Assembly (NCBI GenBank): GCA_000004985.1 | Contig: GG738867.1 | DNA: 64,000 bases | Reading direction: 5' to 3' (one strand) | Source: Naegleria gruberi | Lineage: Eukaryota | In this document: positions 1 to 64,000 of the stretch, one piece after another | How the letters are laid out: the number at the start of each line of letters is the position of its first letter | How positions within the stretch are numbered: position 1 is the first letter of the stretch | The notes under the pieces: generated by a model | Told to the model about the DNA's origin: nothing | Database searches by the model: none | Seen by the model: the letters and a program-made list of their open reading frames with translations, nothing else | Position numbers and translations under genes: made by a program

Positions 1-3000
1 TTACTGTTTCTTCCAATCCAACCTCTGATCCATCAAAGAGCGTTTTGGATGGTTCTGGTATCGGTTCTGCTGTTGCTGGTGTTAAATCCGAATTCCAACT
101 CACTTCATTCGATAAGTTTGGAAACCAAGGACGTGGAGGTGAAAACTTTAATGCTACTCTCACTTTCGGATCTGAAGTTGTTCAATGTCATGTAGATGAT
201 TTGAATAATGGTAAATATCGTTTCTCATACACTTGTCCAAAGAGTGGTGAATATACTTTGACTGTCAAGTTGGGTGATCACGTTGTTGCTACCAAGTCAG
301 TCATTGTTAAAGATGCTGGTATTTCTGATCCATCCCGTACTGATTTCAGTGGTATTGATTCTGTTCTCGATAAGAAGGCTGGTGAACTCTCTGCATTCAC
401 TATTCTTGCTAAGGATACTCACGGTAATGATCGTTCATCAGGTGGTGAAAAGTTCTCTGTTACTCTCATTAATGGAAGTGAAGTTACTGAAGCTAGTGTT
501 AAAGATACCAATGATGGTAAATACCATGTTGAATACACTCTTAACACAAGTGGAAACTACAAATTGCAAGTCAAACTTGGTGATGCTGTTGTCACTGAAA
601 AGGATGTTCATATTCATGATACTGGTGTCACTGATCCATATCAAACTACTTTCAGAGGTGAAAACTATAAGCAATTCCCAGCTGGTAAGCAAATGCAATT
701 CTTTGTTGAAGCTAGAGATAGATTCGGAAACAAGCGTGAAAATGGTAGTGATACTTTCATTCTCCAATTCACTTCAAAGGCCACTATGGAAACTGTTTCA
801 AGTGATTTGATCAAATTCAATGATTTGGGAAGTGGTGAATACTCATTCGATTACACTATTGAACAATCTGGTGAATATGGTATGGAAGTTTTGTTGAAGG
901 AATCTGCTGACACCCGTTCTGAAGGTGGTAGTGAAGCTACTTCATTGTTGAAGGCTTTCTTGAGAAAGTACAAGTACACCAATATTCCAGGATTCCCATC
1001 CACTACATTTGTTGATGATAGTGGTGTTACTGATCCACAAAAGACTCAATTTGCTGGTGACGGTGTTTCTAATGCTGTCCAAGGAAAGGAATCTGAATTT
1101 GTCATCAAGACCAGAGACTCATTCAACAATGTTCGTCAAACTGGTGGTGATAATGTTGAAGTCGTTGTTTCTAATGAAGCTAGAAAGATTGATCTCCCTG
1201 CTTCTGTCAAGGATAATCAAGATGGTACTTACACTGTTACTTATACTCCAAAGGCCTCTGGTAAGACTAAGCTCCTCGTTAAGATTAATGGTGTAGTTGT
1301 TGAAAGTGATATCTTGAAGGGTGGTGTTTTCGTTTCTCCTCCAGATATTAGCGATACTTCAATGCTCGATACTGTTTTGGATCATGACTTGTTATCTGCC
1401 TTGTTGAATGCCTTCAAGGTTGAAAATGATTCTGATAACTTGATCGAAAAGATTCAAAAGCTCCGTGAAGAACTCATTAAACAAATTCGTGAGAACACTC
1501 GTATTGAAGAAAATGTCAGAGAAAAGGACAGAAAGATTTCACTCCTTGCTGAAAATAGATATGATGCCGAAACAATTTTGAATCAACGTGGTGGTATTGC
1601 TGGTTATTTCCAACGTAGAAGACAAGAAAAGATGGCTACTGCTAATGATGATAAGAAGGAAAAGTTCAATATTAAGGATTACGTTGATCACTACAGCAGT
1701 TTGTTCTACTTGTTGCAAACTAATCCAAAGTATTTGGCTAAGTGTTTGTTCTTGGTTCCATCTCGTGATATGGACCAATTCATGCAAACTGTTACATTGA
1801 CTTTGTACGGTTATGCCTTCTCTCCTCGTGAAGAATATTTGATTTTGAGTTTGTTTAATGAAACTCTCCACCTCGAAATTCAAAACAGTTCAATTGATAA
1901 CTTCTTGAACAACAACCCAGTTTTGATCAAGTTGGTTGTTAACTATTGCCATGAACGTATCCAAGGTAAACAATTCTTGCAAAAGGTTTTGTTCGATAAG
2001 ATCTTGGAACCAATCATTGAAGAAAAGGATTTGAACTTGAATTTGAACGCTGTTACTATTTTGAAGGAAAGAATTTCCCAACAAGAAGTTGAAACTGGTG
2101 TTAAGAGCGATATCAACATTAAGGATATGACCTATGAAAAGGCTATGCAAGATGAATACGTCAGTAAGCTCGTCCAACAACGTACCAAAAAGATGATTGA
2201 CATTTGTCAAGGTGTTTTGGATACATTGAATGACAACATTAACGAATTGCCATACGGTTTGAGATATATCTGTAGACAATTGAAGGTCATGTTGGGTAAG
2301 AAGAATCCAAATGCTACCGAAGAAGATATTAACCGTGTTGTTTCATATTTATTGTTCTTTAGATTCCTTAACGGTCCATTCTGTGGTTGTGACTCTTACA
2401 ACTTGACTAAGAAGAAGATTTCTGCCAGTATGAGAAATAATTTGGCTTGGATTTCAAAGGTTTTGATGCGTGTTTCTACATTCAAAGAATTCGATAAGGC
2501 TTATGACATTCACTTCTGTGTTGTCAATGAATGGATTCAACAAGCTATTCCTACTTTCGTTGAAAAGTTCATTAAGCCAGCTATTGTTATCCCAGAACCA
2601 GAAGAACAATTGGGTGTCCATCAATTTATTGAACTCACTCAAAAGAAGTCACCTTCTATTACTATTACCTTGAACGAAATTGCTCAAACTCATGGTTTGT
2701 TGGCTAAGTTCTTGAACAGAATTGCTCCAGACGAAAAGGATCCATTGAGAGAAGTTTTGAGCAACTTCAAGGACATGATTCCAGAACAAGTTGAATCAAC
2801 AAAGAATGAAGAAATCAGTTTGCCACTCCAAGTTAGAACTAACATTGAAAACTTGGATTTGGAAGTTAAGCCAGAACAATTGTACGAAATTGCTAAAGAA
2901 CACTTCCGTGGTATTTTACGTGTCATTACTCCACAACAATTGGGTGAAAATGTTGCTGAAACTGTAGATAAGGCTGAAAAGTATGCCGAAGAATTGATCG

Positions 3001-3635
3001 ATAGTTCTAAACAAGAAGCTGATGGTATTCAATTGAAGAGAAAGGTTGAAGAACTTAGAAAGGCTCTTCCAAAGTTGGCTGATGCTGAAATTCTCTCAGC
3101 AGCCAACGGTTATAGAAAATTGTTGACTGATATTACTAAGGAAATTCAAAACAGAGGTGAAGTTAGAAAGAGACAAGTTCGTGAATTGGAACGTTTAACC
3201 GAAAGTTTGGAATCCCTCAAGGAACATCAAAACTTCCTCAAGGAAAAGGACAAGAGTTTGGACGACTACGTCCAACAAACCCTTCGTAACTACTTTGAAG
3301 GAAAGAACAAGAGAAAGCAAAAGTCTGGAAAGAAACAAGTTTACAAGTTCAGCTACTCTCAACTTTCAGAGAAGTATAAGGTTATTGCCGAAATGACAGA
3401 AGGAGGTGCTTTGAAGAAGGGTATCAAATTCCAAATCTCTATGGATGAAGCTAATCCAGGTTTCTTTACAGTTGAAGCTAAATTGGCTGGTGCATCACTC
3501 AAGACAATTAACTTGCGTCTTGATGAACTTTTGGACAAACGTGGCAGAGGTGAAGCTCTTCTCAAACTCGATGGTGTTTCACTCAATGTAAATATGACTA
3601 TTCACATGATGAATAAGCTTTTCGTTAGCAAGTAA
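1..3635 (+). CDS. IQGAP-like RasGAP protein with N-terminal filamin (ABP280) repeats; 5' partial because the reading frame is open to the window start
   Basis: Long ORF with about 10 Ig-like filamin repeats (recurring 'GxGxxxG...F.V.T.DAG..').
RasGAP-related domain with FLR-like motif 'YGLRYICRQLKVMLGKKNPNATEEDINRVVSYLLFFRFLNGPF'.
RasGAP C-terminal coiled coil.
The track start is a TTG; the same frame continues open upstream to nt 3 (…VSSNPTSDPSKSVLDGSGIG). Confidence 0.75.
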   Translation, partial: TVSSNPTSDPSKSVLDGSGIGSAVAGVKSEFQLTSFDKFGNQGRGGENFNATLTFGSEVVQCHVDDLNNGKYRFSYTCPKSGEYTLTVKLGDHVVATKSVIVKDAGISDPSRTDFSGIDSVLDKKAGELSAFTILAKDTHGNDRSSGGEKFSVTLINGSEVTEASVKDTNDGKYHVEYTLNTSGNYKLQVKLGDAVVTEKDVHIHDTGVTDPYQTTFRGENYKQFPAGKQMQFFVEARDRFGNKRENGSDTFILQFTSKATMETVSSDLIKFNDLGSGEYSFDYTIEQSGEYGMEVLLKESADTRSEGGSEATSLLKAFLRKYKYTNIPGFPSTTFVDDSGVTDPQKTQFAGDGVSNAVQGKESEFVIKTRDSFNNVRQTGGDNVEVVVSNEARKIDLPASVKDNQDGTYTVTYTPKASGKTKLLVKINGVVVESDILKGGVFVSPPDISDTSMLDTVLDHDLLSALLNAFKVENDSDNLIEKIQKLREELIKQIRENTRIEENVREKDRKISLLAENRYDAETILNQRGGIAGYFQRRRQEKMATANDDKKEKFNIKDYVDHYSSLFYLLQTNPKYLAKCLFLVPSRDMDQFMQTVTLTLYGYAFSPREEYLILSLFNETLHLEIQNSSIDNFLNNNPVLIKLVVNYCHERIQGKQFLQKVLFDKILEPIIEEKDLNLNLNAVTILKERISQQEVETGVKSDINIKDMTYEKAMQDEYVSKLVQQRTKKMIDICQGVLDTLNDNINELPYGLRYICRQLKVMLGKKNPNATEEDINRVVSYLLFFRFLNGPFCGCDSYNLTKKKISASMRNNLAWISKVLMRVSTFKEFDKAYDIHFCVVNEWIQQAIPTFVEKFIKPAIVIPEPEEQLGVHQFIELTQKKSPSITITLNEIAQTHGLLAKFLNRIAPDEKDPLREVLSNFKDMIPEQVESTKNEEISLPLQVRTNIENLDLEVKPEQLYEIAKEHFRGILRVITPQQLGENVAETVDKAEKYAEELIDSSKQEADGIQLKRKVEELRKALPKLADAEILSAANGYRKLLTDITKEIQNRGEVRKRQVRELERLTESLESLKEHQNFLKEKDKSLDDYVQQTLRNYFEGKNKRKQKSGKKQVYKFSYSQLSEKYKVIAEMTEGGALKKGIKFQISMDEANPGFFTVEAKLAGASLKTINLRLDELLDKRGRGEALLKLDGVSLNVNMTIHMMNKLFVSK

Positions 3636-3651
3636 ATAAATAAAAAAAACA

Positions 3652-4314
3652 TTAAATTTTATCACCGCTCTCAAGTTCTTTTTCAATCTTTGGAACTACA
3701 TCCTCTAATGGCGTATTATTTCCACATCTATAAACAACTGCCCCATTCTTATCAATGAGGAACTTTTCGAAATCCTCAACTATGGTCTTACTGGATCCTT
3801 CTCTGAAATTGCTCAAATAATGATAGGCATCTCCACATTCTGCTTTAACCGTGAGAGCGTCATAATTAACAGAAGAGCATGTTTCGTATTCATGTGGAAC
3901 GCCTTTACATACAAACAGCTCATTCCTGCTTGTTTCAATTTCATCACAGAGGAATTTTCTCAAAGGGGTGGCTGTTGAGGATGTTGGTTTGAAAGGATAT
4001 CTGGGAATTACCAATACTTCAAATCCTTTCTCTGCATATCTATCTTTGAGTTGTTGAAGTTCTTTGAGGAAAGCATAATAATTCGGATTGTCAGTATTGC
4101 AAATCGCAACCAGTGATAACTTTCCTTTAAATTCTCTAAGATGGACCCATTTTCCTCTTATATCTTTCACGGAATAATTATAAAAGTTGATGGCAGTGTC
4201 AGAAGCTGGCGTGCTTGATTTATTAGATGATGAAAACAGAGCTTTCTTGGGGAGGGCAGAATAAACAGGAGTATTATTTATTCGAATTGAAACTCTCTGA
4301 ATGGTTCGATACAT
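3652..4314 (-). CDS. glutathione peroxidase-like thioredoxin-fold protein
   Basis: ATG-initiated 220-aa ORF.
GPx-like motifs: 'FYNYSVKDIRGKWVHLREFKGKLSLVAICNTD', 'GFEVLVIPRYPF', 'FEKFLIDKNGAVVYR'.
Convergent with the upstream gene; the two stops are 16 nt apart. Confidence 0.6.
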   Translation of the reverse strand: MYRTIQRVSIRINNTPVYSALPKKALFSSSNKSSTPASDTAINFYNYSVKDIRGKWVHLREFKGKLSLVAICNTDNPNYYAFLKELQQLKDRYAEKGFEVLVIPRYPFKPTSSTATPLRKFLCDEIETSRNELFVCKGVPHEYETCSSVNYDALTVKAECGDAYHYLSNFREGSSKTIVEDFEKFLIDKNGAVVYRCGNNTPLEDVVPKIEKELESGDKI

Positions 4315-4418
4315 TTTTATTTACTTTCAAATCAAACTCTATTGTTTAAATTTATATTCTTGCCTTGTAAGGAATGTGTCCAAACATAGTTACTCCACAG
4401 TTATGGTAATGCTCAAAT

Positions 4419-7400
4419 TTATTTCAATTTGCTCAACATTTCAATAAGTTCTTGCAAATTTTCGTAAGTAACCATCACGCTTGATACAGAGTGGCCAACA
4501 CCTGAAATATTACCTGATGATTTTCTACCTAACGAACTGCTGTTCATTGAAATGTTCAACATGCTACTATTGTTAAGAATTGAAGAGTTGAGATTGCTCT
4601 TGTTCAGATTTTGTTTCTTCTTATCTGTGGCATACTTTCTTTGCATCAACTTGGATAATGAAACACATCTCTTCAACAAGTCTTCTCTGACGGCTTTCAA
4701 TCTCTTTGTGTCTGCCTTCTTAATTAGTGAAAGAGCTCTCATGAATATTTCTTCTCTTTCTCTGTAAATTTGAAGTTGATCGAATAAAATTTCGAACCAT
4801 TCATTCTTTTCGTGAACCAGACAATTCAAATACTTAATTCTTGTCAAATTAAGTAATATATCAAGAATGTGAATAAGAAGTTCAGTATGAGGTTTGGATC
4901 TATTGAGCATCTTGATAAAGCTGTACAAAATAGGAACTGCATTGTTGGTAACCAAACTTTCACAACAACTATCACTCCATGTTGTGGTTGTAGCCAAGTT
5001 AGCACATGCACTCATGACTTGATTAACAGAGTTGGATTTGAGCAATACTTCCAAAGAACGTTGGGTTCTATACTTGAGTTTCTTTCTTTCATCAACATTG
5101 GCAGATAAGGTTGTAATTCTTTCTCTGATAGCATTGACTTGATCAGCATTACAACGTCTAACCATGAAGCCTCTGAAAACCTTTTGGATTTTTGTTGCAG
5201 CATCATGCATTTGATGTGAAACACTCTTAATATGATTGATAAATCTTGCAGTAACATGTCTTCTTGCAAGTGCTTGCAACACCAAAACTCTATCTTCTTC
5301 TTGGCTTCTCTTTTTCTCTTCCAAAAATCTTCTGATAGATGTTTGAGCAACAATAGTATGTTCTCTGTCTTGGATGAATTCATTTTGGGCTTGTGTTGCT
5401 CTAATCATGGTTTGAGTATCAACAATGGTGCACATTTGTTGTTGGACTCTCTTTCTTTCCAAGAATCCTCTAATAGAAGCTTGGCAGCTGATAACATCAA
5501 AGGTTTCACAATAGAATGAGACACGAGCAAGTACGCCCTTAATGATTGCTTGACTAAGATAGATGTCATAATAGTCATCCAAAATACTTTCTCTATCATT
5601 CTTAGCTCTAAGGGAAGCTTGGATAGAGAGAATACCTTGTTGCATAAGGTTGGCCTTTTCTCTTTCTCTGAAACTTCTGATGGTAGTTTGAAGAGAAACA
5701 GCTCTATTGGTTTCGATTGAGTGATTCTTTCTATCTCTGAAACCTCTGATTAATGTTTGCAACAATGTGATGGAATTAATGCTTGCCTCTTTTTCTTGTT
5801 GGACTTGATGTCTTCTCATATTGGATTGAAGTGAAAGAACAGATCCAACAAAGTTATTGTACATCTTTCTAAAGAATCCATCTCTCATAGCTCTTTGTAT
5901 TACCATGAGCGATTCTGTTTGTCTTTGTTGATTGTTACGTTGGAGACGACCTCTGATAAGGGCTTGCAAGGTAGTGACTCTATCGAAAGATTCCTCCTTG
6001 TTCTTTCTATCCAAACTTCCCAAAATAATAGCGGATAGAATGTAAGCACGGTATCTGTCCATCAAAGTATCACACTCAAGAGTGAATCTTCTCATAAGAG
6101 ATTGCATTGATGTAATTCTTTCAGTGGATTCAATCATTGCATTCTCAGTTCTAACTCGTCTTAGCAAGGATTGCATGATTTGAACTCTTGATTCTTGGTA
6201 TTTTTGATGAGACTTTTCAATAAATCCTCTAGAAATAGCTTGCATAATGACGATCTTCTTCTGTTCTTCAGCAAATTGTCTTTTTGCAAAAAGGCTTCTT
6301 GCCAAAGATTGAATCGATATTATATCAGCCTTGTCTTGAGCGAATTGAGATCTCTCTTCTTTACCTCTAACTAAGGCTTGTGATTCAGAGATTAGAGAAA
6401 TAGAATCCAATACCTTTCTTCTTTCAACCAAACCTCTTACCATTGATTGTTGAAGAACAATAGCAGATTCATCTTCTTCCAAAGCATTTTCAATATATGA
6501 CTCAAAGTTTTGCATTTCTATTTCATTAAAATAGTCCAACAATTCGGCATAGTCAAGGTAGAATTGCTTTCTTGAAAGATAACCCCTAATGACAGCTTGA
6601 GTTACTTCAACGTCATAAATGTCATCGAGATGAGATTCTCTTTCAATAAAGCTTCTCATAATAGATTGAATATTGAGAGCAGATTGTTTGAATTCAAAGA
6701 CTTTCTTTTGATCTGCAAATGCTCTAGATAAAGCTTGAAGAGTGGTGACTTCTTTCTTTTGAACTACAGTATTCTTTCTACAAAGATATCCTCTAGCCAT
6801 TGCTTGTAGTCTGACTGTCAATTCCATTAGAATTCTGTGTTTTCTTTGTTGTCTAAGGAATTCCAACTTCTTTCTTTCAATATTAGCACGAGTACGGGCT
6901 TCTATAATTGTAGAGGCATCTCGTAAATTGTGGAGTCTTTTTTGCATGTAAATAGTGTGCATCCAATTTTGAATGACAACAAGGGCCTTAGTTTGAATGA
7001 CATTCTCCTTATGTAAATATAATTGATTGAATAAGTGGCCAATTTTACAGACCATTTGATGTTCATCATAATCCTTACTGATTTCTACTGTCTTCTTTTG
7101 AATTTTAGTTGGAGAGAATGAGGCACTCCAACATCCATTGTTGGAATATTGATAATGGTGCAAGAAATCTCTATTCTCTTCTCTAGGTAATATTTCTTCG
7201 AGAGGGAGAGGAGATGGAAGTCTATATTGATTAGAAACAAGGTTAAATACTATTTCTTCTTCAGTTTTAAGCGAAGGAGATGAAAAGTTCCAAACTTTGT
7301 ATTTGGCAGGCAGATTATCATACCTTTCCAATACAGCTTGAATCCATTGAAGAAGCATTGCAACTCTAATATCCTTATAACCTTGAATTAATGAAATTTG

Positions 7401-8563
7401 ATGAATTCCAATGCCGAAATTCTTGAGCTCGTGAACCAATTGTGCCATATTTACAGGAAGGGATTTTTCCAATTCTTTTTGTTTTTCTAAAATTTTTTGA
7501 ATTTCAGACCTAGCAGTACTTTGAATGATTCTCTTCTGAGTTGTGGAAAGACTGTTATTAGTAAGAGCTGATGAATTAGAAGCTACAGCTCTCGATTGTC
7601 CAATAATTGATGATGTTTCCTTTTTCATCTTTTCAGTCTTTTGAATCTTAGTCTTGTTGATGAGTGTAGATTTTTCCAATCTTGATTGCTCTGTTGGTGC
7701 TGTTGTTTTGGTTACTGGTTGAGTTCTTCTAACAATCATTGAGGAATTTTCATTTGGGAGAATGGCAGAAATATTACAAGTGGATAAGTTAAAGGTTGTT
7801 TCTTCAGGTTTTTGAGTGGTAGTTGGTTGTACTCTTGTTGTGTTAAGTCTGGATGTAGTAGTGAGTGGTTTCCTAGTTGTTTGTGCTTTAGTTGCTTCCA
7901 TAGCTTCTCCCATCAAGTAAACAGTAAATCTGAATCTTGTGTTCCACAAAAATACAAGTTGGCAAGAGATTTTACCTGGCTGTAATGGTTGCCAAGAAAT
8001 AGGTATTTGGTAATCTCCACATAGAGCTGGTATAGCATGTGAAACTTCACGAATAGTGAACCCAAACTGAACTGGAAGTTTTTCTACAGCAATTTCTTGT
8101 TGCTTTTGGATTGGATTTGATACAAAGAGTGTCATAACTTTTGATGTACCAAGTTTAACCCTACCAAAGTCAACATATACCTTACTAGCAAATTGTTTGA
8201 GAACCAGAGTTGGCCCTGTTGGAACACCAACTGGTTTTTTATAATTGTTTCATCCATTGTAGCAATAGATGAAAGACCAGAAAAGGTGAGGTCTTGTATT
8301 ATATTTTCCTTGTCATCAACCATTAGAGAAGTATTACTTCCAATTTGTGAAGTTTGAAGAAGAGAGGCATTAGATCGGTCGACACGGTCTACCACAAATC
8401 TGCTGAATTGTGCCTTGTTAAATTGTGGAGAGTTCATGATGGCAGCTGATTTGTTTGTTGTTGTTGATAGAATAGGAAGAGTTTGTGAAGTGTTGAGTGC
8501 ATTGTTGTTGATATTTTGTTGGTTGTTATTATTCACCAGGCTACCTAGCAGTGATCGATTCAT
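4419..8563 (-). CDS. ASPM/Asp (abnormal spindle)-like protein: ASH-like N-terminus, putative CH domain, more than 20 IQ motifs, conserved C-terminal region; frame break at an A6 run near 8235-8240
   Basis: The 1238-aa ORF is full of IQ motifs (IQxxxRGxxxR variants such as 'LLQTLIRGFRDRK', 'ISCQASIRGFLERK', 'ATKIQKVFRGFMVRRC').
A CH-like segment 'AMLLQWIQAVLERY' is present.
The same frame stays coding-like upstream of the listed start ('KPVGVPTGPTLVLKQFASKVYVDFGRVKLGTSKV-MTLFVSNPIQ').
It joins the N/Q-rich 143-aa ORF (8132..8563) through a 1-nt frame change in a homopolymer. Confidence 0.6.
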
Positions 8564-8644
8564 TTTTTTTGAATTTGTTTTTAAAAGACTTAACGTTTCC
8601 CGCCTTCAATTTTGGCGGCAAAGTTTTAAATCATTCAAAGAAAA

Positions 8645-10864
8645 ATGAGCGGCAACAATGCCTACAGTTCTTTTGCCTCCAATCATCAATACGGAGGAGA
8701 GGAAGATGACGACGATCAGTATCATGAAGAGGTTGAAGACAATTTGGAATACGATAATAATTTAGATGATAGTTCTTATAGAAAGAGAAACTATTTGACT
8801 TACGAGGAATATGAATTGGATGAAGAGGACGAGAGATTAATAAGAGAGGAATTAGGAGAGTATGACCCTGAAAATAATCAGAGCCAAATGGAACAACACG
8901 AAGAGGAGGAAAACTTTGATGATATTACCGAAGAGTTCTTATTATCAAAAGTAAATGAGCTCAACAAATTGGCTATCCAAATTGATGTGCTGAGTTTCGG
9001 AGGTGACCAACAAGAAATAGAGGAGACTAGAGCTCAGATGGACAATATAATAGCCTTCATCTGCAAAGTTACTAAAGTCAAGAGAAATATAGAAAATTAC
9101 ATCAAATCAGATAATAAGCGTATTTCTTCATCCCTTCCTTCATTGTTCATTGATTTAAAAGCAGATATTAGGAAGTTGTTTCATACAGAAAGGTCAATAC
9201 TCTCACATACATCATTCAATACTACCCAGGAGCATAATGAACCTGAGGCTCCTAGGGAAACAAAACACTATAACAGTGTTGTTGATCACCATGTAGAAGC
9301 TTCGGGAGAATATGAAGATGATGCAGAGCAGTATCATCAGGAAGGGGATGAGGAAGAACATTATCAAGATGAAGAAGAACAGGAAGAACATGACGAAAAT
9401 CACAATGAAGAAGAACAGGAGAATGAACAAGAAATGCCTGAACCTTATGAACCATACGAGCCAACCTATTATGAAGATGATGTAGATTATACACTTGATG
9501 CTGAAGATGATGAGCTTTCCAACATATCAGAGGATGATTCAGATGATATTAAACAGTTAGATTTTCTAAGGGATCAATGTACGAAGAAGAGTATTGAATT
9601 AATTCAAGCAAGAAATGAGAGAGAAAAGGCCTTAACCACCTATCACTGCAATGAAATGATAAGGAAAGACCCAAATTCAAAAGAAAAATATCAGTTGGTG
9701 CAGCAATTGATTAATAATTGCCGTGCTGAGCTGGATAAACTTAATAAGGAAATTGAGAGATTCAGTAGAGAAGCCATTGAAATAAGGAAACAAACAGAGA
9801 TTAACAAACCAACGAGACCAAAACCTAATAAGAAATTGCCAAAAACTCCTGAAAAGAAGAGGATTGAGAGAATTGAACATATGGTTCAAGAAATAACAAC
9901 ACCTCGTGCAAATAAGGATTCGGTTGTAATGTTGACACCTTCACAATTAAAGGAAAGACAAGAAAACAGTGATCTTCAGAATATGTACAATAGACTGGAA
10001 GCAAGTTTGTCGAAAACCCCTCAGGCTAAAGAGTATGCGGATGAAAAACCAAAAGCAAGCAAGCCAAAGCCTCCAAAGCAGCCAAGTAATAACACAAGGT
10101 CAGTGGATCCAAATCTCTCAATGGAACCATCAAAAGAAAAGACAAGGCCAATGTCATCCTCTATAGCTGTGACTTCTGCCAATGACCCAAGAAAGAAAGC
10201 TCAAGAAAGGTTAAAGGAAAAAATTCAAAAAGAAAAGGAACAAAAGGAAAAGGAAGATTTGGAAAAGGCAGAAAAACTCAAAAAGTTGGAAGAAATATGC
10301 AGTAAGCAACAAACTATCATCCTCGAAGAAAGAAAAGCTCTAACAACCAAAAAATATCTCGAGGAAATCCTTTCAGATGATTCAGATGAGGAAAGAATGA
10401 AAGAAATGGAGGATGAAGAAAGAAGAAGAATGGAAGAAGAAAGAGTTGAAGAAGCCAGAAGAAAGGCGCTCCTTAGAGCTAAGGAAAAGAAAAGAAAAGA
10501 AATAGAGCGAGAAAAAGAAATGGAAGAAGAACGAAAAAAGAGAGAGGCTGAAAAGTGGAGAAAAAGGGATGAGGGTCTAATGGCATTCAAGCTTAAACAA
10601 GAAATGGAAAAGGAAAAGAAGATGGATGTGAGAACTTCAAAGCCAACTATGCCACAACAAGCTCCACAAATCATAAAACCAAAACAACAAAACAAAGAAG
10701 CAAAGCCGTCAACCACTTCTCAAAAGACAAGAAAATCAATGCCAGCCACTGCAGTAACAGATAGTCCTCTACTAGATGGCCTCAATACACGAGATGATGG
10801 CCACGACTATTTACAATTTTCACCACCACCGCCAATGTTTAGTACCAGTAAACTAAAGAAATAG
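8645..10864 (+). CDS. hypothetical acidic, Glu/Lys-rich coiled-coil protein (739 aa)
   Basis: ATG-initiated long ORF.
D/E-rich N-terminal half and a KE-rich heptad-like C-terminal half.
No recognisable catalytic motifs. Confidence 0.5.
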   Translation: MSGNNAYSSFASNHQYGGEEDDDDQYHEEVEDNLEYDNNLDDSSYRKRNYLTYEEYELDEEDERLIREELGEYDPENNQSQMEQHEEEENFDDITEEFLLSKVNELNKLAIQIDVLSFGGDQQEIEETRAQMDNIIAFICKVTKVKRNIENYIKSDNKRISSSLPSLFIDLKADIRKLFHTERSILSHTSFNTTQEHNEPEAPRETKHYNSVVDHHVEASGEYEDDAEQYHQEGDEEEHYQDEEEQEEHDENHNEEEQENEQEMPEPYEPYEPTYYEDDVDYTLDAEDDELSNISEDDSDDIKQLDFLRDQCTKKSIELIQARNEREKALTTYHCNEMIRKDPNSKEKYQLVQQLINNCRAELDKLNKEIERFSREAIEIRKQTEINKPTRPKPNKKLPKTPEKKRIERIEHMVQEITTPRANKDSVVMLTPSQLKERQENSDLQNMYNRLEASLSKTPQAKEYADEKPKASKPKPPKQPSNNTRSVDPNLSMEPSKEKTRPMSSSIAVTSANDPRKKAQERLKEKIQKEKEQKEKEDLEKAEKLKKLEEICSKQQTIILEERKALTTKKYLEEILSDDSDEERMKEMEDEERRRMEEERVEEARRKALLRAKEKKRKEIEREKEMEEERKKREAEKWRKRDEGLMAFKLKQEMEKEKKMDVRTSKPTMPQQAPQIIKPKQQNKEAKPSTTSQKTRKSMPATAVTDSPLLDGLNTRDDGHDYLQFSPPPPMFSTSKLKK

Positions 10865-10889
10865 TATTTTTCAATAGATTACAAAAAAA

Positions 10890-11594
10890 ATGCCTGAAGA
10901 ACTCACACAATATTTCACAATCAATAAGCAACAGTTTCAACTCGAAACCACAATAGATTGGCAAGTAAAATCTGTTCATCACGAATTATCGGAATGTGGT
11001 TCATCTTCAGAAAGTTCTAAACGAAAGAGAATTAGCCTTTCCGATGACGTATCGAAATTAAGAAAAATACAGCACAACAATACAGAAATATTGCCACAAG
11101 ATATTCTGTGGGAAATAGTAAAATTTCTAGATGCAAAACAAATATGGTACGAAATTTGCATGATTTGCAAAGATTGGAATTATTGGATTCATTACGAATT
11201 TAATTCTAGAACAATGTGGAGAGACCTATATTTCACTGAATTGAAAATTGGATCACAACATCAAGCACATGATACCAAAGTGGATTATTTGCAAAGATTG
11301 GCTCAATATTCGTTTTCTAGAGACTTGAATTTGAAATTAACCATAAATTCTAGAATTAACCCACACTATTCAAGAAATACTGCATTGGTAGAAGTTATTA
11401 ATAATGTTGGACATTTGGTGCATATTGTGAAATATAATGAGATAGATACCTCCTTTAGTACCGTAGCAAAAGTTTCATATGATTTTGAAACAATTGTTTA
11501 TTCTAGAAAGGGAAATGGTGATTATGTCAAGTTTAGCTGCCATATTACAAACAGTTTAATGCAAGAGCTACGAAAGCCGTTATCTGGAAATTAA
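10890..11594 (+). CDS. hypothetical protein with F-box-like motif
   Basis: ATG ORF of 234 aa.
'LPQDILWEIVKFLDAKQIWYEICMICKDW' resembles an F-box. Confidence 0.4.
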   Translation: MPEELTQYFTINKQQFQLETTIDWQVKSVHHELSECGSSSESSKRKRISLSDDVSKLRKIQHNNTEILPQDILWEIVKFLDAKQIWYEICMICKDWNYWIHYEFNSRTMWRDLYFTELKIGSQHQAHDTKVDYLQRLAQYSFSRDLNLKLTINSRINPHYSRNTALVEVINNVGHLVHIVKYNEIDTSFSTVAKVSYDFETIVYSRKGNGDYVKFSCHITNSLMQELRKPLSGN

Positions 11595-11854
11595 ATGTAT
11601 TGGAAAAGATAAACCTATTGACTTGGTAAAGTATCTGATTATTTCAAGTGAAGGAGATGGAATTATTGATATAAGATCTTTTACAAACATATTGAAGAAT
11701 ATGGGATTTGAATTTCCAACCAAGGTAGATTTGTTTGCTTACCTAGCTTTATTCACTCTTTACCCTGCAAGACTTGATGCGATTACACTGGGTGAATTGT
11801 GGCAATCATTGAGTTTTAGGATTCTTCGTTCCAATTAGTTTGAAATAAACTCCT

Positions 11855-13720
11855 TTAGTGCTTGTCTTCTTTGTGAAACATTGATAGATAGTCTTTGTAC
11901 CATGATCTATGTGGATACTTTTTTCTATTGTCTTCTACTTGTTTCTGATATGAATATTCATCGGTCAATTCATTTTCACCAATTGGTCTCGTTCCATTAG
12001 CTGTTTTTTCTTTCAAAACTTTCAAAATTGTTTCCTCCATACTGAGACATCTCTTTTTCCATGTTGGATTTGCGACTAACTTATCGAGCCAATCTGGTAA
12101 GTGAACATCAGAGTAAATAATGTGTCCAAACCTTGTTGAATTCTTACCAACTCTGTACATGAAATAGACAAAGAAAATATCAACCATCACTCTTTCTTTT
12201 GGAACTGGATGGAAGGCTAGTGGTGCAGTATGTCCCACATTAATATATCCTTCCAGAACTTCATCAAATACTGTGCTTTGAGTGTGTGGAAATTGTCGTT
12301 TCTTAAACGTTGGTCCAAGATTCAAACAAGTGGTACAATATCTGACCACCAGAGGATTGGTGAGTTTAGATTCGTCATCATCCTCATCTGCTGTAAAGTA
12401 AGCAAGAGCTGATTGTGAGGCCTTGGGGTTTCCAAGAGTTCCAGGCTCATGATAACCAAGTGTTTCAATGCCAGTAACTTCTGTTCCTTTGAGGTCGTAG
12501 GCCTGAACATGCTTAAATACTTTCCAAACATCTTCAACTGGATATGGTAACAAGGTAACAATTTTGAAGAGTTTCAAACCATTCTTTCTGCCACTATCGA
12601 ACACATAGGAAGTTTTCGAATGAAACATCTGAGCTTTTGATGAAGATTTGGAATTTTTCATAGCTTGCCAATCAGGAGAATCTTCTAACAAACTCAATCC
12701 AAAATAAATGTCTCTATCGTAAATATAATTCTTTGTCAAATCTTTAGGTTTGTATCGAATATCCACATTGAATCCTCTTGAAATATCAACTGCAATACGT
12801 CTTGTAAATGCTTCACCTTGTAAATTGAGAAATTCAAACAATTCTTTCGATCTGTTAAATCTTGGAAATTGATCAATCTTTAAATCCAAGTTGACTGAAA
12901 AGATAATCTTTTCGAATAACACATCAGGATTCAACATTTCAAACAAATCAGTAAGTGATTTCATAGTTGATTGACTCATTTCAGATTCAATACTCGATTC
13001 ACTCAACTCTGATTGTGACCTTTCTAATAGTTTAGTTTCCATAGTTTCACTTCCTTTCTTCCCTTGTTTCTCTTGTTTTTGAAGGTGACCTTGCATGAGT
13101 GGAACAATTTCTTGATCCCAAATCTGCACCACATTTGAACTTGGTAAATTCAACTCTCTCTCACTTCCTGGTCTAATATACAAATCAATCAATGCACCAA
13201 CCGAATCGAATAGAATTTTACATGCTTTCAAACTCACATCCTGTTGTGAACTACTATTACTAGTACTCGTTGTTGCCCTATACTTGGCATACTCTTTCGA
13301 ATACTTTCCATAATCATTCAGAAACAACATTGGCTCCTGTGTACATGCCTTCTTTAAGTAATTTGAGAAAACTTCTCTTGCCTCCAAATTTGCCATCAAT
13401 TCATCGTAGAGAGCCATGTAGTGGGTGGCATCGAATTTCTTCTTTTTCTTTTCCTTGTAGATGATTTCTCCCTTTTCATTCTTTTTATTGTGATGATCTG
13501 CTGTTGTTGTTGTTGTTGATGACGATGCATGTTGTGGTTGATGGTGTTGGTGGGAATGGCTATTCGAAAGTGATGTATTGTTATTGGAATCTTGTGCGGA
13601 GGTGTTAGCTGTACTATTCGTTGGTTCGTTAGTGATAGTTGTACTATTTATTGAAGAGGATTCAATTAGTATTGGTGATGAGCTGAGAGGTTGCATTTCG
13701 GATTGCGTGGACGAAATCAT
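11855..13720 (-). CDS. RGS-like domain protein with Ser/Thr/His/Gln low-complexity N-terminus (tentative)
   Basis: ATG ORF of 621 aa.
'REVFSNYLKKACTQEPMLFLNDYGKY' resembles the RGS helix motif (FxxFLxxExSxENLxFW).
The C-terminal half is of unknown fold. Confidence 0.4.
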   Translation of the reverse strand: MISSTQSEMQPLSSSPILIESSSINSTTITNEPTNSTANTSAQDSNNNTSLSNSHSHQHHQPQHASSSTTTTTADHHNKKNEKGEIIYKEKKKKKFDATHYMALYDELMANLEAREVFSNYLKKACTQEPMLFLNDYGKYSKEYAKYRATTSTSNSSSQQDVSLKACKILFDSVGALIDLYIRPGSERELNLPSSNVVQIWDQEIVPLMQGHLQKQEKQGKKGSETMETKLLERSQSELSESSIESEMSQSTMKSLTDLFEMLNPDVLFEKIIFSVNLDLKIDQFPRFNRSKELFEFLNLQGEAFTRRIAVDISRGFNVDIRYKPKDLTKNYIYDRDIYFGLSLLEDSPDWQAMKNSKSSSKAQMFHSKTSYVFDSGRKNGLKLFKIVTLLPYPVEDVWKVFKHVQAYDLKGTEVTGIETLGYHEPGTLGNPKASQSALAYFTADEDDDESKLTNPLVVRYCTTCLNLGPTFKKRQFPHTQSTVFDEVLEGYINVGHTAPLAFHPVPKERVMVDIFFVYFMYRVGKNSTRFGHIIYSDVHLPDWLDKLVANPTWKKRCLSMEETILKVLKEKTANGTRPIGENELTDEYSYQKQVEDNRKKYPHRSWYKDYLSMFHKEDKH

Positions 13721-13874
13721 GATGTTTATTTTTTTTTGATGTCTGTTTCTCCACGCAAGGAGTACGAGACGGTAAACATTCTTGCCTTATCGGGTGCCAT
13801 CCAATAATTTGAAATTCCATTTCATCAAAGTTCAATTACAATAAATTCTAGGTGTTTTTGATTAAGCAATGTAA

Positions 13875-13947
13875 GGGGATGTAGCTCACATGGTAGAGCG
13901 CTTCTTTAGCATGGAAGAGGTACGGGGATCGATACCCCGCATCTCCA
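13875..13947 (+). tRNA. tRNA-Ala (anticodon AGC)
   Basis: 73-nt cloverleaf GGGGATG/CATCTCC acceptor with the G3:U70 Ala identity pair.
Anticodon stem CTTCT/GGAAG, loop TTAGCAT.
T-arm CGGGG-ATCGATA-CCCCG. Confidence 0.85.
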
Positions 13948-13959
13948 AGACTGTTTTAT

Positions 13960-15603
13960 TTACATGTACAAATTTTGGTATTCATATTCCATCCTTAATG
14001 GAACAAGTTGTGCAATTATTTGACTATCAGGTAAGAAGAATCCATTTTGCTTCACAGCTTCAATTTCAATTTCATTAGAAACCATTCCAAAATTGCTGAT
14101 GCAATACTTCAAAACAAGTCCGTTCCATTTAACAGCCTGAAGAATGAAATTTTGGTCGTATTGTAGATTAGTGCATTTTATGGATTCAGGATCCAATAAA
14201 ATACATTCCAATATAAATTCCTTATCCATTTTCAGTGTATCAGATGATAATGCCAAATTAGAACTGGATTGTTTAACTGCTTCTCTCGTAATTTCCTTAT
14301 CATTTTTGAATTCTTCCAAAAGGAAGGGATATTGTGAAGCGTCTTTCTTGATCATCTTCAAAATAAGTTCCCTATCATTTGATATGAATGGTAAGTTGCT
14401 CAATAGACGATAGCATCGAGGAGAATGAACGACCAGAGAGGTAGCAATGGGTGGATCTTGTATCATACCATGAGGTAAATAGATATCTAGAGTTTCGAGA
14501 GCTGATGGTGACATGCACTCAATACATCCCAATATAAAATCCTTATCATTGATTAATGATTCATCAACAAATTTCATTGAAGAGGATGATGAACAAACTG
14601 CCATAACCTTTAGCATGAGGTCTTTGTTTTTTCTCAATGTATGAGGAAGTTCGTTAAGGGCACAACAATTATGCCTTGCATAGTCAACCACTATATCCAG
14701 ATAATTTTTTTGGTAATTGTAGTTTCCAATAGATTTCGCCTGATTCAGAAACTCTTCATCCTTCAATAATTTTCCAGAAACATAATTCAAAGTTTCAATA
14801 TCTATCTTGACTGCCTCCATGACAATCTGCTTGTCTCTTCTAAATTCTTTTCCAGTAAAAAGCAGCACATGAGGATTAGTATGGATTAAGTGTAATATAA
14901 ACTCCTTTTCATTCTTCAACTGTTCATCGGCATAGAAAAAGGCAATTTCTGACACTTCTTTGACAGCTCTCTCAATAAGCTCCTTATTTTCTCTGTTTTT
15001 TGACAATTGAAAAACAGTATGAAATCCATGTATTTCCTCCCTCAAACAAGTTATGCATGCATCAATGTCTGTTTTCAGCTCATCATTCACTAATGTATTA
15101 TTTGAATAATTTCCTTCAATTGCCTTTTCCTCATAAACTATTACACCATTATTGTCATTGCAATATTCATCATCGTATTCTTGAGATTCCTTCCAACTCT
15201 CATAAGGCATATAAATAAAAGGAATATCGCAGTAATTGGCATAGTCAAGTAAATTAGAATTCTCCTCTATTATTTTCAATATAAAATCCCAATCTGTTTT
15301 CAACTCCATAGACATGTGATTTAAGGCATCGAAACAATCATCATTCTTCACAATAACATCTGTGATGAACTGTTTATCGGAACGTATTTCAATAGAGGCA
15401 TATTCAAAGGTATCGGGATAGGCTTCAATGTTTCTCTTCACATACTCTCTATCATTGCTAAATTCTATCGGAATGTAAACACTGTGTAATGTTAATCGAT
15501 TATTAAACCATTTAACCGTTGAATGAGAGGTTGAGTGAAATTTATAGCTGAGAAGTGATGAATTTGCCGATAAATCTAAAGTGATAATAACTTGTGACGA
15601 CAT
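13960..15603 (-). CDS. DUF4116-like repeat protein
   Basis: Repeated ~25-30-aa modules 'NDKEFILKCIE', 'NDRELILKMIKKDASQYPFL', 'KNDKEITREAVKQSSSNLALS', 'QNFILQAVKWNGLVLKYC', 'EIEIEAVKQNGFFL'.
The first ATG is at 15603; the track start is an alternative start codon. Confidence 0.55.
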   Translation of the reverse strand: MSSQVIITLDLSANSSLLSYKFHSTSHSTVKWFNNRLTLHSVYIPIEFSNDREYVKRNIEAYPDTFEYASIEIRSDKQFITDVIVKNDDCFDALNHMSMELKTDWDFILKIIEENSNLLDYANYCDIPFIYMPYESWKESQEYDDEYCNDNNGVIVYEEKAIEGNYSNNTLVNDELKTDIDACITCLREEIHGFHTVFQLSKNRENKELIERAVKEVSEIAFFYADEQLKNEKEFILHLIHTNPHVLLFTGKEFRRDKQIVMEAVKIDIETLNYVSGKLLKDEEFLNQAKSIGNYNYQKNYLDIVVDYARHNCCALNELPHTLRKNKDLMLKVMAVCSSSSSMKFVDESLINDKDFILGCIECMSPSALETLDIYLPHGMIQDPPIATSLVVHSPRCYRLLSNLPFISNDRELILKMIKKDASQYPFLLEEFKNDKEITREAVKQSSSNLALSSDTLKMDKEFILECILLDPESIKCTNLQYDQNFILQAVKWNGLVLKYCISNFGMVSNEIEIEAVKQNGFFLPDSQIIAQLVPLRMEYEYQNLYM

Positions 15604-15694
15604 TTTTTTCCTGATTATGAACTTTAAACTTTGCAAAACATTAGGAACTTAATAGCATTTGAAACATCAATTTAGAAAATTCAGTTACAAAAAA

Positions 15695-17275
15695 ATGACT
15701 TTACTTCAAGACCTTGACAAGGATTCATGGTTGATCATTATGCAATTCTTGAGTTTGGATGATTTATTAAAAAACAAAGATGGCAAACTATTCAGTATTT
15801 CCTCAAGTGTTTTTTTCACACTCATCGGATGTGATATTAAACAATTCACTTGCTCCGATAATTATCATATTCATGATGACTGTTTATTTTACCGAATATT
15901 AAATGAAAAATTAATTGTAAAACAATTAGAAAATACCATTCATAGAATAACTGGTAGAGAAATGGTAATGCAAATGATTGGAGATTTTGATGAAGAAACA
16001 CATTCACATACACCACTAACGAGAGGCAGTGGAAGAGGAAGAATTAGAAAACAGTTTTTCACAAGAAGTCGTGTAAATATTGAGCCATGTGGAGTTTCAA
16101 TGAGTGAATTGAGAGGTGAATTGAAAAAATTGATTCTGATATTATTCACACAATTTCCACATATTTATCAAGAAAAGAAATTACAAATTGATAATGCATT
16201 GAGAAGATCAATCAAGATTTGTACTCCAGTTAAACCTGCAACCTCCGACGATTTTATTTATTTCGAAAATGCAGAAGCTTTTTCAAACAAACCACCATTT
16301 TGGAGCAGTGAAAAGAGAGAGGAATCAATTAATATAGAACTGAAGAAGCCAAAAGTGAAACTTATCCAATGGAGAACTCAGTGGCATCATTCGTATAGAA
16401 ATTATCTTCTCCATGAATTGGAGTATCATGTAACATATTTACAAACACTTTACAAACAGATGGATTCTAGAATTGATTTTAAATTGAACCCAACCAAATA
16501 TGCAAATGTTTTAGATTCAGTTTATGATTTACTTTCACAACTAAATGAAGAATTTCAAGTTAAATTCCTCACAGAGAGAAACTTTTTCATTCCACAAAAG
16601 AAAAAAAGATTTGGAAAGATTAGAACAGTTTTAGAGATAGACAGATCTAAATTGAAACCTATAGATTTCATATCAAATTCAACAATTGCATTGATTAGAA
16701 TCCATAGCTTGTACGATTACAAATATGAAACAAATCCAAATTCCACAAATTTAATATTGAACCAAATTGATAGAAATATGAAAATGTATTCTAAATATTT
16801 CAATGACAATTTGATTAGAGAGATTACACCTGGAAAGACAATTTATAATTACTTATTGAACTTGGGACTTGATTTGGTTGAGAAATATATCACACCAAAT
16901 ATATTCGAATTAATTGGAAAATCGTCTGAACCATTGCAATCATCATTTGTTGTTTCTCTAATAAGATCCAACCATTTCACCCGCTTTGAATTATTGAATT
17001 CATTTTCACTTTCTTTGTATCCGAGCATGTACAAATCATTTGCCGAAATTCTGTTTACTCTTCCAACAATTCTGGATTTTAATGCCCATACAAGTAATTT
17101 TCCCTTCCAGCAATGGTTAGAATTCTTCATTAATTATTTTGGAAAAAATGAATTTATGAAGGCAACTACATCTTTTAGAGAATGCTCCTTCTACATTGCT
17201 CGTCTTCCAGAACGTCATGCAAACTTGGTACACAATTTATTAGGAAAAGAAATTACTGAACTTATAAACAAGTAG
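15695..17275 (+). CDS. F-box-like protein
   Basis: ATG at 15695.
N-terminal 'LLQDLDKDSWLIIMQFLSLDDLLK' F-box-like.
The remainder has no known motifs. Confidence 0.5.
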   Translation: MTLLQDLDKDSWLIIMQFLSLDDLLKNKDGKLFSISSSVFFTLIGCDIKQFTCSDNYHIHDDCLFYRILNEKLIVKQLENTIHRITGREMVMQMIGDFDEETHSHTPLTRGSGRGRIRKQFFTRSRVNIEPCGVSMSELRGELKKLILILFTQFPHIYQEKKLQIDNALRRSIKICTPVKPATSDDFIYFENAEAFSNKPPFWSSEKREESINIELKKPKVKLIQWRTQWHHSYRNYLLHELEYHVTYLQTLYKQMDSRIDFKLNPTKYANVLDSVYDLLSQLNEEFQVKFLTERNFFIPQKKKRFGKIRTVLEIDRSKLKPIDFISNSTIALIRIHSLYDYKYETNPNSTNLILNQIDRNMKMYSKYFNDNLIREITPGKTIYNYLLNLGLDLVEKYITPNIFELIGKSSEPLQSSFVVSLIRSNHFTRFELLNSFSLSLYPSMYKSFAEILFTLPTILDFNAHTSNFPFQQWLEFFINYFGKNEFMKATTSFRECSFYIARLPERHANLVHNLLGKEITELINK

Positions 17276-17311
17276 TAATAATATTATTTGATCAAGAAAT
17301 TAATATTGAAC

Positions 17312-20300
17312 ATATATTGGAGTATTAATTACTGGAGAGGATTGAACACTTTGAGTATTAATGTTTTGAGAAGTTGAAAAAATTGTTGATTTCTTTGGTT
17401 TGGCTGATGTGTGCTTTTTTGGTTGCTTTGATACTGGTTTTACAGTTGAAGTTGGAACGCAACGATGGACTGGCTTAGTTCCTCTTGGCTTTGGAGTTCT
17501 AACAGAGAGTAAATCAGAAGTTACTACATGTTTAACTGTTGGCTTTGGAGTTAAAGCAGGTATAACAGTTGGTTTTACAGAAACTGACTCAGATGGCTTT
17601 GTTGGATTGGTGGTAAGAACATTTTGGGAAGGTCTATTTCTTGGTCCATTGACTGGTTCTGAAATTGATTCAACTGTTGGCTTGATATATGAAATAACTG
17701 GTTTAACTGTTGACTTCGGAACTGTTGGAGTTGCTGTTGGCTTTGGAACTGAGCTACTATTTGGTTTTGGGTTTTACGCTAACTGGTTTAGTTGGTGTTG
17801 AATCAGGTTTAATTGAGTCAATGGTTTGCCCTCTGTTGGTTTAGAAACAGATTTAGGAGTCTTGATATCTGGAATAACTGGCTTATTGGTTGGTTTACCT
17901 GTTGGCTTTGAGGTTGCAGGTTTAATTGTTGGTTTTACAGAAGCTGACACAGATGGCTTGGTAACTACTGGTTTAACTTCAACAGGCTTTGGAGATTGGT
18001 TTAACTGTTGGCTTAACAACTACTGGTTTGACTGTTCCTCTTGGCTTTACATCTGTTTGTTTGATTGGATTTGCAGAGGAAACTGATGATACTGGCTTTG
18101 GGGTTGATACTGGTTTAACTTCAACAGGCTTTGGCTTTGAGATTGGCTTGACTGATGTGGGAGTGGAATCAGGTTTAGTTGTTGGCTTAACTGGTTTAGT
18201 TGACACAGGGTTGGTTGGGGCAGTTGTTGGTTTAGTAGAAGTTGGTTTTACAAAGCCATAAGATTTTGTTGGCTTTGTAACAAGTGTGAAATCTGCTGGG
18301 TTAGCCGATACACCATCTGTTGGTTTGACTGTTGGCTTAATAGATACTGGTTTCGTTGGTTTCATTGTTGGCTTAGTACCTGGTTTTTCAACTACAGTTG
18401 GTCTTTCACTATTGAGTAATTGAGTTGGCTTGTGTGCCGTTGGTTTTGGTGTTGGAACTGAGCTACTATTTGGTCTAGTAACAATTACTGGTTTAACTGG
18501 TTTTGGAGTTGCAGAATGTCTAACAGAGAGCAAATCAGAAGGCTTACTTGTTGGTTTAACTGTTGGCTTTGGAACTGTTGGAGTTGCTACAGGGTTAACT
18601 GTTGGTTTTACAGAAACTAACTCAGATAGCTTGGTAACAACTACTGGTTTAACTTCAACAGGTTTGGAGATTGGTTTAACTGTTGGCTTAACAACTGGTT
18701 TGACTGTTCCTCTTGGCTTTACAATGGAAACTGATGATACTGGTTTTGGAGTGGAAGCTGGTGGTTTTCCAACAGTTGGTTTAGTTGGTTTTACGCTAAC
18801 TGGTTTAGTTGGTGTTGAATCAGGTTTAATTGAAGTCAACTCTGTTGGTTTAGAAACAGATTTAGGAGTCTTGATATCTGGAATAACTGGCTTAACTCCG
18901 TTATTGGTTGGTTTAACTGTTGGCTTTGGTGTTGCAGGTTTAATTGTTGGTTTTACAGAAACTGACTCAGATGGCTTGGTAATAACTACTGGTTTGACTT
19001 CAACAGGCTTTGAGATTGGTTTAACTGTTGGCTTTGGAGTTGATACTTGTTTAACCTCAACAGGTTTTGGGCTAGAGGTGAAAGTAGCAACACTGACCGG
19101 TTTAGTTGTTGGCTTAACCGGTACAGGTTTTGTTAGTACTGGAGAAGGCTTTACATCTGGAACTACTGTTGGTGATTTAACTGGGTTTGATGGTTTAACT
19201 GTTGGTGTTGGAACAGGTTTAACAGAAACTGACCTGACAGTGAATGAGTTTGGTTTTGTAGTTGGTGATGAATTTGCTTTTGGTGGTTCAATCTTAACAA
19301 TGGCCTTATTATCAATAATTTTATCCAATGTAGATAGTAACTTATTGGTTGATAAGGTGTTCAAAGCACTGGCAACCTTCTTTTCACTTGCAGGTGTAAC
19401 ATCTTGCTTCTTTGCTTCTTGAACAGCGGCTTTAGAAACAATTTTAACTAAATCCTTCTTATCCATTTGTGAAATGGCTTCCTTGGCAACTTCCTTACTT
19501 GACACCTTTTCCATTTTCTGCAATTTAAGCATACTCTTGGCAAAACTTGAAGCATTATCTGGATTGATCAACGCATCCACGTAACATGACTTGAAATCGT
19601 TTGGATGATCCTTTTCAGAGATACCTGCCTTAGCACACGCTTTGCGAGCTTGTTCTTTTTCCTTTGAAGTTGCTTCTTTAAGTTCAGCATTAACACTTGA
19701 TGATTTGATCAAGGCAACCCTCTTCATTGGTTTGGCAAAGTAACTTTCCTTTGGAACACCCATGGTGGAGCTTACACAATAACCATAGTTGATATCAAGA
19801 GTTGCAGGAGCTTCAAAGGAAATATCGATATAATTACCTTGTTTGTAAACACTCCAACCATTCATATTAATAATTGCTCCAGAACTACTCTTAATTACAA
19901 TATTTGGACCAAATTTAAGAACATTATATGTAACTGAGGCACCCTTAGAAGTCAATGAAATTGTTTTTCCAGAAGGGATAGTTTGTTTTACACCATTAAT
20001 AAGAAAATATTGACCGTTAGCATGATATTCCAAAACTGATTCTTCATCGAGTGTCATTGCAATAGCAATATTACCAGAAACATGTCTTAATTTACCGGTA
20101 CGAGCTTGAGCCATGATGGACTTGTCAGCTGCTTCAGCCAAAACATATTCACCAATTGAATAGTAATCAAATGTTTTGCCTGTAAAAGTTCTCAAGTGAG
20201 GATCTCCTGTTGAATGACATTTCTATACCAATTCAAATAGTTTGATAATAATACATGTAATTGGGTGCCAACAACAAGAACACACATGAAAGATGATATA

Positions 20301-20492
20301 ACATGCAGATATAAACAATCTTCAATATTTCATAATACCTACATTAACAACAGCCCTAATGATGGCATTGGCATTGATAACAGCAGTAGGCTTGCTACGG
20401 CGACGAGCTTCAACCTCTGATGTAAGCATCATACTGAGCAATAGAAGCAACAGCAAGGATGCAACCATCAATTGAGAGTACTGTCTCTTCAT
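17312..20492 (-). CDS. secreted von Willebrand factor D (VWD)-domain mucin-like protein with Pro/Thr/Lys/Val-rich tandem repeats; 2 exons plus frame breaks inside the repeat array
   Basis: Exon 1 (20343..20492) encodes a signal peptide 'MKRQYSQLMVASLLLLLLLSMMLTSEVEA'.
A GTAGGT…TATAG intron (20223..20342, 120 nt) joins in frame to 'KCHSTGDPHLRTFTGKTFDYYSIGEY…', a VWD signature (GDPHxxTFDG).
A long PT/K-rich repeat region follows (…VKPTVKPISKPVEVKPVV…); the coding frame switches twice near 17979-18019 and near 17774.
The stop is at about 17312.
The + strand ORFs over 17400-19422 are antisense artefacts. Confidence 0.6.
17400..19300. repeat. tandem array of ~340-bp units (higher-order ~1-kb periodicity) encoding the PT-rich mucin repeats
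   Basis: Near-identical blocks, e.g. 'ttacgctaactggtttagttggtgttgaatcaggtttaattga' at 17774 and 18791.
'tggttttacagaa(a/g)ctga(c)(t/a)cagatggcttggta' recurs at about 17573, 17933, 18604 and 18951. Confidence 0.7.
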
Positions 20493-20793
20493 CGTTATTT
20501 TTTTAATAGATGAATTAAAGCGAAGCTGTAGTAACTCGCTAAATTTCAGCGCATGTGGAGCTATCTTATCCAGTACGCAAGGATTGTATTGTACGTGCAT
20601 TACCATTCTAATAAGACACAATGCTGTTCACAATACGACACTGTTTAAGGATTTTACAGCAAGATATTCCACAACAATTTTCCTTCCCTTAAACATTGAT
20701 AAAAATTGCTGAAAGTTCAGTTTGAATTTATAAGACATCATAAAATACACAAAAACAAGATCTTGTTGAAAATCTTAAAATCAAAAGTTCAGA

Positions 20794-20874
20794 CGCAGAC
20801 TGCAGGATTCGAACCTACGAAGGTTTCCCCAACAGATTTCAAGTCTGTCGCCTTAACCACTCGGCCAAGTCTGC
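20794..20874 (-). tRNA. tRNA-Ser (anticodon UGA), type II with long variable arm
   Basis: Reverse complement reads GCAGACTTGGCCGAGTGGTTAAGGCGACAGACTTGAAATCTGTTGGGGAAACCTTCGTAGGTTCGAATCCTGCAGTCTGCG.
Acceptor GCAGACT/AGTCTGC.
Anticodon stem ACAGA/TCTGT with loop CTTGAAA.
T-loop TTCGAAT. Confidence 0.85.
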
Positions 20875-22075
20875 TACGATTATTACAAAATCAATAGTTT
20901 CTAGCTCGGTATCTCAAATTGCTCTGTTCCACCTAGGTTCAACAAGTTTACTATATAATCTATATAATCGTGTGCACCTTTCATTTTGCTACCAATCCAA
21001 AGATGGATGCAGGCAATCAAAGCAGACTATTCCACCATTCTTTGAAAACAGCAAAATTCAAAATCTAAAGAATCTTCCTTAATTAATAAATACAATAAAT
21101 TATTAAAACAAGATGTTGTATAGCTTCTACACTTTGAAAGAAGAAGATCCAATAAGTAAGAATTGTTATATTGTTCTTAAAGAAGGCGTATTAACATTGC
21201 TACTGGTTCAACCTTGCTAAAACCACAATATATTAATATTTTCCAAGGCACTTCCGAGTTTACTAATACATCACTCATATCCAGTTATTTCCAAACAGTT
21301 CTTGTCCAGGGATTTTACGTTGTTATTGATCGTCACTGTGAAACACGTAATTGCTGATTGCGATCTGCCCTTTTCTACCCGTTTTCTTGCTTGCGAAAGA
21401 GTTTGAGAAAACAATTTTTGAACTCTGAAAGCACTTCAGAGCAATACTTAATAGAAATATTCAAAATACGATAACTAATTGTAATGAGAGTTTCAGAAAT
21501 TGAAAATCCGAAACAATACAAAGATAAAGAAGAATAACTCACTTTCTGAATCAAATCAAGTGCCAAGCTTGATATCCAAAATAATCCATTTTGTTAAGTT
21601 TGACCTTCTTGGCAAAGATCAATAAACCAGCTACTACCTCCAAGCATGATTACAAGAACTCTACACTAATAATAGCTTATAATCATCTACAGTTGTTCTT
21701 CCATCTCAGATACTTGGTTCTAAAACAACATGACATGAAATTCTCATCAACTACAGTCTGTCATCTTTGTAATCAATAGCAACAGTTCATTTTATCTTCC
21801 ACGTTTAGAACCACCATGCCATTTAACGAAAATACGAAACAGTTTTTTATTCCTTTCAGTAATGGCCTTATTTTGATTGTTATCCAAGCTTGATAGGTTG
21901 TTGCCAAAAACGCTTCGGTTATTAACATCCAAAATCTCACAGAACCTCCCAAATGGCAAAAGTTACCTCTACATGGATGTTTTCAACTTCACATTTTACC
22001 GTCAATCAAAGATATTTCACACTCGCTCATCCACTACGAGGTCACAAAAATTTATCAGAAAAAACAAAAACAAAT

Positions 22076-23764
22076 ATGAGACAAACAGTTGTGTTTAGTG
22101 TTGTGGTATTGATTGCCACTCTCTGTCTGACGGTTGGCTTTGTTCATTCAAAGGCAATTGACAGTTTCTCCCTGTTCAAACTCTTCACACCAGTCTATGA
22201 GAATTGTTACTCTCACGATGGTGTCAATGTAAATAAGAAACACGTTACTTGGGGACGTACAGGTGAATCACTTCCACGTTTAACTAAGGCTGCCTATACT
22301 GATGGTGTTAAAGATCCACCACGTTTGACTTTGAGTGCTAGAGTTATTTCTAATGCTTTCAGTAAGCAAACTACCTGTGATGAATCTAATGATTTCAATG
22401 ATAGTTCAATGATTTATGCGTATGGTCAATTTGTGGATCATGATATTTCCAATGAAGGAGCTGGTTTAAAGTTTACTGAAACTTTAAATATTGAAGTACC
22501 TCCTGGTGATGTTTGGACAACTGCTCTTCCATTCACCAGAGCTGTCTTTGCCTCTGACAAGCCAACTTATGTTAATGAGCCAGTCAATCAAGTGAACTTT
22601 GTTACTGGTTATATGGATTGTAGTCAAATCTATGGTTCTGATGAGATTCGTGCTGATGCTCTTCGTGAAAAAGTTGGTGGTTTCTTAAAGGCTGATGTCC
22701 AATATGGAAAGGAATTTTTGCCAAAGAGTTTTGTTGATCCAAAGAGTGGATTATTCTTCATTGGAACGGTCAACAATTCTGTAATAGCTGGAGACAATAG
22801 AGCAACTGAAGCCCTTCCAATCTCAATCATGCAAACTTTAATGTTGAGAGAGCATAACAGATTGGCAAAATTAGTAGCTTCCAGATTTGGAGTATCTCAA
22901 CAACAACTTTCAAACTCAAGAGCTGATGAATGGATTTATCAAACTGCTCGTACCATTAACTGTGCTCAAATCCAACACATTACATACAATGAATATTTGC
23001 CAAGAATTTTGGGTAAATTCGCTCCAAAACCAAAAGACTTGTGTTATGATGAAGAAGTCAAGACAACTGTTACTACAGAATTTGCCACTGCTGCTTTTAG
23101 ATTTGGCCACAGTACTGTTGGGTGTGATATGAAGAGATTCACTGGTAATGGTAGTGAACTAGCTCCAATTGACTTTGGTAATGCTTTCAATGCTTATCCA
23201 GTTTTAACTCAATCTGCTGAAGAATTGGATAATTTGTTGAGAGGTCTCATCAAGCATCACGCTCAAAACTTGGATGAAAAGGTTGTTGATGGTTTACGTC
23301 AAGTTATCAGAGGTCGTTTGGATCTTGTTGCCAGAAACATTCAAAGAGGTAGAGATGTTGGTCTTCCAGATTACAATACCATTAGAACTACCCTCGGTTT
23401 CCCAGCTCTCAACGTTACTCAAATCACATCTCGTGCTGATGTTCAAGCCAAGTTAATCTCATTCTGGGGTGTCAATTTGGTTGGTTTGGAACCATGGTTG
23501 GGAATTCTCCTCGAACAAAAGGTTGAAAACTCTCAATTGGGTGAATTAGGTACTCACTTACTCAAGACTCAATTTGAAAACTTTGTAAAGGGAGATAACT
23601 GTTTCTACTCTCACAATCCTCAAACATGGGCTCGTTCCTTGTTCAAGAAGGAAATTGAAAAGGTTACTCTTGCTGATATCATTGATGCTAATACTGGTGT
23701 TAAGAAGGGTGAAAAGTCTATGGGTACTTCTCCATTCGTTGCCAAGTATGGTCCATTGGTTTAA
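22076..23764 (+). CDS. secreted animal-type heme peroxidase (peroxinectin/peroxidasin family)
   Basis: ATG at 22076 followed by signal peptide 'MRQTVVFSVVVLIATLCLTVGFVHS'.
Distal His motif 'YGQFVDHDI'.
'RGRDVGLPDYNTIR' (RDHGLPGYN-like).
Proximal His 'AFRFGHSTV'. Confidence 0.8.
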   Translation: MRQTVVFSVVVLIATLCLTVGFVHSKAIDSFSLFKLFTPVYENCYSHDGVNVNKKHVTWGRTGESLPRLTKAAYTDGVKDPPRLTLSARVISNAFSKQTTCDESNDFNDSSMIYAYGQFVDHDISNEGAGLKFTETLNIEVPPGDVWTTALPFTRAVFASDKPTYVNEPVNQVNFVTGYMDCSQIYGSDEIRADALREKVGGFLKADVQYGKEFLPKSFVDPKSGLFFIGTVNNSVIAGDNRATEALPISIMQTLMLREHNRLAKLVASRFGVSQQQLSNSRADEWIYQTARTINCAQIQHITYNEYLPRILGKFAPKPKDLCYDEEVKTTVTTEFATAAFRFGHSTVGCDMKRFTGNGSELAPIDFGNAFNAYPVLTQSAEELDNLLRGLIKHHAQNLDEKVVDGLRQVIRGRLDLVARNIQRGRDVGLPDYNTIRTTLGFPALNVTQITSRADVQAKLISFWGVNLVGLEPWLGILLEQKVENSQLGELGTHLLKTQFENFVKGDNCFYSHNPQTWARSLFKKEIEKVTLADIIDANTGVKKGEKSMGTSPFVAKYGPLV

Positions 23765-24239
23765 ATTGTATTATAAATATAAACAACATTGTATTAAAAT
23801 TATAATTGTTCTTCATTTCATATATGAATCCAAATCAACAAGATTTCTTTTGTGCTAAGACCGATAAGCTCTATCTTGCCTCCAATAGCTAAGAACACTG
23901 GATGTACACCTCAACTTGGAGTTGTTGTTTGAGATTATTTTCTATTATCGTTGTTAATAACTCTTTAAGGTTGAGCCATACTCAAGGGGTTCAAGGTAGT
24001 CAGCACCTCGAAAGTGGTAATTACGCTGTTAGTCGTAACAATTGGGGAAACCACTGCACATCTCTCAGAGAAGAATAGAGTAGCACCTCTGCATCATTTT
24101 AAAAGAACCAAATTTAAGAGAGAGGAATTTATCACCTATATTTATTGGGCTTAGACCGTTCATTAATGTCATAAAAATTGTGGTACATTTTATATGAAAA
24201 TAGTATTCATTCTACTTGGGATTGAAACATAGAAATAAA

Positions 24240-24358
24240 AGACTACAACACCACAGGTTCCCAAGTTGTCTCCAACCTCAGTACTGATGTGGCTCGACGA
24301 TGCTTAACTTCTCAAATCGGACGGGATGAGGTGCATTCATCGTGATATGGCCGTAGCC
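24240..24358 (-). rRNA. 5S rRNA gene (copy 1)
   Basis: Reverse complement 'GGCTACGGCCATATCACGATGAATGCACCTCATCCCGTCCGATTTGAGAAGTTAAGCATCGTCGAGCCACATCAGTACTGAGGTTGGAGACAACTTGGGAACCTGTGGTGTTGTAGTCT' (119 nt).
Conserved 5S blocks (GGCCATA…, GAAGTTAAGC, AGTACT, CTTGGGAA).
Helix I pairs GGCUACGGC with GUUGUAGUC.
Followed by a T-run pol III terminator. Confidence 0.85.
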
Positions 24359-24398
24359 ACTCATCTTATCAAAATCTTAATATTGAAATAGAAAACAA
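24359..24398 (-). promoter_or_regulatory. conserved 5S 5'-flank with TATA-like element (ATATTAAG about -26)
   Basis: About 38 nt immediately upstream of both 5S copies are nearly identical (…TATTTCAATATTAAGATTTTGA(T/A)AAGATGA(G/A)TG).
The 3' flanks are unrelated. Confidence 0.4.
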
Positions 24399-24474
24399 TG
24401 AAAACTTATTAAGCATAAACTATCCGCTAACCAACTACAATTGGTTTAAATTGCAATGATTGAATAATAATTTA

Positions 24475-26133
24475 TCAATAGTAATCTTCATCTGGTTTCG
24501 CATATTTTCCTGCGAGGGTGATGATTTCTGGATCTTGTTTAAGCTCAGAATCCAACATTTTGAAAACACACCCATTCTCTTTCACAGCTATCAAAGCCAG
24601 TTCTCTATCGTTCTTCAATTCTTTAGGAATATTGCTAAATACATGTCCACAATTCGAGAGAGCAATCTTTACAATTTCTAGATCTGCTTTGAATCCATCT
24701 GGAATTCTTGGGTATGCATATCCATATTTTGAGAGTAATTTCATGATAGATTCACGGTCATTTAAGAATAGATCTGCCAAATCACAACGGGTAATCAAAT
24801 AGCCATGTTCAACAGCAATCTCTTTCAATTTTTGTTTAAAATTCTCAGATTCTGAATAGTCCTCTCTGTAATAACCCATCATTGAAATAGGATTCTTCAA
24901 AATAGCCCTCAACCACAGTTCTTCATCTTTAGCCAAGCTTTCGAAATAACCATGCACCAAAATCAATGGATTAATATCAATTAATTCCTTAATGAATTCC
25001 CGGTCAGATTCAATAGAATTTGTATCTATGTTTTGAATATTTGTTGGATTACTTTCGATTAACATTTTGATAATGTCCCTATCAGCAGACAAGGAGCTAT
25101 GGATACAGCGAGCTAAATCAGAGCCAATTTGGAATGCTTCCATAAAAACTTTCTTTGAACTTGTAAGTTTTTCATTAAGAGAGCTGAAGAATGATCCAAA
25201 AGATTCACATCTTGGTGTCTCTGTTGAAAATAAACTGGATTTGAGTAGATTATTATAGGCTTTAGGACCTCCATTCATAATACATTTGAACACATCGAGG
25301 TAAATAGATGAAAACTCGTTTCTTTCAAATGCTTTTTCCAATCGAGGTAAGATAACTCGTGTATCAAAATTCTTTTGTCCATGTTCTTGTGTGATAAATT
25401 CCACAATCTCAAATACCATCTCTTTTTCAAACTCATTTCTTCCTATACATAATTCGTCTGATATTTCTAACAACCTATCAGCATCTTGTTCATCATCACA
25501 ATTACTCAACAAATCGGTCGATCCAAATATTAAATCAATTCTTTTTGATTTTCTATCAAATCTTTCAACACTAACTTCAGGTCTATTGCACTTTCTCTGA
25601 TGATTTGGTTTTTTGAAGAAATCATCTAATTTCTTCATCATTCCCAAATATTGATAAATAATTTGCAATATAATTCCATCGGTCACTTCAATTTTAATTT
25701 GGGATAATCTTTCTCTCAACACACAATTCATCACAACACAATAGGAATCATTGGTGCCACCATCACATGCCTGATAAATATTATCTCTGGTCGGTAAGAG
25801 CATCGTTAGAGGCGATTGCAATCCTTGATAATAGCAGCTGCTTTCTAAATTCATTGGTGCTAGTGATGACAAGGATTTTAATATACAGACAAATTGTTGA
25901 TTTCTCATTCGGAGAGCAATTATTCTCTCGTATTGTTGTTGCTGATTGGCAATCATAACATGATTTGGAAGCTTTTTAATTATTCTAAAATCTTCTTGGT
26001 TGTTGGAGGTGGAATTTAAGAGTTTGATGATTGATCGCTTTGATTGTTCCATTTTTTTTAATTGTTTACAATAATTACATCTTGATTTAAGATTGTGTAA
26101 TATATTGCATTTTCCTATTAAATTATATTTCAT
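24475..26133 (-). CDS. hypothetical protein with C-terminal DUF4116-like repeats
   Basis: ATG ORF of 552 aa.
The C-terminus 'ADLEIVKIALSNCGHVFSNIPKELKNDRELALIAVKENGCVFKMLDSELKQDPEII' repeats the same module as the gene at 13960-15603. Confidence 0.5.
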   Translation of the reverse strand: MKYNLIGKCNILHNLKSRCNYCKQLKKMEQSKRSIIKLLNSTSNNQEDFRIIKKLPNHVMIANQQQQYERIIALRMRNQQFVCILKSLSSLAPMNLESSCYYQGLQSPLTMLLPTRDNIYQACDGGTNDSYCVVMNCVLRERLSQIKIEVTDGIILQIIYQYLGMMKKLDDFFKKPNHQRKCNRPEVSVERFDRKSKRIDLIFGSTDLLSNCDDEQDADRLLEISDELCIGRNEFEKEMVFEIVEFITQEHGQKNFDTRVILPRLEKAFERNEFSSIYLDVFKCIMNGGPKAYNNLLKSSLFSTETPRCESFGSFFSSLNEKLTSSKKVFMEAFQIGSDLARCIHSSLSADRDIIKMLIESNPTNIQNIDTNSIESDREFIKELIDINPLILVHGYFESLAKDEELWLRAILKNPISMMGYYREDYSESENFKQKLKEIAVEHGYLITRCDLADLFLNDRESIMKLLSKYGYAYPRIPDGFKADLEIVKIALSNCGHVFSNIPKELKNDRELALIAVKENGCVFKMLDSELKQDPEIITLAGKYAKPDEDYY

Positions 26134-26203
26134 TAATAAAATCTTTTTGACCCAAATTCAAATTTCTGACCGTTACATAACAATTTGAAAAAAAAGTCGC
26201 AAA

Positions 26204-27307
26204 ATGGAAACACCAAATAGTCATCATCTTGGTGATGAAGCATCCACTCTCATGATGATGAATACTCCACAATTTCTCAACTATGTCTCCACCAATACAT
26301 CATCCTCTCAAGATATGTTATCGAGTCCGATTGCCTCTAATCGATTTCATCCTTCCTCATCATTATCAACAATAGAACAACAACAGCAAGCAAATACAAC
26401 CTCATCAATTAACAATAATAACAAATCATCTACAATGATGAATATGGCCCTAACCATGCTCCTTCTCTCGCCCAGTAAGCAGAATTCACTTCTCCACACT
26501 CCTACCAAATCAAATTCTCTCACCATTGATGCTTCCCGTATTAATCATGACAATGAAATGCTGTTTTCATCACCATTGAGTGCAATGATGATGGACACAC
26601 CACGTGGTAACTCGTCGAATGTGAATGGTGTGAGGAGAACTTTGGATTTTGATGAATCGATGGATAATTTTGAAGAAGTTTCCCTTTCAGAACCGAATCA
26701 ACCTATTGCTGTGATAAAGAATACGTATTCACAGGAATTGGTTGAGAAGATTGGTTTGGAATCGAATATTGCTTCTAATTTTGGAGAGTCACTGTTTGTG
26801 AGCTATTTCCATAGAATGATGTCTTTGTTGTTGGCCGTGCTGCTCTTTCCAACCAAAATGATGAATAAGGAAATACAGAGTCCTGTTATTCCTGTTGAAA
26901 GAAACGTCAACACTCATAATATTAAGTATCAAGAGGAGAATCCAATGTTAGAGCATTTTATTGGTAAGATGGATAATCAACAAAAAAGAATTGATGAACT
27001 GGAAACAATTATCAAGAAAATGAGTTCTCAAATTGAAGATCTGATAAATTCAAAGGTAGAATTGGAGAAACGAATCGGTAATGTAGAAGAAACACAAAAG
27101 GAAATTCCATCACAACCTGAATCAGTCGATTCACTAATTGTCAATCCTCAAGTAGAAATACCAGAGGAGAAGGATAGCAATACCAATCTATCTAACAATT
27201 CAACTTGTGCAGATTTGGATAGTGTTCCAAAACAACCAATCGAATCTAATTCAGCTTTAATATTTATTGTGCTTCCAATTATGATGGCTATCATCTCCAT
27301 ACTGTAA
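26204..27307 (+). CDS. hypothetical coiled-coil protein with C-terminal transmembrane anchor (tail-anchored topology)
   Basis: ATG ORF of 367 aa.
S/N/T-rich N-terminus.
Coiled-coil 'IDELETIIKKMSSQIEDLINSKVELEKRIGNVEE'.
Terminal hydrophobic segment 'ALIFIVLPIMMAIISIL'. Confidence 0.45.
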   Translation: METPNSHHLGDEASTLMMMNTPQFLNYVSTNTSSSQDMLSSPIASNRFHPSSSLSTIEQQQQANTTSSINNNNKSSTMMNMALTMLLLSPSKQNSLLHTPTKSNSLTIDASRINHDNEMLFSSPLSAMMMDTPRGNSSNVNGVRRTLDFDESMDNFEEVSLSEPNQPIAVIKNTYSQELVEKIGLESNIASNFGESLFVSYFHRMMSLLLAVLLFPTKMMNKEIQSPVIPVERNVNTHNIKYQEENPMLEHFIGKMDNQQKRIDELETIIKKMSSQIEDLINSKVELEKRIGNVEETQKEIPSQPESVDSLIVNPQVEIPEEKDSNTNLSNNSTCADLDSVPKQPIESNSALIFIVLPIMMAIISIL

Positions 27308-27524
27308 ATAAACAATTTCTAATTTAACCACAAAGTGGCTCAATTATTCTCTCAGTAAATGGAAAGATTCAAAGTCGAGTTGGAGTTGTTGTATCGTGAA
27401 AGTAGATCTATCCATTCCTTCTGCGTATCGAAAGTAATCCATTCATTCTCTTCATCCAAATAATAGTATCTCAAGCTGGAACAGTCCTTTTTGGTCCTTT
27501 CTGAAATAATATTTGCCAAGTCAT

Positions 27525-30500
27525 TCAAGCCAATAATGGATCCACTGGTAGGCAAAATTTAAACATATCCTTATTTTTGTATTTCTTCAATCTAACTTTG
27601 ATATTAATCACCTTATTCAATTCTTGTTTTGGTGATTTGAGTAGTTTTTCATTTTCATAGGTTTCAATACCTTCAAGCCAGTCACGTAATTTAGGTGAGA
27701 ATATGCTTAACTCCATCAGATCAGTAATCTTATCCCAATCAAGATTAGAGTCGAGAGCAACAGCACCAATCAATGCCTCCATCACATCTGAAATAGATTT
27801 GGCTTTAAGTTTCAGATCTTTCTTTACAAACAACAGTTGATCAATTCTAAAGTCTTTGGCTATCTTTTCCAATGCTGTATTTCTTACAAAATTGGAACGG
27901 AACGTGTGCATTTCACTCTGGTCCAGATAAAAATTATGGAACATTGTTCGAGAAACATATAAATCCAAGACAGCATCGCCAACGAATTCCAGAGTTTCAT
28001 AATTCACATTAAAACCAATATCAACAGAGGGGTGAATTAATGTGTAGTATGCATATAGAATATTTTTGAATTTGTATCCAATAATTCGTTCCAATTCTTT
28101 AGCATTTTTCTCAATGTCTGGTATTGTGTTTTCAATGATACGCTTGACATATTCTGGATTTGAATTCAATATAAATTTGTCAGCAATAAAATTCTGCTTT
28201 TTGACCAGTTTCAAATCTCTAGCCAATTTTACACCTTCTTCAATACTGTGTTTACCAACGAGACCAATTAAACTTTCAATTATATCAGCACGTACTTTTT
28301 TGCCTTTCACAGAAGCTTCCTGTTCGCTTTTAGAGAAAGCAATACCAGCCACATTGTGATGATAGTACTGAGTTTCGATAAAGAAGTCCATAATAGATAA
28401 TTTTTGGGCCAACTTCCTCAAATTGGAGTTTGAAACTTTGGCAGTCTTTTCCTCATTATAAAATTTCATATTCTCGAATGGAAATCTCAGAACTATATCC
28501 AAAACAACAGCATATTTCAATATAGTATCACCAAAAAATTCGTATCTTTCATAGTTAGTATCCAGATTCTGACTAGTTCTGTGCGTTATTGCATTTCTTA
28601 ACTCTGACAAGTTAATATAACCACAACTTGGAAACATTTGATTTTTCAAATCGTGGGCTACAAGGGTCTGCTCTACTAAACTCATCAATGTTCCTTCATT
28701 GGACGTCTTAAATACTGCTCTTAGGGATTCGATAAAATCTATCCTTAAACTAGTTGGTTTGCAGAATTCTGGTATCAACATGACATATCTGTGGTACTTG
28801 AGAGAATATGCAGATAACATTGGTTGATTTGAATCACACATAATTTCATATCTATCCTTCAAATAGCTTTGGTAAGTTATAGTAGATCCTTGTTTCTCAA
28901 AAGATTCTAAGGGTGTAGAACTCTCATCAATATAATTTGGAGCATAAAAATCCTTATTATATGTGGTTACAATAAAATAATCGATCGGTACCCTCACTCC
29001 TAATCTCAAATGATCTAATATAGTCATTGACTGGGGATAATCTTTCTCACTCTGGGATAACTCTTTTTCGAATGTATATATCACATTCCAATCTATGACA
29101 TCCCTTGGTTGGTTTCCTCTACAAGAAGGAAGTACCAAGTAGAATCTTCCATCTCCATAAAAATAATCTTTAAGAGCATAATTATTGTAAATAATTCTAC
29201 ATAATCTCATGTAAAATGCAATCAATTTTTCATATTCAGACTTGGTTACTGTTATGAATCCACAAGGGAAAAGTTTCAGCCATAAAGGATGCATAGTCAC
29301 TTCAAACGGATATTGAATCTCTCCAAAAGTCAAAAGAGCAGTCATTTCTTCCTTTCCGTTGCTATTGATTATCATTTGACTAACAAATAATTTGACATTA
29401 TTGTTGTCTTTAGGCCCCTCATATCTAATTGGCTTTGGAATGTATGTATCTTTCTTCTCTATCTCTTCGTCATCTGAAAGATTCTCTATTGAAGAAATGA
29501 GTGGTTCAATATCCTCTTGTGTATCATTTGTAATAATAACCTTCTCAGATTTAATATATTCTTTTAGCTCCTCCAAGGCAGTATCTACAATGATGCTTCG
29601 CTCATTGTTACCCATATTGGTTAACATGATGATTTGGGAATAATCATCCTTATCATAAAGTACTACATATCTTGAAAGTTCGTGCCTCGCTCTACCCATA
29701 GACTGGATATGTTCTCTAGTTGTGTTGCAAATATCAAATTGAACCACTAAAGAGCATTTGGAAATGTTCAGACCCTCTTCTCCGGCTTTTGTAGCTACGA
29801 GAAGTCGAGTAGTGTGTGAAAATTCCTTCACTACAGTTGCTTGAGCTTGTCGAGACATAACTGAACTTCCTATCAACTCTTTACAATTTAGAGGTATAAA
29901 CTTTCTATACATTCTAAACATTTTTACAATTGCCTTTACATGAACAATTCGCTCAGCAAATATGATACATCTCATATTTTCGTTTGTATTTTCATATGTA
30001 TCGACTAAATCAAATAGAATTTTGACCTTATCTGAAATGAAAGGTGAAGAATTAATTTCATTCATACTTGAAAACTCAATTGGTTGATTCAAGTTAAAAA
30101 TTGGATAAAATGATTTGAAAGACTCAAAAACATCCAACTCACATATTAGTGAAATAATTATAAGACTTCCAATCAAACCTAATTCACGATAATTCTTCTC
30201 TATATCATCAACTGATATATCTCTAAAATTATGATATGAATGAAACGTTTTCAATGCATTCAATGGCTCTATCAACTCACTCTTAGATGAATAAGCTACG
30301 CTATGTTGTCTCGGGTTGTTGACATGTTTTTTCATCTCTTCCATGTAATCATAAGGTACTTTGATGGAAGCATCAAGGCTAAATTCTAATTTGGCCTTTC
30401 TCAAAAATAAGGTATGTTCATTAAGACTTGTCTTGTAGAGAGATTGAGAAGCCGGTGTCGCAGTAAGACCTAAAATTTTAGGAAGCTCAATTGGTTGTCT

Positions 30501-31211
30501 ATCTTTAAGGAAATTGAAATTATATGCTAATAGTGAAGGATCAATAGGCTTGTTGTTGTGATAATAATCTCTCATCAATTTAACATAGGGATGATCCTTA
30601 GTAGCATGGTGAGCCTCATCAAAAACCAATAACAAGATATCTTCAAAAGAAATTATTTGACTCTGAAGAGCATTCAACAATATTTGAGGAGTGCTCACAA
30701 TAACATTCCAAGATTTGCTCGAATCAATTGTAAAGTCCTTCTTAATTTTCATTTTGCTACATTCCCTTTTGTAGAAATATTTGAAAATAGCCTCCTGTTG
30801 TTGTTTCCTCAATGCAGTCGTTGGAACCAAGAAGAATATCTTCTTTGTTAGTTTCTTCTTATCAGGTGGTCCATTAGTTGGTGGTTTCTTCTGATCAGAA
30901 ATGCAACATGAACACTTTGAGGATAAAAAGTATTCATCTCCCATATATTCCTTTTTATCATTTTGATGTAATAATTGATCAATTAAAAGACAGGCTAGAA
31001 GTGTTTTTCCTGTACCTGTTGGTAGAATACAAATTGAGTTTCCATCGATTGATTCCCGAAGCAATTCCAATTGATAGGCTCTCGGTTTTTCAATGGTAAT
31101 AATTGTATTATTATTCGAATCATTAGTATTATCACCTGTTTGTGTCGACAGTGATGGTTGAGAAAGCATCGTTTTACTTGTTGAACAATTTTTAGGCTTT
31201 GAATAATGCAA
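27525..31211 (-). CDS. Dicer-like endoribonuclease (DExH helicase plus two RNase III domains)
   Basis: 1228-aa ATG ORF.
Walker A 'ILPTGTGKT'.
'VFDEAHHA' (DEAH).
Helicase C 'ATKAGEEGLNI'.
RNase III signatures 'ERYEFFGDTILKYAVV' and 'ETLEFVGDAVLDLYVS'. Confidence 0.8.
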   Translation of the reverse strand: MHYSKPKNCSTSKTMLSQPSLSTQTGDNTNDSNNNTIITIEKPRAYQLELLRESIDGNSICILPTGTGKTLLACLLIDQLLHQNDKKEYMGDEYFLSSKCSCCISDQKKPPTNGPPDKKKLTKKIFFLVPTTALRKQQQEAIFKYFYKRECSKMKIKKDFTIDSSKSWNVIVSTPQILLNALQSQIISFEDILLLVFDEAHHATKDHPYVKLMRDYYHNNKPIDPSLLAYNFNFLKDRQPIELPKILGLTATPASQSLYKTSLNEHTLFLRKAKLEFSLDASIKVPYDYMEEMKKHVNNPRQHSVAYSSKSELIEPLNALKTFHSYHNFRDISVDDIEKNYRELGLIGSLIIISLICELDVFESFKSFYPIFNLNQPIEFSSMNEINSSPFISDKVKILFDLVDTYENTNENMRCIIFAERIVHVKAIVKMFRMYRKFIPLNCKELIGSSVMSRQAQATVVKEFSHTTRLLVATKAGEEGLNISKCSLVVQFDICNTTREHIQSMGRARHELSRYVVLYDKDDYSQIIMLTNMGNNERSIIVDTALEELKEYIKSEKVIITNDTQEDIEPLISSIENLSDDEEIEKKDTYIPKPIRYEGPKDNNNVKLFVSQMIINSNGKEEMTALLTFGEIQYPFEVTMHPLWLKLFPCGFITVTKSEYEKLIAFYMRLCRIIYNNYALKDYFYGDGRFYLVLPSCRGNQPRDVIDWNVIYTFEKELSQSEKDYPQSMTILDHLRLGVRVPIDYFIVTTYNKDFYAPNYIDESSTPLESFEKQGSTITYQSYLKDRYEIMCDSNQPMLSAYSLKYHRYVMLIPEFCKPTSLRIDFIESLRAVFKTSNEGTLMSLVEQTLVAHDLKNQMFPSCGYINLSELRNAITHRTSQNLDTNYERYEFFGDTILKYAVVLDIVLRFPFENMKFYNEEKTAKVSNSNLRKLAQKLSIMDFFIETQYYHHNVAGIAFSKSEQEASVKGKKVRADIIESLIGLVGKHSIEEGVKLARDLKLVKKQNFIADKFILNSNPEYVKRIIENTIPDIEKNAKELERIIGYKFKNILYAYYTLIHPSVDIGFNVNYETLEFVGDAVLDLYVSRTMFHNFYLDQSEMHTFRSNFVRNTALEKIAKDFRIDQLLFVKKDLKLKAKSISDVMEALIGAVALDSNLDWDKITDLMELSIFSPKLRDWLEGIETYENEKLLKSPKQELNKVINIKVRLKKYKNKDMFKFCLPVDPLLA

Positions 31212-31405
31212 TTCTAATATTGTTGGCCAAGTGTTCGGAATAATTTAACATTTAACTCTTTCTACATTCAATATATTTAGAAATTATTTAACACAATTAA
31301 TTGGTGATTCATATTCGGGGAGTAGTTCTTCTCCCTGCAAGGTACAGCCTTCTTGTTTAACAACACAATTTTTAAAAAGAATTAAAAATCAAATTTTAAA
31401 TAAAA

Positions 31406-31834
31406 ATGCCACCAACAACAGTATTGGAACCACTTGATTTAATTAGACTATCATTGGATGAACAGGTTTATATTAAACTGAAGGGAGATCGTGAATTGCG
31501 AGGAACTTTACATGTAGGTGATCTTTTTTAAATATTTACAAATTTTTATTATTATCGGAATAATTATGATGACAATATAATTGCGATGACGATGATGGGT
31601 ATTAATAGGCTTACGATCAACATTTAAATATGGTCCTCGGAAATGTCGAAGAAACTATACATGAAATTGACATTGATAAGGAAACAAACGAACAACAAAT
31701 GAAGGTTTGTATTTCAAATCATTTCACATCAACAAATTTGATTTCTAAAGAGTACTACTCGTAAAATTGGAATGCTATTCTTGAGAGGAGATGGTGTGAT
31801 ATTAGTTGTCAATTCTGCTCTTCGTTCTCTTTAA
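31406..31834 (+). CDS. LSM3: U6 snRNA-associated Sm-like protein LSm3; 3 exons (31406-31513, 31609-31704, 31751-31834); not present in the ORF track
   Basis: Conceptual splice gives '[36 protein letters not shown]|[32 protein letters not shown]|[27 protein letters not shown]'.
This is near-colinear with LSm3 (…[45 protein letters not shown]…MLFVRGDGVVLV).
Introns are GTAGGT…AATAG (95 nt) and GTTTGT…TAAAG (46 nt). Confidence 0.8.
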
Positions 31835-32174
31835 ATATTCATGTAAAAACTCCAACATTTTCAACTAGTTCTGGATTGTGTATTATTATGAGGCCAGGCT
31901 GCAAATTCACAACATCAAAAAGGCTTGTTTTAACTTCCAGAAATTCTTGTTGTTTATTTTTGTTCAAACTTCACCTTCTTATTTTCATTATTTGACGTTG
32001 ACACGTTAAGAGATTTTTAAAAAAATTTTAATCGACTCATCCAGAACCTTCACGTGTCATCACAAAGCTCCATTTTCTTGGTGATACACAATTTGCGTCC
32101 TGACGACGTCAACGTTCCTATTGTCTTGAACTTATTAATAAACCAACAATAAGAATACAACAACCACAAACACC

Positions 32175-34659
32175 ATGGTTAATATATTCAGTAAGTGTGT
32201 GCTGCTTGATTTCAGTCCGTTTAACTTTTTATTCGAATATTACTTCATATCTACATTTTATCATCATCAAACTCTAAATTAATTATCTAATTCATCACCA
32301 CTCTCTTCATCATTCTAACAACACGTTATCACTCTCTATCCAATAACGATCTATTCTGTATTTTCATATCTATTTTTGTGGATTACACTTTGACTAACCA
32401 ACAACATTTTGATAACATAACTTTACCACAACATATTCAACAATAACAAAATCTTACCATTATCACTACGATAACCACTCACAACAATTCACTTCTAATA
32501 ATCATCATACCGTCTACTTCATATCATGTTCCATGTTCTCCACCAATTATAACCGTTTCATTCAACTTTCATCAACTTGTCAACGCTGCGAACAACTCCT
32601 TCATCATTTAATACCATTCTTCTAATCCTGTTGAATAATAATAATAATAATATTACTGCATAACCAACAACAAATCTAATTTATTTTCAATTGAAATATA
32701 ATAGAGAAGAAAAAGGTGTTTGGCTTACCACTCGAACAAGCTATTAAACAATCACCCATTCTCAATGGTTTACCATTTCCATTGACTAGATGTGTTGATG
32801 CTGTGGAAAGATATGCACTCCATGAAGAGGGTATTTATAGAAGAGCAGGTGCCAAGAATTCCATTGAAGCCTTAGTTAAAGCCTACGATACTGGAAAAGA
32901 TCCAGATCTACAAGCTCAAGACCCTTACACTGTTTGTTGTGTATTGAAGGAGTACTTGAAGAAATTACCAGAACCACTCACATCCTATGAATTATATAAT
33001 GATTTTATGGAGATTGGAAGAACTAGAAAGAACAAACCAAGAGAAGCTAGTGCAGATGAAATGAGACGATTGATAGAGAAATTACCAGAAAGTTGTCGAT
33101 ATGTCTTGTATTTTGTTATTAGACATTTACAAGCTGTTGCTCAACATCATGATGAGAACAAAATGAGTATTACTAACTTGTCAATTGTTTTTGGTCCTAA
33201 TTTGTTCCGTTCTCTAAATGACAGTCCAACTGCAATGCTTGGTGATGTTTCTCATCAAGGATATTGTGTCGATTTATTAATTAGAGAATCTGATACCGTG
33301 TTTGGATCAATTGCTGTTGATAATAAGAAGATTGCTGTTATGGATGATCCTCTTTCACAATTCACAGCTGCTCACTCTCCAGCTGCAGAAAAACCAAAAG
33401 CTGGTGATACTGATAATTCTCCTGGAAATAGATCTTCAAGAAGATTTGGTGGAGGACAAGATAAGAGAAAGGGTCTCTCACTCATTGAATTAAAATTGAA
33501 TGAAGACTCTCCTGCATCTGCTGGTAGAGGATTGTTTAGACCAGAGAGTACAAGAATTATTTTTAATGATGACAACAAATCAAAGCAAGTTACCTATTCT
33601 ACCGATGACATTACTCAATTAGTGAAAAATATTGTTAATGAAACTTTGGACGAATCTGCTCACAAGGCATTTAAGAGAACTTTGAATGATGGTTATTCCA
33701 TGTTGAGACCTCCTAAGAAGGCCTCATGGAAATCAGAAGAACCTGAGGATACATCAATTTATGCCACTAACAATAGTCAACGTAGATCATCTGCTGTTGA
33801 AGAATATACCAAAGACTTGGATCACGCTTCGGATGTAACCTCCCCTGCTGAAGATGATTCTTCCACACATGACACTAATTCGAATTCACACAAAGATATT
33901 GAGCCACTAACAGAAGAAACAATCAAAAAACTTGAATCACATCCAATAGATATTAACTCTCCAATTGAATCAATCAATGCAAGATTAACCATCAAAAGAG
34001 GTTACTACTCTCAAACAGTTTTCAAAGGTCTAGATACTACAAGGGTAGATGAGAAATGGAATGTAAACCAATTGTATCTAGAAAAAACAATTATCAGAGA
34101 GGAAATATATAATTTTGAAGAGGCCTACAAGAAAGCCAAACATTCTCAACCAACAAAAGAAGTTAAAGAGCACTTGAGGCCAATTTACCAACGATATTAC
34201 CAAGCTAGAGACCTTTATGAATTATTCGAATCTAAAAACAGATCATTCCTCTCACAAATGAGTATGGAATCACCTTTACATCAAGTTGCTGTTTTTAAAC
34301 GAAACAGTTATTCCCATAAGAATGGAAATAGATTAAGTAACAATCCGTATATGGACGGAAGAAGATCTATTTCATTCTCACTTAGAGGAAAATCATCACA
34401 AATTCAATCACCAGAATTTAAACAAATACTCCTTAAAAACCCAGATTATGCAGAGATGAGAAACAAAAAGCAACAACTGAAGAAATCCCTTTTAACATTT
34501 GAAAAACAATTCAAAGACACTCACAAACGAAAGATGAAATACAAGAGTGACTGGGGAGAAAACTCTCAACTCTTTGATGAGTATAAACTCATCCGAAGAA
34601 AAATGGTAGAGTTTGCCCTGAAACATTCAAGATCAAGAAATCACAATCATGATGAATAG
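32175..34659 (+). CDS. RhoGAP-domain protein; main exon 32705-34659, putative 16-nt first exon 32175-32190 (speculative)
   Basis: RhoGAP motifs 'VFGLPLEQA', 'GIYRRAGAKNSIEALVKAYDTG', 'VLKEYLKKLPEPL', 'NKMSITNLSIVFGPNLFRS'.
The track start is a GTG.
Candidate exon 1 'ATGGTTAATATATTCA|GTAAGT' splices in frame to …AATAG|AGAAGAAAAAGGTG…, giving MVNIFKKKKVFGLPL. Confidence 0.65.
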
Positions 34660-34896
34660 TGACTACACTGATCATCATGATTGAGAGATCTTCATGCATG
34701 TTTTAAATCTTTCGTTGGATTAGTCTTGTAATCCAACATAATAATGGATCGTTAACAAATATTTGTTTCATTCAGTACTATGTATAACAATTTCAATAAA
34801 TGATAAACACCTCTGTCTTAATAAATGAATATCAATAGAATAAAGAGCAGAAGAATAAACCCAGATAGATTATTGAACTATTTCACATTTAAAATT

Positions 34897-35853
34897 CTAC
34901 TTGTCACTCTTAGGTGTTTTAATTTCATTTCTGGATGATTCTTTGGTGGGGTTTGGACTAGCCCTAACCGATGTAAGAGGAGTAGTTGAAATCCAATGTG
35001 GAGGACGCATTCCACCAGCAATGCTTGTAATTGGCATTGGAATTGAAGTTGGCATCGGAGGGATAGGAGTAAAGGCAATGCAATCTCCTTGTATCATGTG
35101 CATTTCAAATGATTCCATATCATGAACCATATAAACATTCTTGTTACAAACATTACAAAATCTGACATTAGAAATGGATGGTAACTGATTGAATTGCAAT
35201 GGACATTTGTAAATAAATTCGCAATTCTCAATGTATACTTGTTGCTCTACTGTTTTTGCAAATTCAGGAGTGTCAATAATAAAGTTTTTCCCGTGCAATT
35301 TGATATGTTTCATTCTACGTCTCAGTACATGCATCCAATTTTTAACATTTAGATTCTTTCCAAATTTAGGGAAACAATATTGAACCAGAGGTGCCCAAAT
35401 CAATTGTTGAACTCTTTCAAACTCCATTACTTCATCCTTATCATAATCCATTTGTCCAATGCCATTTTCTTCCAATGAATTTCCTCCAAAATTCTTTTCC
35501 AAATTAAATAATAATTTCAAAGAATGTGAATCCACTTGTGAAAATTCATTCAAATCTCGCAATGGCAAATACCGTGCTATATGTATAGTAATTTCATCAA
35601 TAAATATATCCTTAATTGTTGTTATTGTTGGCAATTTCTTAGCAGTTTGTTTACTATTTTCAGTTTGTTGTTTCATGTTCTTGCTGTCTGTTGTTGAACA
35701 TGAGGAATTGTTTTCTAATTGGGCGAGATCATCCACTACTTGTGATGAATTGTTTGTAGATGATTGTTTCAACCAGCCAATAAAATTGGACATTTTTTTA
35801 GAGATGTTTGGAGGGGACAAGTGAGTGACAGATGTGAGATTTGTTGTTATCAT
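34897..35853 (-). CDS. F-box-like protein with C-terminal Cys/His-rich segment
   Basis: ATG ORF of 318 aa.
'IFIDEITIHIARYLPLRDLNEFSQVD' F-box-like.
'CPLQFNQLPSISNVRFCNVCNKNVYMVHDMESFEMHMIQGDC'. Confidence 0.45.
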   Translation of the reverse strand: MITTNLTSVTHLSPPNISKKMSNFIGWLKQSSTNNSSQVVDDLAQLENNSSCSTTDSKNMKQQTENSKQTAKKLPTITTIKDIFIDEITIHIARYLPLRDLNEFSQVDSHSLKLLFNLEKNFGGNSLEENGIGQMDYDKDEVMEFERVQQLIWAPLVQYCFPKFGKNLNVKNWMHVLRRRMKHIKLHGKNFIIDTPEFAKTVEQQVYIENCEFIYKCPLQFNQLPSISNVRFCNVCNKNVYMVHDMESFEMHMIQGDCIAFTPIPPMPTSIPMPITSIAGGMRPPHWISTTPLTSVRASPNPTKESSRNEIKTPKSDK

Positions 35854-36243
35854 TCATATCTTTTAGCATGATGGTAATTATCTTTGGAATGATTAGCCAT
35901 TTTTTAGTATCCTTCATGAGTGAAATATGGATAGCAGGAATTGATATTCAGAAAACCAAATCAAAGTATATATACACAATTTCTAAACATTAAAAAGGAG
36001 AGACATGGTTGATAAATAATATCAATAAGAAAACAAATTCCAAAGTCTCACTCACTCCAATATTGAGGAAGGAAATTGAATTTAGCAACATTTAAGAATC
36101 TCATTATTCCTCAATACATTAAAAATTAGCGCTACAGATTCTTGCTTTTCTCCATTTTTGGACATATTTAGGGCAGATCTTCTCGGTCAACTTGGTAATT
36201 GTAATCTCTAGTTTTTTATATTAGCAGCAAGAAGGTTAAAAAA

Positions 36244-37227
36244 ATGAATCTAAAGCAACTTGCCAGAATCCTTTCCAAGTATTCTTCAAATACAACAGTT
36301 TGTGCTCAATTTTTGAACATTAATGTCAAGTCAACAAGTAGTAGTAGATTCTTCTCTCAGAAATGTCAAGTTTCTAAAGAATCCGATCGTCATAATGACA
36401 TAAAATGTATGTATTCAATGGCGTCTAGTATGAAAGCAGTGAAAAGCTATCAAGAGGCTCTTGAATTCTATCAAAAAATTATTCAGGTTTCCAAAACAAG
36501 TCATCATCATGAACACATTGGAAATTCTCAACAGGGACACATAGTGGGGATGTCTTGGTTAGAATCTGGAAATTGCTTGAATTCTCTGAATAGATATGAA
36601 GAAGCTTTGAATTGTTTCTCAACCATCTTAAATTTCCATCCAAACACTTTTTATCAAATATTGGGACATTATGGAAGAGCTACCTGTTATTTCAATATGG
36701 GAAAGTATAGAGAAGCATCTCATGACTATTCTCAAACTATTCTGCTATTTGCATCTAAAAAATCAACTCAGCAACATGTCATTGATTCAAGTTTGTGTTA
36801 TTATCATAGAGCTCTGTGTCATCTCAACTTGAATGAGTATCAACAAGCTATTAGTGATTTCTCTGTACTACTCCGTGACAGTTCAGAAGAGGAAATTATT
36901 GAACTAGAGTCTAATTTAGCATTGGAAAATGAGGATAAGAAATTAGTAGTCTTCTTTTCAAGGGCAAATGCTTTCATTCATGCCAACAAGCTGAAGCGAG
37001 CACTTGATGACATAAATCGTGGTATTGTACTTCACGAAAAACAAATCCGACATCATAATGTCCAACCACATGAATTGTATAGAATCAAAGCAGAGATACT
37101 GTATAGCATGAAAGAGTTTAACAAGTCTCGTGACAATTTATTGAAAGCCATTCAATTGAATCCAACAGACGAGAAAGCTCAATTATCCTTGTCTTTACTG
37201 AATAGTAGTTTGAAAATGGATAACTGA
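36244..37227 (+). CDS. TPR-repeat protein
   Basis: ATG ORF of 327 aa.
Successive 34-aa TPR-like units ('YQEALEFYQKII', 'YEEALNCFSTILNFHPN', 'GRATCYFNMGKYREASHDYSQTI', 'YHRALCHLNLNEYQQAISDFSVLL'). Confidence 0.6.
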   Translation: MNLKQLARILSKYSSNTTVCAQFLNINVKSTSSSRFFSQKCQVSKESDRHNDIKCMYSMASSMKAVKSYQEALEFYQKIIQVSKTSHHHEHIGNSQQGHIVGMSWLESGNCLNSLNRYEEALNCFSTILNFHPNTFYQILGHYGRATCYFNMGKYREASHDYSQTILLFASKKSTQQHVIDSSLCYYHRALCHLNLNEYQQAISDFSVLLRDSSEEEIIELESNLALENEDKKLVVFFSRANAFIHANKLKRALDDINRGIVLHEKQIRHHNVQPHELYRIKAEILYSMKEFNKSRDNLLKAIQLNPTDEKAQLSLSLLNSSLKMDN

Positions 37228-37294
37228 GAATGTAAAATAAATTAAAATGCAATGTTTTTTTCAAAATAACCAAACCCACAGCGCAGTAAAAGAT

Positions 37295-37368
37295 TGCCTC
37301 CCTTGGGAATCGAACCCAAGACCTCTGTCTTACTAGGACAGCGCTACTGCCAACTGAGCTAGGAAGGC
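37295..37368 (-). tRNA. tRNA-Thr (anticodon AGU)
   Basis: Reverse complement GCCTTCCTAGCTCAGTTGGCAGTAGCGCTGTCCTAGTAAGACAGAGGTCTTGGGTTCGATTCCCAAGGGAGGCA.
Anticodon stem CTGTC/GACAG with loop CTAGTAA.
T-loop TTCGATT.
A T-run terminator follows on the minus strand. Confidence 0.8.
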
Positions 37369-37488
37369 TTACATTCATGATGAAAATCTGTTTTATAGAT
37401 TTTTGGAGTATGAGTAAAAATAGGATTAAATTCAAATAGCACGACTTATTGTCCTCAAACTTTTGTGTTTACGTTTAATAAAACAAAA

Positions 37489-39325
37489 ATGAACATTAAG
37501 GAAAGCGAAAAGAATGCTGATCAAAATTCTGTAAGGTTCACCTCTGTAGCACTATCAAACACTTTTAGAATACAAAAATTGAAGATCGGAACAAGAAATA
37601 CTAAAAACAACTCATCAGGGACCCTTATTGATTCCAATCCTAATCAAGATCAAGAGGAGGAAATAATTATGATTCCAAAAAGCAAAAACTCGTCAAAACA
37701 GCATCAAATTCCATCTTCTCCAAAAGTTACAAATTACGTTTCAAATCATGTAAATAGAATGGTTGCATTTCCTCAAAATCTTCATCAACAACAGAAGAAA
37801 AACCGATCAAAATATGCTCTCCTATTGCAATCATTAGATTCCGATTCAATTTGGAATATTTTGGATTTCTATGGTGGAGAATGCAACAAATCACTTTCAA
37901 CACCCAATGGAAAGATAATGATTAAGGAATTTATTAGGAGATATTATGGAAGATTTAAGGATAGATTGGTGAGATTCATGTTCAGATTTATAAGAATCGA
38001 TTTCAGACATGTTAATTCACCTTCTGAAATAATTAGTCTAATTTCAATACCATTACTTTCTCTTGATGAATTTAAATTCAATAAGAATAATTCCGCCACA
38101 AAGTATATTTTTAATTTATTCGAAATATCAAAGATGGAAATGCAGAAGAAGGATTGGGTGAATTCCTATAGAATGATTATTGAGAGGAGATTCTTGAGAT
38201 TTACAGATTTGATTGAGAATCAATTAGGAAAAATAGTGGAATTGGATGTTACTGGAACCTATTTATATAAATGCCCTAAATTACTGGAATTTATCATTTC
38301 GAAATGTTCAAATCTTAAAACTTTTAAAGGGGAAGATGATCTAACGGATAATGTTCGGTTTTACAATATTGAAGAATATTATGAAAAGTTTCCAAAAGAG
38401 TTTTTCAAAGCATTTGAGAGTAATGGTCACTCGTTAAAGCACCTCTCATGGAATGGGTCACCTATGCAATTTGAGATGAGTTGGTGGACAAGAGGTTTGG
38501 AGTTTTTGGACCTTAGTAAGTATTTTCACAACTATTTACATTTTGACATTGAAAGGAGGGTATTATTCATTTGCATTGATTCAATCTCTCTTTGTAAATT
38601 GGACCAATTTGAAAGTGTTGAAAATTAAGAGATTAAGAAAGTTTGGAGGAAGTTTTGCAAAAAATGATGAGAACGAAGAGGCAGAATGTTTATCTGAAAT
38701 GATTAATTTTGTTAGGAATATGCACTTGTTGCGACATTTAGAATTTGGAGATGATATTTCACCACAAGATTTTGAACAATTAGCCGGAAAAACTTCTATC
38801 GAATCATTTTCACTTCAGTTATATAGTAGAAACATGTATTGTGATTCATACTTTCAAGTCATTTCCTCCTTTAGAAATTTGAAACAATTATCAATTGCTT
38901 TGACTTGTAAATTAAGCAAATCTGTGTTGAAAGTAATTGGATCAATGAAACTGGAACAATTTAAAATACTAGAAACTGAATTTTATGAAGAACCAGAAGA
39001 GTTGGAAGATACAGATATTGAGAGTCAATCAGAGGAATCAAGAACAGATCCAATCGAACATTTTGAATTGGTTGACATTTTGGATATGATTTCAAACCTT
39101 TCCAATCTTCAACTATTTTCGATCAATATTTCGAAACATTTAGAAAGAGATGTGTTGAATTATTTTCAAGATTATGAAAGTTACAAGACCATCAAAGCAT
39201 TCAATGGGAGATATACTAACTCGTCAGAAGGTTATACATTGGATGTTTATGGAGTTGTCAATATGTGTGATGTTATTCATTCCGATAGTAAGTTGTTTAA
39301 AATGAAATCCTTGTCTCAAGTTTAA
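37489..39325 (+). CDS. F-box/LRR-repeat protein; 2 exons joined by a 40-nt intron (38516-38555)
   Basis: ATG at 37489.
'LDSDSIWNILDFYGGE' F-box-like.
The first ORF ends at 'GAC CTT A|GTAAGT…GAAAG|GAGGG'.
Splicing joins in frame to the second ORF's LRR-like region ('…EFLDLRGYYSFALIQSLFVNWTNLKVLKIKRLRKFGG', 'NLKQLSIALTCKLSKSVLKVIGSMKLEQFKILE'). Confidence 0.6.
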
Positions 39326-39590
39326 TAGTTTATGCAACTTTTGAATTGGAACGATTGAGAGAAGGAGCAGTGCACAATAAGCTCTACCTCAATCAATCCT
39401 CTCACCGACAAGTATATTCTTTGTAAATATTTCACTTTAGTTGTACAACTCCTATGAAAATCTTATTTCGTGGAGATTGCTGGATAAATTGCGAAACAAA
39501 TAATAAAGCCGCAATGGAATGCCAACTCCGTCTCCTATGAATGGTTCAAAATTTACAATTCCTTTATTAATAAGGTAAATAAAGGATCAA

Positions 39591-41326
39591 TTAAATACAA
39601 TTTGTACAGGAGGAAATAAAACCCTTATCTGGTTGGTATCTACAAAGTGTACATCTAGCTCTTCTGTTAATATCCAAAGTGCCAACATCCATGACATTAT
39701 GTACAACAAGAAACTGCAAATCGTCAATGATTTGTCTGGTCTTTTTGATCATGGTATGGTCTTTTGAAATCATGTAAGAGAACAAGTCTTTTGGGAGTGG
39801 ATACTCCGGGTGCTCCCTTTTAGATTTTTCCACAGCCTTTTTTAGAGACATGTATTGCAAAAATCCAATGTCTGAACTGGAGCCACTCGATGCCTTGATA
39901 TTCTTAACTATTGGCACCATTTCCTTGAATAATCTTTCAATGTCCAAAAGTCTAGAAATTGGAACGCTTGGGTATGTTTGCTGATTTTCAGAATTAATGA
40001 GACAAGTAGCAAATCCACAATATGGTGATGGTCGAATATTGTAATTTCCCTTTCCAAGAACTGATAGGAATGGTTCCAAAATCATTCCCACACTGGCAGG
40101 GAAAAAGTCATCCAATTTAATTTGTCCCTTAGTATCTTCCTCAATTAATTTTAGCAACTCCAAAGGATCCACATTGAAAGACTCGTCAACTTCATTAAAA
40201 GGTACAGCACATCTAATAAACATGAGTAAATCAGATGATTATCAAAACTTACTTTTTAAATTGTTTCATGATTTGGTTTGGTGTTCTCTCAGCCTCGATA
40301 ATAATAAATCTACAAAATCCCTTCATTGGAAAACGAAGTAAATTCAAAATTGAATCCAACTTTGGGAATGGTCGACTGACAACAATTCTGACAATTATTG
40401 TCAAATTGGTAATTTGTTTCAATATCAAAAACGCATTGTTCAACTCTAAAGCAGTTTGCTTTTCAATTCCTTTTTGAAGGAATATTTGTACAGATGGGTG
40501 AATACGAGGATTCAACAAGCAGGTATCGTCCAGCTTTGAAAGTTGAACAACTCTATCAAATGATAACTCTAAAACTATTGGATTATCCTTTGGTACATTG
40601 GCAAGAATCAAATTCACCTTCCTATTCAAAGTGACCATATCTTCCACTAATTTTCCATTCACTCTAATTATTACCTGTAATTTTAATTTATCAATTAATG
40701 AACATTTAATTATAAATATATTATTAATAATTAATAATCATAATTAAACATACATTCTTATCTTTTGGTATTAATTTCATAGTTTCCTTGATGGAATGCA
40801 AAATATGTTGGTCAGGAATAAATTGTTCCTCCGAATAAACATCCAAATCAACCATGAGTGGTGTGTTCTCTATTATTGTTCCATCATTATGAATCTGTTT
40901 TTCCAACTCTTCAATATCTGGATTGAAATTAGGTTTTGATTCTAGAATATCGGGAGAGTAATCCAACGTCTTCATGAAGAAATCAAAACTAGAACTAATT
41001 TTAATTTCCTGATTGCCATGTTCTTGACACTTAATTACTAGCCAAATATCATCCTTCCTCTTTACTATGTGACCTTCTTTCCAATGTTCCTTTTCCAATC
41101 CCTTTCCATCTTCAACAAACGAACAAATTGGGCAAATTGTTTGAGTTAGAAATAATATATTAATATCGGCCTCTGTTGATGATGATGATGGAGGTACCAA
41201 GAGGAGTGATGGTGAATTCACCAACCCACTATTACCACTCGATGATGAGGTGGCAGGAGAGGAGGGTGCCGATTGAGACCCTTTCGATGACTTGGAAGAT
41301 TTTTTGAAAGGGCTCCAAGAGAACAT
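39591..41326 (-). CDS. hypothetical protein; 3 exons (40754-41326, 40253-40674, 39591-40212) joined by introns of 79 nt (GTATGT…TTACAG) and 40 nt (GTAAGT…TTATTAG)
   Basis: Three consecutive minus-strand ORFs join in frame across canonical splice sites ('…LIPKDKN|VIIRVNGKLVEDM…', '…NQIMKQFK|K|CAVPFNEVDESFNVD…').
The N-terminus is Ser-rich.
Cys-containing motifs 'ICPICSFVEDGKG', 'PSPYCGFATCLI' and C-terminal 'RARCTLCRYQPDKGFISSCTNCI'.
I do not recognise the family. Confidence 0.5.
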
Positions 41327-42173
41327 TTTTTCAATTTGTGTTTTCTTGCTATGATGATAATCAACGTGATGAGGCGTAGCAAGAAGATATCGTTTTTATT
41401 AATCGGGTTGAAATTTTGGATGAGATTGAAGTAATATTAATGATGATCTATACAATGAAACATTCAGAATTGAATTGTTGTTTTGTATTGTTATGAAGTA
41501 GTAGTTTGGAGATTTTGCAACTCCTCAATATTCTCCAAAGATCTAAATGAGACCCACGCTTCTCTCCTTATAATATCTTGGCAACAATACTGTAATAATC
41601 AATCTCTCTCGCACTGAGAGTGATTTATTACAGTAGTTAAAAAGGATTTATTTGTTATTGCAAATCTTTTCAAAGATTTAAGGTATTTTAATCGAATGCA
41701 ACTCAAAAATCTTTGTATTAATCTTTCGATATTTCTCATTCCATCACCTTCCTAGTTGACTGATAAGATCTTATTAATAGTGATGGAAGGGAGGATTTGA
41801 ATTTCTCTCGGTTATTGGTGTGTTTCTCGAAAAAGGTTCCTTCCAAAAAACCCTGGCCGGAGTTTCATCCCCGGACGCTTTGCTTTTCTTCACAAAACGG
41901 TGAACAGAGAATTTGCCTCCAAAAGCATAGGAGAAAAAATACACGCAACACCACAACCCCTCTCTGTTCTTCTCGTTCAACAACCGCTCCTCTCTTTTTC
42001 CTCTGAGAACATACGTTGTGGCTGAAAGCCGTTCAAAAACATTAACAATCCATACAAAACATCAAATCTTTTAACAAGAGCGTTACGAGGTAGCAACCAT
42101 CTTCATCAAACGTGAAAAACTTCCCAACAACAAGAACAATAGTTTTTTTTATTTATTACTTCATCATATAAAA

Positions 42174-43322
42174 ATGTCTTCAATCCACCTTACAAGATTG
42201 AATCCACCACCATCCACAGCTTCAGATATTCTATTCTTGGGCTTTAATCAAGACAATAGCTGCATGGCAGCAGGTGTATCCAACGGTTTTCGTATATATA
42301 ATTGCGATCCATACAAGGAAACCTTCAAGAGAGAATTTTCTGGTTCTATCGGTATGGTAGAAATGCTTTTCCGTTGCAATATTCTTGCCATTGTAGGTGG
42401 AGGCACTGAACCAGCTTTTAATAAGAACAAGGTTATTCTCTGGGATGATAATCAATCTGCTCCTATTGGAGAATTAACATTTAAATCAGAAGTGAAAGCA
42501 GTCAAATTACGAAGAGACAAGATTGTTGTCGTCCTCGATAAGTATGTCTACGTATACAACTTTGATAAGTTGGAGAGAATTAGAAAGTTTGAAACTTACA
42601 AGAATCCAAAAGGTCTTGTGGCCTTGAGTCCTTCTGATGATTGTGTGTTAGCCTTCCCAAATACTACCAAGGGTACTGTTCGTGTTGAATTACTCGATCA
42701 AGATAACTCTATCATTATCCCAGCCCACGATGGTGTCATTAACTGTATAGCATTAAATTCCGATGGTACGAGACTTGCTACTGCCTCAGAAAAGGGTACA
42801 TTGATCCGTATCTTTGACACTAAGAAGGGAACCAAATTACAAGAAGTGAGACGTGGTGCTGATAAGGCTGATATTTATTCTATTTCATTCTCTCCAGACT
42901 CTCTATTCTTCTGTGCTTCCAGTGACAAGGGAACTATTCACATTTTTGCCAATAATACTGGAACAGGTGCCAACTACCAAGTCAATCCATCTAACATTAA
43001 CAATAATAACCAACCAACACAACAAAATTCTATCCAACAACAACCTACCACCAGTACACCAACAGGCTCATCCCCAGACCAAATTACAAATCGTAAATCG
43101 AAAATGTCATTCTTTGGAGGATATTTTGGGTCCGAATGGTCTCATTCTTGGTACAAAGGTCCTGAGTGTCCTTCTATAGTTTGTTTTGGCCTTGATAGCC
43201 GTTCTATCATTGTTTTCACTGCTGAAGGTTCATATATCAAGTTAGTTTTTGATCCAAAGAAGGGAGGAGAATGTCAAAGAAAATCTTTTGCTCGGTATGC
43301 CAAGCCAAACAAGAATCACTAA
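42174..43322 (+). CDS. WD-repeat PROPPIN (WIPI/Atg18 family) with Q/N/T-rich insert
   Basis: ATG ORF of 382 aa.
'GSIGMVEMLFRCNILAIVGGG'.
'TLIRIFDTKKGTKLQEVRRGADKADIYSISFSPD' carries the (L/F)RRG phosphoinositide-binding motif.
'DKGTIHIF'. Confidence 0.75.
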   Translation: MSSIHLTRLNPPPSTASDILFLGFNQDNSCMAAGVSNGFRIYNCDPYKETFKREFSGSIGMVEMLFRCNILAIVGGGTEPAFNKNKVILWDDNQSAPIGELTFKSEVKAVKLRRDKIVVVLDKYVYVYNFDKLERIRKFETYKNPKGLVALSPSDDCVLAFPNTTKGTVRVELLDQDNSIIIPAHDGVINCIALNSDGTRLATASEKGTLIRIFDTKKGTKLQEVRRGADKADIYSISFSPDSLFFCASSDKGTIHIFANNTGTGANYQVNPSNINNNNQPTQQNSIQQQPTTSTPTGSSPDQITNRKSKMSFFGGYFGSEWSHSWYKGPECPSIVCFGLDSRSIIVFTAEGSYIKLVFDPKKGGECQRKSFARYAKPNKNH

Positions 43323-43468
43323 GTTACTGCTGGGGGGTTCCCCACTCGATCGAATAAACCACTTTCGATTCTTTTGTACAAATTAATTTATGTATTGAAC
43401 AAGTTTTAAGTAAGCCAATAACAACTTTTCCCAATTCCAATAACCTTGTGAAATATTTCAATAATATA

Positions 43469-46400
43469 TTACTTGAAATATTTAAGAGATAGCAACTGGG
43501 ATGCTGATGGCCTTTGATTTGCATCTTTTTCTAACATTTTCAAAACTATCTCTATCAATTCCTCAGAATATTCACTCTGACTAGATTCCTTCATTTGATT
43601 GGTCAATATTTTTGTTGCATTCTCTGATTGATTTCCCATTAGCATGTTACTAATCGAAGTTGCTTGATCATTGGTCATGATTTGATATATTGAAACACCC
43701 AAAGAGAAAATATCTGTATTGAATGAATACGAACTACCAAGTGCAACTTCAGGACTCATAACTATTAATCGGTTAAATTTGTGAATAAAAACAACTACTT
43801 ACAAAGTGGAGTTCCAACATAGGATTGACCAGTCATTTCTTGATACTTTTTAGCCAATCCAAAGTCTGCTAATACAATGTCAATATTCTCACTTGATAAT
43901 TTCTTGATAAAAATGTTAGTTGGCTTAATATCTCTGTGGATAATGTGCATTTCTTCGTGAACGAATCTCAAAGCTGTCAGCATTTGCTTCAAAATTTGTT
44001 TGATAATCTTTTCACTGCAAATTTCTTGTTTCAATTTTGTTAAATCTCCTGATTCATAATAATCTGTGTCAATAATCAATAAATTATCATTGGTAATGAA
44101 ATAGTCATTAACTTTGATAATATTTGGATGATTAATATTACTCAATTGAGATGCCTCTTTCATAATTGTATTCAAATCTGTAAGGTTTTCAAATTTAACA
44201 ATCTTGATCGCCTTCAACTTGTTTGTCTTTGAATCTGTCACTTTGTAAACACTTCCAAACGCTCCTTGTCCAATTCTTATAATATTTGAATATCTGGAAA
44301 ATGGATTTGCAATATTTGATCCAACAGAAGAGTTAGCAGATGAGGAAATAATCATTGAGCTCATAGAAAGGAAATTTGTATCAGAAAGTTCAACATTTCT
44401 TGCTTCTAATTGAGCTATTTCAACATCTTTCTTCTTTTTCTTTGAGAAACACATAATAATTACAATGACCACTATGAAAATAGCAATTAAAATCAGCAAG
44501 ACTGCAACTATAGGTATCACAATAGCTACTGCCAATACTGTAGAATCAATTGATTGTTGACTTTTCTGAATTTCACAAAATTGTCCTTCAAATCCATTAT
44601 TACATTGACAAGTGTCAAAATCAGAACATTGTCCATTTCCATTGCAAACATTTTCACTAGTTGCCACTGTTCCATTGCAACTCAATTTGGCATCACATGT
44701 ATTATTCCAAGAATTATAAGTAAAATTCTCTCCACAATAGGGAATAACCTTGCGAATATAAGCTCTACCATCAATAAGAAAGATTTCACCTGTACTTTCA
44801 TCATATTCGACTTGTTTTGAGAAGAGTGTAAACATTGAATAAATTCCAAATCCATCTCCATTAAATTTTGCTGATTCAGCTCTGGAACCAGCAATATCCA
44901 CCAACAAACCACTTTGTTTCTGATACATTCGAACAAGATACGTACTAGAACCATCCAAAATAATGATATCCCCATTCCTTTTCACATAGATAGCAGATGG
45001 TTTATCAATAGATGATGACAATGCAGGTAATCTATCCCCTGAATATCCAGTAACAAAGTTTCCAACCAAAGTTCTCAAATAATAAGTGCCTTCTGATAAT
45101 TTTTCAATTCTTCTAATGGCATTATCTGTTAAAATATAAATAAATCCATTATTATGGTGAATATTGCCAATTGCACCAGGATTTGTTTGATTGCTAATTA
45201 TTCCATCATTGATGGAAATATCCAACATGTTAGAGAATGCAAATTCGAGTGAAATAATTTGAGTTTTCATGTTGTATCTATAAATGGAGAAGAATAAGGA
45301 AATGAGCAGATCGCCATTTGTATCATCTATTGTCATTCCAGAGATTATTAATGGACAAGGAGAATCTATACCCTTAACACCAGTCTTGAATTGAGCACCA
45401 AAAGAATTTCCAATAATTCTTTCAAAATTCATAGTTTCTGGATCTATTCGAACAATTCTACATTCGTCCTTAATGTATATCTTTCTATCAAACTTTGAGA
45501 ATGTAGCATATGCCCTTACCATATTCGGCACTATATTCAATGTTAAATAGGGTGTATCCACTGGAGTAGATGTGGATAAATACATGGACGTACTGAGAGA
45601 GGAGGACTTTCCAGTTGTTTCATCATATTTCTTCAATGTCCTAGTATCAATATAGTAGCATACCTTCTTCACAGGATCTCTCATTAGAATGAGTGGATTT
45701 ATTGTTCTAGAGACTGGGTTTAGTCCAGCAATTGTGGAAATTCGCCCACTAGAAATTTCACTAAGGTGAAACATATTTTTCACAAGAATACTTGAATTGT
45801 ATCTGGTAGCAATTGGGGTATTCCTATTAAGGGGTTGAAATTAGTAGTCAATTGACCAATATTGAGAATGGTATTATTACTTACAGAGCTGAGTTTTCGA
45901 ATGGAATATTCTCACCATTATATCCAAGAACATGTTGTGGTGAAAATAATCCAATCCACCAATTTTCTGCAAAGTAAGTGTTTCCAATTGAAAATTATAA
46001 AGTTGACCAACTGTCCAAAAAAATAAATTTCTGTCATTTCTTGAAAATCCTTCAAAGGTCAAAATACTTGGCATTTTCCAATTAAAAACTTTCATTGAAA
46101 CAGTTTCATTCTGAAAGTCAACATATTCATACAGCATATTCTCTACATCTGAATATAAAAATAGAGAATTTGAATTGGGATATCTTAAATTGGGAATAAC
46201 ATTAAATTGTCCAACCGCTCCTGGCACCAAATTAATTTGTAATTTTTTCACAATTCCACCTTTTTGTAAAACTAGAATTGAATTTTGAAAATCTCTGAAG
46301 TAAATTGTAGAATTTTCAAAGGAATCACCAACTGCAGCCAATCCCTGACTTATTGGATAATTCTTAGAGTTTAGAATGAATGTCAAATTTTGAGTTTCCA

Positions 46401-47249
46401 AATTGAAATTGTAAAGTGAAAAATCTTGACCAAAATTGTAAAGTAAAACATCACCATTTCCAATATAAAACAAATTGGTAATTTCAAAGAAAGTTCGTTG
46501 TGGAATGTTGGCACTGTACTTGGGTGCAGTTTCTTGTTGACAGCCCAATACTGTTTTCAACTTTCCATTCGAAACCTTTCGTAAGTAATATTGACTTTCA
46601 ACAAAGTACAACTCATTCTTATAGTAGAATGGGAAAGTAAGAGATGCTGCTGAATACATTTGGAGAGGAGAAATATTTTCACCTTTTGAGTGAATAATTA
46701 TGCCACCTGATAATGTGGAAACCATTTTGGTTTGCAGATCAATCTTTCGAATACATCTATTCGATTTATCTGCCACTATTATTGTATTTTGGGTGACAAT
46801 TAAAGAAGATGGTTCATAAAATTTGATATTGGGAGAATCGTATAATTGATTATCACCACCATATCCTTCTGACCCTCCAATAAGTATTTTGGTTTCGTCT
46901 GAATTCAGCAATTTCATTGTACGAAATTATTACTTTGAGATGAAGTGTAAATTTCACCTCCACTAGAAACATAGACACCATATCTTTCGAATAGTTATCA
47001 ATTGAATCAATCAATTATTCACTTACAAATTAGATTGAGCCACTCCTCCATCCACAATTCTATACTTTCCATTTTCGTCAATTGACTTGACTCTTTCTGC
47101 ATCTGTGAAATAGACAATATCCTTATTACATATCCAGCATAAACTTCCACCACCGACAAGTTGTTAAAAATCCTAAACACCAAATGTCTTTCAGCATTTG
47201 CAACAAAGACATCTCCATCCAACCAACACATTCCAGTCGGGGACAACAT
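43469..47249 (-). CDS. receptor-like Ser/Thr kinase: NHL-type beta-propeller repeats, EGF-like module, transmembrane helix, NEK-like kinase domain; multi-exon (at least 4 exons, internal boundaries approximate)
   Basis: Kinase exon 43803-45779 has 'HRDIKPTNIFI' and 'DFGLAKK'.
It is spliced over a 41-nt GTAAGT…TTAATAG intron (43762-43802) to the last exon 43469-43761 ('GTPLF|MSPEVALG', subdomain VIII-XI).
Upstream: a TM segment 'LAVAIVIPIVAVLLILIAIFIVVIVIIMCF' and an EGF-like 'CNGNGQCSDFDTCQCNNGFEGQFC'.
NHL-like repeats continue in ORFs 45877-46917 and 47019-47249 across short introns (GTAAT/GTAAGT sites at about 45876 and 47018).
The 5' end is unresolved. Confidence 0.6.
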
Positions 47250-47405
47250 GTACGCATACTTTGCCTCAACTAGTTCAAAATTAGTGTTGAAGCACTTTCC
47301 TGACCAATCCTTTGAACAAATGTATTGTAAATTTTTTAATTCAATATATATATGGATATATTAACATGGTGGGAAAAGTAGTTTTCTGGAATTTATTTCA
47401 ATAAT

Positions 47406-48413
47406 TTAAAAATCTTCATCAGTTGAAGGAGACAAATACAAATTTTGTAATTCTTCTAATTCCCTTTCGTTGATAGACAATTTATATGAAGAAGGTGAAT
47501 TTGAATTTGTTTGAAATGTGATTCTTGGATTCTGTTGAAGAAATAAAGAAGTTGGAATTGTAGAGATAAAGGAAGAGAACTTGATAACATGTAGCATTGT
47601 ACTGACCATTTCCAATTTGAAAGTTTGAGGGAGAACATTGAAAGATAAGTAAATACTATTTGAACAACTCAATTGACTAATCAAATTGAAGAATTGTTGC
47701 TGAGTCATTTTGGAATCAAGTTTTAAAAACAAACATCTGATGAGTTTTTCTGCCTGCTCGTTAGTTGTGTACTTTTCACTCAATGAAGAATCGATCAAGG
47801 AAATTATTCTTTCTGGATTTGTGGCAGTTGTTTGATTTTCAATGAATTTTGAAAGCCATAATTGATGCAGAGGAATTGCCCTTTCTTGATCAGTGATTAG
47901 CTTATCTATACAAATCAAAACTAATTGGGCAATGTAATTATCCATGTGGTTTTCTGGATTTTTCTCCCCGAACTTTCTTAATGTGTGAATTGCAACTGGA
48001 AATGAATTCTGACATTGTAAAGTCCACAATTGTTTCAAATGTTCAAAGTGAGATTTCATTCCAAGCTTGGAATACATATCGTACATTGATGAAAATTCAT
48101 CGGTTTCAATTGTAATGGAGGTGTAAATGGATTTGATAGCTTTTTCACAATGCATGGCTTCAAATTCGGTTGAGCAAATTAGTTTTAGGATGTGTTGATT
48201 ATCTTGTTGTTCAAAAAGACCTCTCAGAACTTCACTTGAATTTGCAATGAAACATCTGTGAGCTTTGATTTCCATAAAACATTCATTCTTGGTATTGATT
48301 AGCTTGTTTACAATAATCTTGATTTGCAAATCGGGAAATGAATTTGGATTATCATACATACAACCTCCTTTGATAGGAAGAGTGAAGAATACTGTATTGT
48401 TATTCTTTTTCAT
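47406..48413 (-). CDS. BTB/POZ-domain protein
   Basis: ATG ORF of 335 aa.
'DLQIKIIVNKLINTKNECFMEIKAHRCFIANSSEVLRGLF…EFEAMHCEKAIKSIYTSITI' matches the BTB core (f.aHr.vLaa.S.yF). Confidence 0.55.
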   Translation of the reverse strand: MKKNNNTVFFTLPIKGGCMYDNPNSFPDLQIKIIVNKLINTKNECFMEIKAHRCFIANSSEVLRGLFEQQDNQHILKLICSTEFEAMHCEKAIKSIYTSITIETDEFSSMYDMYSKLGMKSHFEHLKQLWTLQCQNSFPVAIHTLRKFGEKNPENHMDNYIAQLVLICIDKLITDQERAIPLHQLWLSKFIENQTTATNPERIISLIDSSLSEKYTTNEQAEKLIRCLFLKLDSKMTQQQFFNLISQLSCSNSIYLSFNVLPQTFKLEMVSTMLHVIKFSSFISTIPTSLFLQQNPRITFQTNSNSPSSYKLSINERELEELQNLYLSPSTDEDF

Positions 48414-48662
48414 GATTAGTGGGTTGAATCTGTTGATACTTTAGTGTTCTAATTAAAGAGAGGTTTGGAAATTCTTTTATGTGGAATTCAGTTTCCCGCC
48501 AAATTTTTCCTTGTTTCAAATTGTTCACTGAAAAGTAATTTAAATATTTATAAACTTTCCCTTCTGAAGGGTATACAAATTCGAAAATCCCCTTTCGAAT
48601 AATAAGGTTACAGGCATATTATCTGTACTGGCCATGTTATATATTAGTTAGTTAATAAGAAG

Positions 48663-51600
48663 TTATTGTTGTGGACATTGTGGTCCTTTGTTCTGATTCA
48701 TTAAGGCAGCGTTCATCATGAGCATTCTTTGTAGTTCTTCTTGATCTGGATGGAATTCATCAGAGTCATAATCGTCAAAGTCATCATCATCATCATCATA
48801 ATAATCACCACCTCTATAATCATCCTCATCATCCTCCTCATCATCATCATCATCGTCATGTACTGTTGTAGGTAATTGTTGAGAATAGATAGAACGTTGT
48901 TGATATGTTCCCTCACGTCTGGCAGGTTGGTGTCGAATGCTTCTAACAAAACTTTCATCGTCACCAACAACTTCCTCTTCCTTATCACTTTCTTCCTCTC
49001 CAAATAGGACAGCTTGGTGGTCCACTTGTGCGATTTGTTTGATTCTTGGAATAACTCTATTATTATCTTTAAATCTCTCCATTTGTGAACCAAATTTTCT
49101 AGTATTCTTAACTTTGTCTTTTGTAACAACATACATATTCCTAAAGTCAATAACTCTTCCTTCCTTATCATCAGGTAATGGAAATTCTGCATCTTTAGTA
49201 TCTCTTGTCTTTAAGAAAGCACGATATTTCTTTTCAAATAGTTTTGACATCTCTTTTGAATAAGTGGTTTGTCCTTCTCTCCAAATATACGTATTCTTTG
49301 ATTTTTTAAGTCTGGTTCCAGAAATGTATGCATCTTGGAAGAAATTTCTAGTGTGAGGGAAAAAGCTTCCTACGTTTTGAGTACCAGGACTGGCTGTAAT
49401 AAATTTCAGTTTGTTAGATTGTTGTTTGACCTTTTTCTTATTTCCAGATGATTTTGAATCTGGATCCACTATGACCTTAATATCGTTAAGGGCTGTTTTT
49501 ATAAAAGGAGGGTTACTACTATAGTGTCTTATGCCATATAACTTGTTTGAAATCTTTCTACAGACATCTCTCGGAGTACTATAGTCAGCTAATCCGGCTG
49601 TGAAATCCACATAAGGGGCAGAAGGACGAATAAGTTTTCTTTGGGTTTGTTCTAAAGTATTACCTCCTCCAACAGACCACCACATTGAATTCTTTCTAGT
49701 ACAATTTTTAATTCCATTTCTAATTAGTAATATTCTTGCTAGACCAGTGACTTGCTGAATATTCAATTTCTTTTTTCTACCAGTAACGCCCCACCAATCA
49801 CTGTTTTGTTTCAATGAATCAGAATCTGTCAAAAGTTTGTTACATATTTTCTTTTCTGAAAAACCAGGAACACCAATTCTAAAGCCTCTCAATCTTTAAG
49901 AAAATTAATCCTCATTCTAATAAATAAATACTTACGCATATTTTACAAGTCTAGTCTCGAATCTAATTAAGGTATTGATTAGATATCATGAAAAACAAAC
50001 TTACGTTGTAGATTGACGATCTGGATCAACAATATTACACCTTGTAGAGAATGCTTTAATGGCCCTTGGTAAAGCATAAACTTGATGTCCATCATATGCA
50101 ACACAACAACTTGCAACATCAAATCCCATTAGTATTTCTGACATACTCTTGTAAATTCTTAAAATAATTTGTACTTTTCTAAAATTAGGATGGAAAGTAA
50201 AAGTGATTGCATTATCTGTTCTTATGATTGCAATGTCATTTAGCTCAGTCTTTCTGTTGTATGTTTTTTTCAAAAAACTAGAATCTGGAATACTGCTGAC
50301 TTGTTTTTTTAAGTGTTCATAAATGTAAATTATCTTATCTATTGCCCTTTTTTCGTCAATATCATAAAGGAAGATGTCAATATCACTCTTAACAAAATTT
50401 TTCTTGTAGTAAGAATATAAATTTTTTTCTGGACTATCTTCTTCCTTCTTCCTGGACTCCTTAAATGCTACGAGTTTGGAAAATTCTTCGTCTCCAGAAG
50501 ATGTAAAGTAATCACTATTTTCAAGAGTTTCTACTTCATCATTGGATTCATCATCTTCAGTCCAATATGGCTTATCATTTGGATCACTGTATGTATTTTC
50601 CTCAATTTCAAAGTTTTTCTTCTCGGCTTGAGGTTTCTCTTGTTGATCAGCAAGTAATAAGCAGTTTAACACTGAACCTCCAGCGCATGCAATATTTGAC
50701 CAATCGAGGTCTTTCAATAAAAAACATGAAAAAGCATCGAATTGATTTTGGAAAGTTTCTTTTGAATTGCAAATAACTGGGATTGGTGGTTTTTTGATTT
50801 GTTCACGTTTACACAATTCTGCAGCCTCTTTTTCATTTTCAAAGTCGAAAAGAGGGTAAATAGAGGATGGTAGCTCTGTTTTCTTGCACAAATCGGAAGA
50901 TTCATCATTAAATAATTCTATCAAGTGTAGTTTTGGATCTTGTAAAATTGGATTATTTCTTTCTAATAAAGAGTTATACATATCTCTCAAAAAGTCTTCA
51001 TTTTTCTTAATGTTGAGATTAGTTTCACCTAGCAATTCGAAAGGAAACCTAAGTGGATCGAGATGTTCAAGCAAAAATTTAACATTCAATTCTTTTGCCA
51101 AGTTATAAAGTTGCTTTCTTGGTGCTACTTCTTTTGGAATATTAGCTGTAAAGTCATCAGAATTATAACACTCAACTAGTACTCTAAAGGTAGATGGGTC
51201 TCTATCAATGAATATCTCCTCATCGTTTCTTTTTTCTTTACAAAGAGTGGTTAATAAACTGTCACGATTAATAAGTTTTTCAAAACCAATTTCAAATAGT
51301 ACCCCTCTTACATTGAATTTTTTGAGTGGTTTTTCAACTTTCTCATCTAATTCCTTCAATTTATCTCTTAATTTGACTAGCTCAGTGTCTTTATCAGCAA
51401 CATATTTATCAAAAAGCTCCTTCTCTTCTTGTGTCAAATAGACAATATCTCTTGTTAGCAATTTAGATTCTTCTTCATCATGTTTTCTATTCTCATCTGA
51501 TTCATTCTTCTCTTGATTGGAATTTGATAATATTTTTCTATCCTTCTTGATTTTGAGTGCAATAATATTACTCAACTTTTGAGTTCCAAAAAAGTCCGAT

Positions 51601-52271
51601 TCTTCTAAAAGGTTTCGTAATTCTATCAAACTTTCTTCAGATGGGTATTCTTCAGGAATGCCGATATATTTTGTTGATCCTGATGAGAGAGTTAAATAAG
51701 GGTTCATAACAATTAACTTACCTGTTCTAATATGTTCTAAAATTATTGGGAAATAATGTGGGTTTCTATCAGCAATTACAATACATCCATTCTCATCTTT
51801 ATCAATTGGGAATTCAGAGTTGATCATAACTTTCAACATGTTTTCTCTTTGGTTCAGTGTTTTCTTGGTTGTTGTGTAAATACCTCCACCAATATTCAAC
51901 TTGATAATATTCTCAGCAGATGTATCATTCGTTGCACGTAATTCACTCAAAGTTGCAGTATCCGATTTGCTATACAAAGGAATACCAACAATACCTTCCT
52001 TGTTGAATTTATCTACCAAGCCTAAAATTTTAATTCGTTGCTCAAGTGAAGCCTTCTCCTTCTTCATACACATCAGAGGAGTGAAGGAAACTTGTTCAGT
52101 TCTTGGCTGATCACTCTTCAGAAGTGGAGTTGTTGGCGATTCTGTTGCCGATGATGAAGAACTCTCACTTGCCGGTGCTGAATTGGATGGCTTTGTGGAG
52201 GTTCGTTTGGCCAAATAAATCTTTCGTTGTGGGGGCATTTTTTTTATTACTGTCGGTTTTGCAGCCTTCAT
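48663..52271 (-). CDS. large protein with two KCTD-type BTB domains and a D/E-rich C-terminus; 3 exons including a 27-nt micro-exon (50005-52271, 49936-49962, 48663-49893)
   Basis: BTB-1 'IIKLNIGGGIYTTTKKTLNQ…CIVIADRNPHYFPIILEHIRTGKL'.
BTB-2 'VRGVLFEIGFEKLINRDSLLTTLC…IFIDRDPSTFRVLVECY'.
The 782-aa ORF ends 'ACA AC|GTAAGT'.
A 42-nt intron, micro-exon 'ATTCGAGACTAGACTTGTAAAATATGC' and a second 42-nt GTAAGT…TTAAAG intron join in frame to the 409-aa ORF (…DPDRQSTTFETRLVKYALRGFRIGVPG…).
ATG chosen at 52271 (MKAAKPTV…). Confidence 0.55.
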
Positions 52272-52365
52272 TCCAATCAAGGCTCGAACAAAAAAACCAA
52301 GCCTTTGATTCACACTACAAATAATTACAAATAATGAATACAACAACAAGAATATTGGTTTTTAA

Positions 52366-54912
52366 TTAAGCAATGGTACATTTCTTTTTCTTTCTGACAA
52401 TTCTTTCTTTTGGAGGATACATTTGTCGAAAATTACTCAATGAAGAAATGATTTTTGCACCACCCAACACATCAAAAGATCCACCTGATAATCCCTTCTT
52501 TACATCCCATACTACATGTTGAACTGTACAATGAATATTTTCTTGATAGGTGAAAGAGGCATGTGGGAATTTTGTTGTAAGAATTTCAATGATTGTTGGT
52601 TTCATATTTTCTAAATGAGCTAATTCTCCCACAATTATAAAATTGCTAGAGACTTCCACCTTCTTATTCCTCTCACGAATAATAGTTTCGTATTGTGAAA
52701 TTGAATTGAGTAGTGTGCTCAATATATTTGAACCTATATGAATTCTCTTCTGTTTTCCTACATATTTAGGTGTCCAAGTTTGTGAAATATTTACTGGTTC
52801 AATGTTTAACTCTGATTCATTGGTATCAATAGTTGGAGGAATATATGCACTCTTAAGAACATCCAAACTCTTTTCATTGCATTTAGATTCTTCATAAACA
52901 ATGTATTCTCTAACAGTTTCGTGTTCAATCACAGGAATTAAATAAACTCCACTTCTGTTGACTTTCAAAACAGTACAGGTTGGTTTTTGATAGTAAATGG
53001 TTCTAAGTTTTTCCTCATCCACATAAATTACATCAATTTCCAACTCGTCCTAATTAATGATATGTTATTTGTTGATAAATAGTGACAGAAAATACTTACG
53101 AGAATGTTGCTTACTTTTGAAATAATGGAATCTGTCCAAGATAGTGGAACTGCTAACAGCAACGGTGTGAAAAAGCTCTTTTTCAAATCGTCTTGATAAA
53201 GTTGAATAATTAGTTCTTTAAAATAGTCATAATCCAAGATATTCGAATTGCAATCAAGAATAAGATTTTCTTTGGAACAATCACGCTGGAAGACTTGATA
53301 TCTATCACCACACACGAGACTTTTAAATCCATAGGCCAGAACATTAAAGTGGGAACCAACTTTTTCTGCACACAAAGCTGGAGAAGAATAAAATAAAGCC
53401 AAAGATGAAAGTCCAAATCTGTAAAATCCATCAATAAAGTCCAATAAGATGACATCTGAGAATCTATTCTGATATGATCTCGATATAAAAGCATGATACC
53501 AATCGCCTATTGTCTGTTGATATTGATAAGTTGCTTGATTTTCAATTGAAGTAATAACTCCTTCCTCTATTTCTTCTTCGAAGTCTAGATTTTTAATTCC
53601 AATTTCTCGACCAAGTGGAACTATAGGATTGATTGGCCATTTTTGAGAGTATCTTTCTTTCCAAATGTATGAGTGTCTTGTAATGGCATTCAGTTCTCTA
53701 TTAAGCTTGAGAAATGTTTGAGAAATTTCTTCTGCTTTCATAAATGAAAATATGGCATAGAAAGCATCTTCTGAAATTGCATAAATTGTAATTGGTGAAT
53801 CTTCTTTACGAGCCGATTGTTCAATTCGAATGCTTTTTGATTCGTTTGTGTGTAAATCCTGAGCTTGAATAAATTTTTCAGTTGCTAATTTAACATTTCC
53901 TTCCTTCTCTAATTGTTCACTTTCTTCCAATAATTGTAAAACTTTTTGGTATTGACTATTTTCAATGTAATTTTGCTTGTAGACACTCTCAGAATCTATT
54001 CTCTTAAAAATCATTTCAGTTCTCACAACATATTTGAAACCTTCCTTTACATAATCTCCTGAGTGGTAAATATCATGATTAAATATTGCTATGGACCCAG
54101 CTTTTGGTTGAACTGTTAAGAGTTTCTTGAATTTCATTTTTGAAAGGTCTTCATTTGTTTCGTCTGGAATCTTTTTCCAAAAGGTAGTTCCGTAAGGAGA
54201 ATCATCTAAATAAATAAGAATGGTGAATATACTTCTCTCATTGTCATTTCTGACAAAGTGAGAATCCATGTGAGGTTTAAAGAAATTTCCTTCCTTATAT
54301 CTGTTAAATCTCAAACATTCGGATAATTCTATTGGAACCCATTTTCCATTGTTATCAAATCCATATGGCTTCACATTTGTAATATCTTCCTTCTTCATCA
54401 TTGGTCTATTTTCAAAATAATAACATTCAAAAACCACGAGACTGTAAAACCTACACTATCCTATTCCATAATATTTCAGCAACTTTCTTACTAGTTACCA
54501 CTACTCTCTCACTATTTCTATACTCTTTTGAATATTCTCTATCAATCGAATGATACCCCAATTCATCAGTCACATCGATCAAATCTTGACATTCCTCCGG
54601 AGAAAGAACTTGTTCCAACACGAACAAACAATCAAGACAAGTAAATTCTTGTTTCTCATTGCCATGATCATTTGATTGCTGATTATCAAATATTTCATCA
54701 TTATTTAATAAATCAATTTCATAAATATTCGGATCTATGTGAATTTTCTTGTGTGGAATTAAATAGTCAACCCGAGTTGGGGAAGTTTGATCTTTTTGAT
54801 GGGAAACAATGATTGGAACTCTGCGTTGTTGTTGATTTGAAGTAGTTGATAATTCTTCAGTTTCGTCCCAAATATTTGCTTGTAGATGTATGTGTGGTGG
54901 AACTCGATTCAT
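52366..54912 (-). CDS. prolyl-4-hydroxylase-like 2OG-Fe(II) oxygenase fused to an F-box-like/unknown C-terminal region ending in a polybasic CaaX box; 3 exons (54455-54912, 53100-54405, 52366-53049)
   Basis: ATG at 54912 (MNRVPPHIHL…).
2OG oxygenase motifs 'FKPHMDSHF' (HxD), 'IFNHDIYHSGD' (distal His) and 'KYVVRTEMIF'.
Intron 1 GTAGGT…AAAATAG (49 nt) removes in-frame stops between ORF 54451-54948 and ORF 53028-54437.
Intron 2 GTAAGT…TTAATTAG (50 nt) joins '…KVSNIL|DELEIDVIYVDEE…'.
The protein ends 'RKKKKCTIA*'. Confidence 0.55.
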
Positions 54913-55981
54913 TTTTTTAATGCAATTGTCTTTAAAAAAATACAACAACTGTTTGAGGGAAACAGTTAGCGTCTTTGGCTAGAGGCCAGGTGCTAGCAGC
55001 ACAGAGGTTGATCAACTACCAAAACTTGAGCATCGGGTTTAGAAGTCAGAGCAAATCGCGTACTCATATTAGCATGGAGGGTAATATAGTACAACTACCT
55101 TACGGTTCAAAGGTTTAAAGTAGATTTGGGTTGATCAACATGGGCAAAAATAAAATAGCTAAGGTAATAGGAGAAGTGGAGAGTAATGATTTAATTATGA
55201 AAAGAATTTGAATGTATTGTAAAACGAAAACACATTGGTTCGTTGATATTGGTGAAGAATTAATTATTAGCATAAGACAGAATGTTCCATCCATTCCGCT
55301 CGGTGTCGTTGAGCAGGCACATAGAAGACTTCCTGGTTAACTCTTATAACATCTTTATTAAGTGTATTCCTATTTATGGATAATCAAAAGGTTTAGTTTC
55401 GTTCCAAATCAAGCTTGAAGGCTAGGCGATAACTCCAATGTCTCTACAAAAGTCCCCTTCATTTTAAATAATGATGTATCTGTGAAAGAAGCGCTGCTTC
55501 CTGCGAACTGTTTACAATTGGAGATCATTGACTTCACGTCTTTGAAGCAGGAATCTGAATAGATTCGTATTGTAAACGTAATAAAACATTACCAGATTTT
55601 TTTAATGCAATTACAGAGATTGTAAATCCAAATTCGATGAATTGTTATTGCATGTTTTAATTATCTCAAATAATCTGAAAGGAAGAGTGTTTGATTTGGA
55701 AATTTAATACATTCGATTCTACGTCGACTCTAAATCCATTTGGTTGATATTTGAATAAAAAGAACAAAAATTTGTTTTCGGAAAGAGAAGTTGAAGTGTC
55801 TTGTGTATCTATTCCATCTTGTTCAGGCAGTCTTTTCACTTCCAAACTCAACCTTTACAGCCCAAATGAAAGTGTTCTTTTTTCATTTACTTGACGAAAA
55901 GGTGATGGCTCTGACATGTAGTGAACAACTGTCTACTTCAAGTGTCGCCTCGTTTAACAAACTTCAAAAACAAATCATTCA

Positions 55982-57115
55982 ATGTCTGTCTATGGAGACT
56001 TTCAAGCTCTCGTTGTTGACAACGGTTCTGGTATATGCAAAGCTGGTTTTGCTGGCGATGATGCTCCAAGAGCTGTCTTTCCTTCAATTGTAGGTAGACT
56101 AAAGCGACAGTCAATCATGATTGGAATGGGTGAAAAGGATGCCTATGTTGGTGATGAAGCTCAATCCAAGAGAGGCATCTTGACCTTAAGGTATCCAATT
56201 GAACACGGTATTGTTACTAATTGGGATGATATGGAAAAGATTTGGCATCACACTTTCTACAATGAATTGAGTGTTGCTCCTGAGGAACATCCAGTCTTGT
56301 TGACTGAAGCTCCTTTGAATACAAAGGCAAATAGAGAAAAGATGACTCAAATCATGTTTGAAACCTTCTCAGTTCCAGCCATGTATATTTCCATTCAAGC
56401 TGTCTTGTCTTTGTATGCTTCTGGTAGAACTACTGGTATAGTTTTAGAATCTGGTGATGGTGTTTCACACACTGTTCCAATTTTTGAAGGTTATTCGTTG
56501 CCACACACCATTTTGAGATTGGATTTGGCTGGTCGTGACTTGACTGATTGCTTGATGAAGATTTTGATGGAAAGAGGTTACTCATTCAACACTACTGCTG
56601 AAAGAGAAATTGTAAGAGATATTAAGGAAAAGCTCTGTTACGTTGCTTTGGATTTCAAAGAAGAAATGAAAGTTGCTGCTGAATCGTCTTCTGTTGAAAA
56701 GTTATATGAATTGCCAGATGGCACTGTTATAACAATTGGTAACGAACGATTCAGATGTACAGAAGTTTTATTCCAACCTAATTTCGTTGGTATGGAAGAT
56801 GCTGGTGTTCATGAAATAGCCTTCAACTCAATTGGTAAATGCGACATTGACATTAGAAAAGAATTGTTTGGAAATGTTGTCTTGTCTGGAGGTACTACCC
56901 TGTTCGAAGGTATTGCTGAAAGGATGACCAAGGAATTGACTGCTTTGGCACCAGCCTCAATGAAGATAAAGGTTGTAGCCCCACCTGAAAGAAAGTACTC
57001 AGTCTGGATTGGAGGCAGTGTCCTCGCGAGCCTTGCAACCTTTCAGCAGATGTGGATATCGAAAGAAGAATATGAGGAGGTTGGTCCTGGTTTTGTTCAT
57101 AGAAAGTGCTTCTAA
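55982..57115 (+). CDS. actin (divergent paralog)
   Basis: 377-aa intronless ORF colinear with actin over its whole length (…[29 protein letters not shown]…, …[20 protein letters not shown]).
It has an atypical N-terminus 'MSVYGDFQ' and scattered substitutions. Confidence 0.9.
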
Positions 57116-57205
57116 ATTGGCTCTGTAAATCAGTACTTCCAATGAGTTTAAAACAAGTTGAATTTTCTGGTGGTGTATTTGAATAATGTTAAGATAATTG
57201 AAAAA

Positions 57206-57324
57206 AGACTACAGCACCACAGGTTCCCAAGTTGTCTCCAACCTCAGTACTGATGTGGCTCGACGATGCTTAACTTCTCAAATCGGACGGGATGAGGTGT
57301 ATTCATCGTGATATGGCCGTAGCC
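57206..57324 (-). rRNA. 5S rRNA gene (copy 2)
   Basis: Near-identical to copy 1 (2 substitutions inside the gene).
The same conserved 5' flank lies at 57325-57362.
An A6/T6 terminator run lies immediately 3'. Confidence 0.85.
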
Positions 57325-57775
57325 ATTCATCTTTTCAAAATCTTAATATTGAAATATTGAGAGAACATCAAGAGTCATTATCCCAAAATTCTATTGAAAA
57401 TTTGAAACTTGTTGACTTTAATGATTTTGACTTTTTTAAATTTTCTATTATTATTTTGTAAATTCTCAATTTCAGTAAGGAGGAGATGAAACAATTTAGA
57501 ATATATAACATTTAAATGAAAGCCATGAACAAACTACTGTTGAATATTAAGGTAAACTACCAAATTCAATTCATGTTTGAAAATGAAGTTGATTTCGCCA
57601 ACAATTGGAACGGAATTGCGGAGTAGATGAGGACAATTTATAAATAATACCATCCACTCTGGCATCCAACTCATTTTCCAAATGCCACACAAAACAACAA
57701 GTGGTAACCTTCTTAAAAATCATAAAACGTTGCAAATTCATGTTTCTTGTAATCAACTTGAAAGTAGTAAAAAAA

Positions 57776-60700
57776 ATGAGCAGCAACGAAGAAGCACCAA
57801 CTTTAATCAAAAATTCATCTCATAATCAAGATGATGAATTGGAGGATCTTCTCGATGCTCGGAATGAAAATGTTGTGGATGTGTTTAAGGAGGAGATTGA
57901 TGGGTCGTCTTCAGAGCCATTAGAGAATGGAGCTTCTTGGATATCACTCGTGTTCTTTTCATTTGCTGGAAGTTTGATGAGTCTTGGGTTTAGAAAGGCT
58001 GGTGAGAATTATTTGATAAAATTGATCAAACAAATGTTGAATCGAATTGGGATATTTGGTCAGTTTCAGATTAGAAAGGAGGAGGGAATGAATCATGGAG
58101 ATATTCCCAAGTTGGATGAAAGGTTCAAGGCAAACAGGCATTGTGAATTATTCGAAAGACAGTACAGAGAATTATATCATGAGAGAGGTTATTATAGTGA
58201 GGATGGAGGATTTAGGAAGAATTTTGGAACTTTATTGTTGCGAGTGATTGAGAGAGCTTATAGAAATAGAGGATTATATTCAATATCCTTGTGGAAGATT
58301 GCTGAAATGGCATGTTTGTACATGTCACCACTCATTCTCTATATTTTACTCGAGTCAATCAAGGTGGATGATTATGTGAAAAGTGCAATACCAGCAGCAA
58401 CTCAATTTTTAATACCAATTTCTTCCTACGGATTGTTGAATAATGACACTGTCATTACCTCCAATTACACAATGAACAACGAAACAAATTGGTTTCAAGA
58501 GAACTTGCCACTCTCAAATATTTTCTTCCAGTTGACTTTGGTAATTTTATTATTTACTTTCAACTCAATGGCTTCATTGTGCATCCATCAGTATTACTAT
58601 GCTACTTCAAAAATTTGGATTCCACTCATTGGAGCACTTCAAGGTTCAATCTTGCAAAAGCTGAATAGAATCAAGAGTGAGGAAAGAAGAAAATTCAAAA
58701 GTGGTGAATTGAACAATTTATTTGCCACAGATGCCAAAAGATTAGCCATGGATGGTATTGATATTCACGAGGCTTGGCTATTGCCATTGACATTAATTGT
58801 TGGTGTTGTATTGGTTTTCCTATTTTTTGGTTATAGCTCACTTGTTGGTATTCTTGCAATGGTAGTTTGTGGACCTATTCTTCCATTGTTGGGTAAATAT
58901 CAAACTAGTTTTGCTGCCAAAGCTGCCGAATTCAGAGATGAAAGAGTCAAGCACATTAGTGAGGTATTGAATGGTATTAGAATTGTCAAGTTTTATGTTT
59001 TTGAAGACAAGATGAAAGAAAAGGTGAATCAAGCAAGAGGGAAGGAATATTCACTCCTCAAAAAGTATATTACTGTATTGAGTGGATATTGCTTTACTTC
59101 TTCTTTGATTGCTGTTGTTGGAAGTGGAGCCACTTTTGTTACTTTCTATTATGTAGGTGGAAATTTGACCTTACCTAAAATGTTCACTGGTCTAGTGTTG
59201 TTTAGCACCTTTAGATTACCATTATTGTATTTGCCTTGGGTCTTTTCAAACTTGGTTTTGGCCTATGTGAGTGCTAAACGTATTGGTAGATTCTTGTTTT
59301 GTGAAGATACTTTGAATTTACCTCATGATCATGAAAATAAGGCGAATTTGTGGGATTTTGATTCAGAACATACTGAATTGTCATCAATTATGGATAATAA
59401 TTCAGCTATTGAATGTAAAGATGCATCTATTGGATGGTCAGAAGAGGATGCTCCTATTCTCACTGATTTAAATCTGAAAATTGAGAAAGGAAAGCTCTAT
59501 TGTGTAATTGGTAATACTGGTAGTGGAAAATCAACTCTGATCTCCTCAATTTATGGTGAATCTATTGTAAAGAGTGGAAAAGTTCAAGTTAACCCATCAT
59601 GTAATATTTCACTCAGTGATGAAACTCCATGGTTGATCAATGCATCTGTCATGGAAAATATAATTTTTGATAAGAATTTAACTTTTGACAGGGAAAGATA
59701 CAATAGAGTATTGGATGTGTGTCAATTAAGAGACGACCTCAGTCAATTCCCAAATCATGATCAAACCGAAATTGGTTTTTCTGGAATTAACCTTTCAGGA
59801 GGTCAAAAACATAGAATTAGTTTAGCCAGAGCATGTTATAGTAATTCTGAAATTATCTTAATGGATTCCACTCTCAACTCAATTGATGCCAAATTGTGTA
59901 GAAAGATTTTTAATGAATGTATTAGTGGATATTTGAAGGACAGAACTAGAATTCTCGTAACGCACTCGCTGCAGTTGTTGGAAATGGCTGATGAAGTCAT
60001 TGTTTTAGAGAATGGAAAATTGATTGCCAAAGGCCCTCTGAAGGATATTAAGGATTCCTATGACTTTTCCAAACTAATCTCTGAACAGGAAGAAGAACTT
60101 GAAACTGTAGAGAAAGAAGCAATTGAGAAGGAAAAGAAACAAGATGAAAAGAAGGGCCAACTTGTAGCTGTGGAAGATAAGAGCCACGGTGAAGTTAGTT
60201 GGGCTGTCTTTATGGCCTATATCCGTCAGTGTGGAATTTTCTTGACACTTCTCAGTCTCTTTATGAATCTATTATCTATTGGAGCAAAAACAGCAAGTCA
60301 AGTCTGGATATCTGTTATGAATAGTGACCTGCTTGGATTACCTCTGGGTACCTATGTTTGGGTCTTCTTCTCTTTTGGATTAATGGATTGTTTCATCATC
60401 TTCTTTAAGGAGTTAACTTTAGGTTTTGCTACTCTAAGAGGTTCGACCAATTTGCATAGAGGTATGCTGAATAACATTCTAAGAGCTCCAATACAATTCT
60501 TTGATCAGAATCCAGTCGGAAGAGTATTGAATAGATTTACTCAAGATTTAGAAACTTTGGATAATATGGTAATGCCTGCCTCTGATTTTATTGGAAATGT
60601 GTTGAATATTTTCTTTACCCTAACTCTGATATCTATAATCAATCCAATGTTTTTAATTGTGGTTATTCCAATCGGTTTAGCATTTTACTTTATTCAAGAA

Positions 60701-62036
60701 TATTATAGAACTACCTCAAGAGAACTTAGAAGATTGGAATCAATCTCAAAGAGTCCAGTCATGTCACATTTCAATTCATGCCTCGAAGGTGTCAATACTG
60801 TTAAGGCATCGCTTGTACATTCGAATATTTATGCAGATAGTTTTTCAAAGATTGACTTTGCCAACAAACATACCTTTAACAGATTTATGATAAACAGATG
60901 GTTGGGAGTAAGAATTCATCTCAGTAAGTATCTATTCACATTAATAATGTTTCTCATATATTTCACAGTTTCTCAATCAGTTTTGTTCTTCACAGCAATT
61001 TTTGCCATCATTGCCAAAAATACACAAGATATTAGTCCAGCTTTCCTTGCCTTGACTATTTCAAACTCTCTCCAGTTGAGTGATTGTTTCCAAGGTCTGG
61101 TTCGTTCTTTTGTTGAAGTTGAAAGTAATATGACTTGTGTGGAGAGAATTGTTTATTATGCCCAGAGTATCTCACAAGAAGCTGCCTATGACAAAGAAGG
61201 AGATCCAACCACAACCGAATGGCCAACTAAGGGACATATTCAATTAGATAAATTCTCAGTAAGATACAGAGATGATTTAGATCCAGTTTTGAAGAATCTT
61301 GATTTGGATATCAAAGCAGGAACCAAAGTTGGTGTTGTAGGAAGGTAAGTTGTTTAATATTTCTTAACATTTCTAATAATCATAATAGAACTGGAAGTGG
61401 AAAGAGTACTTTATTGATTTCACTGTTCAGATTCCTCGAAGCTAACGAAGGTAAAATCTCCATTGATGGTCAGATATTTCGAGTATTGGTTTGAGAGCTT
61501 TACGTAAAGCTTTATTAATCATTCCCCAACAACCTGTTCTATTCTCTGGATCTATTCGATACAATTTGGATCCTTTTGATGAATTTGAGGATTATGAAAT
61601 TTGGAATGCCCTCGAACGAGTTCACATGAAAGAGAAGATTCAACCACTCCAGCTCTCATTCACCGTTACTGAGAATGGTAGCAATTTTTCAATTGGTGAA
61701 AGACAATTGCTTTCCTTGAGTAGGTGCATTTTGAGGAAGGCAAAGATTATCATCTTTGATGAATCGACTGCATTTGTGGACCATAATAGTGATGCATTGG
61801 TTCAGAAGGTTATCAGAGAGGAATTTAAAGATAGTACCATCATAACTGTTGCTCACAGATTGGACACCATCATTGATTCCGATAGTATTGTCTTTATGAA
61901 GGAGGGTGAGATTATTGAGACTGGAAGTCCTAAGGATTTACTCTTGGATGAAAGATCGAATTTCTCCTCTCTTGTGAGAGAAACTGGTAAACAGTACTCC
62001 GATCATTTGAAGAAGCAAGCTTTTAAACTTCCTTAA
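57776..62036 (+). CDS. ABCC/MRP-type full-length ABC transporter (TMD1-NBD1-TMD2-NBD2); 2 exons (57776-61344, 61389-62036) with an apparent 1-nt frame break near 61473
   Basis: NBD1 Walker A '[10 protein letters not shown]', signature '[14 protein letters not shown]', Walker B 'IILMDSTL'.
A 44-nt intron GTAAGT…ATAATAG splits NBD2 Walker A 'VGVVGR|TGSGKSTLL'.
NBD2 signature '[14 protein letters not shown]' and Walker B 'IIIFDEST'.
'…ISIDGQ' and '(D)[33 protein letters not shown]' lie in different frames. Confidence 0.8.
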
Positions 62037-62160
62037 TAATTTTTTATTAAAATACAATTTGAAGATTTAACGAAACTTTCTTTAATGGCTCACACTTTAA
62101 AATCAATACAAACCTACATGTAAGGGAGAAGTTTTCTTTTGAAGGCTGATAAAAGGCTAT

Positions 62161-64000
62161 TTATTTATATGGATTATCGCCATAATTTGAATCGACAATT
62201 ACGACACCAATTACTTTGTGCTTGGTATTGTAGGCAAAAAGATACCAATAATTATCTACCAAAACTGAATAGTACAAAACTTGAGTAATCTTTTCCTTAT
62301 ACATTTCTCTCTTGACTGCAATATTCTGCATTGAAAAAACAAAGTTAGTCAACTGGTGGGCGTGATGTGAAATTTGCTCCTCAATAAATCTGAGCATACT
62401 CTTTTCAGATTTCTTGCTTGCCTTGATTTTCTCGTACATTTGTAACATTGAGTCATCCAAGTTGCATTCATTGAAAATGAACAAGAGCAGGGAAATAAAG
62501 TGGGCACTGTCCAATGATGGAGGAGTATTCATCAATACTGTATTATTGTCTAAAATATCCTTGTGTTTTCTATCCTTCTCGTTAAAGATAAAATAGGTAA
62601 TGTCTTCATTCTTGAAGTGATGTTTGAATTCTGCCAAGCATCTCCATGAAAGTTTGCACTCTCTTGTTTGCATAATATTTTGCAATTTGTGGAATGGATT
62701 GAAAGCCACAGTTTCAACTGTTTTAATCCTTGTAAAAATGTCCATCCATAACTTTTCATTATCAATAACATTGATACCGTAGAAGTTTTTAGAAACTTGG
62801 CACCAGGTAGCAATTTCTTTCACTTCCAAAAATTCGAATATCTTTCTCCACATGTCATGAGTAACTGAATCAATGTTTTGAGGTTTGATTTCTTTAGCTC
62901 CAACAAATGTCAAATAGTCATCAATTTCCTCCTTAATCATACCACTATATAAAATACGAGACAATGTCAGAGGTGAAATACCATCTTGATTTACGCAATT
63001 CACATCGACCAAGCATTCCTCTATGAGATATTGAATTACTGCAATGTCAGGAACTCTGATAGCATCAAATAGAACAGTCTCATTCTTATCGAAGGTTCTA
63101 ACTCTGGCAACAGAACCAACATCATGATGAATGGAAAAGTCTTCAAAGAGGCATATTGGATTTTCAGAGACAGCATCCCTAAGTAACACTTCAGTTACAA
63201 TAAATCCGAAATGTTTTGCAAAATCCAATTGTGGATTGTATTCTTTGAAAAATGGATTTTTGCCTCCCATCATTTTACTAATGAGAATAGCACGTCTATC
63301 ATAGTTGGTAATCTTGTCATCCTCATAGGCATTTTGCTTTTTCAAATTCTCAATAGAGAAGGGATGTTGATCCATTGGTTTTAAAAGCAATGCAAGTTTT
63401 GTTGTATCACTTTTCTTATAACAAGATCTTATGAGTAAACAGAAAAGAACCATATGATAGTAAGGGTAGTAAGCTAATGTTGGGAAAATGCATAGAATCC
63501 AGTCTACAAAGAATTGATCATCCAATTTTGGATCATCGCAGGTTTCAAAGAAATATTTAGTCATCGCATGAAGGCATGATATTAACATAATAGTTGAACA
63601 TTCATCCAACATGATATCGTAATCGTGAAGGGAATCAGATGTTACATTGAAAGAAAAGTCCTTTCCAAGTTGTTTACCAAGTTTTTCTGCTACATCATCA
63701 AACATGAATTCAACTGGATCATAGTAAGTAACACTTTGAAGTCTTTCTACAATAGAGTTAAGATCACAGGAAGTGTCACTTAGAATAAATCCAGAAAGTG
63801 ACAGATTGACAGTTTTTTCCGAAATGCTAACCTCAATATTCACACCAAAAATATTGTTTGAGCAGAGATATCGTTGTACTGCTTTTTGGATTTCTCTAAG
63901 GATTGGATCCTTCTTGACTTTAGGTGTCTTGACTTTCTTTGTTGCCTCTGTATTTGAAGGACTTGGAGTTGAATCAACAACAGGTGTAGATGATTTCTTT
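62161..64000 (-). CDS. F-box-like protein, 5' partial because the frame is open to the window end
   Basis: 'DSVTHDMWRKIFEFLEVKEIATWCQVSKNFYGI' F-box-like.
The track start at 63843 is a GTG.
The same frame continues open to nt 64000 (…KKSSTPVVDSTPSPSNTEATKKVKTPKVKKDPILREIQKAVQRY…). Confidence 0.5.
   Translation of the reverse strand, partial: KKSSTPVVDSTPSPSNTEATKKVKTPKVKKDPILREIQKAVQRYLCSNNIFGVNIEVSISEKTVNLSLSGFILSDTSCDLNSIVERLQSVTYYDPVEFMFDDVAEKLGKQLGKDFSFNVTSDSLHDYDIMLDECSTIMLISCLHAMTKYFFETCDDPKLDDQFFVDWILCIFPTLAYYPYYHMVLFCLLIRSCYKKSDTTKLALLLKPMDQHPFSIENLKKQNAYEDDKITNYDRRAILISKMMGGKNPFFKEYNPQLDFAKHFGFIVTEVLLRDAVSENPICLFEDFSIHHDVGSVARVRTFDKNETVLFDAIRVPDIAVIQYLIEECLVDVNCVNQDGISPLTLSRILYSGMIKEEIDDYLTFVGAKEIKPQNIDSVTHDMWRKIFEFLEVKEIATWCQVSKNFYGINVIDNEKLWMDIFTRIKTVETVAFNPFHKLQNIMQTRECKLSWRCLAEFKHHFKNEDITYFIFNEKDRKHKDILDNNTVLMNTPPSLDSAHFISLLLFIFNECNLDDSMLQMYEKIKASKKSEKSMLRFIEEQISHHAHQLTNFVFSMQNIAVKREMYKEKITQVLYYSVLVDNYWYLFAYNTKHKVIGVVIVDSNYGDNPYK

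What the first reader, a model, noticed from the sequence alone, without database searches (positions are those of the whole stretch)
24240..24400. Dispersed 5S rRNA genes carrying a conserved TATA-like upstream element, each sitting just 3' of a pol II gene
Two 119-nt 5S copies (24240-24358 and 57206-57324, both minus strand) differ by only 2 nt. About 38 nt of 5' flank is also conserved; it includes ATATTAAG centred near -26. The 3' flanks are unrelated apart from the T-run terminator. Selective conservation of the 5' flank fits an external (TATA-type) pol III promoter element, as known for dispersed 5S genes in some fungi and protists, rather than recent segmental duplication. Copy 1 lies 117 bp downstream of the DUF4116 gene. 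Copy 2 lies 90 bp downstream of actin.
Basis: seen in the sequence. Interest (0 to 1): 0.55.

Follow-up and report, generated by a model that had tools for sequence, protein, structure and literature searches.

The report
Scattered Naegleria 5S genes with promoter

Summary
Rfam finds two full-length 5S rRNA genes at exactly 24240-24358 and 57206-57324 (minus strand). They differ at 2 of 119 positions. They share a sharply bounded upstream block, -32 to -1, that is 30/32 identical. Similarity is at chance level beyond -32 and past the T-run.

The window is Naegleria gruberi nuclear DNA. Feng et al. 2012 (PMC3369914) already listed 279 putative N. gruberi 5S genes, unlinked to rDNA, with an upstream TATA box. 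Both window copies appear to be in their table.

Seven further Naegleria copies refine the reading. Three of four N. lovaniensis copies share a different species-specific block (25-30/32); the fourth carries it with a 6-nt insertion. Across five lineages only seven upstream positions are invariant: T-28, A-26, A-25, T-14, T-5, A-2, T-1. Shuffling predicts 0.6.

An external TATA-like box plus start-site motif is therefore well supported. The near-perfect 32-nt identity more likely reflects homogenisation of a promoter-gene-terminator cassette than selection on every base. A second N. gruberi-like haplotype has this patch replaced at the orthologous copy.

The "just 3' of a pol II gene" pattern does not hold in other loci. 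Known biology; low interest.

The parts
24240..24358 (-). 5S rRNA gene, copy 1 (119 nt)
   Evidence: Rfam RF00001 at 102.8 bits, model positions 1-120. G at pos 25 and U at pos 111 (a G-U pair in helix I) distinguish it from copy 2.
24359..24390 (-). Upstream block of copy 1, -1..-32 (TATTTCAATATTAAGATTTTGATAAGATGAGT)
   Evidence: 30/32 identical to the block of copy 2. Identity drops to background beyond -32. The 22-nt core is found only at the two 5S genes.
24377..24389 (-). A/T-rich TATA-like element of copy 1, -31..-19 (ATTTCAATATTAA). It holds the cross-lineage invariant T-28, A-26, A-25.
   Evidence: These columns are invariant in an ungapped register over five independent Naegleria lineages. 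Observed 7 invariant columns against 0.63 expected, with 0 of 20,000 shuffles reaching 7.
24359..24363 (-). Start-site motif of copy 1, -5..-1 (TGAGT; TGAAT in most copies)
   Evidence: T-5 and T-1 are invariant in all nine copies, and A-2 in the five-lineage set. TGAAT is present in Ng copy 2, all four N. lovaniensis copies, N. fowleri and L028.
24237..24240 (-). T4 run at the 3' end of copy 1 (putative pol III terminator; the first T is the last base of the gene)
   Evidence: Read directly from the sequence. A run of at least 4 T follows every Naegleria copy.
57206..57324 (-). 5S rRNA gene, copy 2 (119 nt)
   Evidence: Rfam RF00001 at 106 bits, model positions 1-120.
57325..57356 (-). Upstream block of copy 2, -1..-32 (TATTTCAATATTAAGATTTTGAAAAGATGAAT)
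   Evidence: The orthologous copy in haplotype L028 has a different sequence from -6 to -48.
57343..57355 (-). A/T-rich TATA-like element of copy 2, -31..-19
   Evidence: Same evidence as for copy 1.
57325..57329 (-). Start-site motif of copy 2, -5..-1 (TGAAT)
57201..57206 (-). T6 run at the 3' end of copy 2 (putative pol III terminator; the first T is the last base of the gene)
   Evidence: Read directly from the sequence.

Best explanation
Both loci are intact, independently transcribed nuclear 5S rRNA genes of Naegleria gruberi. They belong to a family of a few hundred copies scattered over the chromosomes. In this genus the large rRNA genes are extrachromosomal (my own knowledge).

Each gene is a compact cassette of about 155 bp with three parts:
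- An upstream promoter-proximal block, -32..-1.
- The 119-nt gene.
- A run of at least 4 T.

Within the block, two elements are the functionally constrained parts. One is an A/T-rich TATA-like element centred around -28/-24. The other is a TGAAT motif ending at -1.

Inferred mechanism: TBP within TFIIIB binds the A/T-rich element. This fixes RNA polymerase III initiation at G+1, probably together with gene-internal control sequences. Termination occurs at the T-run.

The remaining identity of the block (30/32 between the two window copies) is best explained by concerted evolution. The whole cassette is duplicated and homogenised among dispersed copies, by gene conversion or birth-and-death turnover. 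Each species therefore carries its own version of the block.

Shown here: gene identity and integrity, the sharp cassette borders, species-specific blocks, positionally invariant upstream bases across lineages, and copy gain/loss at orthologous sites.

Inferred, not shown: transcription by pol III, TBP/TFIIIB binding, the start site, and gene conversion as the homogenising process.
For: Gene identity and integrity:
- Both copies score 102.8 and 106 bits over the full Rfam model.
- N. gruberi-type and N. lovaniensis/fowleri-type genes differ by compensatory pairs 68-107 (C-G/U-A) and 69-106 (A-U/G-C). Over an 11-sequence alignment, 15 of 39 pairs show double changes.
- The organism is identified by actin and DUF4116 proteins 100% identical to N. 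gruberi proteins on one 424-kb contig.

Cassette borders:
- The block is 30/32 identical. Flanks beyond -32 and past the T-run are at chance level (P=0.75 and 0.16).
- No target-site duplications were found.

Other species show the same architecture:
- Three of the four N. lovaniensis copies, in two loci, share GAAnGATTAAAACTGTTATTTnGTATTCATGAAT at 25-30/32. The fourth, L027, carries the block with a 6-nt insertion (11-18/32 ungapped). Everything further out is unrelated.

Functional core:
- Across five independent lineages, 7 of 32 upstream columns are invariant in a fixed register: T-28, A-26, A-25, T-14, T-5, A-2, T-1.
- Shuffling predicts 0.63, and 0 of 20,000 shuffles reach 7.
- There are no invariant columns in -64..-33, -96..-65 or the 3' control windows.
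- The A/T core sits at the canonical -30/-24 position of pol III TATA boxes (PMC7279448).

Homogenisation rather than selection on every base:
- Block identity between species is 11-20/32, while genes are 110-118/119.
- Haplotype L028 is 97.8% identical over 5.8 kb. Yet -48..-6 of the orthologous copy is replaced and the 5' part of the gene carries 3 substitutions.
- An unrelated protist with dispersed 5S genes shows what promoter-only constraint looks like: only an A/T patch at about -30..-22 and a pyrimidine-rich -8..-1.

Turnover:
- L027 has a 5S that is absent from the N. fowleri orthologous spacer.
- L026 and L020 carry copies in opposite orientation.
- L029 has no 5S next to the orthologous ABC gene.

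Prior report: Feng et al. [quoted passage not shown] TFIIIB and TFIIIC subunits were present.
Against: - Only two copies from N. gruberi itself could be examined, plus one from a second haplotype. The rest of the genome was not retrievable.
- There are no expression, 5'-end or factor-binding data.
- Only one independent N. fowleri copy was seen, so its block may be atypical.
- A/T-rich octamers are common in 66% A+T DNA, so 'TATA-like' by itself is weak evidence. The case rests on positional invariance in a small sample.
- N. lovaniensis copy L027 has a 6-nt insertion that moves its conserved GATTAA box upstream by 6 nt, yet its gene is intact.
- In N. lovaniensis the sub-block GATTAAAACTGTT is conserved beyond a minimal TATA. 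This could indicate a larger species-specific factor site.
- The replaced patch in L028 could be ordinary hypervariable spacer rather than a conversion tract. A second such patch lies further upstream with no 5S relation.
Confidence: 0.68

Rival explanations
1. The whole 32-35-nt block is a composite, species-specific promoter. It would combine the TATA-like box with a further factor-binding site, analogous to a proximal sequence element. Selection would maintain it at nearly every position. Under this reading 5S transcription in Naegleria is largely driven from outside the gene, possibly without TFIIIA.
For: - The block is kept at 25-30/32 among dispersed copies in two species, although everything around it is unalignable.
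- In N. lovaniensis the stretch GATTAAAACTGTT is the best-conserved part and is longer than a TATA box.
- Feng et al. 2012 found no TFIIIA homologue in N. gruberi by BLAST/PSI-BLAST.
Against: - Between species the block is only about 50% identical although the genes are nearly identical. N. lovaniensis versus N. fowleri is 117-118/119 in the gene and 11-17/32 in the block.
- The L028 haplotype keeps the gene with a replaced block.
- L027 tolerates a 6-nt insertion inside the block.
- A failure to find TFIIIA by BLAST is weak evidence, because TFIIIA diverges fast. Feng et al. also report an internal control region and TFIIIC subunits.
Confidence: 0.18
2. The block has no function. It is simply the part of an ancestral duplicated segment that keeps being dragged along by gene conversion, or by recent duplication of the 5S gene.
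For: - Within-genome identity far exceeds between-species identity.
- A close haplotype lacks the block at the orthologous copy.
- Only two N. gruberi copies were seen.
Against: - Seven positions are invariant across five lineages against 0.63 expected. No control window shows any.
- The 5' border lies at about the same distance (-32 to -35) in N. gruberi and N. lovaniensis, and the 3' border lies exactly at the terminator. Random duplication end-points would not do this.
- The L028 copy that lost the block also has two broken helix pairs and an Rfam score 8 bits lower. This fits a copy that is decaying.
Confidence: 0.08
3. The cassette is a small mobile or retroposed unit, such as a 5S-derived SINE-like element or a retrotransposon-mobilised copy. 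Its fixed ends would explain the sharp borders and the scattered distribution.
For: - Copies are gained or lost, or inverted, at orthologous sites between sister species.
- The borders are sharp and reproducible.
- The single N. fowleri copy is followed by an A-rich stretch.
Against: - There are no target-site duplications above chance at any of nine copies.
- Eight of nine copies have no A-tail.
- Retroposition of 5S RNA would not carry an untranscribed upstream block.
- The L027 copy lies within a ~950-bp indel that also holds a tRNA-Met gene. This is not a precise cassette insertion.
Confidence: 0.04

Closest known systems
Naegleria gruberi 5S rRNA genes as described by Feng et al. 2012 (PLoS One 7:e36878; PMC3369914)
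   Same: Same organism and very probably the same two genes. Table S1 lists scaffold_23 152238-152355 and 185205-185321. Their end-to-end spacing of 32,966 bp equals that of the window copies. The paper reports 279 putative copies, not linked to rDNA, with an upstream TATA box, a putative internal control region and T-run terminators.
   Different: - That paper shows one gene only and searched for a TATAAA-type core.
- It does not describe the 32-nt conserved block, its sharp borders, its species-specific nature or the cross-species invariant positions.
- Its Table 1 scores the genes as 'tandem', whereas its own coordinates and this window show dispersal.
Dispersed 5S rRNA genes with a required upstream TATA box in fungi (Neurospora crassa; Schizosaccharomyces pombe pol III genes). 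Recalled from my own knowledge of the literature; only the S. pombe and plant tRNA TATA at -30/-24 is cited from PMC7279448.
   Same: The 5S genes are scattered singly through the genome and each carries its own A/T-rich box about 25-30 bp upstream of the start. Flanks are otherwise unrelated. Transcription is presumed to be by pol III with an internal control region plus TFIIIB contact upstream.
   Different: Function of the box was shown experimentally in those fungi; nothing is tested in Naegleria. As far as I recall, the fungal copies do not share a near-identical 32-nt block. Conservation there is limited to the box.
Arabidopsis thaliana 5S rDNA upstream promoter elements (TATA-like at about -28, plus proximal elements). 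From my own knowledge, not checked here.
   Same: Combination of a TATA-like box at about -28 with conserved bases next to the start site, in addition to the internal promoter.
   Different: The Arabidopsis genes are in tandem arrays. The proximal elements differ in sequence.
Trichomonas vaginalis 5S rRNA genes (TATA box plus internal control region; cited within PMC3369914)
   Same: A protist 5S gene with both an external TATA box and an internal control region.
   Different: The Trichomonas genes are reported as tandemly repeated, and a TFIIIA homologue was found there but not in N. gruberi, according to the same paper.
Yarrowia lipolytica scattered 5S genes, half of them tRNA-5S dicistronic fusions (PMC2566860)
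   Same: About 100 5S genes dispersed over the genome and unlinked to rDNA. Proliferation of pol III gene units occurs by an unknown mechanism.
   Different: There is no tRNA fused upstream of the Naegleria copies. The one nearby tRNA (L027, 233 bp upstream) has its own T-run. Naegleria copies carry their own upstream block instead.

Membership tests
5S ribosomal RNA (Rfam RF00001) | Covariance-model score above the curated gathering threshold over the full model | tested here: met
   102.8 and 106 bits against a gathering score of 38, model positions 1-120, not truncated.
5S ribosomal RNA (Rfam RF00001) | Three-domain secondary structure maintained by compensatory substitutions among relatives | tested here: met
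   15 of 39 predicted pairs show double compensatory changes. Pairs 68-107 and 69-106 switch between N. gruberi-type and N. lovaniensis/fowleri-type genes.
5S ribosomal RNA (Rfam RF00001) | Expressed and incorporated in the large ribosomal subunit | not testable with these tools
   No RNA data were available.
Dispersed (non-tandem, non-rDNA-linked) 5S gene organisation | Single copies separated by unrelated protein-coding DNA, with no 18S/28S nearby | tested here: met
   The copies are 33 kb apart with many ORFs between them. The only other Rfam hits are tRNAs and U4. Flanks are unrelated. Table S1 of PMC3369914 places copies on more than 100 scaffolds.
Pol III 5S gene with an upstream TATA-type element (type 1 promoter plus external element) | A/T-rich box at about -30/-24 conserved in position among copies and species | tested here: met
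   T-28, A-26 and A-25 are invariant in eight of nine copies (all but L027) and in all five independent lineages. Seven invariant columns against 0.63 expected.
Pol III 5S gene with an upstream TATA-type element (type 1 promoter plus external element) | Internal control region (box A, intermediate element, box C) acting as promoter | tested here: inconclusive
   The gene matches the 5S consensus throughout, and Feng et al. annotate an internal control region. Sequence conservation there is confounded by RNA-structure constraint.
Pol III 5S gene with an upstream TATA-type element (type 1 promoter plus external element) | Run of at least 4 T immediately after the gene (pol III terminator) | tested here: met
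   T4 and T6 in the window. At least T4 in all other Naegleria copies.
Pol III 5S gene with an upstream TATA-type element (type 1 promoter plus external element) | The upstream box binds TBP/TFIIIB and is required for, or stimulates, transcription | not testable with these tools
   Needs in vitro transcription, ChIP or mutagenesis.
Type 3 (fully external, U6-like) pol III promoter | Proximal sequence element around -50/-60 in addition to the TATA box | tested here: not met
   No conservation beyond -32 within N. gruberi (P=0.75). No invariant column in -64..-33 across lineages.
Dicistronic tRNA-5S genes (Yarrowia type) | tRNA gene immediately 5' of the 5S gene without an intervening terminator | tested here: not met
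   The nearest tRNA to copy 1 is 3.4 kb away and copy 2 has none near it. In L027 the tRNA-Met is 233 bp upstream and is followed by its own T-runs.
5S-derived SINE or retroposed 5S copy | Target-site duplications, an A-rich or other tail, and no upstream promoter copied | tested here: not met
   No flanking direct repeats above chance at nine copies. Conserved sequence stops at the T-run, and an untranscribed upstream block is part of the unit.

The most novel reading that the evidence does not exclude
In Naegleria the 5S genes might be driven mainly by a short external promoter, consisting of the TATA-like box at -31/-19 plus a TGAAT initiator, and might work without a classical TFIIIA. The roughly 155-bp promoter-gene-terminator cassette would spread and be homogenised among hundreds of chromosomal sites. 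Each species would then evolve its own promoter version by molecular drive, together with the factors that read it. The replaced -48..+25 patch between two N. gruberi haplotypes would be a conversion tract caught in the act.
Probability: 0.15. Interest if true: 0.5.

Novelty: already known. Interest (0 to 1): 0.2.

Why it matters
The finding adds little on its own. Dispersed 5S genes with upstream TATA-type elements are a known arrangement in fungi, plants and protists, and the N. gruberi case was published in 2012.

The modest added value has three parts:
- The conserved unit is a sharply bounded cassette, -32 to the T-run.
- The block is species-specific, and only a handful of upstream positions are shared across Naegleria species. 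These define the likely functional core.
- Copies turn over at orthologous sites.

If the external element proved sufficient for transcription in an organism where no TFIIIA has been found, Naegleria would be a useful model for TFIIIA-independent 5S expression. It would also be useful for studying concerted evolution of dispersed, rather than tandem, gene families. The block could serve as a compact pol III promoter for Naegleria genetic tools.

Tried and rejected
1. Retrieving more N. gruberi 5S loci. Exact-protein look-ups for window actin, DUF4116, peroxidase and the 367-aa ORF all returned nothing. So did look-ups for the N. gruberi database proteins P0056 and P0123. P0071 returned only a 1.2-kb transcript-like contig. 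The source genome is not retrievable.

2. Scans of bacterial/archaeal genome contigs and viral contigs with a Naegleria-specific 5S pattern gave 0 hits.

3. The metagenome scan gave one Naegleria copy (L005). The other 13 hits were 5S genes of other protists, used only as a comparator.

4. The DUF4116 homologue search aimed to find the orthologue of copy 1 in the second haplotype. Only N. gruberi proteins came back.

5. The N. lovaniensis ABC-transporter locus L030 (24.6 kb) holds no 5S.

6. Identity is 2/8 in -33..-40 and gapped alignment of -200..-33 is at chance.

7. Target-site duplications or a mobile-element origin: none found above chance.

8. A shared upstream motif with other small-RNA genes. 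The three tRNAs in the window have A/T-rich stretches somewhere between -35 and -10, but not in a fixed register, and U4 shows no similar block. This is inconclusive and was not pursued.

9. A tRNA-5S dicistronic arrangement was rejected.

10. '5S sits 3' of pol II genes' as a rule was rejected. Copy 2 is convergent with actin. L026a/b and L027 lie in divergent 5'-5' spacers.

Full report
OBSERVATION

Rfam's 5S model matches the window at exactly the stated coordinates. The hits are 24240-24358(-) at 102.8 bits and 57206-57324(-) at 106 bits, both full length, against a gathering score of 38. The two 119-nt genes differ at position 25 (G/A) and position 111 (T/C).

Read on the minus strand, the 32 nt before each gene are 30/32 identical: TATTTCAATATTAAGATTTTGA[T/A]AAGATGA[G/A]T. 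The next eight positions match at only 2/8. The conserved flank is therefore 32 nt rather than about 38.

A gapped local alignment of -200..-33 scores no better than shuffles (P=0.75). The same is true of the 3' flanks past the terminator (P=0.16). The block itself is far above every shuffle. Its 22-nt core occurs nowhere else in the 64 kb, even with three mismatches allowed; 0.04 matches are expected.

ATATTAAG lies at -25..-18, so its centre is about -21.5. The wider A/T-rich element ATTTCAATATTAA covers -31..-19. The genes end in T4 (copy 1) and T6 (copy 2).

ORGANISM AND CONTEXT

The actin ORF (55982-57115, +) is 100% identical to Naegleria gruberi NAEGRDRAFT_60612. The DUF4116 ORF is 100% identical to another N. 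gruberi protein. Both database proteins lie on a contig of 424,055 bp. The window is 34% G+C, densely packed with long ORFs, and also carries three tRNA genes and a U4 snRNA.

Copy 1 lies in a 710-bp spacer between two convergent genes: a haem peroxidase (+) and the DUF4116 gene (-). It sits 116 bp after the DUF4116 stop, on the same strand.

Copy 2 lies between actin (+) and an ABC transporter (+). Its 3' end is 90 bp from the actin stop, so it is convergent with actin. Its promoter side faces the ABC gene.

Being close to a pol II gene is therefore unavoidable in this genome, and the two geometries differ. In other Naegleria loci, 5S genes sit in divergent 5'-5' spacers (L026a/b, L027). The "just 3' of a pol II gene" pattern is not a rule.

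PRIOR KNOWLEDGE

Feng et al. 2012 (PMC3369914) searched the N. gruberi genome and reported the following:
- 279 putative 5S genes.
- No linkage to rDNA.
- An upstream TATA box, a putative internal control region and T-run terminators.
- TFIIIB and TFIIIC subunits present, but no detectable TFIIIA.

Their Table S1 lists scaffold_23 152238-152355 and 185205-185321. The end-to-end spacing of 32,966 bp is identical to that of the two window copies, so these are very probably the same genes.

Their Table 1 scores the genes as tandem. Their own coordinates, however, are spread over more than 100 scaffolds, mostly tens of kb apart. This agrees with the dispersal seen here. The core of the finding is thus already published. 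What that paper does not give is a multi-copy or cross-species view of the flank.

MORE COPIES

The N. gruberi genome itself could not be retrieved. Three routes yielded further copies:
- A metagenome scan with a 5S-internal pattern gave one environmental Naegleria copy, L005, with a gene 98% identical. It also gave nine dispersed copies with usable upstream flank from an unrelated protist.
- Look-ups of actin proteins gave about 173 kb of N. fowleri DNA and 63 kb of N. lovaniensis DNA. These held one independent N. fowleri copy (present in two segmental duplicates) and four N. lovaniensis copies.
- A homologue of the ABC transporter led to L028. This ENA metagenome contig is 97.8% identical to window 56510-62294. 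It is a second N. gruberi-like haplotype or strain and carries the orthologue of copy 2.

WHAT THE COPIES SHOW

(a) The architecture recurs. Three of the four N. lovaniensis copies share their own block, GAAnGATTAAAACTGTTATTTnGTATTCATGAAT, at 25-30/32. The fourth (L027) carries it with a 6-nt insertion. Sequence is unrelated further upstream and after the T-run.

(b) The block is species-specific. Between species it is 11-20/32 identical, against a background of about 9/32 in control windows. Over the same comparisons the genes are 110-118/119 identical.

(c) A few positions are fixed in register. Seven upstream positions are invariant across five independent lineages (N. gruberi, L028, L005, N. 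lovaniensis, N. fowleri): T-28, A-26, A-25, T-14, T-5, A-2 and T-1. Shuffling predicts 0.63, and none of 20,000 shuffles reaches 7. None of the control windows (-64..-33, -96..-65, two 3' windows) has a single invariant column. L028 was obtained after the first six of these positions had been noted, and it keeps all of them.

(d) The A/T core sits where pol III TATA boxes are found in S. pombe and plants, at -30/-24 (PMC7279448).

(e) In the unrelated protist, dispersed 5S genes share only an A/T-rich patch at about -30..-22 and a pyrimidine-rich -8..-1. This shows what promoter-only constraint looks like. It is far from 30/32 identity.

THE SECOND HAPLOTYPE

In L028 the spacer around the orthologue of copy 2 is nearly identical to the window. 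The stretch from -48 to -6, however, is a different sequence. The first 25 nt of the gene also carry three substitutions. These substitutions break helix pairs 21-57 and 25-52 and cost 8 bits of Rfam score.

So a contiguous patch spanning the promoter block and the gene's 5' end differs between two otherwise about 98%-identical haplotypes. The simplest reading is a replacement event. Either the window copy was converted to the canonical cassette, or the L028 copy decayed or was converted. The patch is not gradual point divergence.

One caveat applies. A second hypervariable patch lies further upstream with no relation to the 5S gene, so ordinary spacer instability cannot be excluded.

TURNOVER

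- N. lovaniensis L027 has a 5S gene, with a tRNA-Met 233 bp upstream, inside about 950 bp that is absent from the orthologous N. fowleri spacer.
- L026 and L020 carry a 5S in the same orthologous spacer but in opposite orientation.
- The related contig L029, with 80% nucleotide identity in the ABC gene, has neither actin nor a 5S next to the ABC gene.
- No flanking direct repeats above chance were found at any of nine copies. Conserved sequence stops at the terminator. A classical retroposed or SINE-like origin is therefore unsupported.

INTERPRETATION

The two loci are intact nuclear 5S genes. Their intactness is supported by compensatory substitutions between Naegleria lineages.

Each gene is a cassette of about 155 bp. 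The evidence supports an external A/T-rich TATA-type element at about -31..-19 and a TGAAT start-site motif as the constrained promoter parts. The inferred mechanism is that TBP/TFIIIB binds the box and positions pol III at G+1. Internal control sequences probably contribute, and termination occurs at the T-run. None of this was tested experimentally.

The near-perfect identity of the entire 32 nt within a genome is better attributed to concerted evolution of the cassette than to selection on every base. The reasons are that the block diverges quickly between species, tolerates a 6-nt insertion (L027), and can be replaced in a close haplotype.

A rival reading cannot be excluded with so few copies. 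Under it, the whole block is a species-specific composite promoter, possibly compensating for a missing TFIIIA. I give this about 0.18. A purely neutral hitch-hiker gets about 0.08 and a mobile cassette about 0.04. Both are disfavoured by the positional invariants and by the absence of insertion signatures.

VERDICT

Its central inference, an external TATA-type pol III element rather than a segmental duplication, is supported in essence.

Three points do not stand:
- The strength of the identity was over-attributed to promoter selection.
- The pol II-gene adjacency is incidental.
- The arrangement is already published for this species and is well known in other eukaryotes.

Interest is low (0.2). 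The novelty rating is "already known", with small new details on cassette borders, the species-specific block and turnover.

Noticed in passing
window 55982-57324; L020 8504-11128; L023 8531-11128; L026 5360-11128; L027 7987-11128: 5S genes lie close to actin genes in three Naegleria species. The distances are 90 bp 3' of actin in N. gruberi, about 1.4 kb 5' of actin in N. fowleri, and 1.6-4.6 kb 5' of actin in two N. lovaniensis loci. At about 279 copies per 41 Mb, a 5S within 2 kb of a given gene would be expected only about 3% of the time. Segmental duplication of actin loci and sampling bias (all loci were fetched via actin) were not controlled.
   Followed up: partly
L028 723-890 versus window 57206-57372: A second N. 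gruberi-like haplotype or strain (ENA metagenome ERZ929261, 97.8% identical over 5.8 kb) has the -48..-6 patch upstream of the orthologous 5S replaced. It also has three substitutions at gene positions 21-25 that break two helix pairs. This may be a gene-conversion tract or a decaying copy.
   Followed up: partly
L026 8280-8398(-) versus L020 8504-8622(+): N. lovaniensis and N. fowleri carry a 5S gene in the same orthologous spacer, next to a conserved ~100-aa gene upstream of actin, but in opposite orientation. The surrounding spacer is unalignable.
   Followed up: partly
L027 7796-9025: A ~950-bp segment is present in N. lovaniensis but absent from the orthologous N. fowleri spacer (L019/L021). 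It carries both a tRNA-Met(CAT) gene (8339-8410, -) and a 5S gene (7987-8105, -) 233 bp apart on the same strand, forming a small pol III gene cluster.
   Followed up: partly
L026 5360-6036: Two N. lovaniensis 5S genes lie tail-to-tail, 440 bp apart, in a divergent spacer. A third lies 2.2 kb away. Table S1 of PMC3369914 likewise shows several N. gruberi pairs 1.5-3 kb apart. The copies are dispersed but locally clustered.
   Followed up: no
window 21298-21439 (+): A U4 spliceosomal snRNA gene scores 48.6 bits, just above the gathering score of 46. It lies about 2.8 kb from 5S copy 1 and 424 bp from tRNA-Ser (20794-20874, -). Its upstream region shows no similarity to the 5S block.
   Followed up: partly
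window 21953-23764 (+): An intronless ORF gives a strong animal haem peroxidase match (PF03098, E=3.7e-111) in an amoeboflagellate genome. It is convergent with 5S copy 1.
   Followed up: no
L016-L023 (N. fowleri GCA_008403515.1): At least eight loci in one N. fowleri assembly encode the identical 375-aa actin. They sit in large, near-identical segmental duplications (L020 versus L023 is 99.4% over 8.2 kb) with recombined neighbours (HSP70, NRPS-like, PARP, ARPC4).
   Followed up: no
L001-L004, L006-L010, L012, L013 (VFQM/VFQO metagenome contigs): An unidentified protist has a 5S gene about 80% identical to Naegleria's. It also has dispersed 5S genes with unrelated flanks, sharing only an A/T-rich patch at about -30..-22 and a pyrimidine-rich -8..-1. 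Its copies differ by compensatory changes in helix II.
   Followed up: partly
PMC3369914, Table 1 versus Table S1: The published table scores N. gruberi 5S genes as tandemly arranged. The paper's own coordinate list shows them scattered over more than 100 scaffolds, which is an internal inconsistency in the literature.
   Followed up: yes

Follow-up and report, generated by a model that had tools for sequence, protein, structure and literature searches.

A three-exon LSm3 gene with two very old intron positions lies head-to-head with a Dicer-like gene in Naegleria gruberi

The window analysed here is the whole of a 64,000-nucleotide stretch of Naegleria gruberi contig GG738867.1 (assembly GCA_000004985.1). 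Within it, a short plus-strand gene of three exons is flanked by a Dicer-type gene in the opposite orientation (minus strand) and by a RhoGAP gene in the same orientation as its own (Table 1). This setting had been proposed from the sequence in the original prediction, and it is borne out by Pfam domains. The product of the Dicer-like gene carries ResIII/DEAD, Helicase_C and PAZ domains followed by two RNase III domains, which is the architecture of Dicer. Its open reading frame (ORF), when read from the first ATG, is exactly the public protein XP_002677410.1 / D2VEU9 (NAEGRDRAFT_48963). The RhoGAP domain (PF00620, E=1.4e-44) is encoded by an ORF at 32716-34659. By comparison with its counterpart in N. 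fowleri, whose first exon is ATGGTGTTTGAAGGCCTTTTTGGAC followed by GTAAGT (L001:9326), the RhoGAP gene probably has its start codon at ATG 32175; its first exon would be very small, ATGGTTAATATATTCA followed by GTAAGT, with an intron after it. The ORF, which is listed from a GTG at 32716, would therefore represent an internal exon, and the gap between the stop codon of the three-exon gene and the inferred RhoGAP ATG would be about 340 bp.

Table 1. Protein-coding genes, gene parts and RNA genes located in the window.
Feature	Position	Strand	Description
tRNA-Ala(AGC)	13875-13947	+	Rfam and ARAGORN
tRNA-Ser(TGA)	20794-20874	-	Rfam and ARAGORN
U4 spliceosomal snRNA	21298-21439	+	Rfam RF00015, 48.6 bits (gathering threshold 46), full-length model match
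5S rRNA	24240-24358	-	103 bits
Dicer-like gene	27525-31169	-	1214 aa, single exon; divergent neighbour, upstream of LSm3
Intergenic region, head-to-head	31170-31405		236 bp, Dicer ATG to LSm3 ATG
LSm3 exon 1	31406-31513	+	108 nt, aa 1-36; ATG 31406, in-frame TAA at 31397-31399
LSm3 intron 1	31514-31608	+	95 nt, GTAGGT...TAATAG, phase 0, 24% GC
LSm3 exon 2	31609-31704	+	96 nt, aa 37-68
LSm3 intron 2	31705-31750	+	46 nt, GTTTGT...CTAAAG, phase 0, 24% GC
LSm3 exon 3	31751-31834	+	84 nt, aa 69-95 and TAA stop; Sm2 motif
RhoGAP gene	32175-34659	+	tandem, downstream of LSm3; start 32175 inferred
tRNA-Thr(AGT)	37295-37368	-	Rfam and ARAGORN
5S rRNA	57206-57324	-	106 bits

The structure of the central gene was established by reading positions 30900-32400 of the window, joining the proposed exons by script and translating the result. 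The spliced coding sequence of 288 nt yields 95 amino acids and a TAA stop with no internal stop codon, and an in-frame TAA is located 9 nt 5' of the initiating ATG. Exon 1 encodes the N-terminus and the beginning of the Sm1 motif, up to ...RGTLH. Exon 2 supplies what remains of Sm1 together with the long variable hairpin, and exon 3 the Sm2 motif. Both introns are poorer in GC (24%) than the exons (33-36%) or the window overall (34%). The original prediction of this gene proved exact in its exon and intron coordinates, its lengths (exons of 108, 96 and 84 nt; introns of 95 and 46 nt) and its splice dinucleotides. It also stated correctly that no exon is long enough for the ORF track. Over the three exons, the mechanically called ORFs encode only 41, 44 and 20 aa, and the gene is missing from the ORF list, which by default takes ORFs of at least 60 aa, for this reason.

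To see whether the splice sites are more than a fortunate choice, all splice models with zero to two GT-AG introns that start at ATG 31406 were enumerated, and the products of the resulting 2116 models were scored against human LSm3. The three-exon model is the single best of the set with a score of 309. The runner-up reaches 255, which is 54 points lower, and the median score is 129. This ranking places the model far beyond chance. Alignment with the human protein proceeds without a gap over both junctions, so that shifting either splice site would create an indel. Identity to human LSm3 is maintained at 17 of 20 positions around junction 1 and at 12 of 20 around junction 2, and 24 of the 33 aligned positions in exon 1 are identical.

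Members of the Sm/LSm family, to which the original prediction had assigned the 95-aa product, are recognized by the Pfam LSM profile (PF01423). The product matches this profile with 74.2 bits (cut-off 23.4; E=6.5e-21), and the match spans residues 13-88 of the product and positions 3-65 of the 66 in the profile. A search of all PDB sequences with the product places LSm3 proteins of human, S. pombe and S. cerevisiae in the first eight ranks, each distinct sequence being counted once. The human match (E=1.3e-35, 124 bits) aligns residues 4-88 of the product with human residues 12-96 and is ungapped. The S. pombe (1.9e-27, 98 bits) and S. cerevisiae (about 1e-17, 67 bits) proteins follow. Archaeal SmAPs rank after LSm3 (about 1e-12, about 50 bits), and the nearest eukaryotic paralogue is SmD2 (4e-10, about 40-43 bits). 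This order, with LSm3 first and SmD2 as the next eukaryotic paralogue, fits the sister relationship of the LSm3 and SmD2 paralogues that Veretnik et al. (2009, PMC2650416) inferred.

The original prediction had described the spliced product as nearly colinear with LSm3, and the comparison with human LSM3 (U6 snRNA-associated Sm-like protein LSm3; PDB 3jcr chain 3, 6qw6) agrees with that description. The two proteins share 59 of 85 residues (69%) over Sm1, the long variable hairpin and Sm2. They differ in length, as the human protein has 102 aa and the N. gruberi protein has 95 aa with a shorter N-terminus. The C-terminal tails differ also. N. gruberi LSm3 ends in VVNSALRSL, whereas most orthologues carry a tail of the SPPLR type; the human version is APPLRVG.

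Residues that define the family are retained. In an alignment of 29 orthologues, the Sm1 residues H36-A-Y-D-x-H-L-N-M, which include D39, H41, L42, N43 and M44, are invariant, as are R80, G81 and D82 of Sm2. Five of these residues (D39, N43, R80, G81 and D82) are also identical to human LSm3. The motifs predicted to form the uridine pocket, D-x-x-x-N in Sm1 and R-G-D in Sm2, are intact.

In solved Sm proteins, an N-terminal helix precedes an antiparallel beta-sheet of five strands that is strongly bent. An AlphaFold model of the N. gruberi product, built from the 29-sequence alignment, has a mean pLDDT of 78.3. Its strands match those of the Sm fold, but residues 10-15 are drawn as a strand rather than as a helix. 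The best Foldseek matches are LSm3 chains of the human tri-snRNP (6qw6, 3jcr), which include the top fold match, of S. pombe Lsm2-8 (6ppn) and of yeast Lsm rings. SmD2 chains come next after LSm3. The top hits, LSm3 and SmD2 alike, have a probability of 1.00, TM 0.5-0.67 and an rmsd of 4-6 A. Because the model is of moderate quality and renders the N-terminal segment as a strand, it is taken to be consistent with LSm3 and not to constitute independent proof. Whatever the quality of the model, the 69% identity to an LSm3 protein of solved structure makes an Sm fold a near-certain prediction.

Further support for the gene model comes from N. fowleri, whose LSm3 protein was fitted to the DNA of its locus. 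This orthologue (FDP41_013090; P0002) is 88% identical to the N. gruberi product and has four more N-terminal residues. Its gene consists of exons of 120, 96 and 84 nt, so that exons 2 and 3 have the same lengths as in N. gruberi, and its two introns interrupt the coding sequence in the same phase at exactly the same codon boundaries. The introns themselves are 4-5 times longer, at 384 nt (GTATGT..AG) and 217 nt (GTAAGT..AG). Nucleotide identity between the two species is 82%, 77% and 68% in exons 1, 2 and 3, respectively, and 47 of the 68 exon differences are at third codon positions. At the codon level, 37 changes are synonymous and 13 are non-synonymous. Alignments between the introns of the two species are no better than those of shuffled controls, and no residual intron homology was detected by this comparison. 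This pattern of divergence is the mark of a protein-coding gene that is spliced and evolves under purifying selection.

The positions of the introns can be followed well beyond the genus. LSm3 proteins from the heterolobosean Acrasis kona, the coral Pocillopora verrucosa and the green alga Chlamydomonas incerta were fitted to their genomic loci. The gene models used for comparison are themselves predictions from annotation, but each fit has a single GT/GC-AG solution. Together with both Naegleria species, all five genomes, which represent three eukaryotic supergroups, contain two phase-0 introns at one identical pair of alignment columns, and the length of exon 2 is exactly 96 nt in every one of N. 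gruberi, N. fowleri, A. kona, P. verrucosa and C. incerta. Positions that are common to all five species imply that both introns of N. gruberi LSm3 occupy very old positions. LSm3 orthologues derived from transcriptomes (MMETSP) are colinear with the query over 96-99% of its length. Intron positions are known to be unusually conserved among orthologous Sm/Lsm genes (Veretnik et al. 2009, PMC2650416), and the five-species conservation observed here is in line with that study. The evolutionary point is a modest one: a discoban example is added to the great age already published for Sm/LSm intron positions (PMC2650416).

In A. kona, one and the same LSm3 protein is encoded on two different contigs (L002 6001-6367 and L003 6001-6367). 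EGF-like and RasGAP/RhoGAP genes are the neighbours of LSm3 on one contig, and an MCM gene is the neighbour on the other. This arrangement suggests either that the gene was duplicated recently or that the contigs are haplotypes of the assembly.

Sm proteins are short and sometimes difficult to assign, which raises the question of whether the N. gruberi gene might encode another member of the family, such as SmD2 or LSm5. Both of these proteins are matched in the PDB search with E values of 1e-8 to 1e-10, and SmD2, which shares the Sm fold and an extended beta3-beta4 hairpin with the product, is the next-best eukaryotic paralogue by both sequence and fold. SmD2 scores only about 40 bits, at 33-38% identity, compared with 124 bits and 69% for human LSm3, and LSm3 proteins of three species exceed every paralogue by 25-85 bits. 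The named homologues among the best 120 matches are essentially all LSm3, the human LSm3 alignment crosses the variable loop without a gap, and LSm3 genes of other lineages have their introns at the same positions. An assignment to a different paralogue is very improbable in the light of these comparisons. It is scarcely credible that the locus represents a non-functional relic, or a chance string of short ORFs that happens to resemble LSm3. Such an interpretation could draw on the fact that no exon is of ordinary ORF length. Against it stand an intact reading frame with canonical splice sites, the signature of purifying selection relative to N. fowleri at third codon positions, invariant signature residues, and the margin by which the splice model outscores every other alternative in the enumerated set. 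In addition, the 95-aa product is the sole N. gruberi protein among the best 120 homologue matches. On this sequence evidence all three readings were rejected: another Sm paralogue, a pseudogene and a chain of ORFs that arose by chance. It is almost certain that the plus-strand segment from 31406 to 31834 is the LSm3 gene of N. gruberi, apparently present in single copy, and that two ancient phase-0 introns are spliced from it to give a 95-aa protein with an Sm fold.

The gene had been described as unannotated in the original prediction. This is accurate for a track based on ORF length but not for GenBank, where a homologue search finds a product identical over its full length (100% identity; XP_002677313.1 / EFC44569.1, NAEGRDRAFT_33539, UniProt D2VEV0). 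The identity of the 95-aa products indicates that the same exon-intron model has already been deposited. Together with the exact match of the Dicer-like product, it identifies the window as nuclear DNA of N. gruberi. The public names of D2VEV0 are only 'predicted protein' and 'uncharacterized protein', and a literature search that combined Naegleria with LSm3 or with the locus tag found no paper. LSm3 is a known and universally conserved housekeeping gene for which the functional name is what is publicly missing, and NAEGRDRAFT_33539 / D2VEV0 can confidently be named LSm3. The case also illustrates how tracks based on ORF length overlook short multi-exon genes in a genome that is intron-poor but compact. 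Beyond housekeeping annotation the gene has little significance, and it gives no sign of a new mechanism.

The function of N. gruberi LSm3 can be proposed from its homologues. The primary transcript would be spliced at the two phase-0 introns to encode the 95-aa Sm-fold protein, which by homology would serve as one subunit of two heptameric rings, Lsm2-8 and Lsm1-7. In the nucleus, the Lsm2-8 ring would cap U6 snRNA at its 3' oligo-U end and promote assembly of U4/U6 and the tri-snRNP. In the cytoplasm, the Lsm1-7 ring would act with Pat1 to promote decapping and decay of deadenylated mRNAs. Each subunit of such a ring contacts one uridine via Sm1 loop-3 (D-x-x-x-N) and Sm2 loop-5 (R-G-D). We infer ring membership and U6 binding for the N. 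gruberi protein by analogy with these systems.

The head-to-head arrangement of LSm3 with the Dicer-like gene merits separate consideration. The original prediction gave a distance of 194 bp between the two genes, but this value was measured to a TTG at 31211, which is the ORF start under the bacterial code. With the Dicer ATG at 31169, the distance between start codons is 236 bp; head-to-head pairs with a bidirectional promoter are defined by start sites separated by less than 1 kb. The intergenic segment presumably holds the promoters of both genes, and transcription of Dicer and LSm3 probably begins at closely spaced or overlapping promoters within it. Shared or overlapping promoters are plausible from this geometry.

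The original prediction had Dicer and LSm3 share a compact divergent promoter region, but a noteworthy shared promoter is not supported. The spacing is ordinary for the window. ORFs of 150 aa or longer take up 77% of the sequence, and the median gap between them, estimated from the window itself, is 263 bp. Other divergent ORF pairs in the window are 70, 91, 390 and 509 bp apart. Nor is the intergenic sequence conserved with N. fowleri: alignment of the 236-bp N. gruberi region with its 335-bp N. fowleri counterpart yields only scattered AT-rich matches and no conserved block.

These observations bear on the possibility that the pairing is functional, with a shared bidirectional promoter that co-regulates an RNAi enzyme and an Lsm subunit. 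The close spacing of the start codons is compatible with such a promoter, and the head-to-head order is kept in N. fowleri despite the low nucleotide similarity of coding sequences between the two species (PMC4082629). The order that is kept, however, comprises the entire block of three genes, with Dicer-like (-), LSm3 (+) and RhoGAP (+) genes in the same succession, so that plain conserved synteny at the level of the genus explains the head-to-head arrangement. In A. kona the arrangement is absent, as no called gene with Dicer domains was found upstream of LSm3. Considering also that the spacing is close to the window median, that other divergent pairs are spaced equally or more tightly, and that the intergenic alignment lacks conserved blocks, a functional pairing appears unlikely, and no observation argues for a special coupling of the two genes. 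The stricter proposition that Dicer and LSm3 form a true bidirectional promoter unit, which couples expression of the RNAi nuclease to that of an Lsm ring subunit, is more doubtful still. If such a unit did exist, it would link small-RNA production to the capacity for U6 function and mRNA decay in Naegleria. The position of LSm3 opposite the Dicer-like gene reflects the high gene density of the genome together with genus-level synteny.

One element stands out in the otherwise AT-rich region between the two genes. This is a GC-rich, palindrome-like sequence of 19 nt, GGGGAGTAGTTCTTCTCCC, at 31317-31335. It occurs once in the window, against a chance expectation of 0.22, and the N. fowleri counterpart does not conserve it. 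A recurring promoter motif was considered and rejected on the basis of this single occurrence.

Several RNA genes are also located in the window. A U4 snRNA gene is found about 10 kb from LSm3, where it shares a large ORF-free gap (20114-21953) with tRNA-Ser. The proximity of the U4 gene to LSm3 is probably coincidental. The two 5S rRNA genes are dispersed rather than arranged in a tandem array, and lie 33 kb apart in short gaps between protein-coding ORFs. The tRNA-Ala gene takes up the greater part of the 239 bp that separate two long ORFs.

Follow-up and report, generated by a model that had tools for sequence, protein, structure and literature searches.

Several genes in this region of the Naegleria gruberi genome appear as neighboring open reading frames (ORFs) separated by short elements with GT at the 5′ end and AG at the 3′ end. 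The question is whether these elements are spliceosomal introns, so that the neighboring ORFs are pieces of single genes, or whether the breaks have another origin; and, for those that are introns, whether their lengths define a class of their own. The original prediction gave coordinates for ten introns, nine of them of 40–50 nt, and described them as ultrashort, tightly constrained in size and useful as a lineage signature. The whole stretch of 64,000 nucleotides, called the window here, was analyzed.

Short GT..AG elements between adjacent ORFs

The boundaries proposed for the ten introns proved exact. On the coding strand, each of them (10/10) starts with GT and ends with AG, and its excision brings the flanking ORFs into one frame, whereas reading through it gives stops or a frameshift. 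No stop interrupts any of the five multi-exon spliced models, which have 606, 757, 1200, 538 and 827 codons. The donor is GTAAGT in seven of the ten, with GTAGGT, GTTTGT and GTATGT occurring once each, the last in the 79-nt intron. Acceptors had been described as mostly TAG or AAG, and this is borne out in the nine elements of 40–50 nt, with TAG in six and AAG in three. The features located in the window are collected in Table 1.

Table 1. Introns, microexon and RNA genes in the window (positions counted from its first nucleotide).
Feature	Position	Strand	Gene or context	Evidence
40-nt intron, GTAAGT..AAAG	38516–38555	+	EFC44572.1 / NAEGRDRAFT_67405	Identity to public protein
41-nt intron, GTAAGT..AATAG	39288–39328	+	Toward 3′ end of EFC44572.1	Needed for 618/618
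LSm3 intron 1, 95 nt, GTAGGT..AATAG	31514–31608	+	LSm3	Spliced protein = EFC44569.1
LSm3 intron 2, 46 nt, GTTTGT..AAAG	31705–31750	+	LSm3	Spliced protein = EFC44569.1
RhoGAP 5′ intron, 514 nt, GTAAGT donor	32191–32704	+	RhoGAP	Public model EFC44570.1
40-nt intron, GTAAGT..TTAG	40213–40252	-	EFC44668.1 / NAEGRDRAFT_33523	Model = public protein
79-nt intron, GTATGT..ACAG, GC 0.10	40675–40753	-	EFC44668.1	Model = public protein
41-nt intron, GTAAGT..AATAG	43762–43802	-	Receptor-like protein kinase gene	Motif and domain restored
42-nt intron, GTAAGT..TTAG	49963–50004	-	Large BTB-domain gene, upstream of microexon	Homologue alignment
27-nt microexon, FETRLVKYA	49936–49962	-	Large BTB-domain gene, between two 42-nt introns	13 homologues
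42-nt intron, GTAAGT..AAAG	49894–49935	-	Large BTB-domain gene, downstream of microexon	Homologue alignment
49-nt intron, GTAGGT..ATAG	54406–54454	-	2OG-Fe(II) oxygenase-domain gene	Alignment at 67% identity
50-nt intron, GTAAGT..TTAG	53050–53099	-	2OG-Fe(II) oxygenase-domain gene	Moderately supported, 28% identity
44-nt intron, GTAAGT..AATAG	61345–61388	+	ABCC transporter gene, splits second Walker A	Motif and comparison
Candidate 120-nt intron, GTAGGT..TATAG	20223–20342	-	Secreted Ser/Thr/Pro-rich 'mucin' gene	ORF fusion
U4 spliceosomal snRNA gene	21298–21439	+		Rfam RF00015, 48.6 bits (gathering score 46)
5S rRNA genes	24240–24358 and 57206–57324	-	Dispersed, ~33 kb apart, between protein-coding genes	
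tRNA Ala(AGC)	13875–13947	+	Short intergenic spacer	
tRNA Ser(TGA)	20794–20874	-	Short intergenic spacer	
tRNA Thr(AGT)	37295–37368	-	Short intergenic spacer	

ORF fusion alone was insufficient as evidence, since loose GT..AG scans of such A/T-rich sequence returned hundreds of chance fusions of short frames and were too noisy for an intron census. For this reason, a stricter control was run, in which a hexamer was counted when the open frame ending at it had 90 codons or more and an AG 35–55 nt further on reopened another frame of the same minimum length; 89 permuted hexamers of GTAAGT with the same composition served as background. GTAAGT behaved in this way in 4 of its 26 occurrences, compared with 43 of 4524 for the permuted hexamers (odds ratio 19, Fisher p = 1.3e-4).

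Thirteen introns were verified, i.e., all those in Table 1 except the 120-nt candidate. Their GC content is 0.10–0.29, that of false candidates 0.28–0.47 and that of the whole window about 0.33; false candidates overlapping the intron range were rejected mainly on their open read-through. At the donor, G1, T2, G5 and T6 are invariant (13/13), with A3 in 12/13 and A4 in 9/13, which amounts to an extended, GTRAGT-like 5′ splice site with complementarity to U1. All 13 introns end in AG, preceded by T at −3 in nine, and the acceptors lie in a TTAATAG or AAAG context that has no pyrimidine tract. A YTRAY motif lies 8–30 nt from the acceptor in 9 of the 13 introns, compared with 5.5 ± 1.8 in shuffles (P = 0.044), a comparison of low power in A/T-rich sequence. 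The rigid U12-type 5′ splice site [AG]TATCCTT is missing from all verified introns, and assignment to the minor class was rejected on this basis. In addition, two elements of the host spliceosome are encoded in the same window, namely LSm3 and a U4 snRNA gene.

The central reading of the original prediction, that short spliceosomal introns break single genes into adjacent ORFs, is thus supported at the level of sequence. The listed elements are almost certainly canonical U2-type GT-AG spliceosomal introns of the published N. gruberi NEG-M scaffold.

Gene models restored by splicing

Ten proteins of the window equal GenBank entries residue for residue (EFC44567–EFC44574, EFC44668 and EFC44670), all from one 424,055-nt scaffold; several of these entries carry the label strain NEG-M, and their RefSeq counterparts are numbered XP_0026773xx/XP_0026774xx. 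Three of the spliced models, those of LSm3, EFC44572 and EFC44668, are identical to public proteins and carry six introns. The public NEG-M models describe the same DNA, and these six introns coincide exactly with those found here.

The 40-nt intron that headed the original prediction is present in the public model EFC44572. Along 586 residues, the spliced product of its gene is 100% identical to an entry titled 'predicted protein [Naegleria gruberi]', and the two-intron model is identical to the public protein (P0121, 618/618 aa). The second intron, of 41 nt, was absent from the earlier list. The F-box/LRR label proposed for this gene found no Pfam support at E ≤ 0.01. In the LSm3 gene (31406–31834), both predicted introns must be removed to obtain the 95-aa protein, which equals EFC44569.1 exactly and aligns without gaps to human LSm3 (E = 1e-35). 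Likewise, the gene at 39591–41326 gives a 538-aa product identical to EFC44668.1, for which excision of both the 40-nt and the 79-nt intron is needed. A fourth public model with an intron is that of the RhoGAP protein EFC44570.1 (P0308, 656 aa), which starts MVNIFKKKK. Its first exon has 16 nt (32175–32190, + strand, ATGGTTAATATATTCA), and the 514-nt intron, the sole long intron verified in the window, comes right after the start codon.

The short introns are correct but not new: at least six introns of the window, four belonging to the 40–50 nt class, were already known from public annotation. The N. gruberi reference genome was published in 2010. The discovery value is small, as the locus lies in that genome and the public models already hold these introns.

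For other genes, no exact match was found in the public protein collection. This was the case for the spliced kinase (754 aa), the large BTB models (1174, 1163 and 1165 aa), the oxygenase models (815 and 813 aa) and the 'mucin' (797 aa), IQ (1365 aa) and NHL (414 aa) models; with the first exon of ABCC as a query, no 100%-identical NCBI entry was among the matches listed. The public models of the kinase, BTB, oxygenase and ABCC genes therefore differ somewhere from those built here, be it in the start codon, in further exons or in other splice choices.

In the kinase gene, removal of the predicted 41-nt intron restores subdomain VIII (GTPL/FMSPE, the slash marking the junction), and the Pfam Pkinase domain becomes one continuous match covering residues 497–753 and profile positions 3–263 of 263. 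An alternative model of 749 aa uses an acceptor that gives an intron of 56 nt. In the oxygenase gene, the junction left by the 49-nt intron (WNRIV/PMMKK) aligns ungapped to one homologue (P0156) with 67% identity. The junction of the 50-nt intron (SNIL/DELE) shows no gap to another (P0159) with only 28% identity, so that this intron is moderately supported by its sequence. For the 'mucin' gene, fusing the ORFs across the 120-nt candidate gives an open frame of 840 codons with a signal-peptide-like start.

The ABCC gene allowed a comparison between species. Splicing out the predicted 44-nt intron rebuilds the second Walker A motif (GVVGR/TGSGKS), the best named relatives of the first exon are found in Naegleria, and the spliced protein aligns with N. 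lovaniensis ABCC without gaps across the junction, at 70% identity. In the related Naegleria contig L001 (Logan SRR25266747 contig 4540; 80% nucleotide identity), the intron has 54 nt instead of 44, a 10-nt indel. GTAAGTT and ATAG are kept, only 15 of 33 interior positions are identical (45%), and the flanking exons are 85–87% identical. The ABCC intron therefore shows divergence of a non-coding type between conserved splice sites. This divergence test covers the ABCC intron, the other introns being comparable only with near-identical strains.

Alternative explanations of the ORF breaks

Some of the short introns might be regulated by retention instead of being constitutively spliced. According to PMC6142364 and its supplement, alternative splicing in non-animal eukaryotes predominantly takes the form of intron retention, and the RNA-seq survey of N. 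gruberi reported there has 122 retention-positive and 2,534 negative introns, i.e., about 4.6% of the 2,656 assessed and about 1% of the 10,688 annotated (122/10,688). Against this, each listed intron shifts the frame or holds an in-frame stop if retained, which would truncate conserved domains, and no specific pointer to regulation by retention was found at this locus. The survey and the public gene models speak indirectly for the introns being absent from mature mRNA. Regulated retention is considered unlikely.

The most daring claim of the original prediction concerned the large BTB gene, in which two 42-nt introns were placed around an exon of only 27 nt. The same break could be formed by one 111-nt intron (49894–50004), which likewise leaves the frame open; for neither structure did the public collection contain an exactly matching protein. 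The peptide encoded by the microexon, FETRLVKYA, aligns ungapped in 13 homologues to the most conserved motif of the family, RQSTT[FY]ExRLxKY, with the invariant R, L, K and Y falling inside the 27 nt. In addition, both internal splice sites, GTAAGT and TTAG, match perfectly. Since the microexon residues fit the conserved block in 13 homologues, the single 111-nt intron was rejected as highly improbable, and the microexon flanked by two introns was adopted.

An ORF could also be broken by a frameshift or stop that arose through sequencing error or pseudogenization, and one genuine case was found. At 61471/61472 (+ strand), the ABCC gene lacks one base, reading GGTC-AGAT where a 97.8%-identical strain contig has GGTCAAGAT; the 80%-identical relative likewise has the extra base (GGTCTTGAT). 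The ABCC homologues switch frame at 61471 with just one residue missing. This break is a 1-nt frameshift and not an intron: the missing base, either an assembly error or a frameshift specific to NEG-M, shifts the frame and thereby breaks the ORF before 61491, and because of it a complete ABCC model could not be built. An ORF break is therefore not always an intron. The NHL-repeat ORFs at 45877–47249 also show a frame change. The listed elements, however, carry the full splice consensus, and the ABCC and BTB introns are identical in independent contigs of another strain (for BTB, contig L005, ENA ERZ929261 / ERR1078381). The two 42-nt BTB elements are multiples of three with in-frame stops and so are not frameshifts, and between species the length of the ABCC element changes by 10 nt, the frame being kept only on its removal. 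Errors or pseudogenization can practically be dismissed as the origin of the listed elements, which are read as introns.

Chance pairing of GT and AG between separate genes or random open frames, to which the loose scans and strong-looking false candidates (GTAGGT at 56090 in the actin gene; 8185–8231, with coding-like GC) lend some weight, has virtually no probability left and is already refuted for the 13 verified introns, the 120-nt 'mucin' candidate excepted, in view of the motifs and domains rebuilt exactly at the junctions, the three spliced models equal to public proteins residue for residue and the enrichment of GTAAGT.

Other candidates were rejected individually. GTAGGT at 56090 would open elements 56090–56172 and 56090–56190 inside the actin gene, which is a single exon and equals EFC44574.1. 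Various candidates with GTTTGT, GTTGGT or GTAAGA donors have long read-through and mostly coding-like GC. On the minus strand, a 143-aa ATG ORF (8132–8563) overlaps the start of a 1238-aa IQ-repeat ORF (4419–8135) by 4 nt in another frame. The two may be joined by an intron or a frameshift or may be separate genes; the only GT..AG link, 8185–8231, looks coding-like. This 47-nt element has a GTTGGT donor, a GC content of 0.47 and no branch motif, the resulting model is absent from the public collection, and it was rejected as doubtful.

Upstream of the kinase ORF, two NHL-repeat ORFs lie on the minus strand at 47019–47249 and 45877–46917, and within 45800–47300 the frame that encodes an NHL-like peptide, DIVYFTDAERVKSIDENGKYRIVDGG, is not that of the ATG ORF. 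There are GTAAGT hexamers at 47026 and 45884, for which possible acceptors would give lengths of 43, 64, 128 and 61 nt. The 61-nt element (45824–45884, GTAAGT..AATAG) was rejected, as its splicing would create a TGA and cannot join the kinase frame. The gap in accession numbers from EFC44668 to EFC44670 hints at one public model spanning the NHL region and the kinase.

Contigs similar to N. gruberi are present in public sequencing runs, among them L002, L003 and L005 (ENA ERZ929261 / ERR1078381, PRJEB11402). One lineage, from a metagenome, is 98–99% identical to NEG-M, and strain contig L002 matches both 5S rRNA copies. Another lineage has about 80% identity and shares the gene order, with ABCC adjoining an AMP-binding gene. 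All these contigs in Logan and ENA carry ORF calls of a prokaryotic style, and the statement that ORF-based annotation splits genes of this genome was confirmed on them: ABCC is cut into 1201 + 207 aa or 1048 + 123 + 206 aa, and the BTB gene into 274 + 409 aa. Prokaryotic gene callers, when applied to eukaryotic contigs from metagenomes, split these at introns of this kind.

Length distribution of the introns

The 13 verified introns measure 40, 40, 41, 41, 42, 42, 44, 46, 49, 50, 79, 95 and 514 nt. The pile-up at 40–50 nt (10 introns), with none shorter, is real within this one window, and to this extent the tight size class holds; what does not hold is its separateness, given a long tail that includes the 514-nt intron. 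Since introns of 79, 95 and 514 nt coexist with the short ones, the 40–50 nt class is the mode of an ordinary skewed length distribution and not a separate kind of element.

Truly ultrashort introns, below about 30–35 nt, occur in ciliates and nucleomorphs, and membership in that class was rejected because the shortest verified intron here has 40 nt. The acceptor context of nematodes is TTTCAG, which differs from the TTAATAG or AAAG of N. gruberi with its lack of a pyrimidine tract. The word 'ultrashort' was not well chosen either, as it usually stands for introns of less than about 30 nt (abstract of PMC13644364); the ultrashort myxozoan introns described there resemble the present ones in their canonical GT-AG ends and very narrow lengths but fall below the 40-nt minimum found in the window.

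The proposal that length is a lineage signature was overstated, and the window was placed at once by the identity of its proteins. In a table of the supplement to PMC6142364, introns of Caenorhabditis elegans have a first quartile of 47 nt and a median of 62 nt, and those of Drosophila melanogaster have a first quartile of 59 nt and a median of 67 nt. A narrow GT-AG pile-up above a lower limit, followed by a long tail, is common to both species and to this window, in which the mode is slightly lower (40–50 nt). Such a pile-up in compact genomes fits splicing by intron definition.

By analogy with short-intron splicing in general, the introns of this locus would be recognized by intron definition as well. 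U1 would pair with the strong GTAAGT donor, U2 would bind a degenerate YTRAY-like branch site about 9–25 nt from the acceptor, and the A/T-rich TTAATAG or AAAG 3′ end would be used without a polypyrimidine tract. Intron lengths may lie near the minimum that the spliceosome tolerates, producing the pile-up at 40–50 nt, and the limiting quantity would be the shortest possible spacing of the two splice sites and the branch point between them, which could account for the sharp lower edge.

On the scale of the genome, N. gruberi introns have a mean length of 203 bp and a low density, with 1.7 exons per gene (PMC8296547). This mean may hide a class of minimal introns. About three quarters of the introns in this window, together with the 27-nt microexon, are the basis for a tentative reading in which N. 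gruberi would have, genome-wide, a sharply bounded minimal-intron class of about 40–50 nt with a TTAATAG/AAAG acceptor and occasional microexons; at present, this reading is possible but somewhat doubtful. An explicit description of such a class in N. gruberi was not found in the literature searched. If it is true, the minimal-intron class could be used as a model of how short an intron the spliceosome of a deep-branching (heterolobosean) lineage can handle.

Follow-up and report, generated by a model that had tools for sequence, protein, structure and literature searches.

The receptor-like kinase gene copy described here lies on the minus strand of a 64,000-nt stretch of Naegleria gruberi DNA (contig GG738867.1 of assembly GCA_000004985.1, hereafter the window), and combines NHL, EGF, transmembrane (TM) and Ser/Thr kinase modules; the end of a BTB-domain gene, likewise on the minus strand, lies at 47406. 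Coordinates are positions in the window, and all parts described are on its minus strand. The copy begins with a remnant of its 5′ flank (47290..47349), homologous to the DNA upstream of the intact start codon in L005, a 2.9-kb metagenome contig, and ending at the junction of a ~240-nt deletion. The remnant of exon 1 (47027..47291) carries the first NHL-type blades and shows 96-98% nucleotide identity to L005:314-482 and L005:863-963. Intron 1 (46984..47026; 43 nt, GTAAGT..AAAG) is identical in L005, and its splicing restores ..QSNL/YGVYVSS.., collinear with the N. gruberi proteins P0004 and P0203. Exon 2 (45885..46983) encodes a middle propeller-like module and is intact both in L005 (98% identical) and in L001, a more distant paralogous contig (79%). 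Intron 2 (45824..45884; 61 nt, GTAAGT..AATAG) is a GT-AG intron, measures 63 nt in L005 and is also present in L001; in the intact copy its splicing yields ..ENSAL/NTPIATRY.. in phase.

Exon 3 (43803..45823) is open over all of its 673 codons, as seen by translation and Pfam, and contains the third beta-propeller, the EGF-like module, the TM helix, a juxtamembrane segment and the bulk of the kinase domain. Its sequence is 100% identical to L005 across 45823-45182. Intron 3 (43762..43802; 41 nt, GTAAGT..AATAG) splits GTPLF/MSPE at a position conserved in homologues: the ORF-called homologues P0001-P0004 read into the intron (..GTPLCK..), and P0005 and P0203 are spliced across it. Exon 4 (43469..43761) encodes the kinase C-lobe (MSPE..QRPSASQLL), is 66% identical to the C-terminus of P0005 and ends in a stop codon at 43471-43469. 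A sequence-only reading of this DNA had proposed that NHL repeats, an EGF module, one TM helix and a C-terminal Ser/Thr kinase belong to one gene, and motifs, Pfam matches and hydropathy agree on that architecture.

In the extracellular part, Pfam detects NHL repeats at 33 bits in the frame-repaired translation of the 5′ part of the window copy, and at 69.7 bits in the intact sister copy on L005. On the intact ectodomain, TEN_NHL scores 46 bits, and the matches to EGF_Teneurin and EGF_TEN are weak. The membrane-proximal module (44737..45753), missed by Pfam, is predicted to fold as a six-bladed NHL/teneurin-type beta-propeller. Its AlphaFold2 model (pTM 0.72, core pLDDT 75-96) retrieves teneurin-2, -3 and -4 as top Foldseek matches in the PDB (E 1e-12 to 1e-11, TMq 0.55-0.61), with SOQ1, Pizza6, NHLRC2, Brat-NHL and PknD (1rwl; E 2.4e-7, TMt 0.71) among its other matches. 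For the middle module, AlphaFold predicts an all-beta fold of ~24 strands in the intact homologue P0047 (pTM 0.64), and the propeller matches of this model are generic. The intact gene has three propeller-like modules, of which the first is canonical NHL, the second divergent and the third NHL/teneurin-like by fold. The Cys-rich EGF-like module (44575..44736; CNGNGQCSDFDTCQCNNGFEGQFC) has six cysteines that are invariant across the family alignment, and matches EGF_Teneurin (20.5 bits) and EGF_2 (20.6 bits) with E ~5e-4, slightly under the gathering scores. In the window, no more than 428 ectodomain codons, those of exon 3, share the frame of the TM helix and the kinase, which falls short of the extracellular region of at least 900 aa that had been proposed.

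The single TM helix (44446..44538; VLAVAIVIPIVAVLLILIAIFIVVIVIIMCF, followed by KKKKK) reaches a 19-residue Kyte-Doolittle mean of up to 3.9. The reconstructed intact protein of 1410 aa, derived below, contains just two hydrophobic segments, this helix and a signal peptide, the latter missing from the window; both signal-peptide and topology assignments are based on hydropathy.

The kinase domain (Pfam Pkinase, E=3e-58, residues 513-769 of the spliced product) displays the Gly-loop IGQGAFGSV (44274-44248), AIK (44217-44197), HRDIKPTN (43938-43915) and DFG (43869-43852). It had been described as NEK-like, and its P+1 motif MSPE does resemble the GTPYYMSPE of NEKs; the Ser/Thr-type HRDxKxxN loop is shared with both NEK and STE20 kinases. 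When the domain is compared with the PDB using phmmer, however, the STE20 kinases of the GCK-III type (STK25, 109 bits; MST3, 104 bits; MST4) lead the ranking, followed by CDPK (104 bits), MYLK4, SLK (99.7 bits), ULK3 and a PKR chain, with NEK2 (97.7 bits) and NEK1 (97 bits) after them, so that NEK is not the closest group. Since STE20, CAMK and NEK scores lie within ~12 bits of one another, these comparisons do not permit assignment to a kinase group. The 60 best PDB matches include no TKL kinase, and BMPR1B and a plant S-receptor kinase are reached only at E 1e-4 to 1e-5. The architecture also differs: NEKs and STE20s are soluble proteins with an N-terminal kinase, followed in NEKs by a C-terminal regulatory region, whereas the kinase of the window gene is a C-terminal domain behind a TM helix.

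Comparison with L005 reveals what the window copy has lost. This contig is 98.3% identical to the window at the DNA level and carries an intact version of the gene, encoding P0050 (signal peptide and NHL repeats) and P0047. Joined to the 3′ part of the window copy, it gives an uninterrupted coding sequence of 1410 codons in four exons separated by three GT-AG introns, and hence an intact protein of ~1410 aa with a signal peptide, three propeller-like modules, the EGF module, the TM helix and the kinase. The ATG and the signal peptide, which is also seen in P0050, P0051 and P0203, are contained in L005:158-313, a segment deleted in the window. The 5′ flanks of the two copies can be aligned locally over L005:2-73 (score 61, versus 27 +/- 4.6 and a maximum of 46 in 300 shuffles), and L005:74-313 has no counterpart in the window. 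L005 may be allelic to the window copy: its 5′ flank is homologous, but the contig spans just 2.9 kb.

All length differences between the window and L005 are deletions in the window copy (~240, 2+1, 382, 1 and 13 nt, and a further 2 nt inside an intron). The ~240-nt deletion (junction ~47290) takes part of the 5′ flank/UTR, the ATG, the signal peptide and ~52 codons. Further into exon 1, two small deletions, of 2 nt near 47231 and of 1 nt near 47222, together leave the frame unchanged, and a 382-nt deletion (near 47127/47126) breaks the frame, removing 127 codons and one base and with them the strongest NHL repeats (two blades). Exon 2 suffers two more frame-breaking losses, of 1 nt (CAA[A]TG, near 46918) and of 13 nt (near 45944); L001 is intact at both sites. 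Three of the four main deletions (~240, 382, 1 and 13 nt) break the reading frame and the ~240-nt one costs the start codon, so the window holds neither the start codon and signal peptide of the family nor an uninterrupted coding sequence across the exons, and not the intact receptor gene that had been read there. The open 3′ part comprises only the last 770 codons, covering the third propeller, EGF module, TM helix and kinase.

These lesions also account for two of the apparent exon boundaries, as the ORF pieces 47249-47019 and 46917-45877, taken for exons in the sequence-only reading, owe their limits to the frameshifts caused by the 382-, 1- and 13-nt deletions. The 5′ end and the signal peptide, which were expected upstream of 47249, are not to be found there: the ORF meets a stop at ~47355 with no ATG before 47249, the BTB gene ends just beyond, and both missing features fall within the ~240-nt deletion. 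Several alternative readings were rejected. The peptide ICSKDWSGKCF above 47290, considered as the end of an EGF module, is read from DNA whose counterpart in L005 is non-coding 5′ flank. A 27-nt mini-intron (47129-47103) and other alternative splice sites rescue the frame only at the expense of homology or by admitting stop codons, and both the normal splicing of exon 1 to exon 2 in the frame of Met-47249 and a direct join of exon 1 to exon 3 run into stop codons. Nor can the deletions be unrecognized introns, as neither the ~240-nt nor the 382-nt segment is bounded by GT..AG, and the latter encodes conserved NHL blades found in N. gruberi proteins.

The gene belongs to a family that is real and whose members are already in public databases. 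Three N. gruberi proteins have the same module order of NHL propellers, EGF, TM helix and C-terminal Pkinase: XP_002672884.1 (NAEGRDRAFT_71976, 1380 aa), XP_002673404.1 (NAEGRDRAFT_71566, 1204 aa) and XP_002670872.1 (NAEGRDRAFT_74149, 1223 aa). Their identity to the window gene is 36-53% over the ectodomain or the whole protein, and the best annotated homologues of the 770-aa query (ectodomain and kinase) are N. gruberi proteins with 53% and 46% identity over 86-97% of its length. Searches with P0004 and P0005 using tblastn cover 47124-43472 of the window collinearly. Both the window copy and these relatives have a TM helix, a kinase with complete motifs and the intron in GTPL/F. XP_002672884.1 includes a signal-like N-terminal hydrophobic segment ahead of its NHL, EGF and Pkinase regions. 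All three are annotated merely as "predicted protein"; two of the three models begin at the position of ..VEVYAG in the window, and one reads into the last intron and therefore lacks the kinase C-lobe. Among the family members seen, disabling deletions occur in the window copy alone. The contig L004 (P0003) was rejected as a syntenic orthologue, both the PROPPIN and the BTB neighbors of the window gene being missing from it.

The nearest relatives of the ectodomain that are not kinases are FDP41_010761 of N. fowleri and C9374_014632 and C9374_010972 of N. lovaniensis (E 1e-63 to 1e-80, 32-39% identity), annotated as "EGF-like domain-containing proteins". They consist of many NHL repeats followed by EGF modules, with more canonical NHL repeats and more EGF copies than the window gene, and Pfam finds no protein-kinase domain in their protein models. 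With a kinase in the three N. gruberi proteins and none in the models seen from these two species, the kinase fusion may be confined to the N. gruberi-like lineage. The literature searched on Naegleria NHL, receptor or transmembrane kinases contains no description of the family, which is most likely one of uncharacterized, Naegleria-restricted receptor kinases.

The combination of domains is not without precedent, which, together with the N. gruberi proteins in GenBank, counts against the earlier statement that such kinases are not a described family. In Mycobacterium tuberculosis, the transmembrane Ser/Thr kinase PknD has been described as bearing an NHL propeller outside the cell (PMC1847690, PMC1262709). 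Like the window gene, it joins a kinase of the Hanks type, a single TM helix and an external NHL propeller, six-bladed in PknD (1rwl), but its topology is inverted, with the cytoplasmic kinase at the N-terminus and the sensor at the C-terminus. PknD is moreover bacterial, with a single, highly symmetric propeller and no EGF module, whereas the window gene is split by spliceosomal introns in a eukaryotic genome, and no specific sequence relationship was detected between the two kinase domains. Teneurins, the animal adhesion receptors, also combine NHL and EGF in their ectodomain. They are the best structural match to the membrane-proximal propeller (E 1e-12, TMq ~0.6), a domain-level likeness at ~16% identity, and the Pfam models TEN_NHL, EGF_Teneurin and EGF_TEN match members of the family. 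Unlike the window gene, however, teneurins have no kinase and possess eight EGF repeats, a YD shell, an FN-plug, a toxin-like C-terminus and type II orientation; no Pfam match at E<=0.1 to the YD-repeat shell, FN-plug or toxin-like C-terminus was obtained on the 1068-aa intact ectodomain. A signal peptide combined with a C-terminal cytoplasmic kinase implies type I orientation, opposite to that of teneurins.

Taken together, the intact protein would be a type I receptor-like Ser/Thr kinase with a cleavable-looking signal peptide, expected to bind an extracellular ligand through its propellers and, upon binding, to oligomerize and trans-activate its cytoplasmic kinase. The window copy, with its ~240-, 382-, 1- and 13-nt deletions, would be unable to make this ~1410-aa protein. 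We consider it probable that this copy is disabled, most likely a recently pseudogenized allele or strain variant of a four-exon Naegleria receptor-kinase gene. That the loss is recent is supported by the excess of synonymous over non-synonymous substitutions between the window and L005 (~13-15 versus 4-6).

The distribution of the lesions complicates this interpretation. All six indel events fall within the 5′ 1.35 kb, with none in the 2.3-kb 3′ part (P ~0.003 under uniform placement), a clustering unexpected for simple neutral decay that leaves room for an assembly fault, a complex single mutation or selection on the 3′ part. We regard as unlikely the possibility that the organism has an intact gene and that the deletions arose locally in assembly or consensus calling, for instance through collapse or mis-polishing between 98%-identical haplotypes or paralogues. 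The lesions are indeed packed together and every one is a deletion; the intact 98%-identical sequence of L005 was found in the same sample as L003, a contig sharing 1504 nt with the window at 100% identity; and exact look-ups of the lesion-specific window ORFs (346, 662 and 76 aa) and of the BTB protein gave no match, so that no independent contig with the deletions was found. A homology search with lesion peptides also returned zero candidates, but it missed even P0050, 21 residues of which are identical to the query, and is therefore uninformative. Against such errors, base quality elsewhere is high: the neighboring PROPPIN coding sequence is identical in the window and two independent contigs, and the differences from L002 (98.3% identical to the window) are all intergenic save two substitutions in exon 4, with indels running in both directions. 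Tens of kilobases of the window carry long intact ORFs (many of 550-1240 aa), and where other ORFs are split, canonical introns connect the pieces. Given these observations and the L003 identity, the lesions are not general assembly noise, and the ~240- and 382-nt deletions, clean and with short microhomology at their junctions, are unlike usual base-calling errors.

Selection might alternatively preserve the 3′ two-thirds of the locus, which would still yield a shortened protein of ~754 aa from an internal Met at 45774 (MFHLSEISS..), comprising one propeller, EGF, TM helix and kinase. Consistent with this proposal, which we hold to be quite improbable, the 3′ part keeps 770 open codons, two undamaged introns and the full set of kinase motifs, no lesion occurs 3′ of 45944 as opposed to six in the 5′ third, and the 3′ stretches that were compared differ from the sister copy by few substitutions, the four in exon 3 being all synonymous. 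Such a protein would have no signal peptide, however, and the translocation of ~410 residues of propeller and disulfide-rich EGF module would depend on the internal TM helix that follows them, an uncommon situation in membrane-protein topogenesis; the intact 3′ part may, besides, just mirror how recent the loss is. That the kinase part forms a gene apart from the NHL exons, driven by a promoter of its own between 45783 and 45877, the case named beforehand as fatal to a single gene, is very hard to credit, because in spite of the ATG at 45774 and of upstream exons that are out of frame in the window, 45884-45824 is a conserved GTAAGT..TAG intron, kept in L005 and L001 and joined in phase in the intact copy, and the N. 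gruberi models P0004, P0005 and P0203 are collinear across it.

Recent pseudogenization of an allele or strain variant remains our preferred account of the window copy, and the locus should be annotated as a disrupted gene rather than as a novel intact receptor, its seeming exon boundaries being frameshifts. For the family as a whole, a more ambitious and doubtful proposal would be that it constitutes an undescribed, functional system of Naegleria-lineage type I receptor Ser/Thr kinases, sensing an external ligand through three tandem teneurin/PknD-like propellers, born by fusion of a Naegleria NHL-EGF surface protein with a kinase and present in some haplotypes but lost from others; the deleted haplotype may keep a selected, N-terminally truncated product with one propeller, EGF, TM helix and kinase. 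The family offers a case of convergent domain shuffling with the bacterial PknD. Free-living and pathogenic Naegleria need to sense bacteria, surfaces and each other and, to our knowledge, their surface receptors are almost unknown. By uniting teneurin/PknD-type propellers with a cytoplasmic kinase, this family puts forward a concrete candidate for Naegleria sensing.

The best annotated homologues of the receptor-kinase gene (43469-47400, minus strand) are Naegleria gruberi proteins, and its proposed layout as an intact NHL-EGF-transmembrane kinase describes the 3′ part correctly but breaks down in the 5′ part, where a homologue-following translation switches frame three times. Two reading frames, 45823-43803 (minus strand) and 43761-43469, form 770 codons across a 41-nt GT-AG intron (43802-43762). 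This 3′ part bears out most of the sequence-only reading: it encodes a protein-kinase domain (Pfam, E=3e-58) with Gly-loop, AIK, HRDIKPTN, DFG, MSPE and C-lobe Asp and Arg all present, weak EGF matches (Pfam), and a single transmembrane helix of 31 hydrophobic residues (44538-44446, minus strand) followed by KKKKK. The assignment of the kinase as NEK-like is unsupportable, as STE20/GCK-III, CDPK, SLK, ULK3, NEK2/1/7 and PAK all score within ~12 bits of one another; MSPE is the only motif leaning towards NEK. Neither an in-frame ATG nor a hydrophobic N-terminus was found in the upstream part of the window copy.

Searching with the frame-repaired translation of that upstream part matched a pair of ORFs, both on L005, a metagenome contig of 2880 nt that shares 98.3% DNA identity with the window. 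One product (P0050) has a signal-peptide-like N-terminus, MVYPSNTSPYLYTWLLLHLLVGFFVLCCCLNSNVGA.., leading into NHL repeats, and the other (P0047) covers the middle region of the protein. Together with the 3′ part of the window, the L005 exons make up an uninterrupted CDS of 4233 nt (1410 codons); its three introns, 43, 63 and 41 nt long, are all GT-AG. Its product contains only two hydrophobic segments, at residues ~10-38 and ~1063-1104, the latter corresponding to the 31-residue helix.

Relative to L005, the lesions of the window copy are solely deletions. One of ~240 nt costs the gene its ATG, its signal peptide and 52 codons along with some of the 5′ flank; it is followed by deletions of 2 nt and 1 nt that in sum keep the frame, one of 382 nt (127 codons plus one base), one of 1 nt, one of 13 nt and one of 2 nt within intron 2. 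The deleted segments are not introns, having no GT..AG at their bounds, and a more distant paralogous contig (79% identical) is likewise undamaged at the 1-nt and 13-nt sites. The protein's strongest NHL repeats are encoded in the 382-nt segment, the Pfam NHL score being 69.7 bits on the intact ectodomain versus 33 bits on the repaired 5′ part of the window. The loss of ATG and signal peptide, plus three frameshifts, means that the window copy is unable to make the receptor. Its remaining 5′ flank (47349-47290) is still homologous to L005:2-73 (local score 61 versus 27 ± 4.6 for shuffles). A candidate end of the EGF module in this flank (..ICSKDWSGKCF.., 47292-47330, minus strand) was rejected as a chance reading of non-coding DNA, because the homologous L005 sequence is untranslated.

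The window gene is probably a genuinely disabled allele. Substitutions between window and L005, counted as favouring real lesions, are mostly synonymous (~13-15 versus 4-6 non-synonymous), and the gene was therefore constrained during most of their divergence. Local misassembly, which would make the deletions artefactual, is an unlikely explanation. It has in its favour that all six indel events fall within the first 1.35 kb (47291-45944), leaving the other 2.3 kb free of indels (45943-43469; P ~0.003 under uniform placement), and that exact look-ups of lesion-specific window ORFs found no independent contig carrying the deletions. The clustering could also stem from selection on the 3′ part or from one complex mutational event. 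Against misassembly, one contig (L003) is 100% identical to the window over 1504 nt, and another (L002, 98.3%) differs only in intergenic DNA, apart from two substitutions in exon 4, the last kinase exon; its indels run in both directions and the neighbouring PROPPIN coding sequence is identical, a pattern resembling natural variation that has passed through selection rather than noise. Other ORFs in the window, over tens of kilobases, are also undamaged, and canonical introns join those that are split. Weighing the evidence for real lesions against the clustering and the lack of a deletion-bearing contig gave these likelihoods, and a truncated product starting at Met 45774 and still under selection was considered more improbable still.

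Both versions of 41319-43752, that of L003 and that of L002, occur in run ERR1078381, pointing to a pair of haplotypes or of close strains. Residue-for-residue matches to the PROPPIN protein (42174-43322) came only from this run, in metagenome and Logan contigs that carry no annotation. Upstream of the receptor gene, on the same strand, lie two BTB/POZ genes (47406-48413 and 50001-52349, minus strand), the nearer stopping ~55 nt before the retained flank at 47349. The window is AT-rich (GC ~34%) and crowded with long eukaryotic ORFs, its genes being split by very short GTAAGT..TAG introns. Besides RhoGAP and ABC transporter ORFs, it encodes an IQGAP-like protein near the window edge (45-3635, plus strand) with four filamin/ABP280 repeats, RasGAP and RasGAP_C; a 603-aa ORF with a full-length animal haem peroxidase domain (21953-23764, plus strand; E=4e-111); a 1228-aa Dicer-like ORF (27525-31211, minus strand) with DEAD/ResIII helicase, Helicase_C, PAZ and two RNase III domains; and two ~555-aa ORFs (13960-15636 and 24475-26133, both minus strand) whose repeated DUF4116 domains mark them as paralogues, ~9 kb apart.

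Pfam recognises a canonical NHL propeller in the N-terminal third of the intact protein, with both NHL and TEN_NHL above their gathering scores. The middle third, encoded by exon 2, has no Pfam match and is modelled with moderate confidence (pTM 0.64) as all-beta, with ~24 strands and generic propeller matches. The membrane-proximal third, encoded undamaged in the window, gives a good model (pTM 0.72, core pLDDT 75-96) and best matches teneurin NHL propellers in the PDB (E ~1e-12, TMq ~0.6), followed by SOQ1, Pizza6, NHLRC2, Brat and the PknD sensor 1rwl. Behind it follow an EGF-like module with six cysteines, the transmembrane helix, a ~50-residue juxtamembrane segment and lastly the kinase. 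The predicted topology and kinase competence are supported at sequence level by the signal peptide, by the single helix, whose C-terminal side carries clustered basic residues, and by the full set of catalytic motifs. Intact members would thus be type I receptors, with propellers and EGF module facing outward to bind a putative external ligand; by analogy with other single-pass receptor kinases, oligomerisation may bring the cytoplasmic kinases together for trans-phosphorylation.

The claim that such kinases are not a described family proved too strong. Mycobacterium tuberculosis PknD is a bacterial transmembrane Ser/Thr kinase with an NHL ectodomain (PMC1847690, PMC1262709), although its domain order is opposite to that of the Naegleria family, for which we found no description in the literature searched. 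Members of the Naegleria family are themselves already deposited in public protein databases, under the name "predicted protein", and the locus therefore adds a further, broken member to a kind already known.

The full architecture recurs in three N. gruberi proteins (XP_002673404.1, XP_002670872.1 and XP_002672884.1), whose public models look imperfect. The first ends in ..GTPLCKFLHNWSI, its model therefore running into the conserved last intron and missing the kinase C-lobe; the first two lack a signal peptide, beginning at the position that corresponds to ..VEVYAG; and the third has part of the transmembrane helix apparently spliced out (..IVSIVIPILGKSKEINE..). ORF fragments of several more paralogues (36-73% identity) turn up in another Logan assembly and in ENA metagenome assemblies (at least two from the run of the window haplotype itself). 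Among 1.84 billion cluster representatives searched with the ectodomain, P0002 and P0055 were the few aligning in one stretch over most of the query, and two short fragments (P0083, P0094) aligned to its N-terminal part only. The other ~15,000 matches are multi-repeat NHL proteins, matching chiefly blades 4-6 of the third propeller; the nearest are NHL-EGF proteins of N. lovaniensis and N. fowleri that gave no kinase match in Pfam. On a simple reading of these sequences, a Naegleria NHL-EGF surface protein may have gained a kinase tail in the N. gruberi-like lineage.

What the first reader, a model, noticed from the sequence alone, without database searches (positions are those of the whole stretch)
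49936..49962. 27-nt micro-exon bridging two large ORFs of a tandem-BTB gene
The 782-aa and 409-aa minus-strand ORFs are separated by 108 nt containing two GTAAGT sites. Using both sites with AG acceptors leaves a 27-nt exon 'ATTCGAGACTAGACTTGTAAAATATGC' and two 42-nt introns. The reading frame is then continuous with no stop (…RQSTT-FETRLVKYA-LRGFRIG…). The matching 42-nt intron lengths support it. Micro-exons this small are easy to miss and are rare in protists.
Basis: inference. Interest (0 to 1): 0.5.

Follow-up and report, generated by a model that had tools for sequence, protein, structure and literature searches.

The report
Conserved 27-nt micro-exon in Naegleria
The two large open reading frames are one Naegleria gruberi gene joined through a real 27-base exon that encodes the most conserved helix of a nucleotidyltransferase-like domain; it is a sound gene-model correction, since related N. 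lovaniensis genes are already annotated with the same tiny exon.

Summary
On the minus strand, two GTAAGT...AG introns of 42 nt each (50004..49963 and 49935..49894) flank a 27-nt exon (49962..49936), and the frame reads ...RQSTT-FETRLVKYA-LRGFRIG... Homology decides the question. All 63 aligned homologues carry a gap-free counterpart of the nine residues. The only three invariant columns of the family (R, K, Y) lie inside the micro-exon. A profile built from 62 homologues scores the micro-exon isoform at 226.5 bits and the skipped isoform at 184.4; the best of 2000 random 27-mers reaches 215.9. The window is Naegleria gruberi. Two annotated N. lovaniensis genes have a 27-nt exon at the same position and phase, and codon differences from N. 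gruberi are mostly synonymous. The clearly required introns elsewhere in the window are 40-50 nt. The residues form one confidently modelled helix of a Gad2-type (Pol-beta-like) nucleotidyltransferase domain. The gene has the layout BTB x2, Gad2-like domain, acidic tail, and seems absent from the N. gruberi reference proteome. It also hides a third 42-nt in-frame intron. No transcript data could be checked. This is a new member of a known kind, of modest interest.

The parts
51722..52271 (-). Exon 1 of the refined gene model (from the first ATG, MKAAKPTV...; the true start is not verified). It encodes the N-terminus and most of the first BTB_2 (T1/KCTD-type) domain.
   Evidence: ORF; CDS assembly translated without an internal stop; BTB_2 hit.
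51680..51721 (-). Hidden 42-nt intron (GTAAGTTAATTG...CTCATCAG), phase 1. It is in frame and stop-free, so it is invisible in an ORF scan.
   Evidence: There is a clean 14-aa gap in the alignment with the N. lovaniensis ortholog P0076, exactly at that gene's annotated intron 1. The Pfam BTB_2 match extends from profile positions 1-71 to 1-88 of 94 when it is removed, but the score does not improve.
50005..51679 (-). Exon 2. It encodes the rest of BTB 1, a coiled linker, the second BTB_2 domain and the N-terminal three quarters of the Gad2-like nucleotidyltransferase domain (AGGS...DIDIF...GFD motifs), ending ...DPDRQST(T).
49963..50004 (-). 42-nt intron 5' of the micro-exon (GTAAGTTTGT...CCTTAATTAG), phase 2. 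The stop codon of the 782-aa ORF is the TAA inside the GTAAGT donor.
   Evidence: The same position and phase occur in three N. lovaniensis genes: 54 nt in P0076, 77 nt in P0003 and 52 nt in P0002.
49936..49962 (-). The 27-nt micro-exon ATTCGAGACTAGACTTGTAAAATATGC. With the flanking split codons it encodes (T)FETRLVKY(A), a helix that carries the family-invariant R, K and Y.
49894..49935 (-). 42-nt intron 3' of the micro-exon (GTAAGTATTT...TTTCTTAAAG), phase 2.
   Evidence: The same position and phase occur in N. lovaniensis P0076 (65 nt) and P0003 (51 nt). The intron is absent in P0002, Acrasis kona P0006 and the metagenomic paralogue P0007.
48663..49893 (-). Exon 4 (stop codon included). It encodes LRGFRIGVPG..., the rest of the Gad2-like domain, a region that aligns with the WWE-bearing part of paralogue P0002, and an acidic D/E-rich tail.
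   Evidence: The 409-aa ORF has no ATG at its 5' end; the listed start is a mechanical TTG.

Best explanation
The 782-aa and 409-aa minus-strand ORFs are one Naegleria gruberi gene of about 1160 codons. Its domain order is two T1-type BTB domains, a Gad2-type (Pol-beta-like) nucleotidyltransferase-fold domain, and an acidic tail. Three 42-nt GTAAGT...AG spliceosomal introns interrupt it. The last two lie only 27 nt apart, and the 27 nt between them is a constitutive coding micro-exon. It encodes F-E-T-R-L-V-K-Y-A, a single alpha-helix in the core of the nucleotidyltransferase-like domain that holds the only three residues (R, K, Y) invariant across the family. The proposed mechanism is an inference. 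In a genome whose introns are about 40-50 nt, each intron would be recognised as a unit across its own short length (intron definition). The size of the exon between two introns would then not limit recognition, and the perfect GTAAGT donors would make both introns strong. What is shown: the splice signals, the frame, the conservation of the peptide, the same exon in N. lovaniensis genes, and codon-level purifying selection. What is inferred: that the exon is actually spliced in and included constitutively, and the biochemical role of the helix.
For: (1) The coordinates, signals and frame were verified. (2) In pairwise BLAST, all 62 homologues whose alignment spans the junction show a counterpart of the motif [YF]-E-x-R-L-x-K-Y-x-x-R-G-F over the junction, with no gap inside the nine residues. 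In the 64-row alignment R265, K268 and Y269 are 63/63 identical, L266 is 61/63 and E263 is 53/63, with zero gaps. These are the only invariant columns of the whole alignment. (3) Against a profile HMM built from the homologues only, the 27-nt exon isoform scores 226.5 bits, the 15-nt exon isoform 205.0 and the skipped isoform 184.4. For 2000 random stop-free 27-mers from the window the maximum is 215.9 and z is 8.9. (4) The organism is N. gruberi. The annotated N. lovaniensis genes C9374_007401 (P0076, the best full-length match at 557 bits and 1189 aa) and C9374_002782 (P0003) each have a 27-nt exon at the identical position, with phase-2 introns on both sides. Those models came from BRAKER1 with RNA-seq hints (PMC6125883). 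(5) Over the 10 codons compared, N. gruberi and P0076 differ at 5 synonymous and 3 conservative codons, for example Arg AGA/CGT and Lys AAA/AAG. The flanking introns differ in length between the two species (42/42 nt against 54/65 nt). (6) The other clearly required introns in the window are 40, 41 and 50 nt, with GTAAGT donors and ...TTAATTAG-like acceptors. The gene's three GT[AG]AGT sites each have an AG exactly 42 nt downstream. (7) In an AlphaFold2 model of homologue P0004, the equivalent residues form helix 218-228 at pLDDT above 90. (8) The 409-aa ORF lacks an ATG start and begins in the middle of the domain.
Against: No transcript evidence was obtainable. An exact scan of public metagenome contigs for the spliced junction found nothing, which is uninformative. 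No transcript-derived protein spanning the junction exists in the protein collection. The N. lovaniensis exons are gene predictions, not verified cDNAs. Because the exon is symmetric (phase 2/2, 27 nt), skipping would also give an open frame, so some alternative skipping cannot be excluded. There is no flank synteny with the N. lovaniensis locus, so orthology rests on best hit, architecture and shared intron positions.
Confidence: 0.9

Rival explanations
1. There is a single 111-nt intron (50004..49894). The 27 nt are intronic and the protein reads ...RQSTT-LRGFRIG...
For: The frame is preserved. It uses the same strong donor and the same final acceptor. A mechanical scan for ORF-joining introns lists it.
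Against: It deletes the only three invariant residues of the family and costs 42 bits against the homologue profile. No homologue has a gap there. It would leave an unused perfect GTAAGT donor and a TTAATTAG acceptor inside the intron. At 111 nt it is more than twice the length of the clearly required introns in the window. The N. lovaniensis annotations include the exon, and the 27 nt show a coding-type substitution pattern.
Confidence: 0.03
2. The micro-exon is real but alternatively included. Because it is a symmetric 27-nt exon, skipping would give an in-frame isoform whose nucleotidyltransferase-like domain lacks its invariant helix, which could act as an on/off switch.
For: The phase 2/2 symmetry and 3n length allow it. 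Exon skipping and intron retention were detected in N. gruberi transcriptomes generally (PMC6142364).
Against: There are no data for this gene. Strong consensus donors on both sides and short introns favour constitutive removal of each intron. That study found intron retention more frequent than exon skipping in all but one species it analysed.
Confidence: 0.1
3. A shorter 15-nt exon (49950..49936) is used, through the acceptor AG at 49951, giving ...RQSTT-LVKYA-LRGFRIG...
For: It is in frame and stop-free, and it retains K and Y.
Against: It loses the invariant R and the conserved [YF]-E. It scores 21.5 bits lower than the 27-nt exon. Both N. lovaniensis genes with this exon use the 27-nt version. 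The acceptor context GAGACTAG is less like the window's TTAATTAG-type acceptors.
Confidence: 0.02
4. These are two separate genes, or a decaying pseudogene. The 782-aa ORF would end at its TAA and the 409-aa ORF would be independent or dead.
For: A prokaryote-style gene caller on a metagenomic contig called the 409-aa ORF on its own. No N. gruberi reference model joins them.
Against: The break falls in the middle of a conserved domain that is contiguous in every homologue. The 409-aa ORF has no ATG at its start. Both ORFs are intact over more than 1100 codons. The splice signals are perfect and their positions are shared with N. lovaniensis.
Confidence: 0.02

Closest known systems
Annotated 27-nt exons of Naegleria lovaniensis genes C9374_007401 (P0076) and C9374_002782 (P0003)
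   Same: The exon length (27 nt), position in the protein, intron phases (2 and 2), encoded motif (YEVRLVKY against FETRLVKY) and overall architecture (BTB_2 x2 plus a Gad2-like domain) are the same.
   Different: The flanking introns are longer in N. lovaniensis (54/65 and 77/51 nt against 42/42). P0003 has an additional 29-nt exit exon immediately downstream and P0076 a 49-nt exon immediately upstream; both regions are continuous in N. gruberi. The N. gruberi gene appears to have no reference model.
Spliceosomal micro-exons in general (animal 3-27-nt neuronal micro-exons; plant micro-exons). This comparison rests on general knowledge and was not tested here.
   Same: It is a very short internal coding exon, of 3n length, flanked by canonical GT-AG introns with strong splice sites, and it encodes a conserved structural element of a protein domain.
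   Different: There is no evidence of regulated or tissue-specific inclusion. It sits between very short (42-nt) introns in an intron-poor unicellular excavate, so recognition by intron definition is the likely mode, rather than the enhancer-dependent exon definition described for animals. This is an inference.
Pfam PF26128 'Gad2' domain. The name presumably derives from phage Gabija anti-defence protein 2, predicted from an AlphaFold2 model to have a nucleotidyltransferase domain (bioRxiv 10.1101/2023.05.01.538930).
   Same: Most homologues of the junction region carry precomputed PF26128 hits. The family alignment shows A-G-G, D-x-D and a further conserved D, as in Pol-beta-type nucleotidyltransferases. 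The top Foldseek hits are CCA-adding enzymes, poly(A) polymerases, OAS, CD-NTases and TUTases. Homologues give a weak match to PHROG 1614 'nucleotidyltransferase'.
   Different: These are eukaryotic multidomain proteins (BTB, WWE, ankyrin, SAM or PARP partners), not phage proteins. tblastn of a family member against 50,697 phage genomes found no match. All structural matches are weak (best E = 0.012). No activity is known. The link between the Pfam name and phage Gad2 is inferred from the name only.

Membership tests
Spliceosomal coding micro-exon | Canonical GT...AG introns on both sides | tested here: met
   GTAAGT...TTAG (50004..49963) and GTAAGT...AAAG (49935..49894).
Spliceosomal coding micro-exon | Internal exon of 27 nt or less (strict definition) that maintains the reading frame | tested here: met
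   27 nt, phase 2 on both sides, no stop.
Spliceosomal coding micro-exon | The encoded residues are homologous to contiguous residues in intron-less relatives | tested here: met
   Gap-free alignment in 63/63 homologues, with R, K and Y invariant. A gain of 42 bits over the skipped isoform, z = 8.9 against random 27-mers. The motif is contiguous in Acrasis P0006 and metagenomic P0007 DNA.
Spliceosomal coding micro-exon | The exon and both intron positions are conserved in another species | tested here: met
   N. lovaniensis L007 6673..6699 and L003 4836..4862, both 27 nt with phase 2/2. The codon differences are mostly synonymous.
Spliceosomal coding micro-exon | Spliced transcripts containing the exon | not testable with these tools
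   No RNA-seq access. An exact junction scan of metagenome contigs found nothing. No junction-spanning protein is in the collection. N. gruberi RNA-seq exists as PRJEB23822.
Regulated (alternatively included) micro-exon | Variable inclusion between conditions | not testable with these tools
   Only the precondition (symmetric 3n exon) is met.
Pfam PF26128 (Gad2) / Pol-beta-fold nucleotidyltransferase | Match to the family HMM | tested here: inconclusive
   The local Pfam copy does not contain PF26128: the N. gruberi protein and known members P0002, P0004 and P0014 all return no hit. Most homologues, including the best N. lovaniensis match P0076, carry precomputed PF26128 hits. The N. gruberi segment matches a profile of those homologues at 226.5 bits.
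Pfam PF26128 (Gad2) / Pol-beta-fold nucleotidyltransferase | hG[GS] ... DxD ... D catalytic signature | tested here: met
   A35-G36-G37(-S38), D135-x-D137 and D223 of the query segment are conserved in at least 90% of 64 sequences.
Pfam PF26128 (Gad2) / Pol-beta-fold nucleotidyltransferase | Structural similarity to solved nucleotidyltransferases | tested here: inconclusive
   The AF2 model of homologue P0004 has pTM 0.71. The Foldseek top hits are nearly all NTases, but the best E is 0.012 and TM is below 0.3.
Pfam PF26128 (Gad2) / Pol-beta-fold nucleotidyltransferase | Sequence similarity to phage Gad2 proteins | tested here: not met
   tblastn of P0004 against 50,697 phage records found no match at E <= 1e-3. 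There are only weak PHROG 1614/4400 hits.
BTB_2 (T1/KCTD-type BTB), tandem | Pfam PF02214 above the gathering score, in two copies | tested here: met
   62.1 bits against a cut-off of 21.4, in two stretches.
WWE domain | Pfam PF02825 match in the N. gruberi protein | tested here: not met
   No hit at E <= 0.1. Paralogue P0002 has WWE at 26.6 bits, and the N. gruberi region only aligns with it loosely.

The most novel reading that the evidence does not exclude
The symmetric 27-nt exon, which encodes the only invariant residues (R, K, Y) of a nucleotidyltransferase-like domain, is alternatively skipped in Naegleria. Skipping would act as a frame-preserving switch that turns the enzyme domain off while keeping the BTB scaffold. 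This would be a regulated micro-exon switch in an excavate protist, conserved between N. gruberi and N. lovaniensis.
Probability: 0.07. Interest if true: 0.6.

Novelty: new member of a known kind. Interest (0 to 1): 0.25.

Why it matters
The practical point is that this finding corrects a gene model. A four-exon gene of about 1160 codons, with two BTB domains and a Gad2-like nucleotidyltransferase domain, has no counterpart in the N. gruberi reference proteome as represented in the protein collection. An ORF-based view splits the gene in two, and it also hides a stop-free in-frame intron. The finding shows that very small exons (27-49 nt) recur in this Naegleria gene family and are conserved between species, which is useful for re-annotating heterolobosean genomes. 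It also identifies the R-L-x-K-Y helix as the most conserved element of the uncharacterised eukaryotic Gad2-like domain, which makes it a reasonable target for mutagenesis. None of this changes what is known about splicing or micro-exons.

Tried and rejected
(1) Frame continuity was rejected as a discriminator, because the 111-nt single intron and a 15-nt exon also keep the frame.
(2) Metagenomic contigs carrying the 409-aa ORF (L001, L002) are genomic DNA that is 99% identical to the window, with an identical junction, so they add nothing.
(3) Exact look-ups of 11 candidate protein models and neighbouring ORFs, for this gene and its neighbours, were all absent from the collection. This is uninformative about the exact reference model.
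(4) The full-length homology search was swamped by the acidic tail and capped at 8000 candidates. It returned only P0076.
(5) The search with the N-terminal half was also capped and returned nothing at E <= 1e-10. It therefore shows only that no near-identical model exists.
(7) The local Pfam copy lacks PF26128.
(8) tblastn against phage genomes found no match, so the Gad2 link could not be confirmed.
(9) The exact spliced-junction scan and the related-loci scan of metagenome contigs were both empty.
(10) tblastx showed no conserved flanks between L007 and the window, so there is no synteny support.
(11) A literature search for 'Naegleria' plus 'microexon' found nothing relevant, and PRJEB11402 was not found in any paper.
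(12) Removing the hidden intron extended the Pfam BTB_2 coverage but did not raise the score, so that test is neutral.
Full report
OBSERVATION. On the minus strand the 782-aa ORF (52349..50001) and the 409-aa ORF (49892..48663) are separated by 108 nt. GTAAGT donors start at 50004 and 49935, and AG acceptors end at 49963 and 49894. This gives two 42-nt introns around a 27-nt exon, 49962..49936 (ATTCGAGACTAGACTTGTAAAATATGC). Both introns are phase 2, and the spliced reading is ...DPDRQSTT-FETRLVKYA-LRGFRIGVPG... with no stop. The TAA that ends the 782-aa ORF lies inside the first GTAAGT.

It would not. 42 + 27 + 42 = 111 nt = 37 codons, so ...RQSTT-LRGFRIG... is also open. A 15-nt exon that uses the AG at 49951 is open too. 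Frame continuity therefore says nothing about whether the micro-exon exists, and other evidence is needed.

HOMOLOGY DECIDES. A search with the segment spanning the junction found 63 proteins. One is the metagenomic copy of the 409-aa ORF itself, P0001. The other 62 are homologues from Naegleria lovaniensis, Acrasis kona, fungi, a stramenopile and metagenomes, and most carry Pfam PF26128. All 62 have alignments that span the junction, and each shows a counterpart of the nine residues with no gap inside them, within the motif [YF]-E-x-R-L-x-K-Y-x-x-R-G-F.

In a 64-sequence MAFFT alignment the only invariant columns are R265, K268 and Y269 of the query segment. L266 is identical in 61 of 63 homologues and E263 in 53 of 63. 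All of these lie inside the micro-exon, which covers residues 262-270, and no sequence has a gap there.

A profile HMM built from the 62 homologues, with the query excluded, scored each candidate isoform:
- 27-nt exon: 226.5 bits
- 15-nt exon: 205.0 bits
- skipped exon (111-nt intron): 184.4 bits

As a null, 2000 random stop-free 27-mers from this window were inserted at the same place. They gave a mean of 190.2 bits, an SD of 4.1 and a maximum of 215.9, so the real exon lies at z = 8.9.

ORGANISM AND COMPARATIVE GENE STRUCTURE. Eight intron-free ORFs in the window are exact matches to Naegleria gruberi NEG-M reference proteins on a 424-kb scaffold. I mapped the annotated N. lovaniensis proteins back onto their genomic loci, with these results:
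- C9374_007401 (P0076) is 1189 aa and is the best full-length match at 557 bits, so it is the likely ortholog. It has a 27-nt exon at L007 6673..6699 between introns of 54 and 65 nt, both phase 2.
- C9374_002782 (P0003) has a 27-nt exon at L003 4836..4862 between introns of 77 and 51 nt, followed by a 29-nt exon.
- C9374_010314 (P0002) shares only the first of the two introns.
- The Acrasis kona homologue and an N. gruberi-like metagenomic paralogue (P0007) have neither intron.

The two introns therefore arose within the Naegleria lineage, and the micro-exon is shared between N. gruberi and N. lovaniensis. The N. lovaniensis models were produced by BRAKER1 using RNA-seq (PMC6125883). Across the 10 codons that cover the exon, N. 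gruberi and P0076 differ at 5 synonymous codons (for example Arg AGA/CGT, Lys AAA/AAG, Glu GAG/GAA) and 3 conservatively replaced codons (F/Y, T/V, A/S). The flanking introns differ in length between the species. This is the pattern expected of translated sequence under purifying selection.

INTRON HABIT OF THE GENOME. Introns are rare in the window. Outside this gene, the ones that are clearly required to join long ORFs are 40, 41 and 50 nt long. They have GTAAGT donors, A/T-rich bodies (19-31% G+C across the six introns listed) and acceptors resembling ...TTAATTAG. Two 42-nt introns fit this pattern. A 111-nt intron containing an unused perfect donor and acceptor does not.

SIDE FINDING: A THIRD, HIDDEN INTRON. 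The alignment with P0076 shows a clean 14-aa gap in N. gruberi at exactly the position of the ortholog's intron 1. The DNA there is GTAAGTTAATTGTTATGAACCCTTATTTAACTCTCTCATCAG, at 51721..51680. This is another 42-nt intron. It is in frame and stop-free, so it is invisible in the 782-aa ORF. The gene contains exactly three GT[AG]AGT sites on its coding strand, and each has an AG 42 nt downstream. These three are the only ones among the 26 GTAAGT sites in the window that do. Removing the hidden intron extends the Pfam BTB_2 match from profile positions 1-71 to 1-88 of 94, but the score does not rise, so that particular test is neutral. The refined model is 52271..51722, 51679..50005, 49962..49936 and 49893..48663. 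It encodes 1160 aa, and the start codon is not verified.

WHAT THE GENE IS. The region around the micro-exon belongs to the family that Pfam calls PF26128 'Gad2' (precomputed on homologues). The local Pfam copy lacks this model. The family alignment shows A-G-G(-S), D-x-D and a further conserved D, which is the Pol-beta nucleotidyltransferase signature.

An AlphaFold2 model of the compact homologue P0004 has pTM 0.71 and a core pLDDT of 90-98. It places the residues equivalent to the micro-exon in a single helix, 218-228, at pLDDT above 90. The Foldseek matches are individually weak (best E = 0.012). The top of the list is nevertheless almost entirely nucleotidyltransferases: CCA-adding enzymes, poly(A) polymerases, OAS, CD-NTases and TUTases. 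Family members also match PHROG 1614 'nucleotidyltransferase' weakly.

The name Gad2 presumably refers to the phage Gabija anti-defence protein 2, which was predicted to have a nucleotidyltransferase domain (bioRxiv 10.1101/2023.05.01.538930). A tblastn search against phage genomes gave no match, so that link rests on the name only. A WWE domain is present in paralogue P0002 but was not detected in the N. gruberi protein.

ANNOTATION STATUS. The neighbouring genes have N. gruberi reference proteins, but no search retrieved one for this gene. The search of the C-terminal half found only a metagenomic ORF call. The searches with the full-length protein and the N-terminal half found no near-identical protein. 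Seven exact look-ups of candidate models for this gene failed. The gene is probably missing from the reference proteome. This is not proven, because two of the searches were capped at 8000 candidates.

HOW IT MOST LIKELY WORKS. This part is inference. With introns of about 42 nt, each intron would be recognised across its own length (intron definition). A 27-nt exon between two such introns would then pose no recognition problem, and the consensus GTAAGT donors would make both introns efficient. The exon supplies one helix of the nucleotidyltransferase-like core, carrying the invariant R, K and Y. Without it the domain would very probably be non-functional, which argues for constitutive inclusion. 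Because the exon is symmetric (phase 2/2), a minor skipped isoform is possible but untested.

LIMITS. No transcript evidence could be examined. A scan for the exact spliced junction and a related-loci scan of public metagenome contigs were both empty. N. gruberi RNA-seq exists as PRJEB23822 (PMC6142364) and would settle the question.

VERDICT. Micro-exons are a known phenomenon, and related N. lovaniensis genes are already annotated with the same exon. The finding is therefore a new member of a known kind: a useful gene-model correction of modest general interest.

Noticed in passing
window 51680..51721 (-): A third 42-nt GTAAGT...CAG intron is hidden inside the 782-aa ORF. It is in frame and stop-free, and it lies exactly at intron 1 of the N. 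lovaniensis ortholog (a 14-aa alignment gap). ORF scanning cannot see it.
   Followed up: yes
window 48663..52271 (-): The whole BTB x2 / Gad2-like gene has no N. gruberi reference protein in the 5.8-billion-protein collection, although its neighbours do. It is probably unannotated in the reference genome.
   Followed up: partly
window 52366..54437 (-), intron 53050..53099: The neighbouring 469-aa and 225-aa ORFs overlap and are joined by a 50-nt GTAAGT...TTAATTAG intron into one product of about 660 aa. My candidate models for it are not in the collection either.
   Followed up: partly
L003 4836..4862 and 4914..4942; L007 6570..6618 and 6673..6699: The N. lovaniensis relatives carry runs of tiny exons (27 + 29 nt and 49 + 27 nt) in this same part of the domain, so intron density is locally high in the Naegleria Gad2-like genes.
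   Followed up: partly
alignment A1 / query segment residues 262-270 (window 49936..49962): The only invariant columns of the 64-sequence Gad2-like family alignment (R, K, Y) are all encoded by the micro-exon. The family also shows an AGG(S)...DxD...D nucleotidyltransferase signature and occurs fused to BTB, WWE, ankyrin, SAM and PARP domains in various eukaryotes.
   Followed up: partly
window 24240..24358 (-), 57206..57324 (-), 21298..21439 (+), 13875..13947 (+), 20794..20874 (-), 37295..37368 (-): The window contains two dispersed 5S rRNA genes, a U4 snRNA gene and three tRNA genes scattered among the protein-coding genes.
   Followed up: no
L001/L002 (ERR1078381, PRJEB11402) and L005: A public metagenome contains an N. 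gruberi-like strain about 99% identical to the window (99.2% for L001, 99.6% for L002). It also contains an intron-less paralogue of the Gad2-like region (P0007, ...RQSTTFETRLIKYAMRGFRIG...), which also lacks an NCBI source.
   Followed up: partly
window 40213..40252 (-), 43762..43802 (-): Two further short introns (40 and 41 nt, GTAAGT...TTATTAG/TTAATAG) are needed to join long ORFs. They were used here only as a reference for intron size.
   Followed up: no
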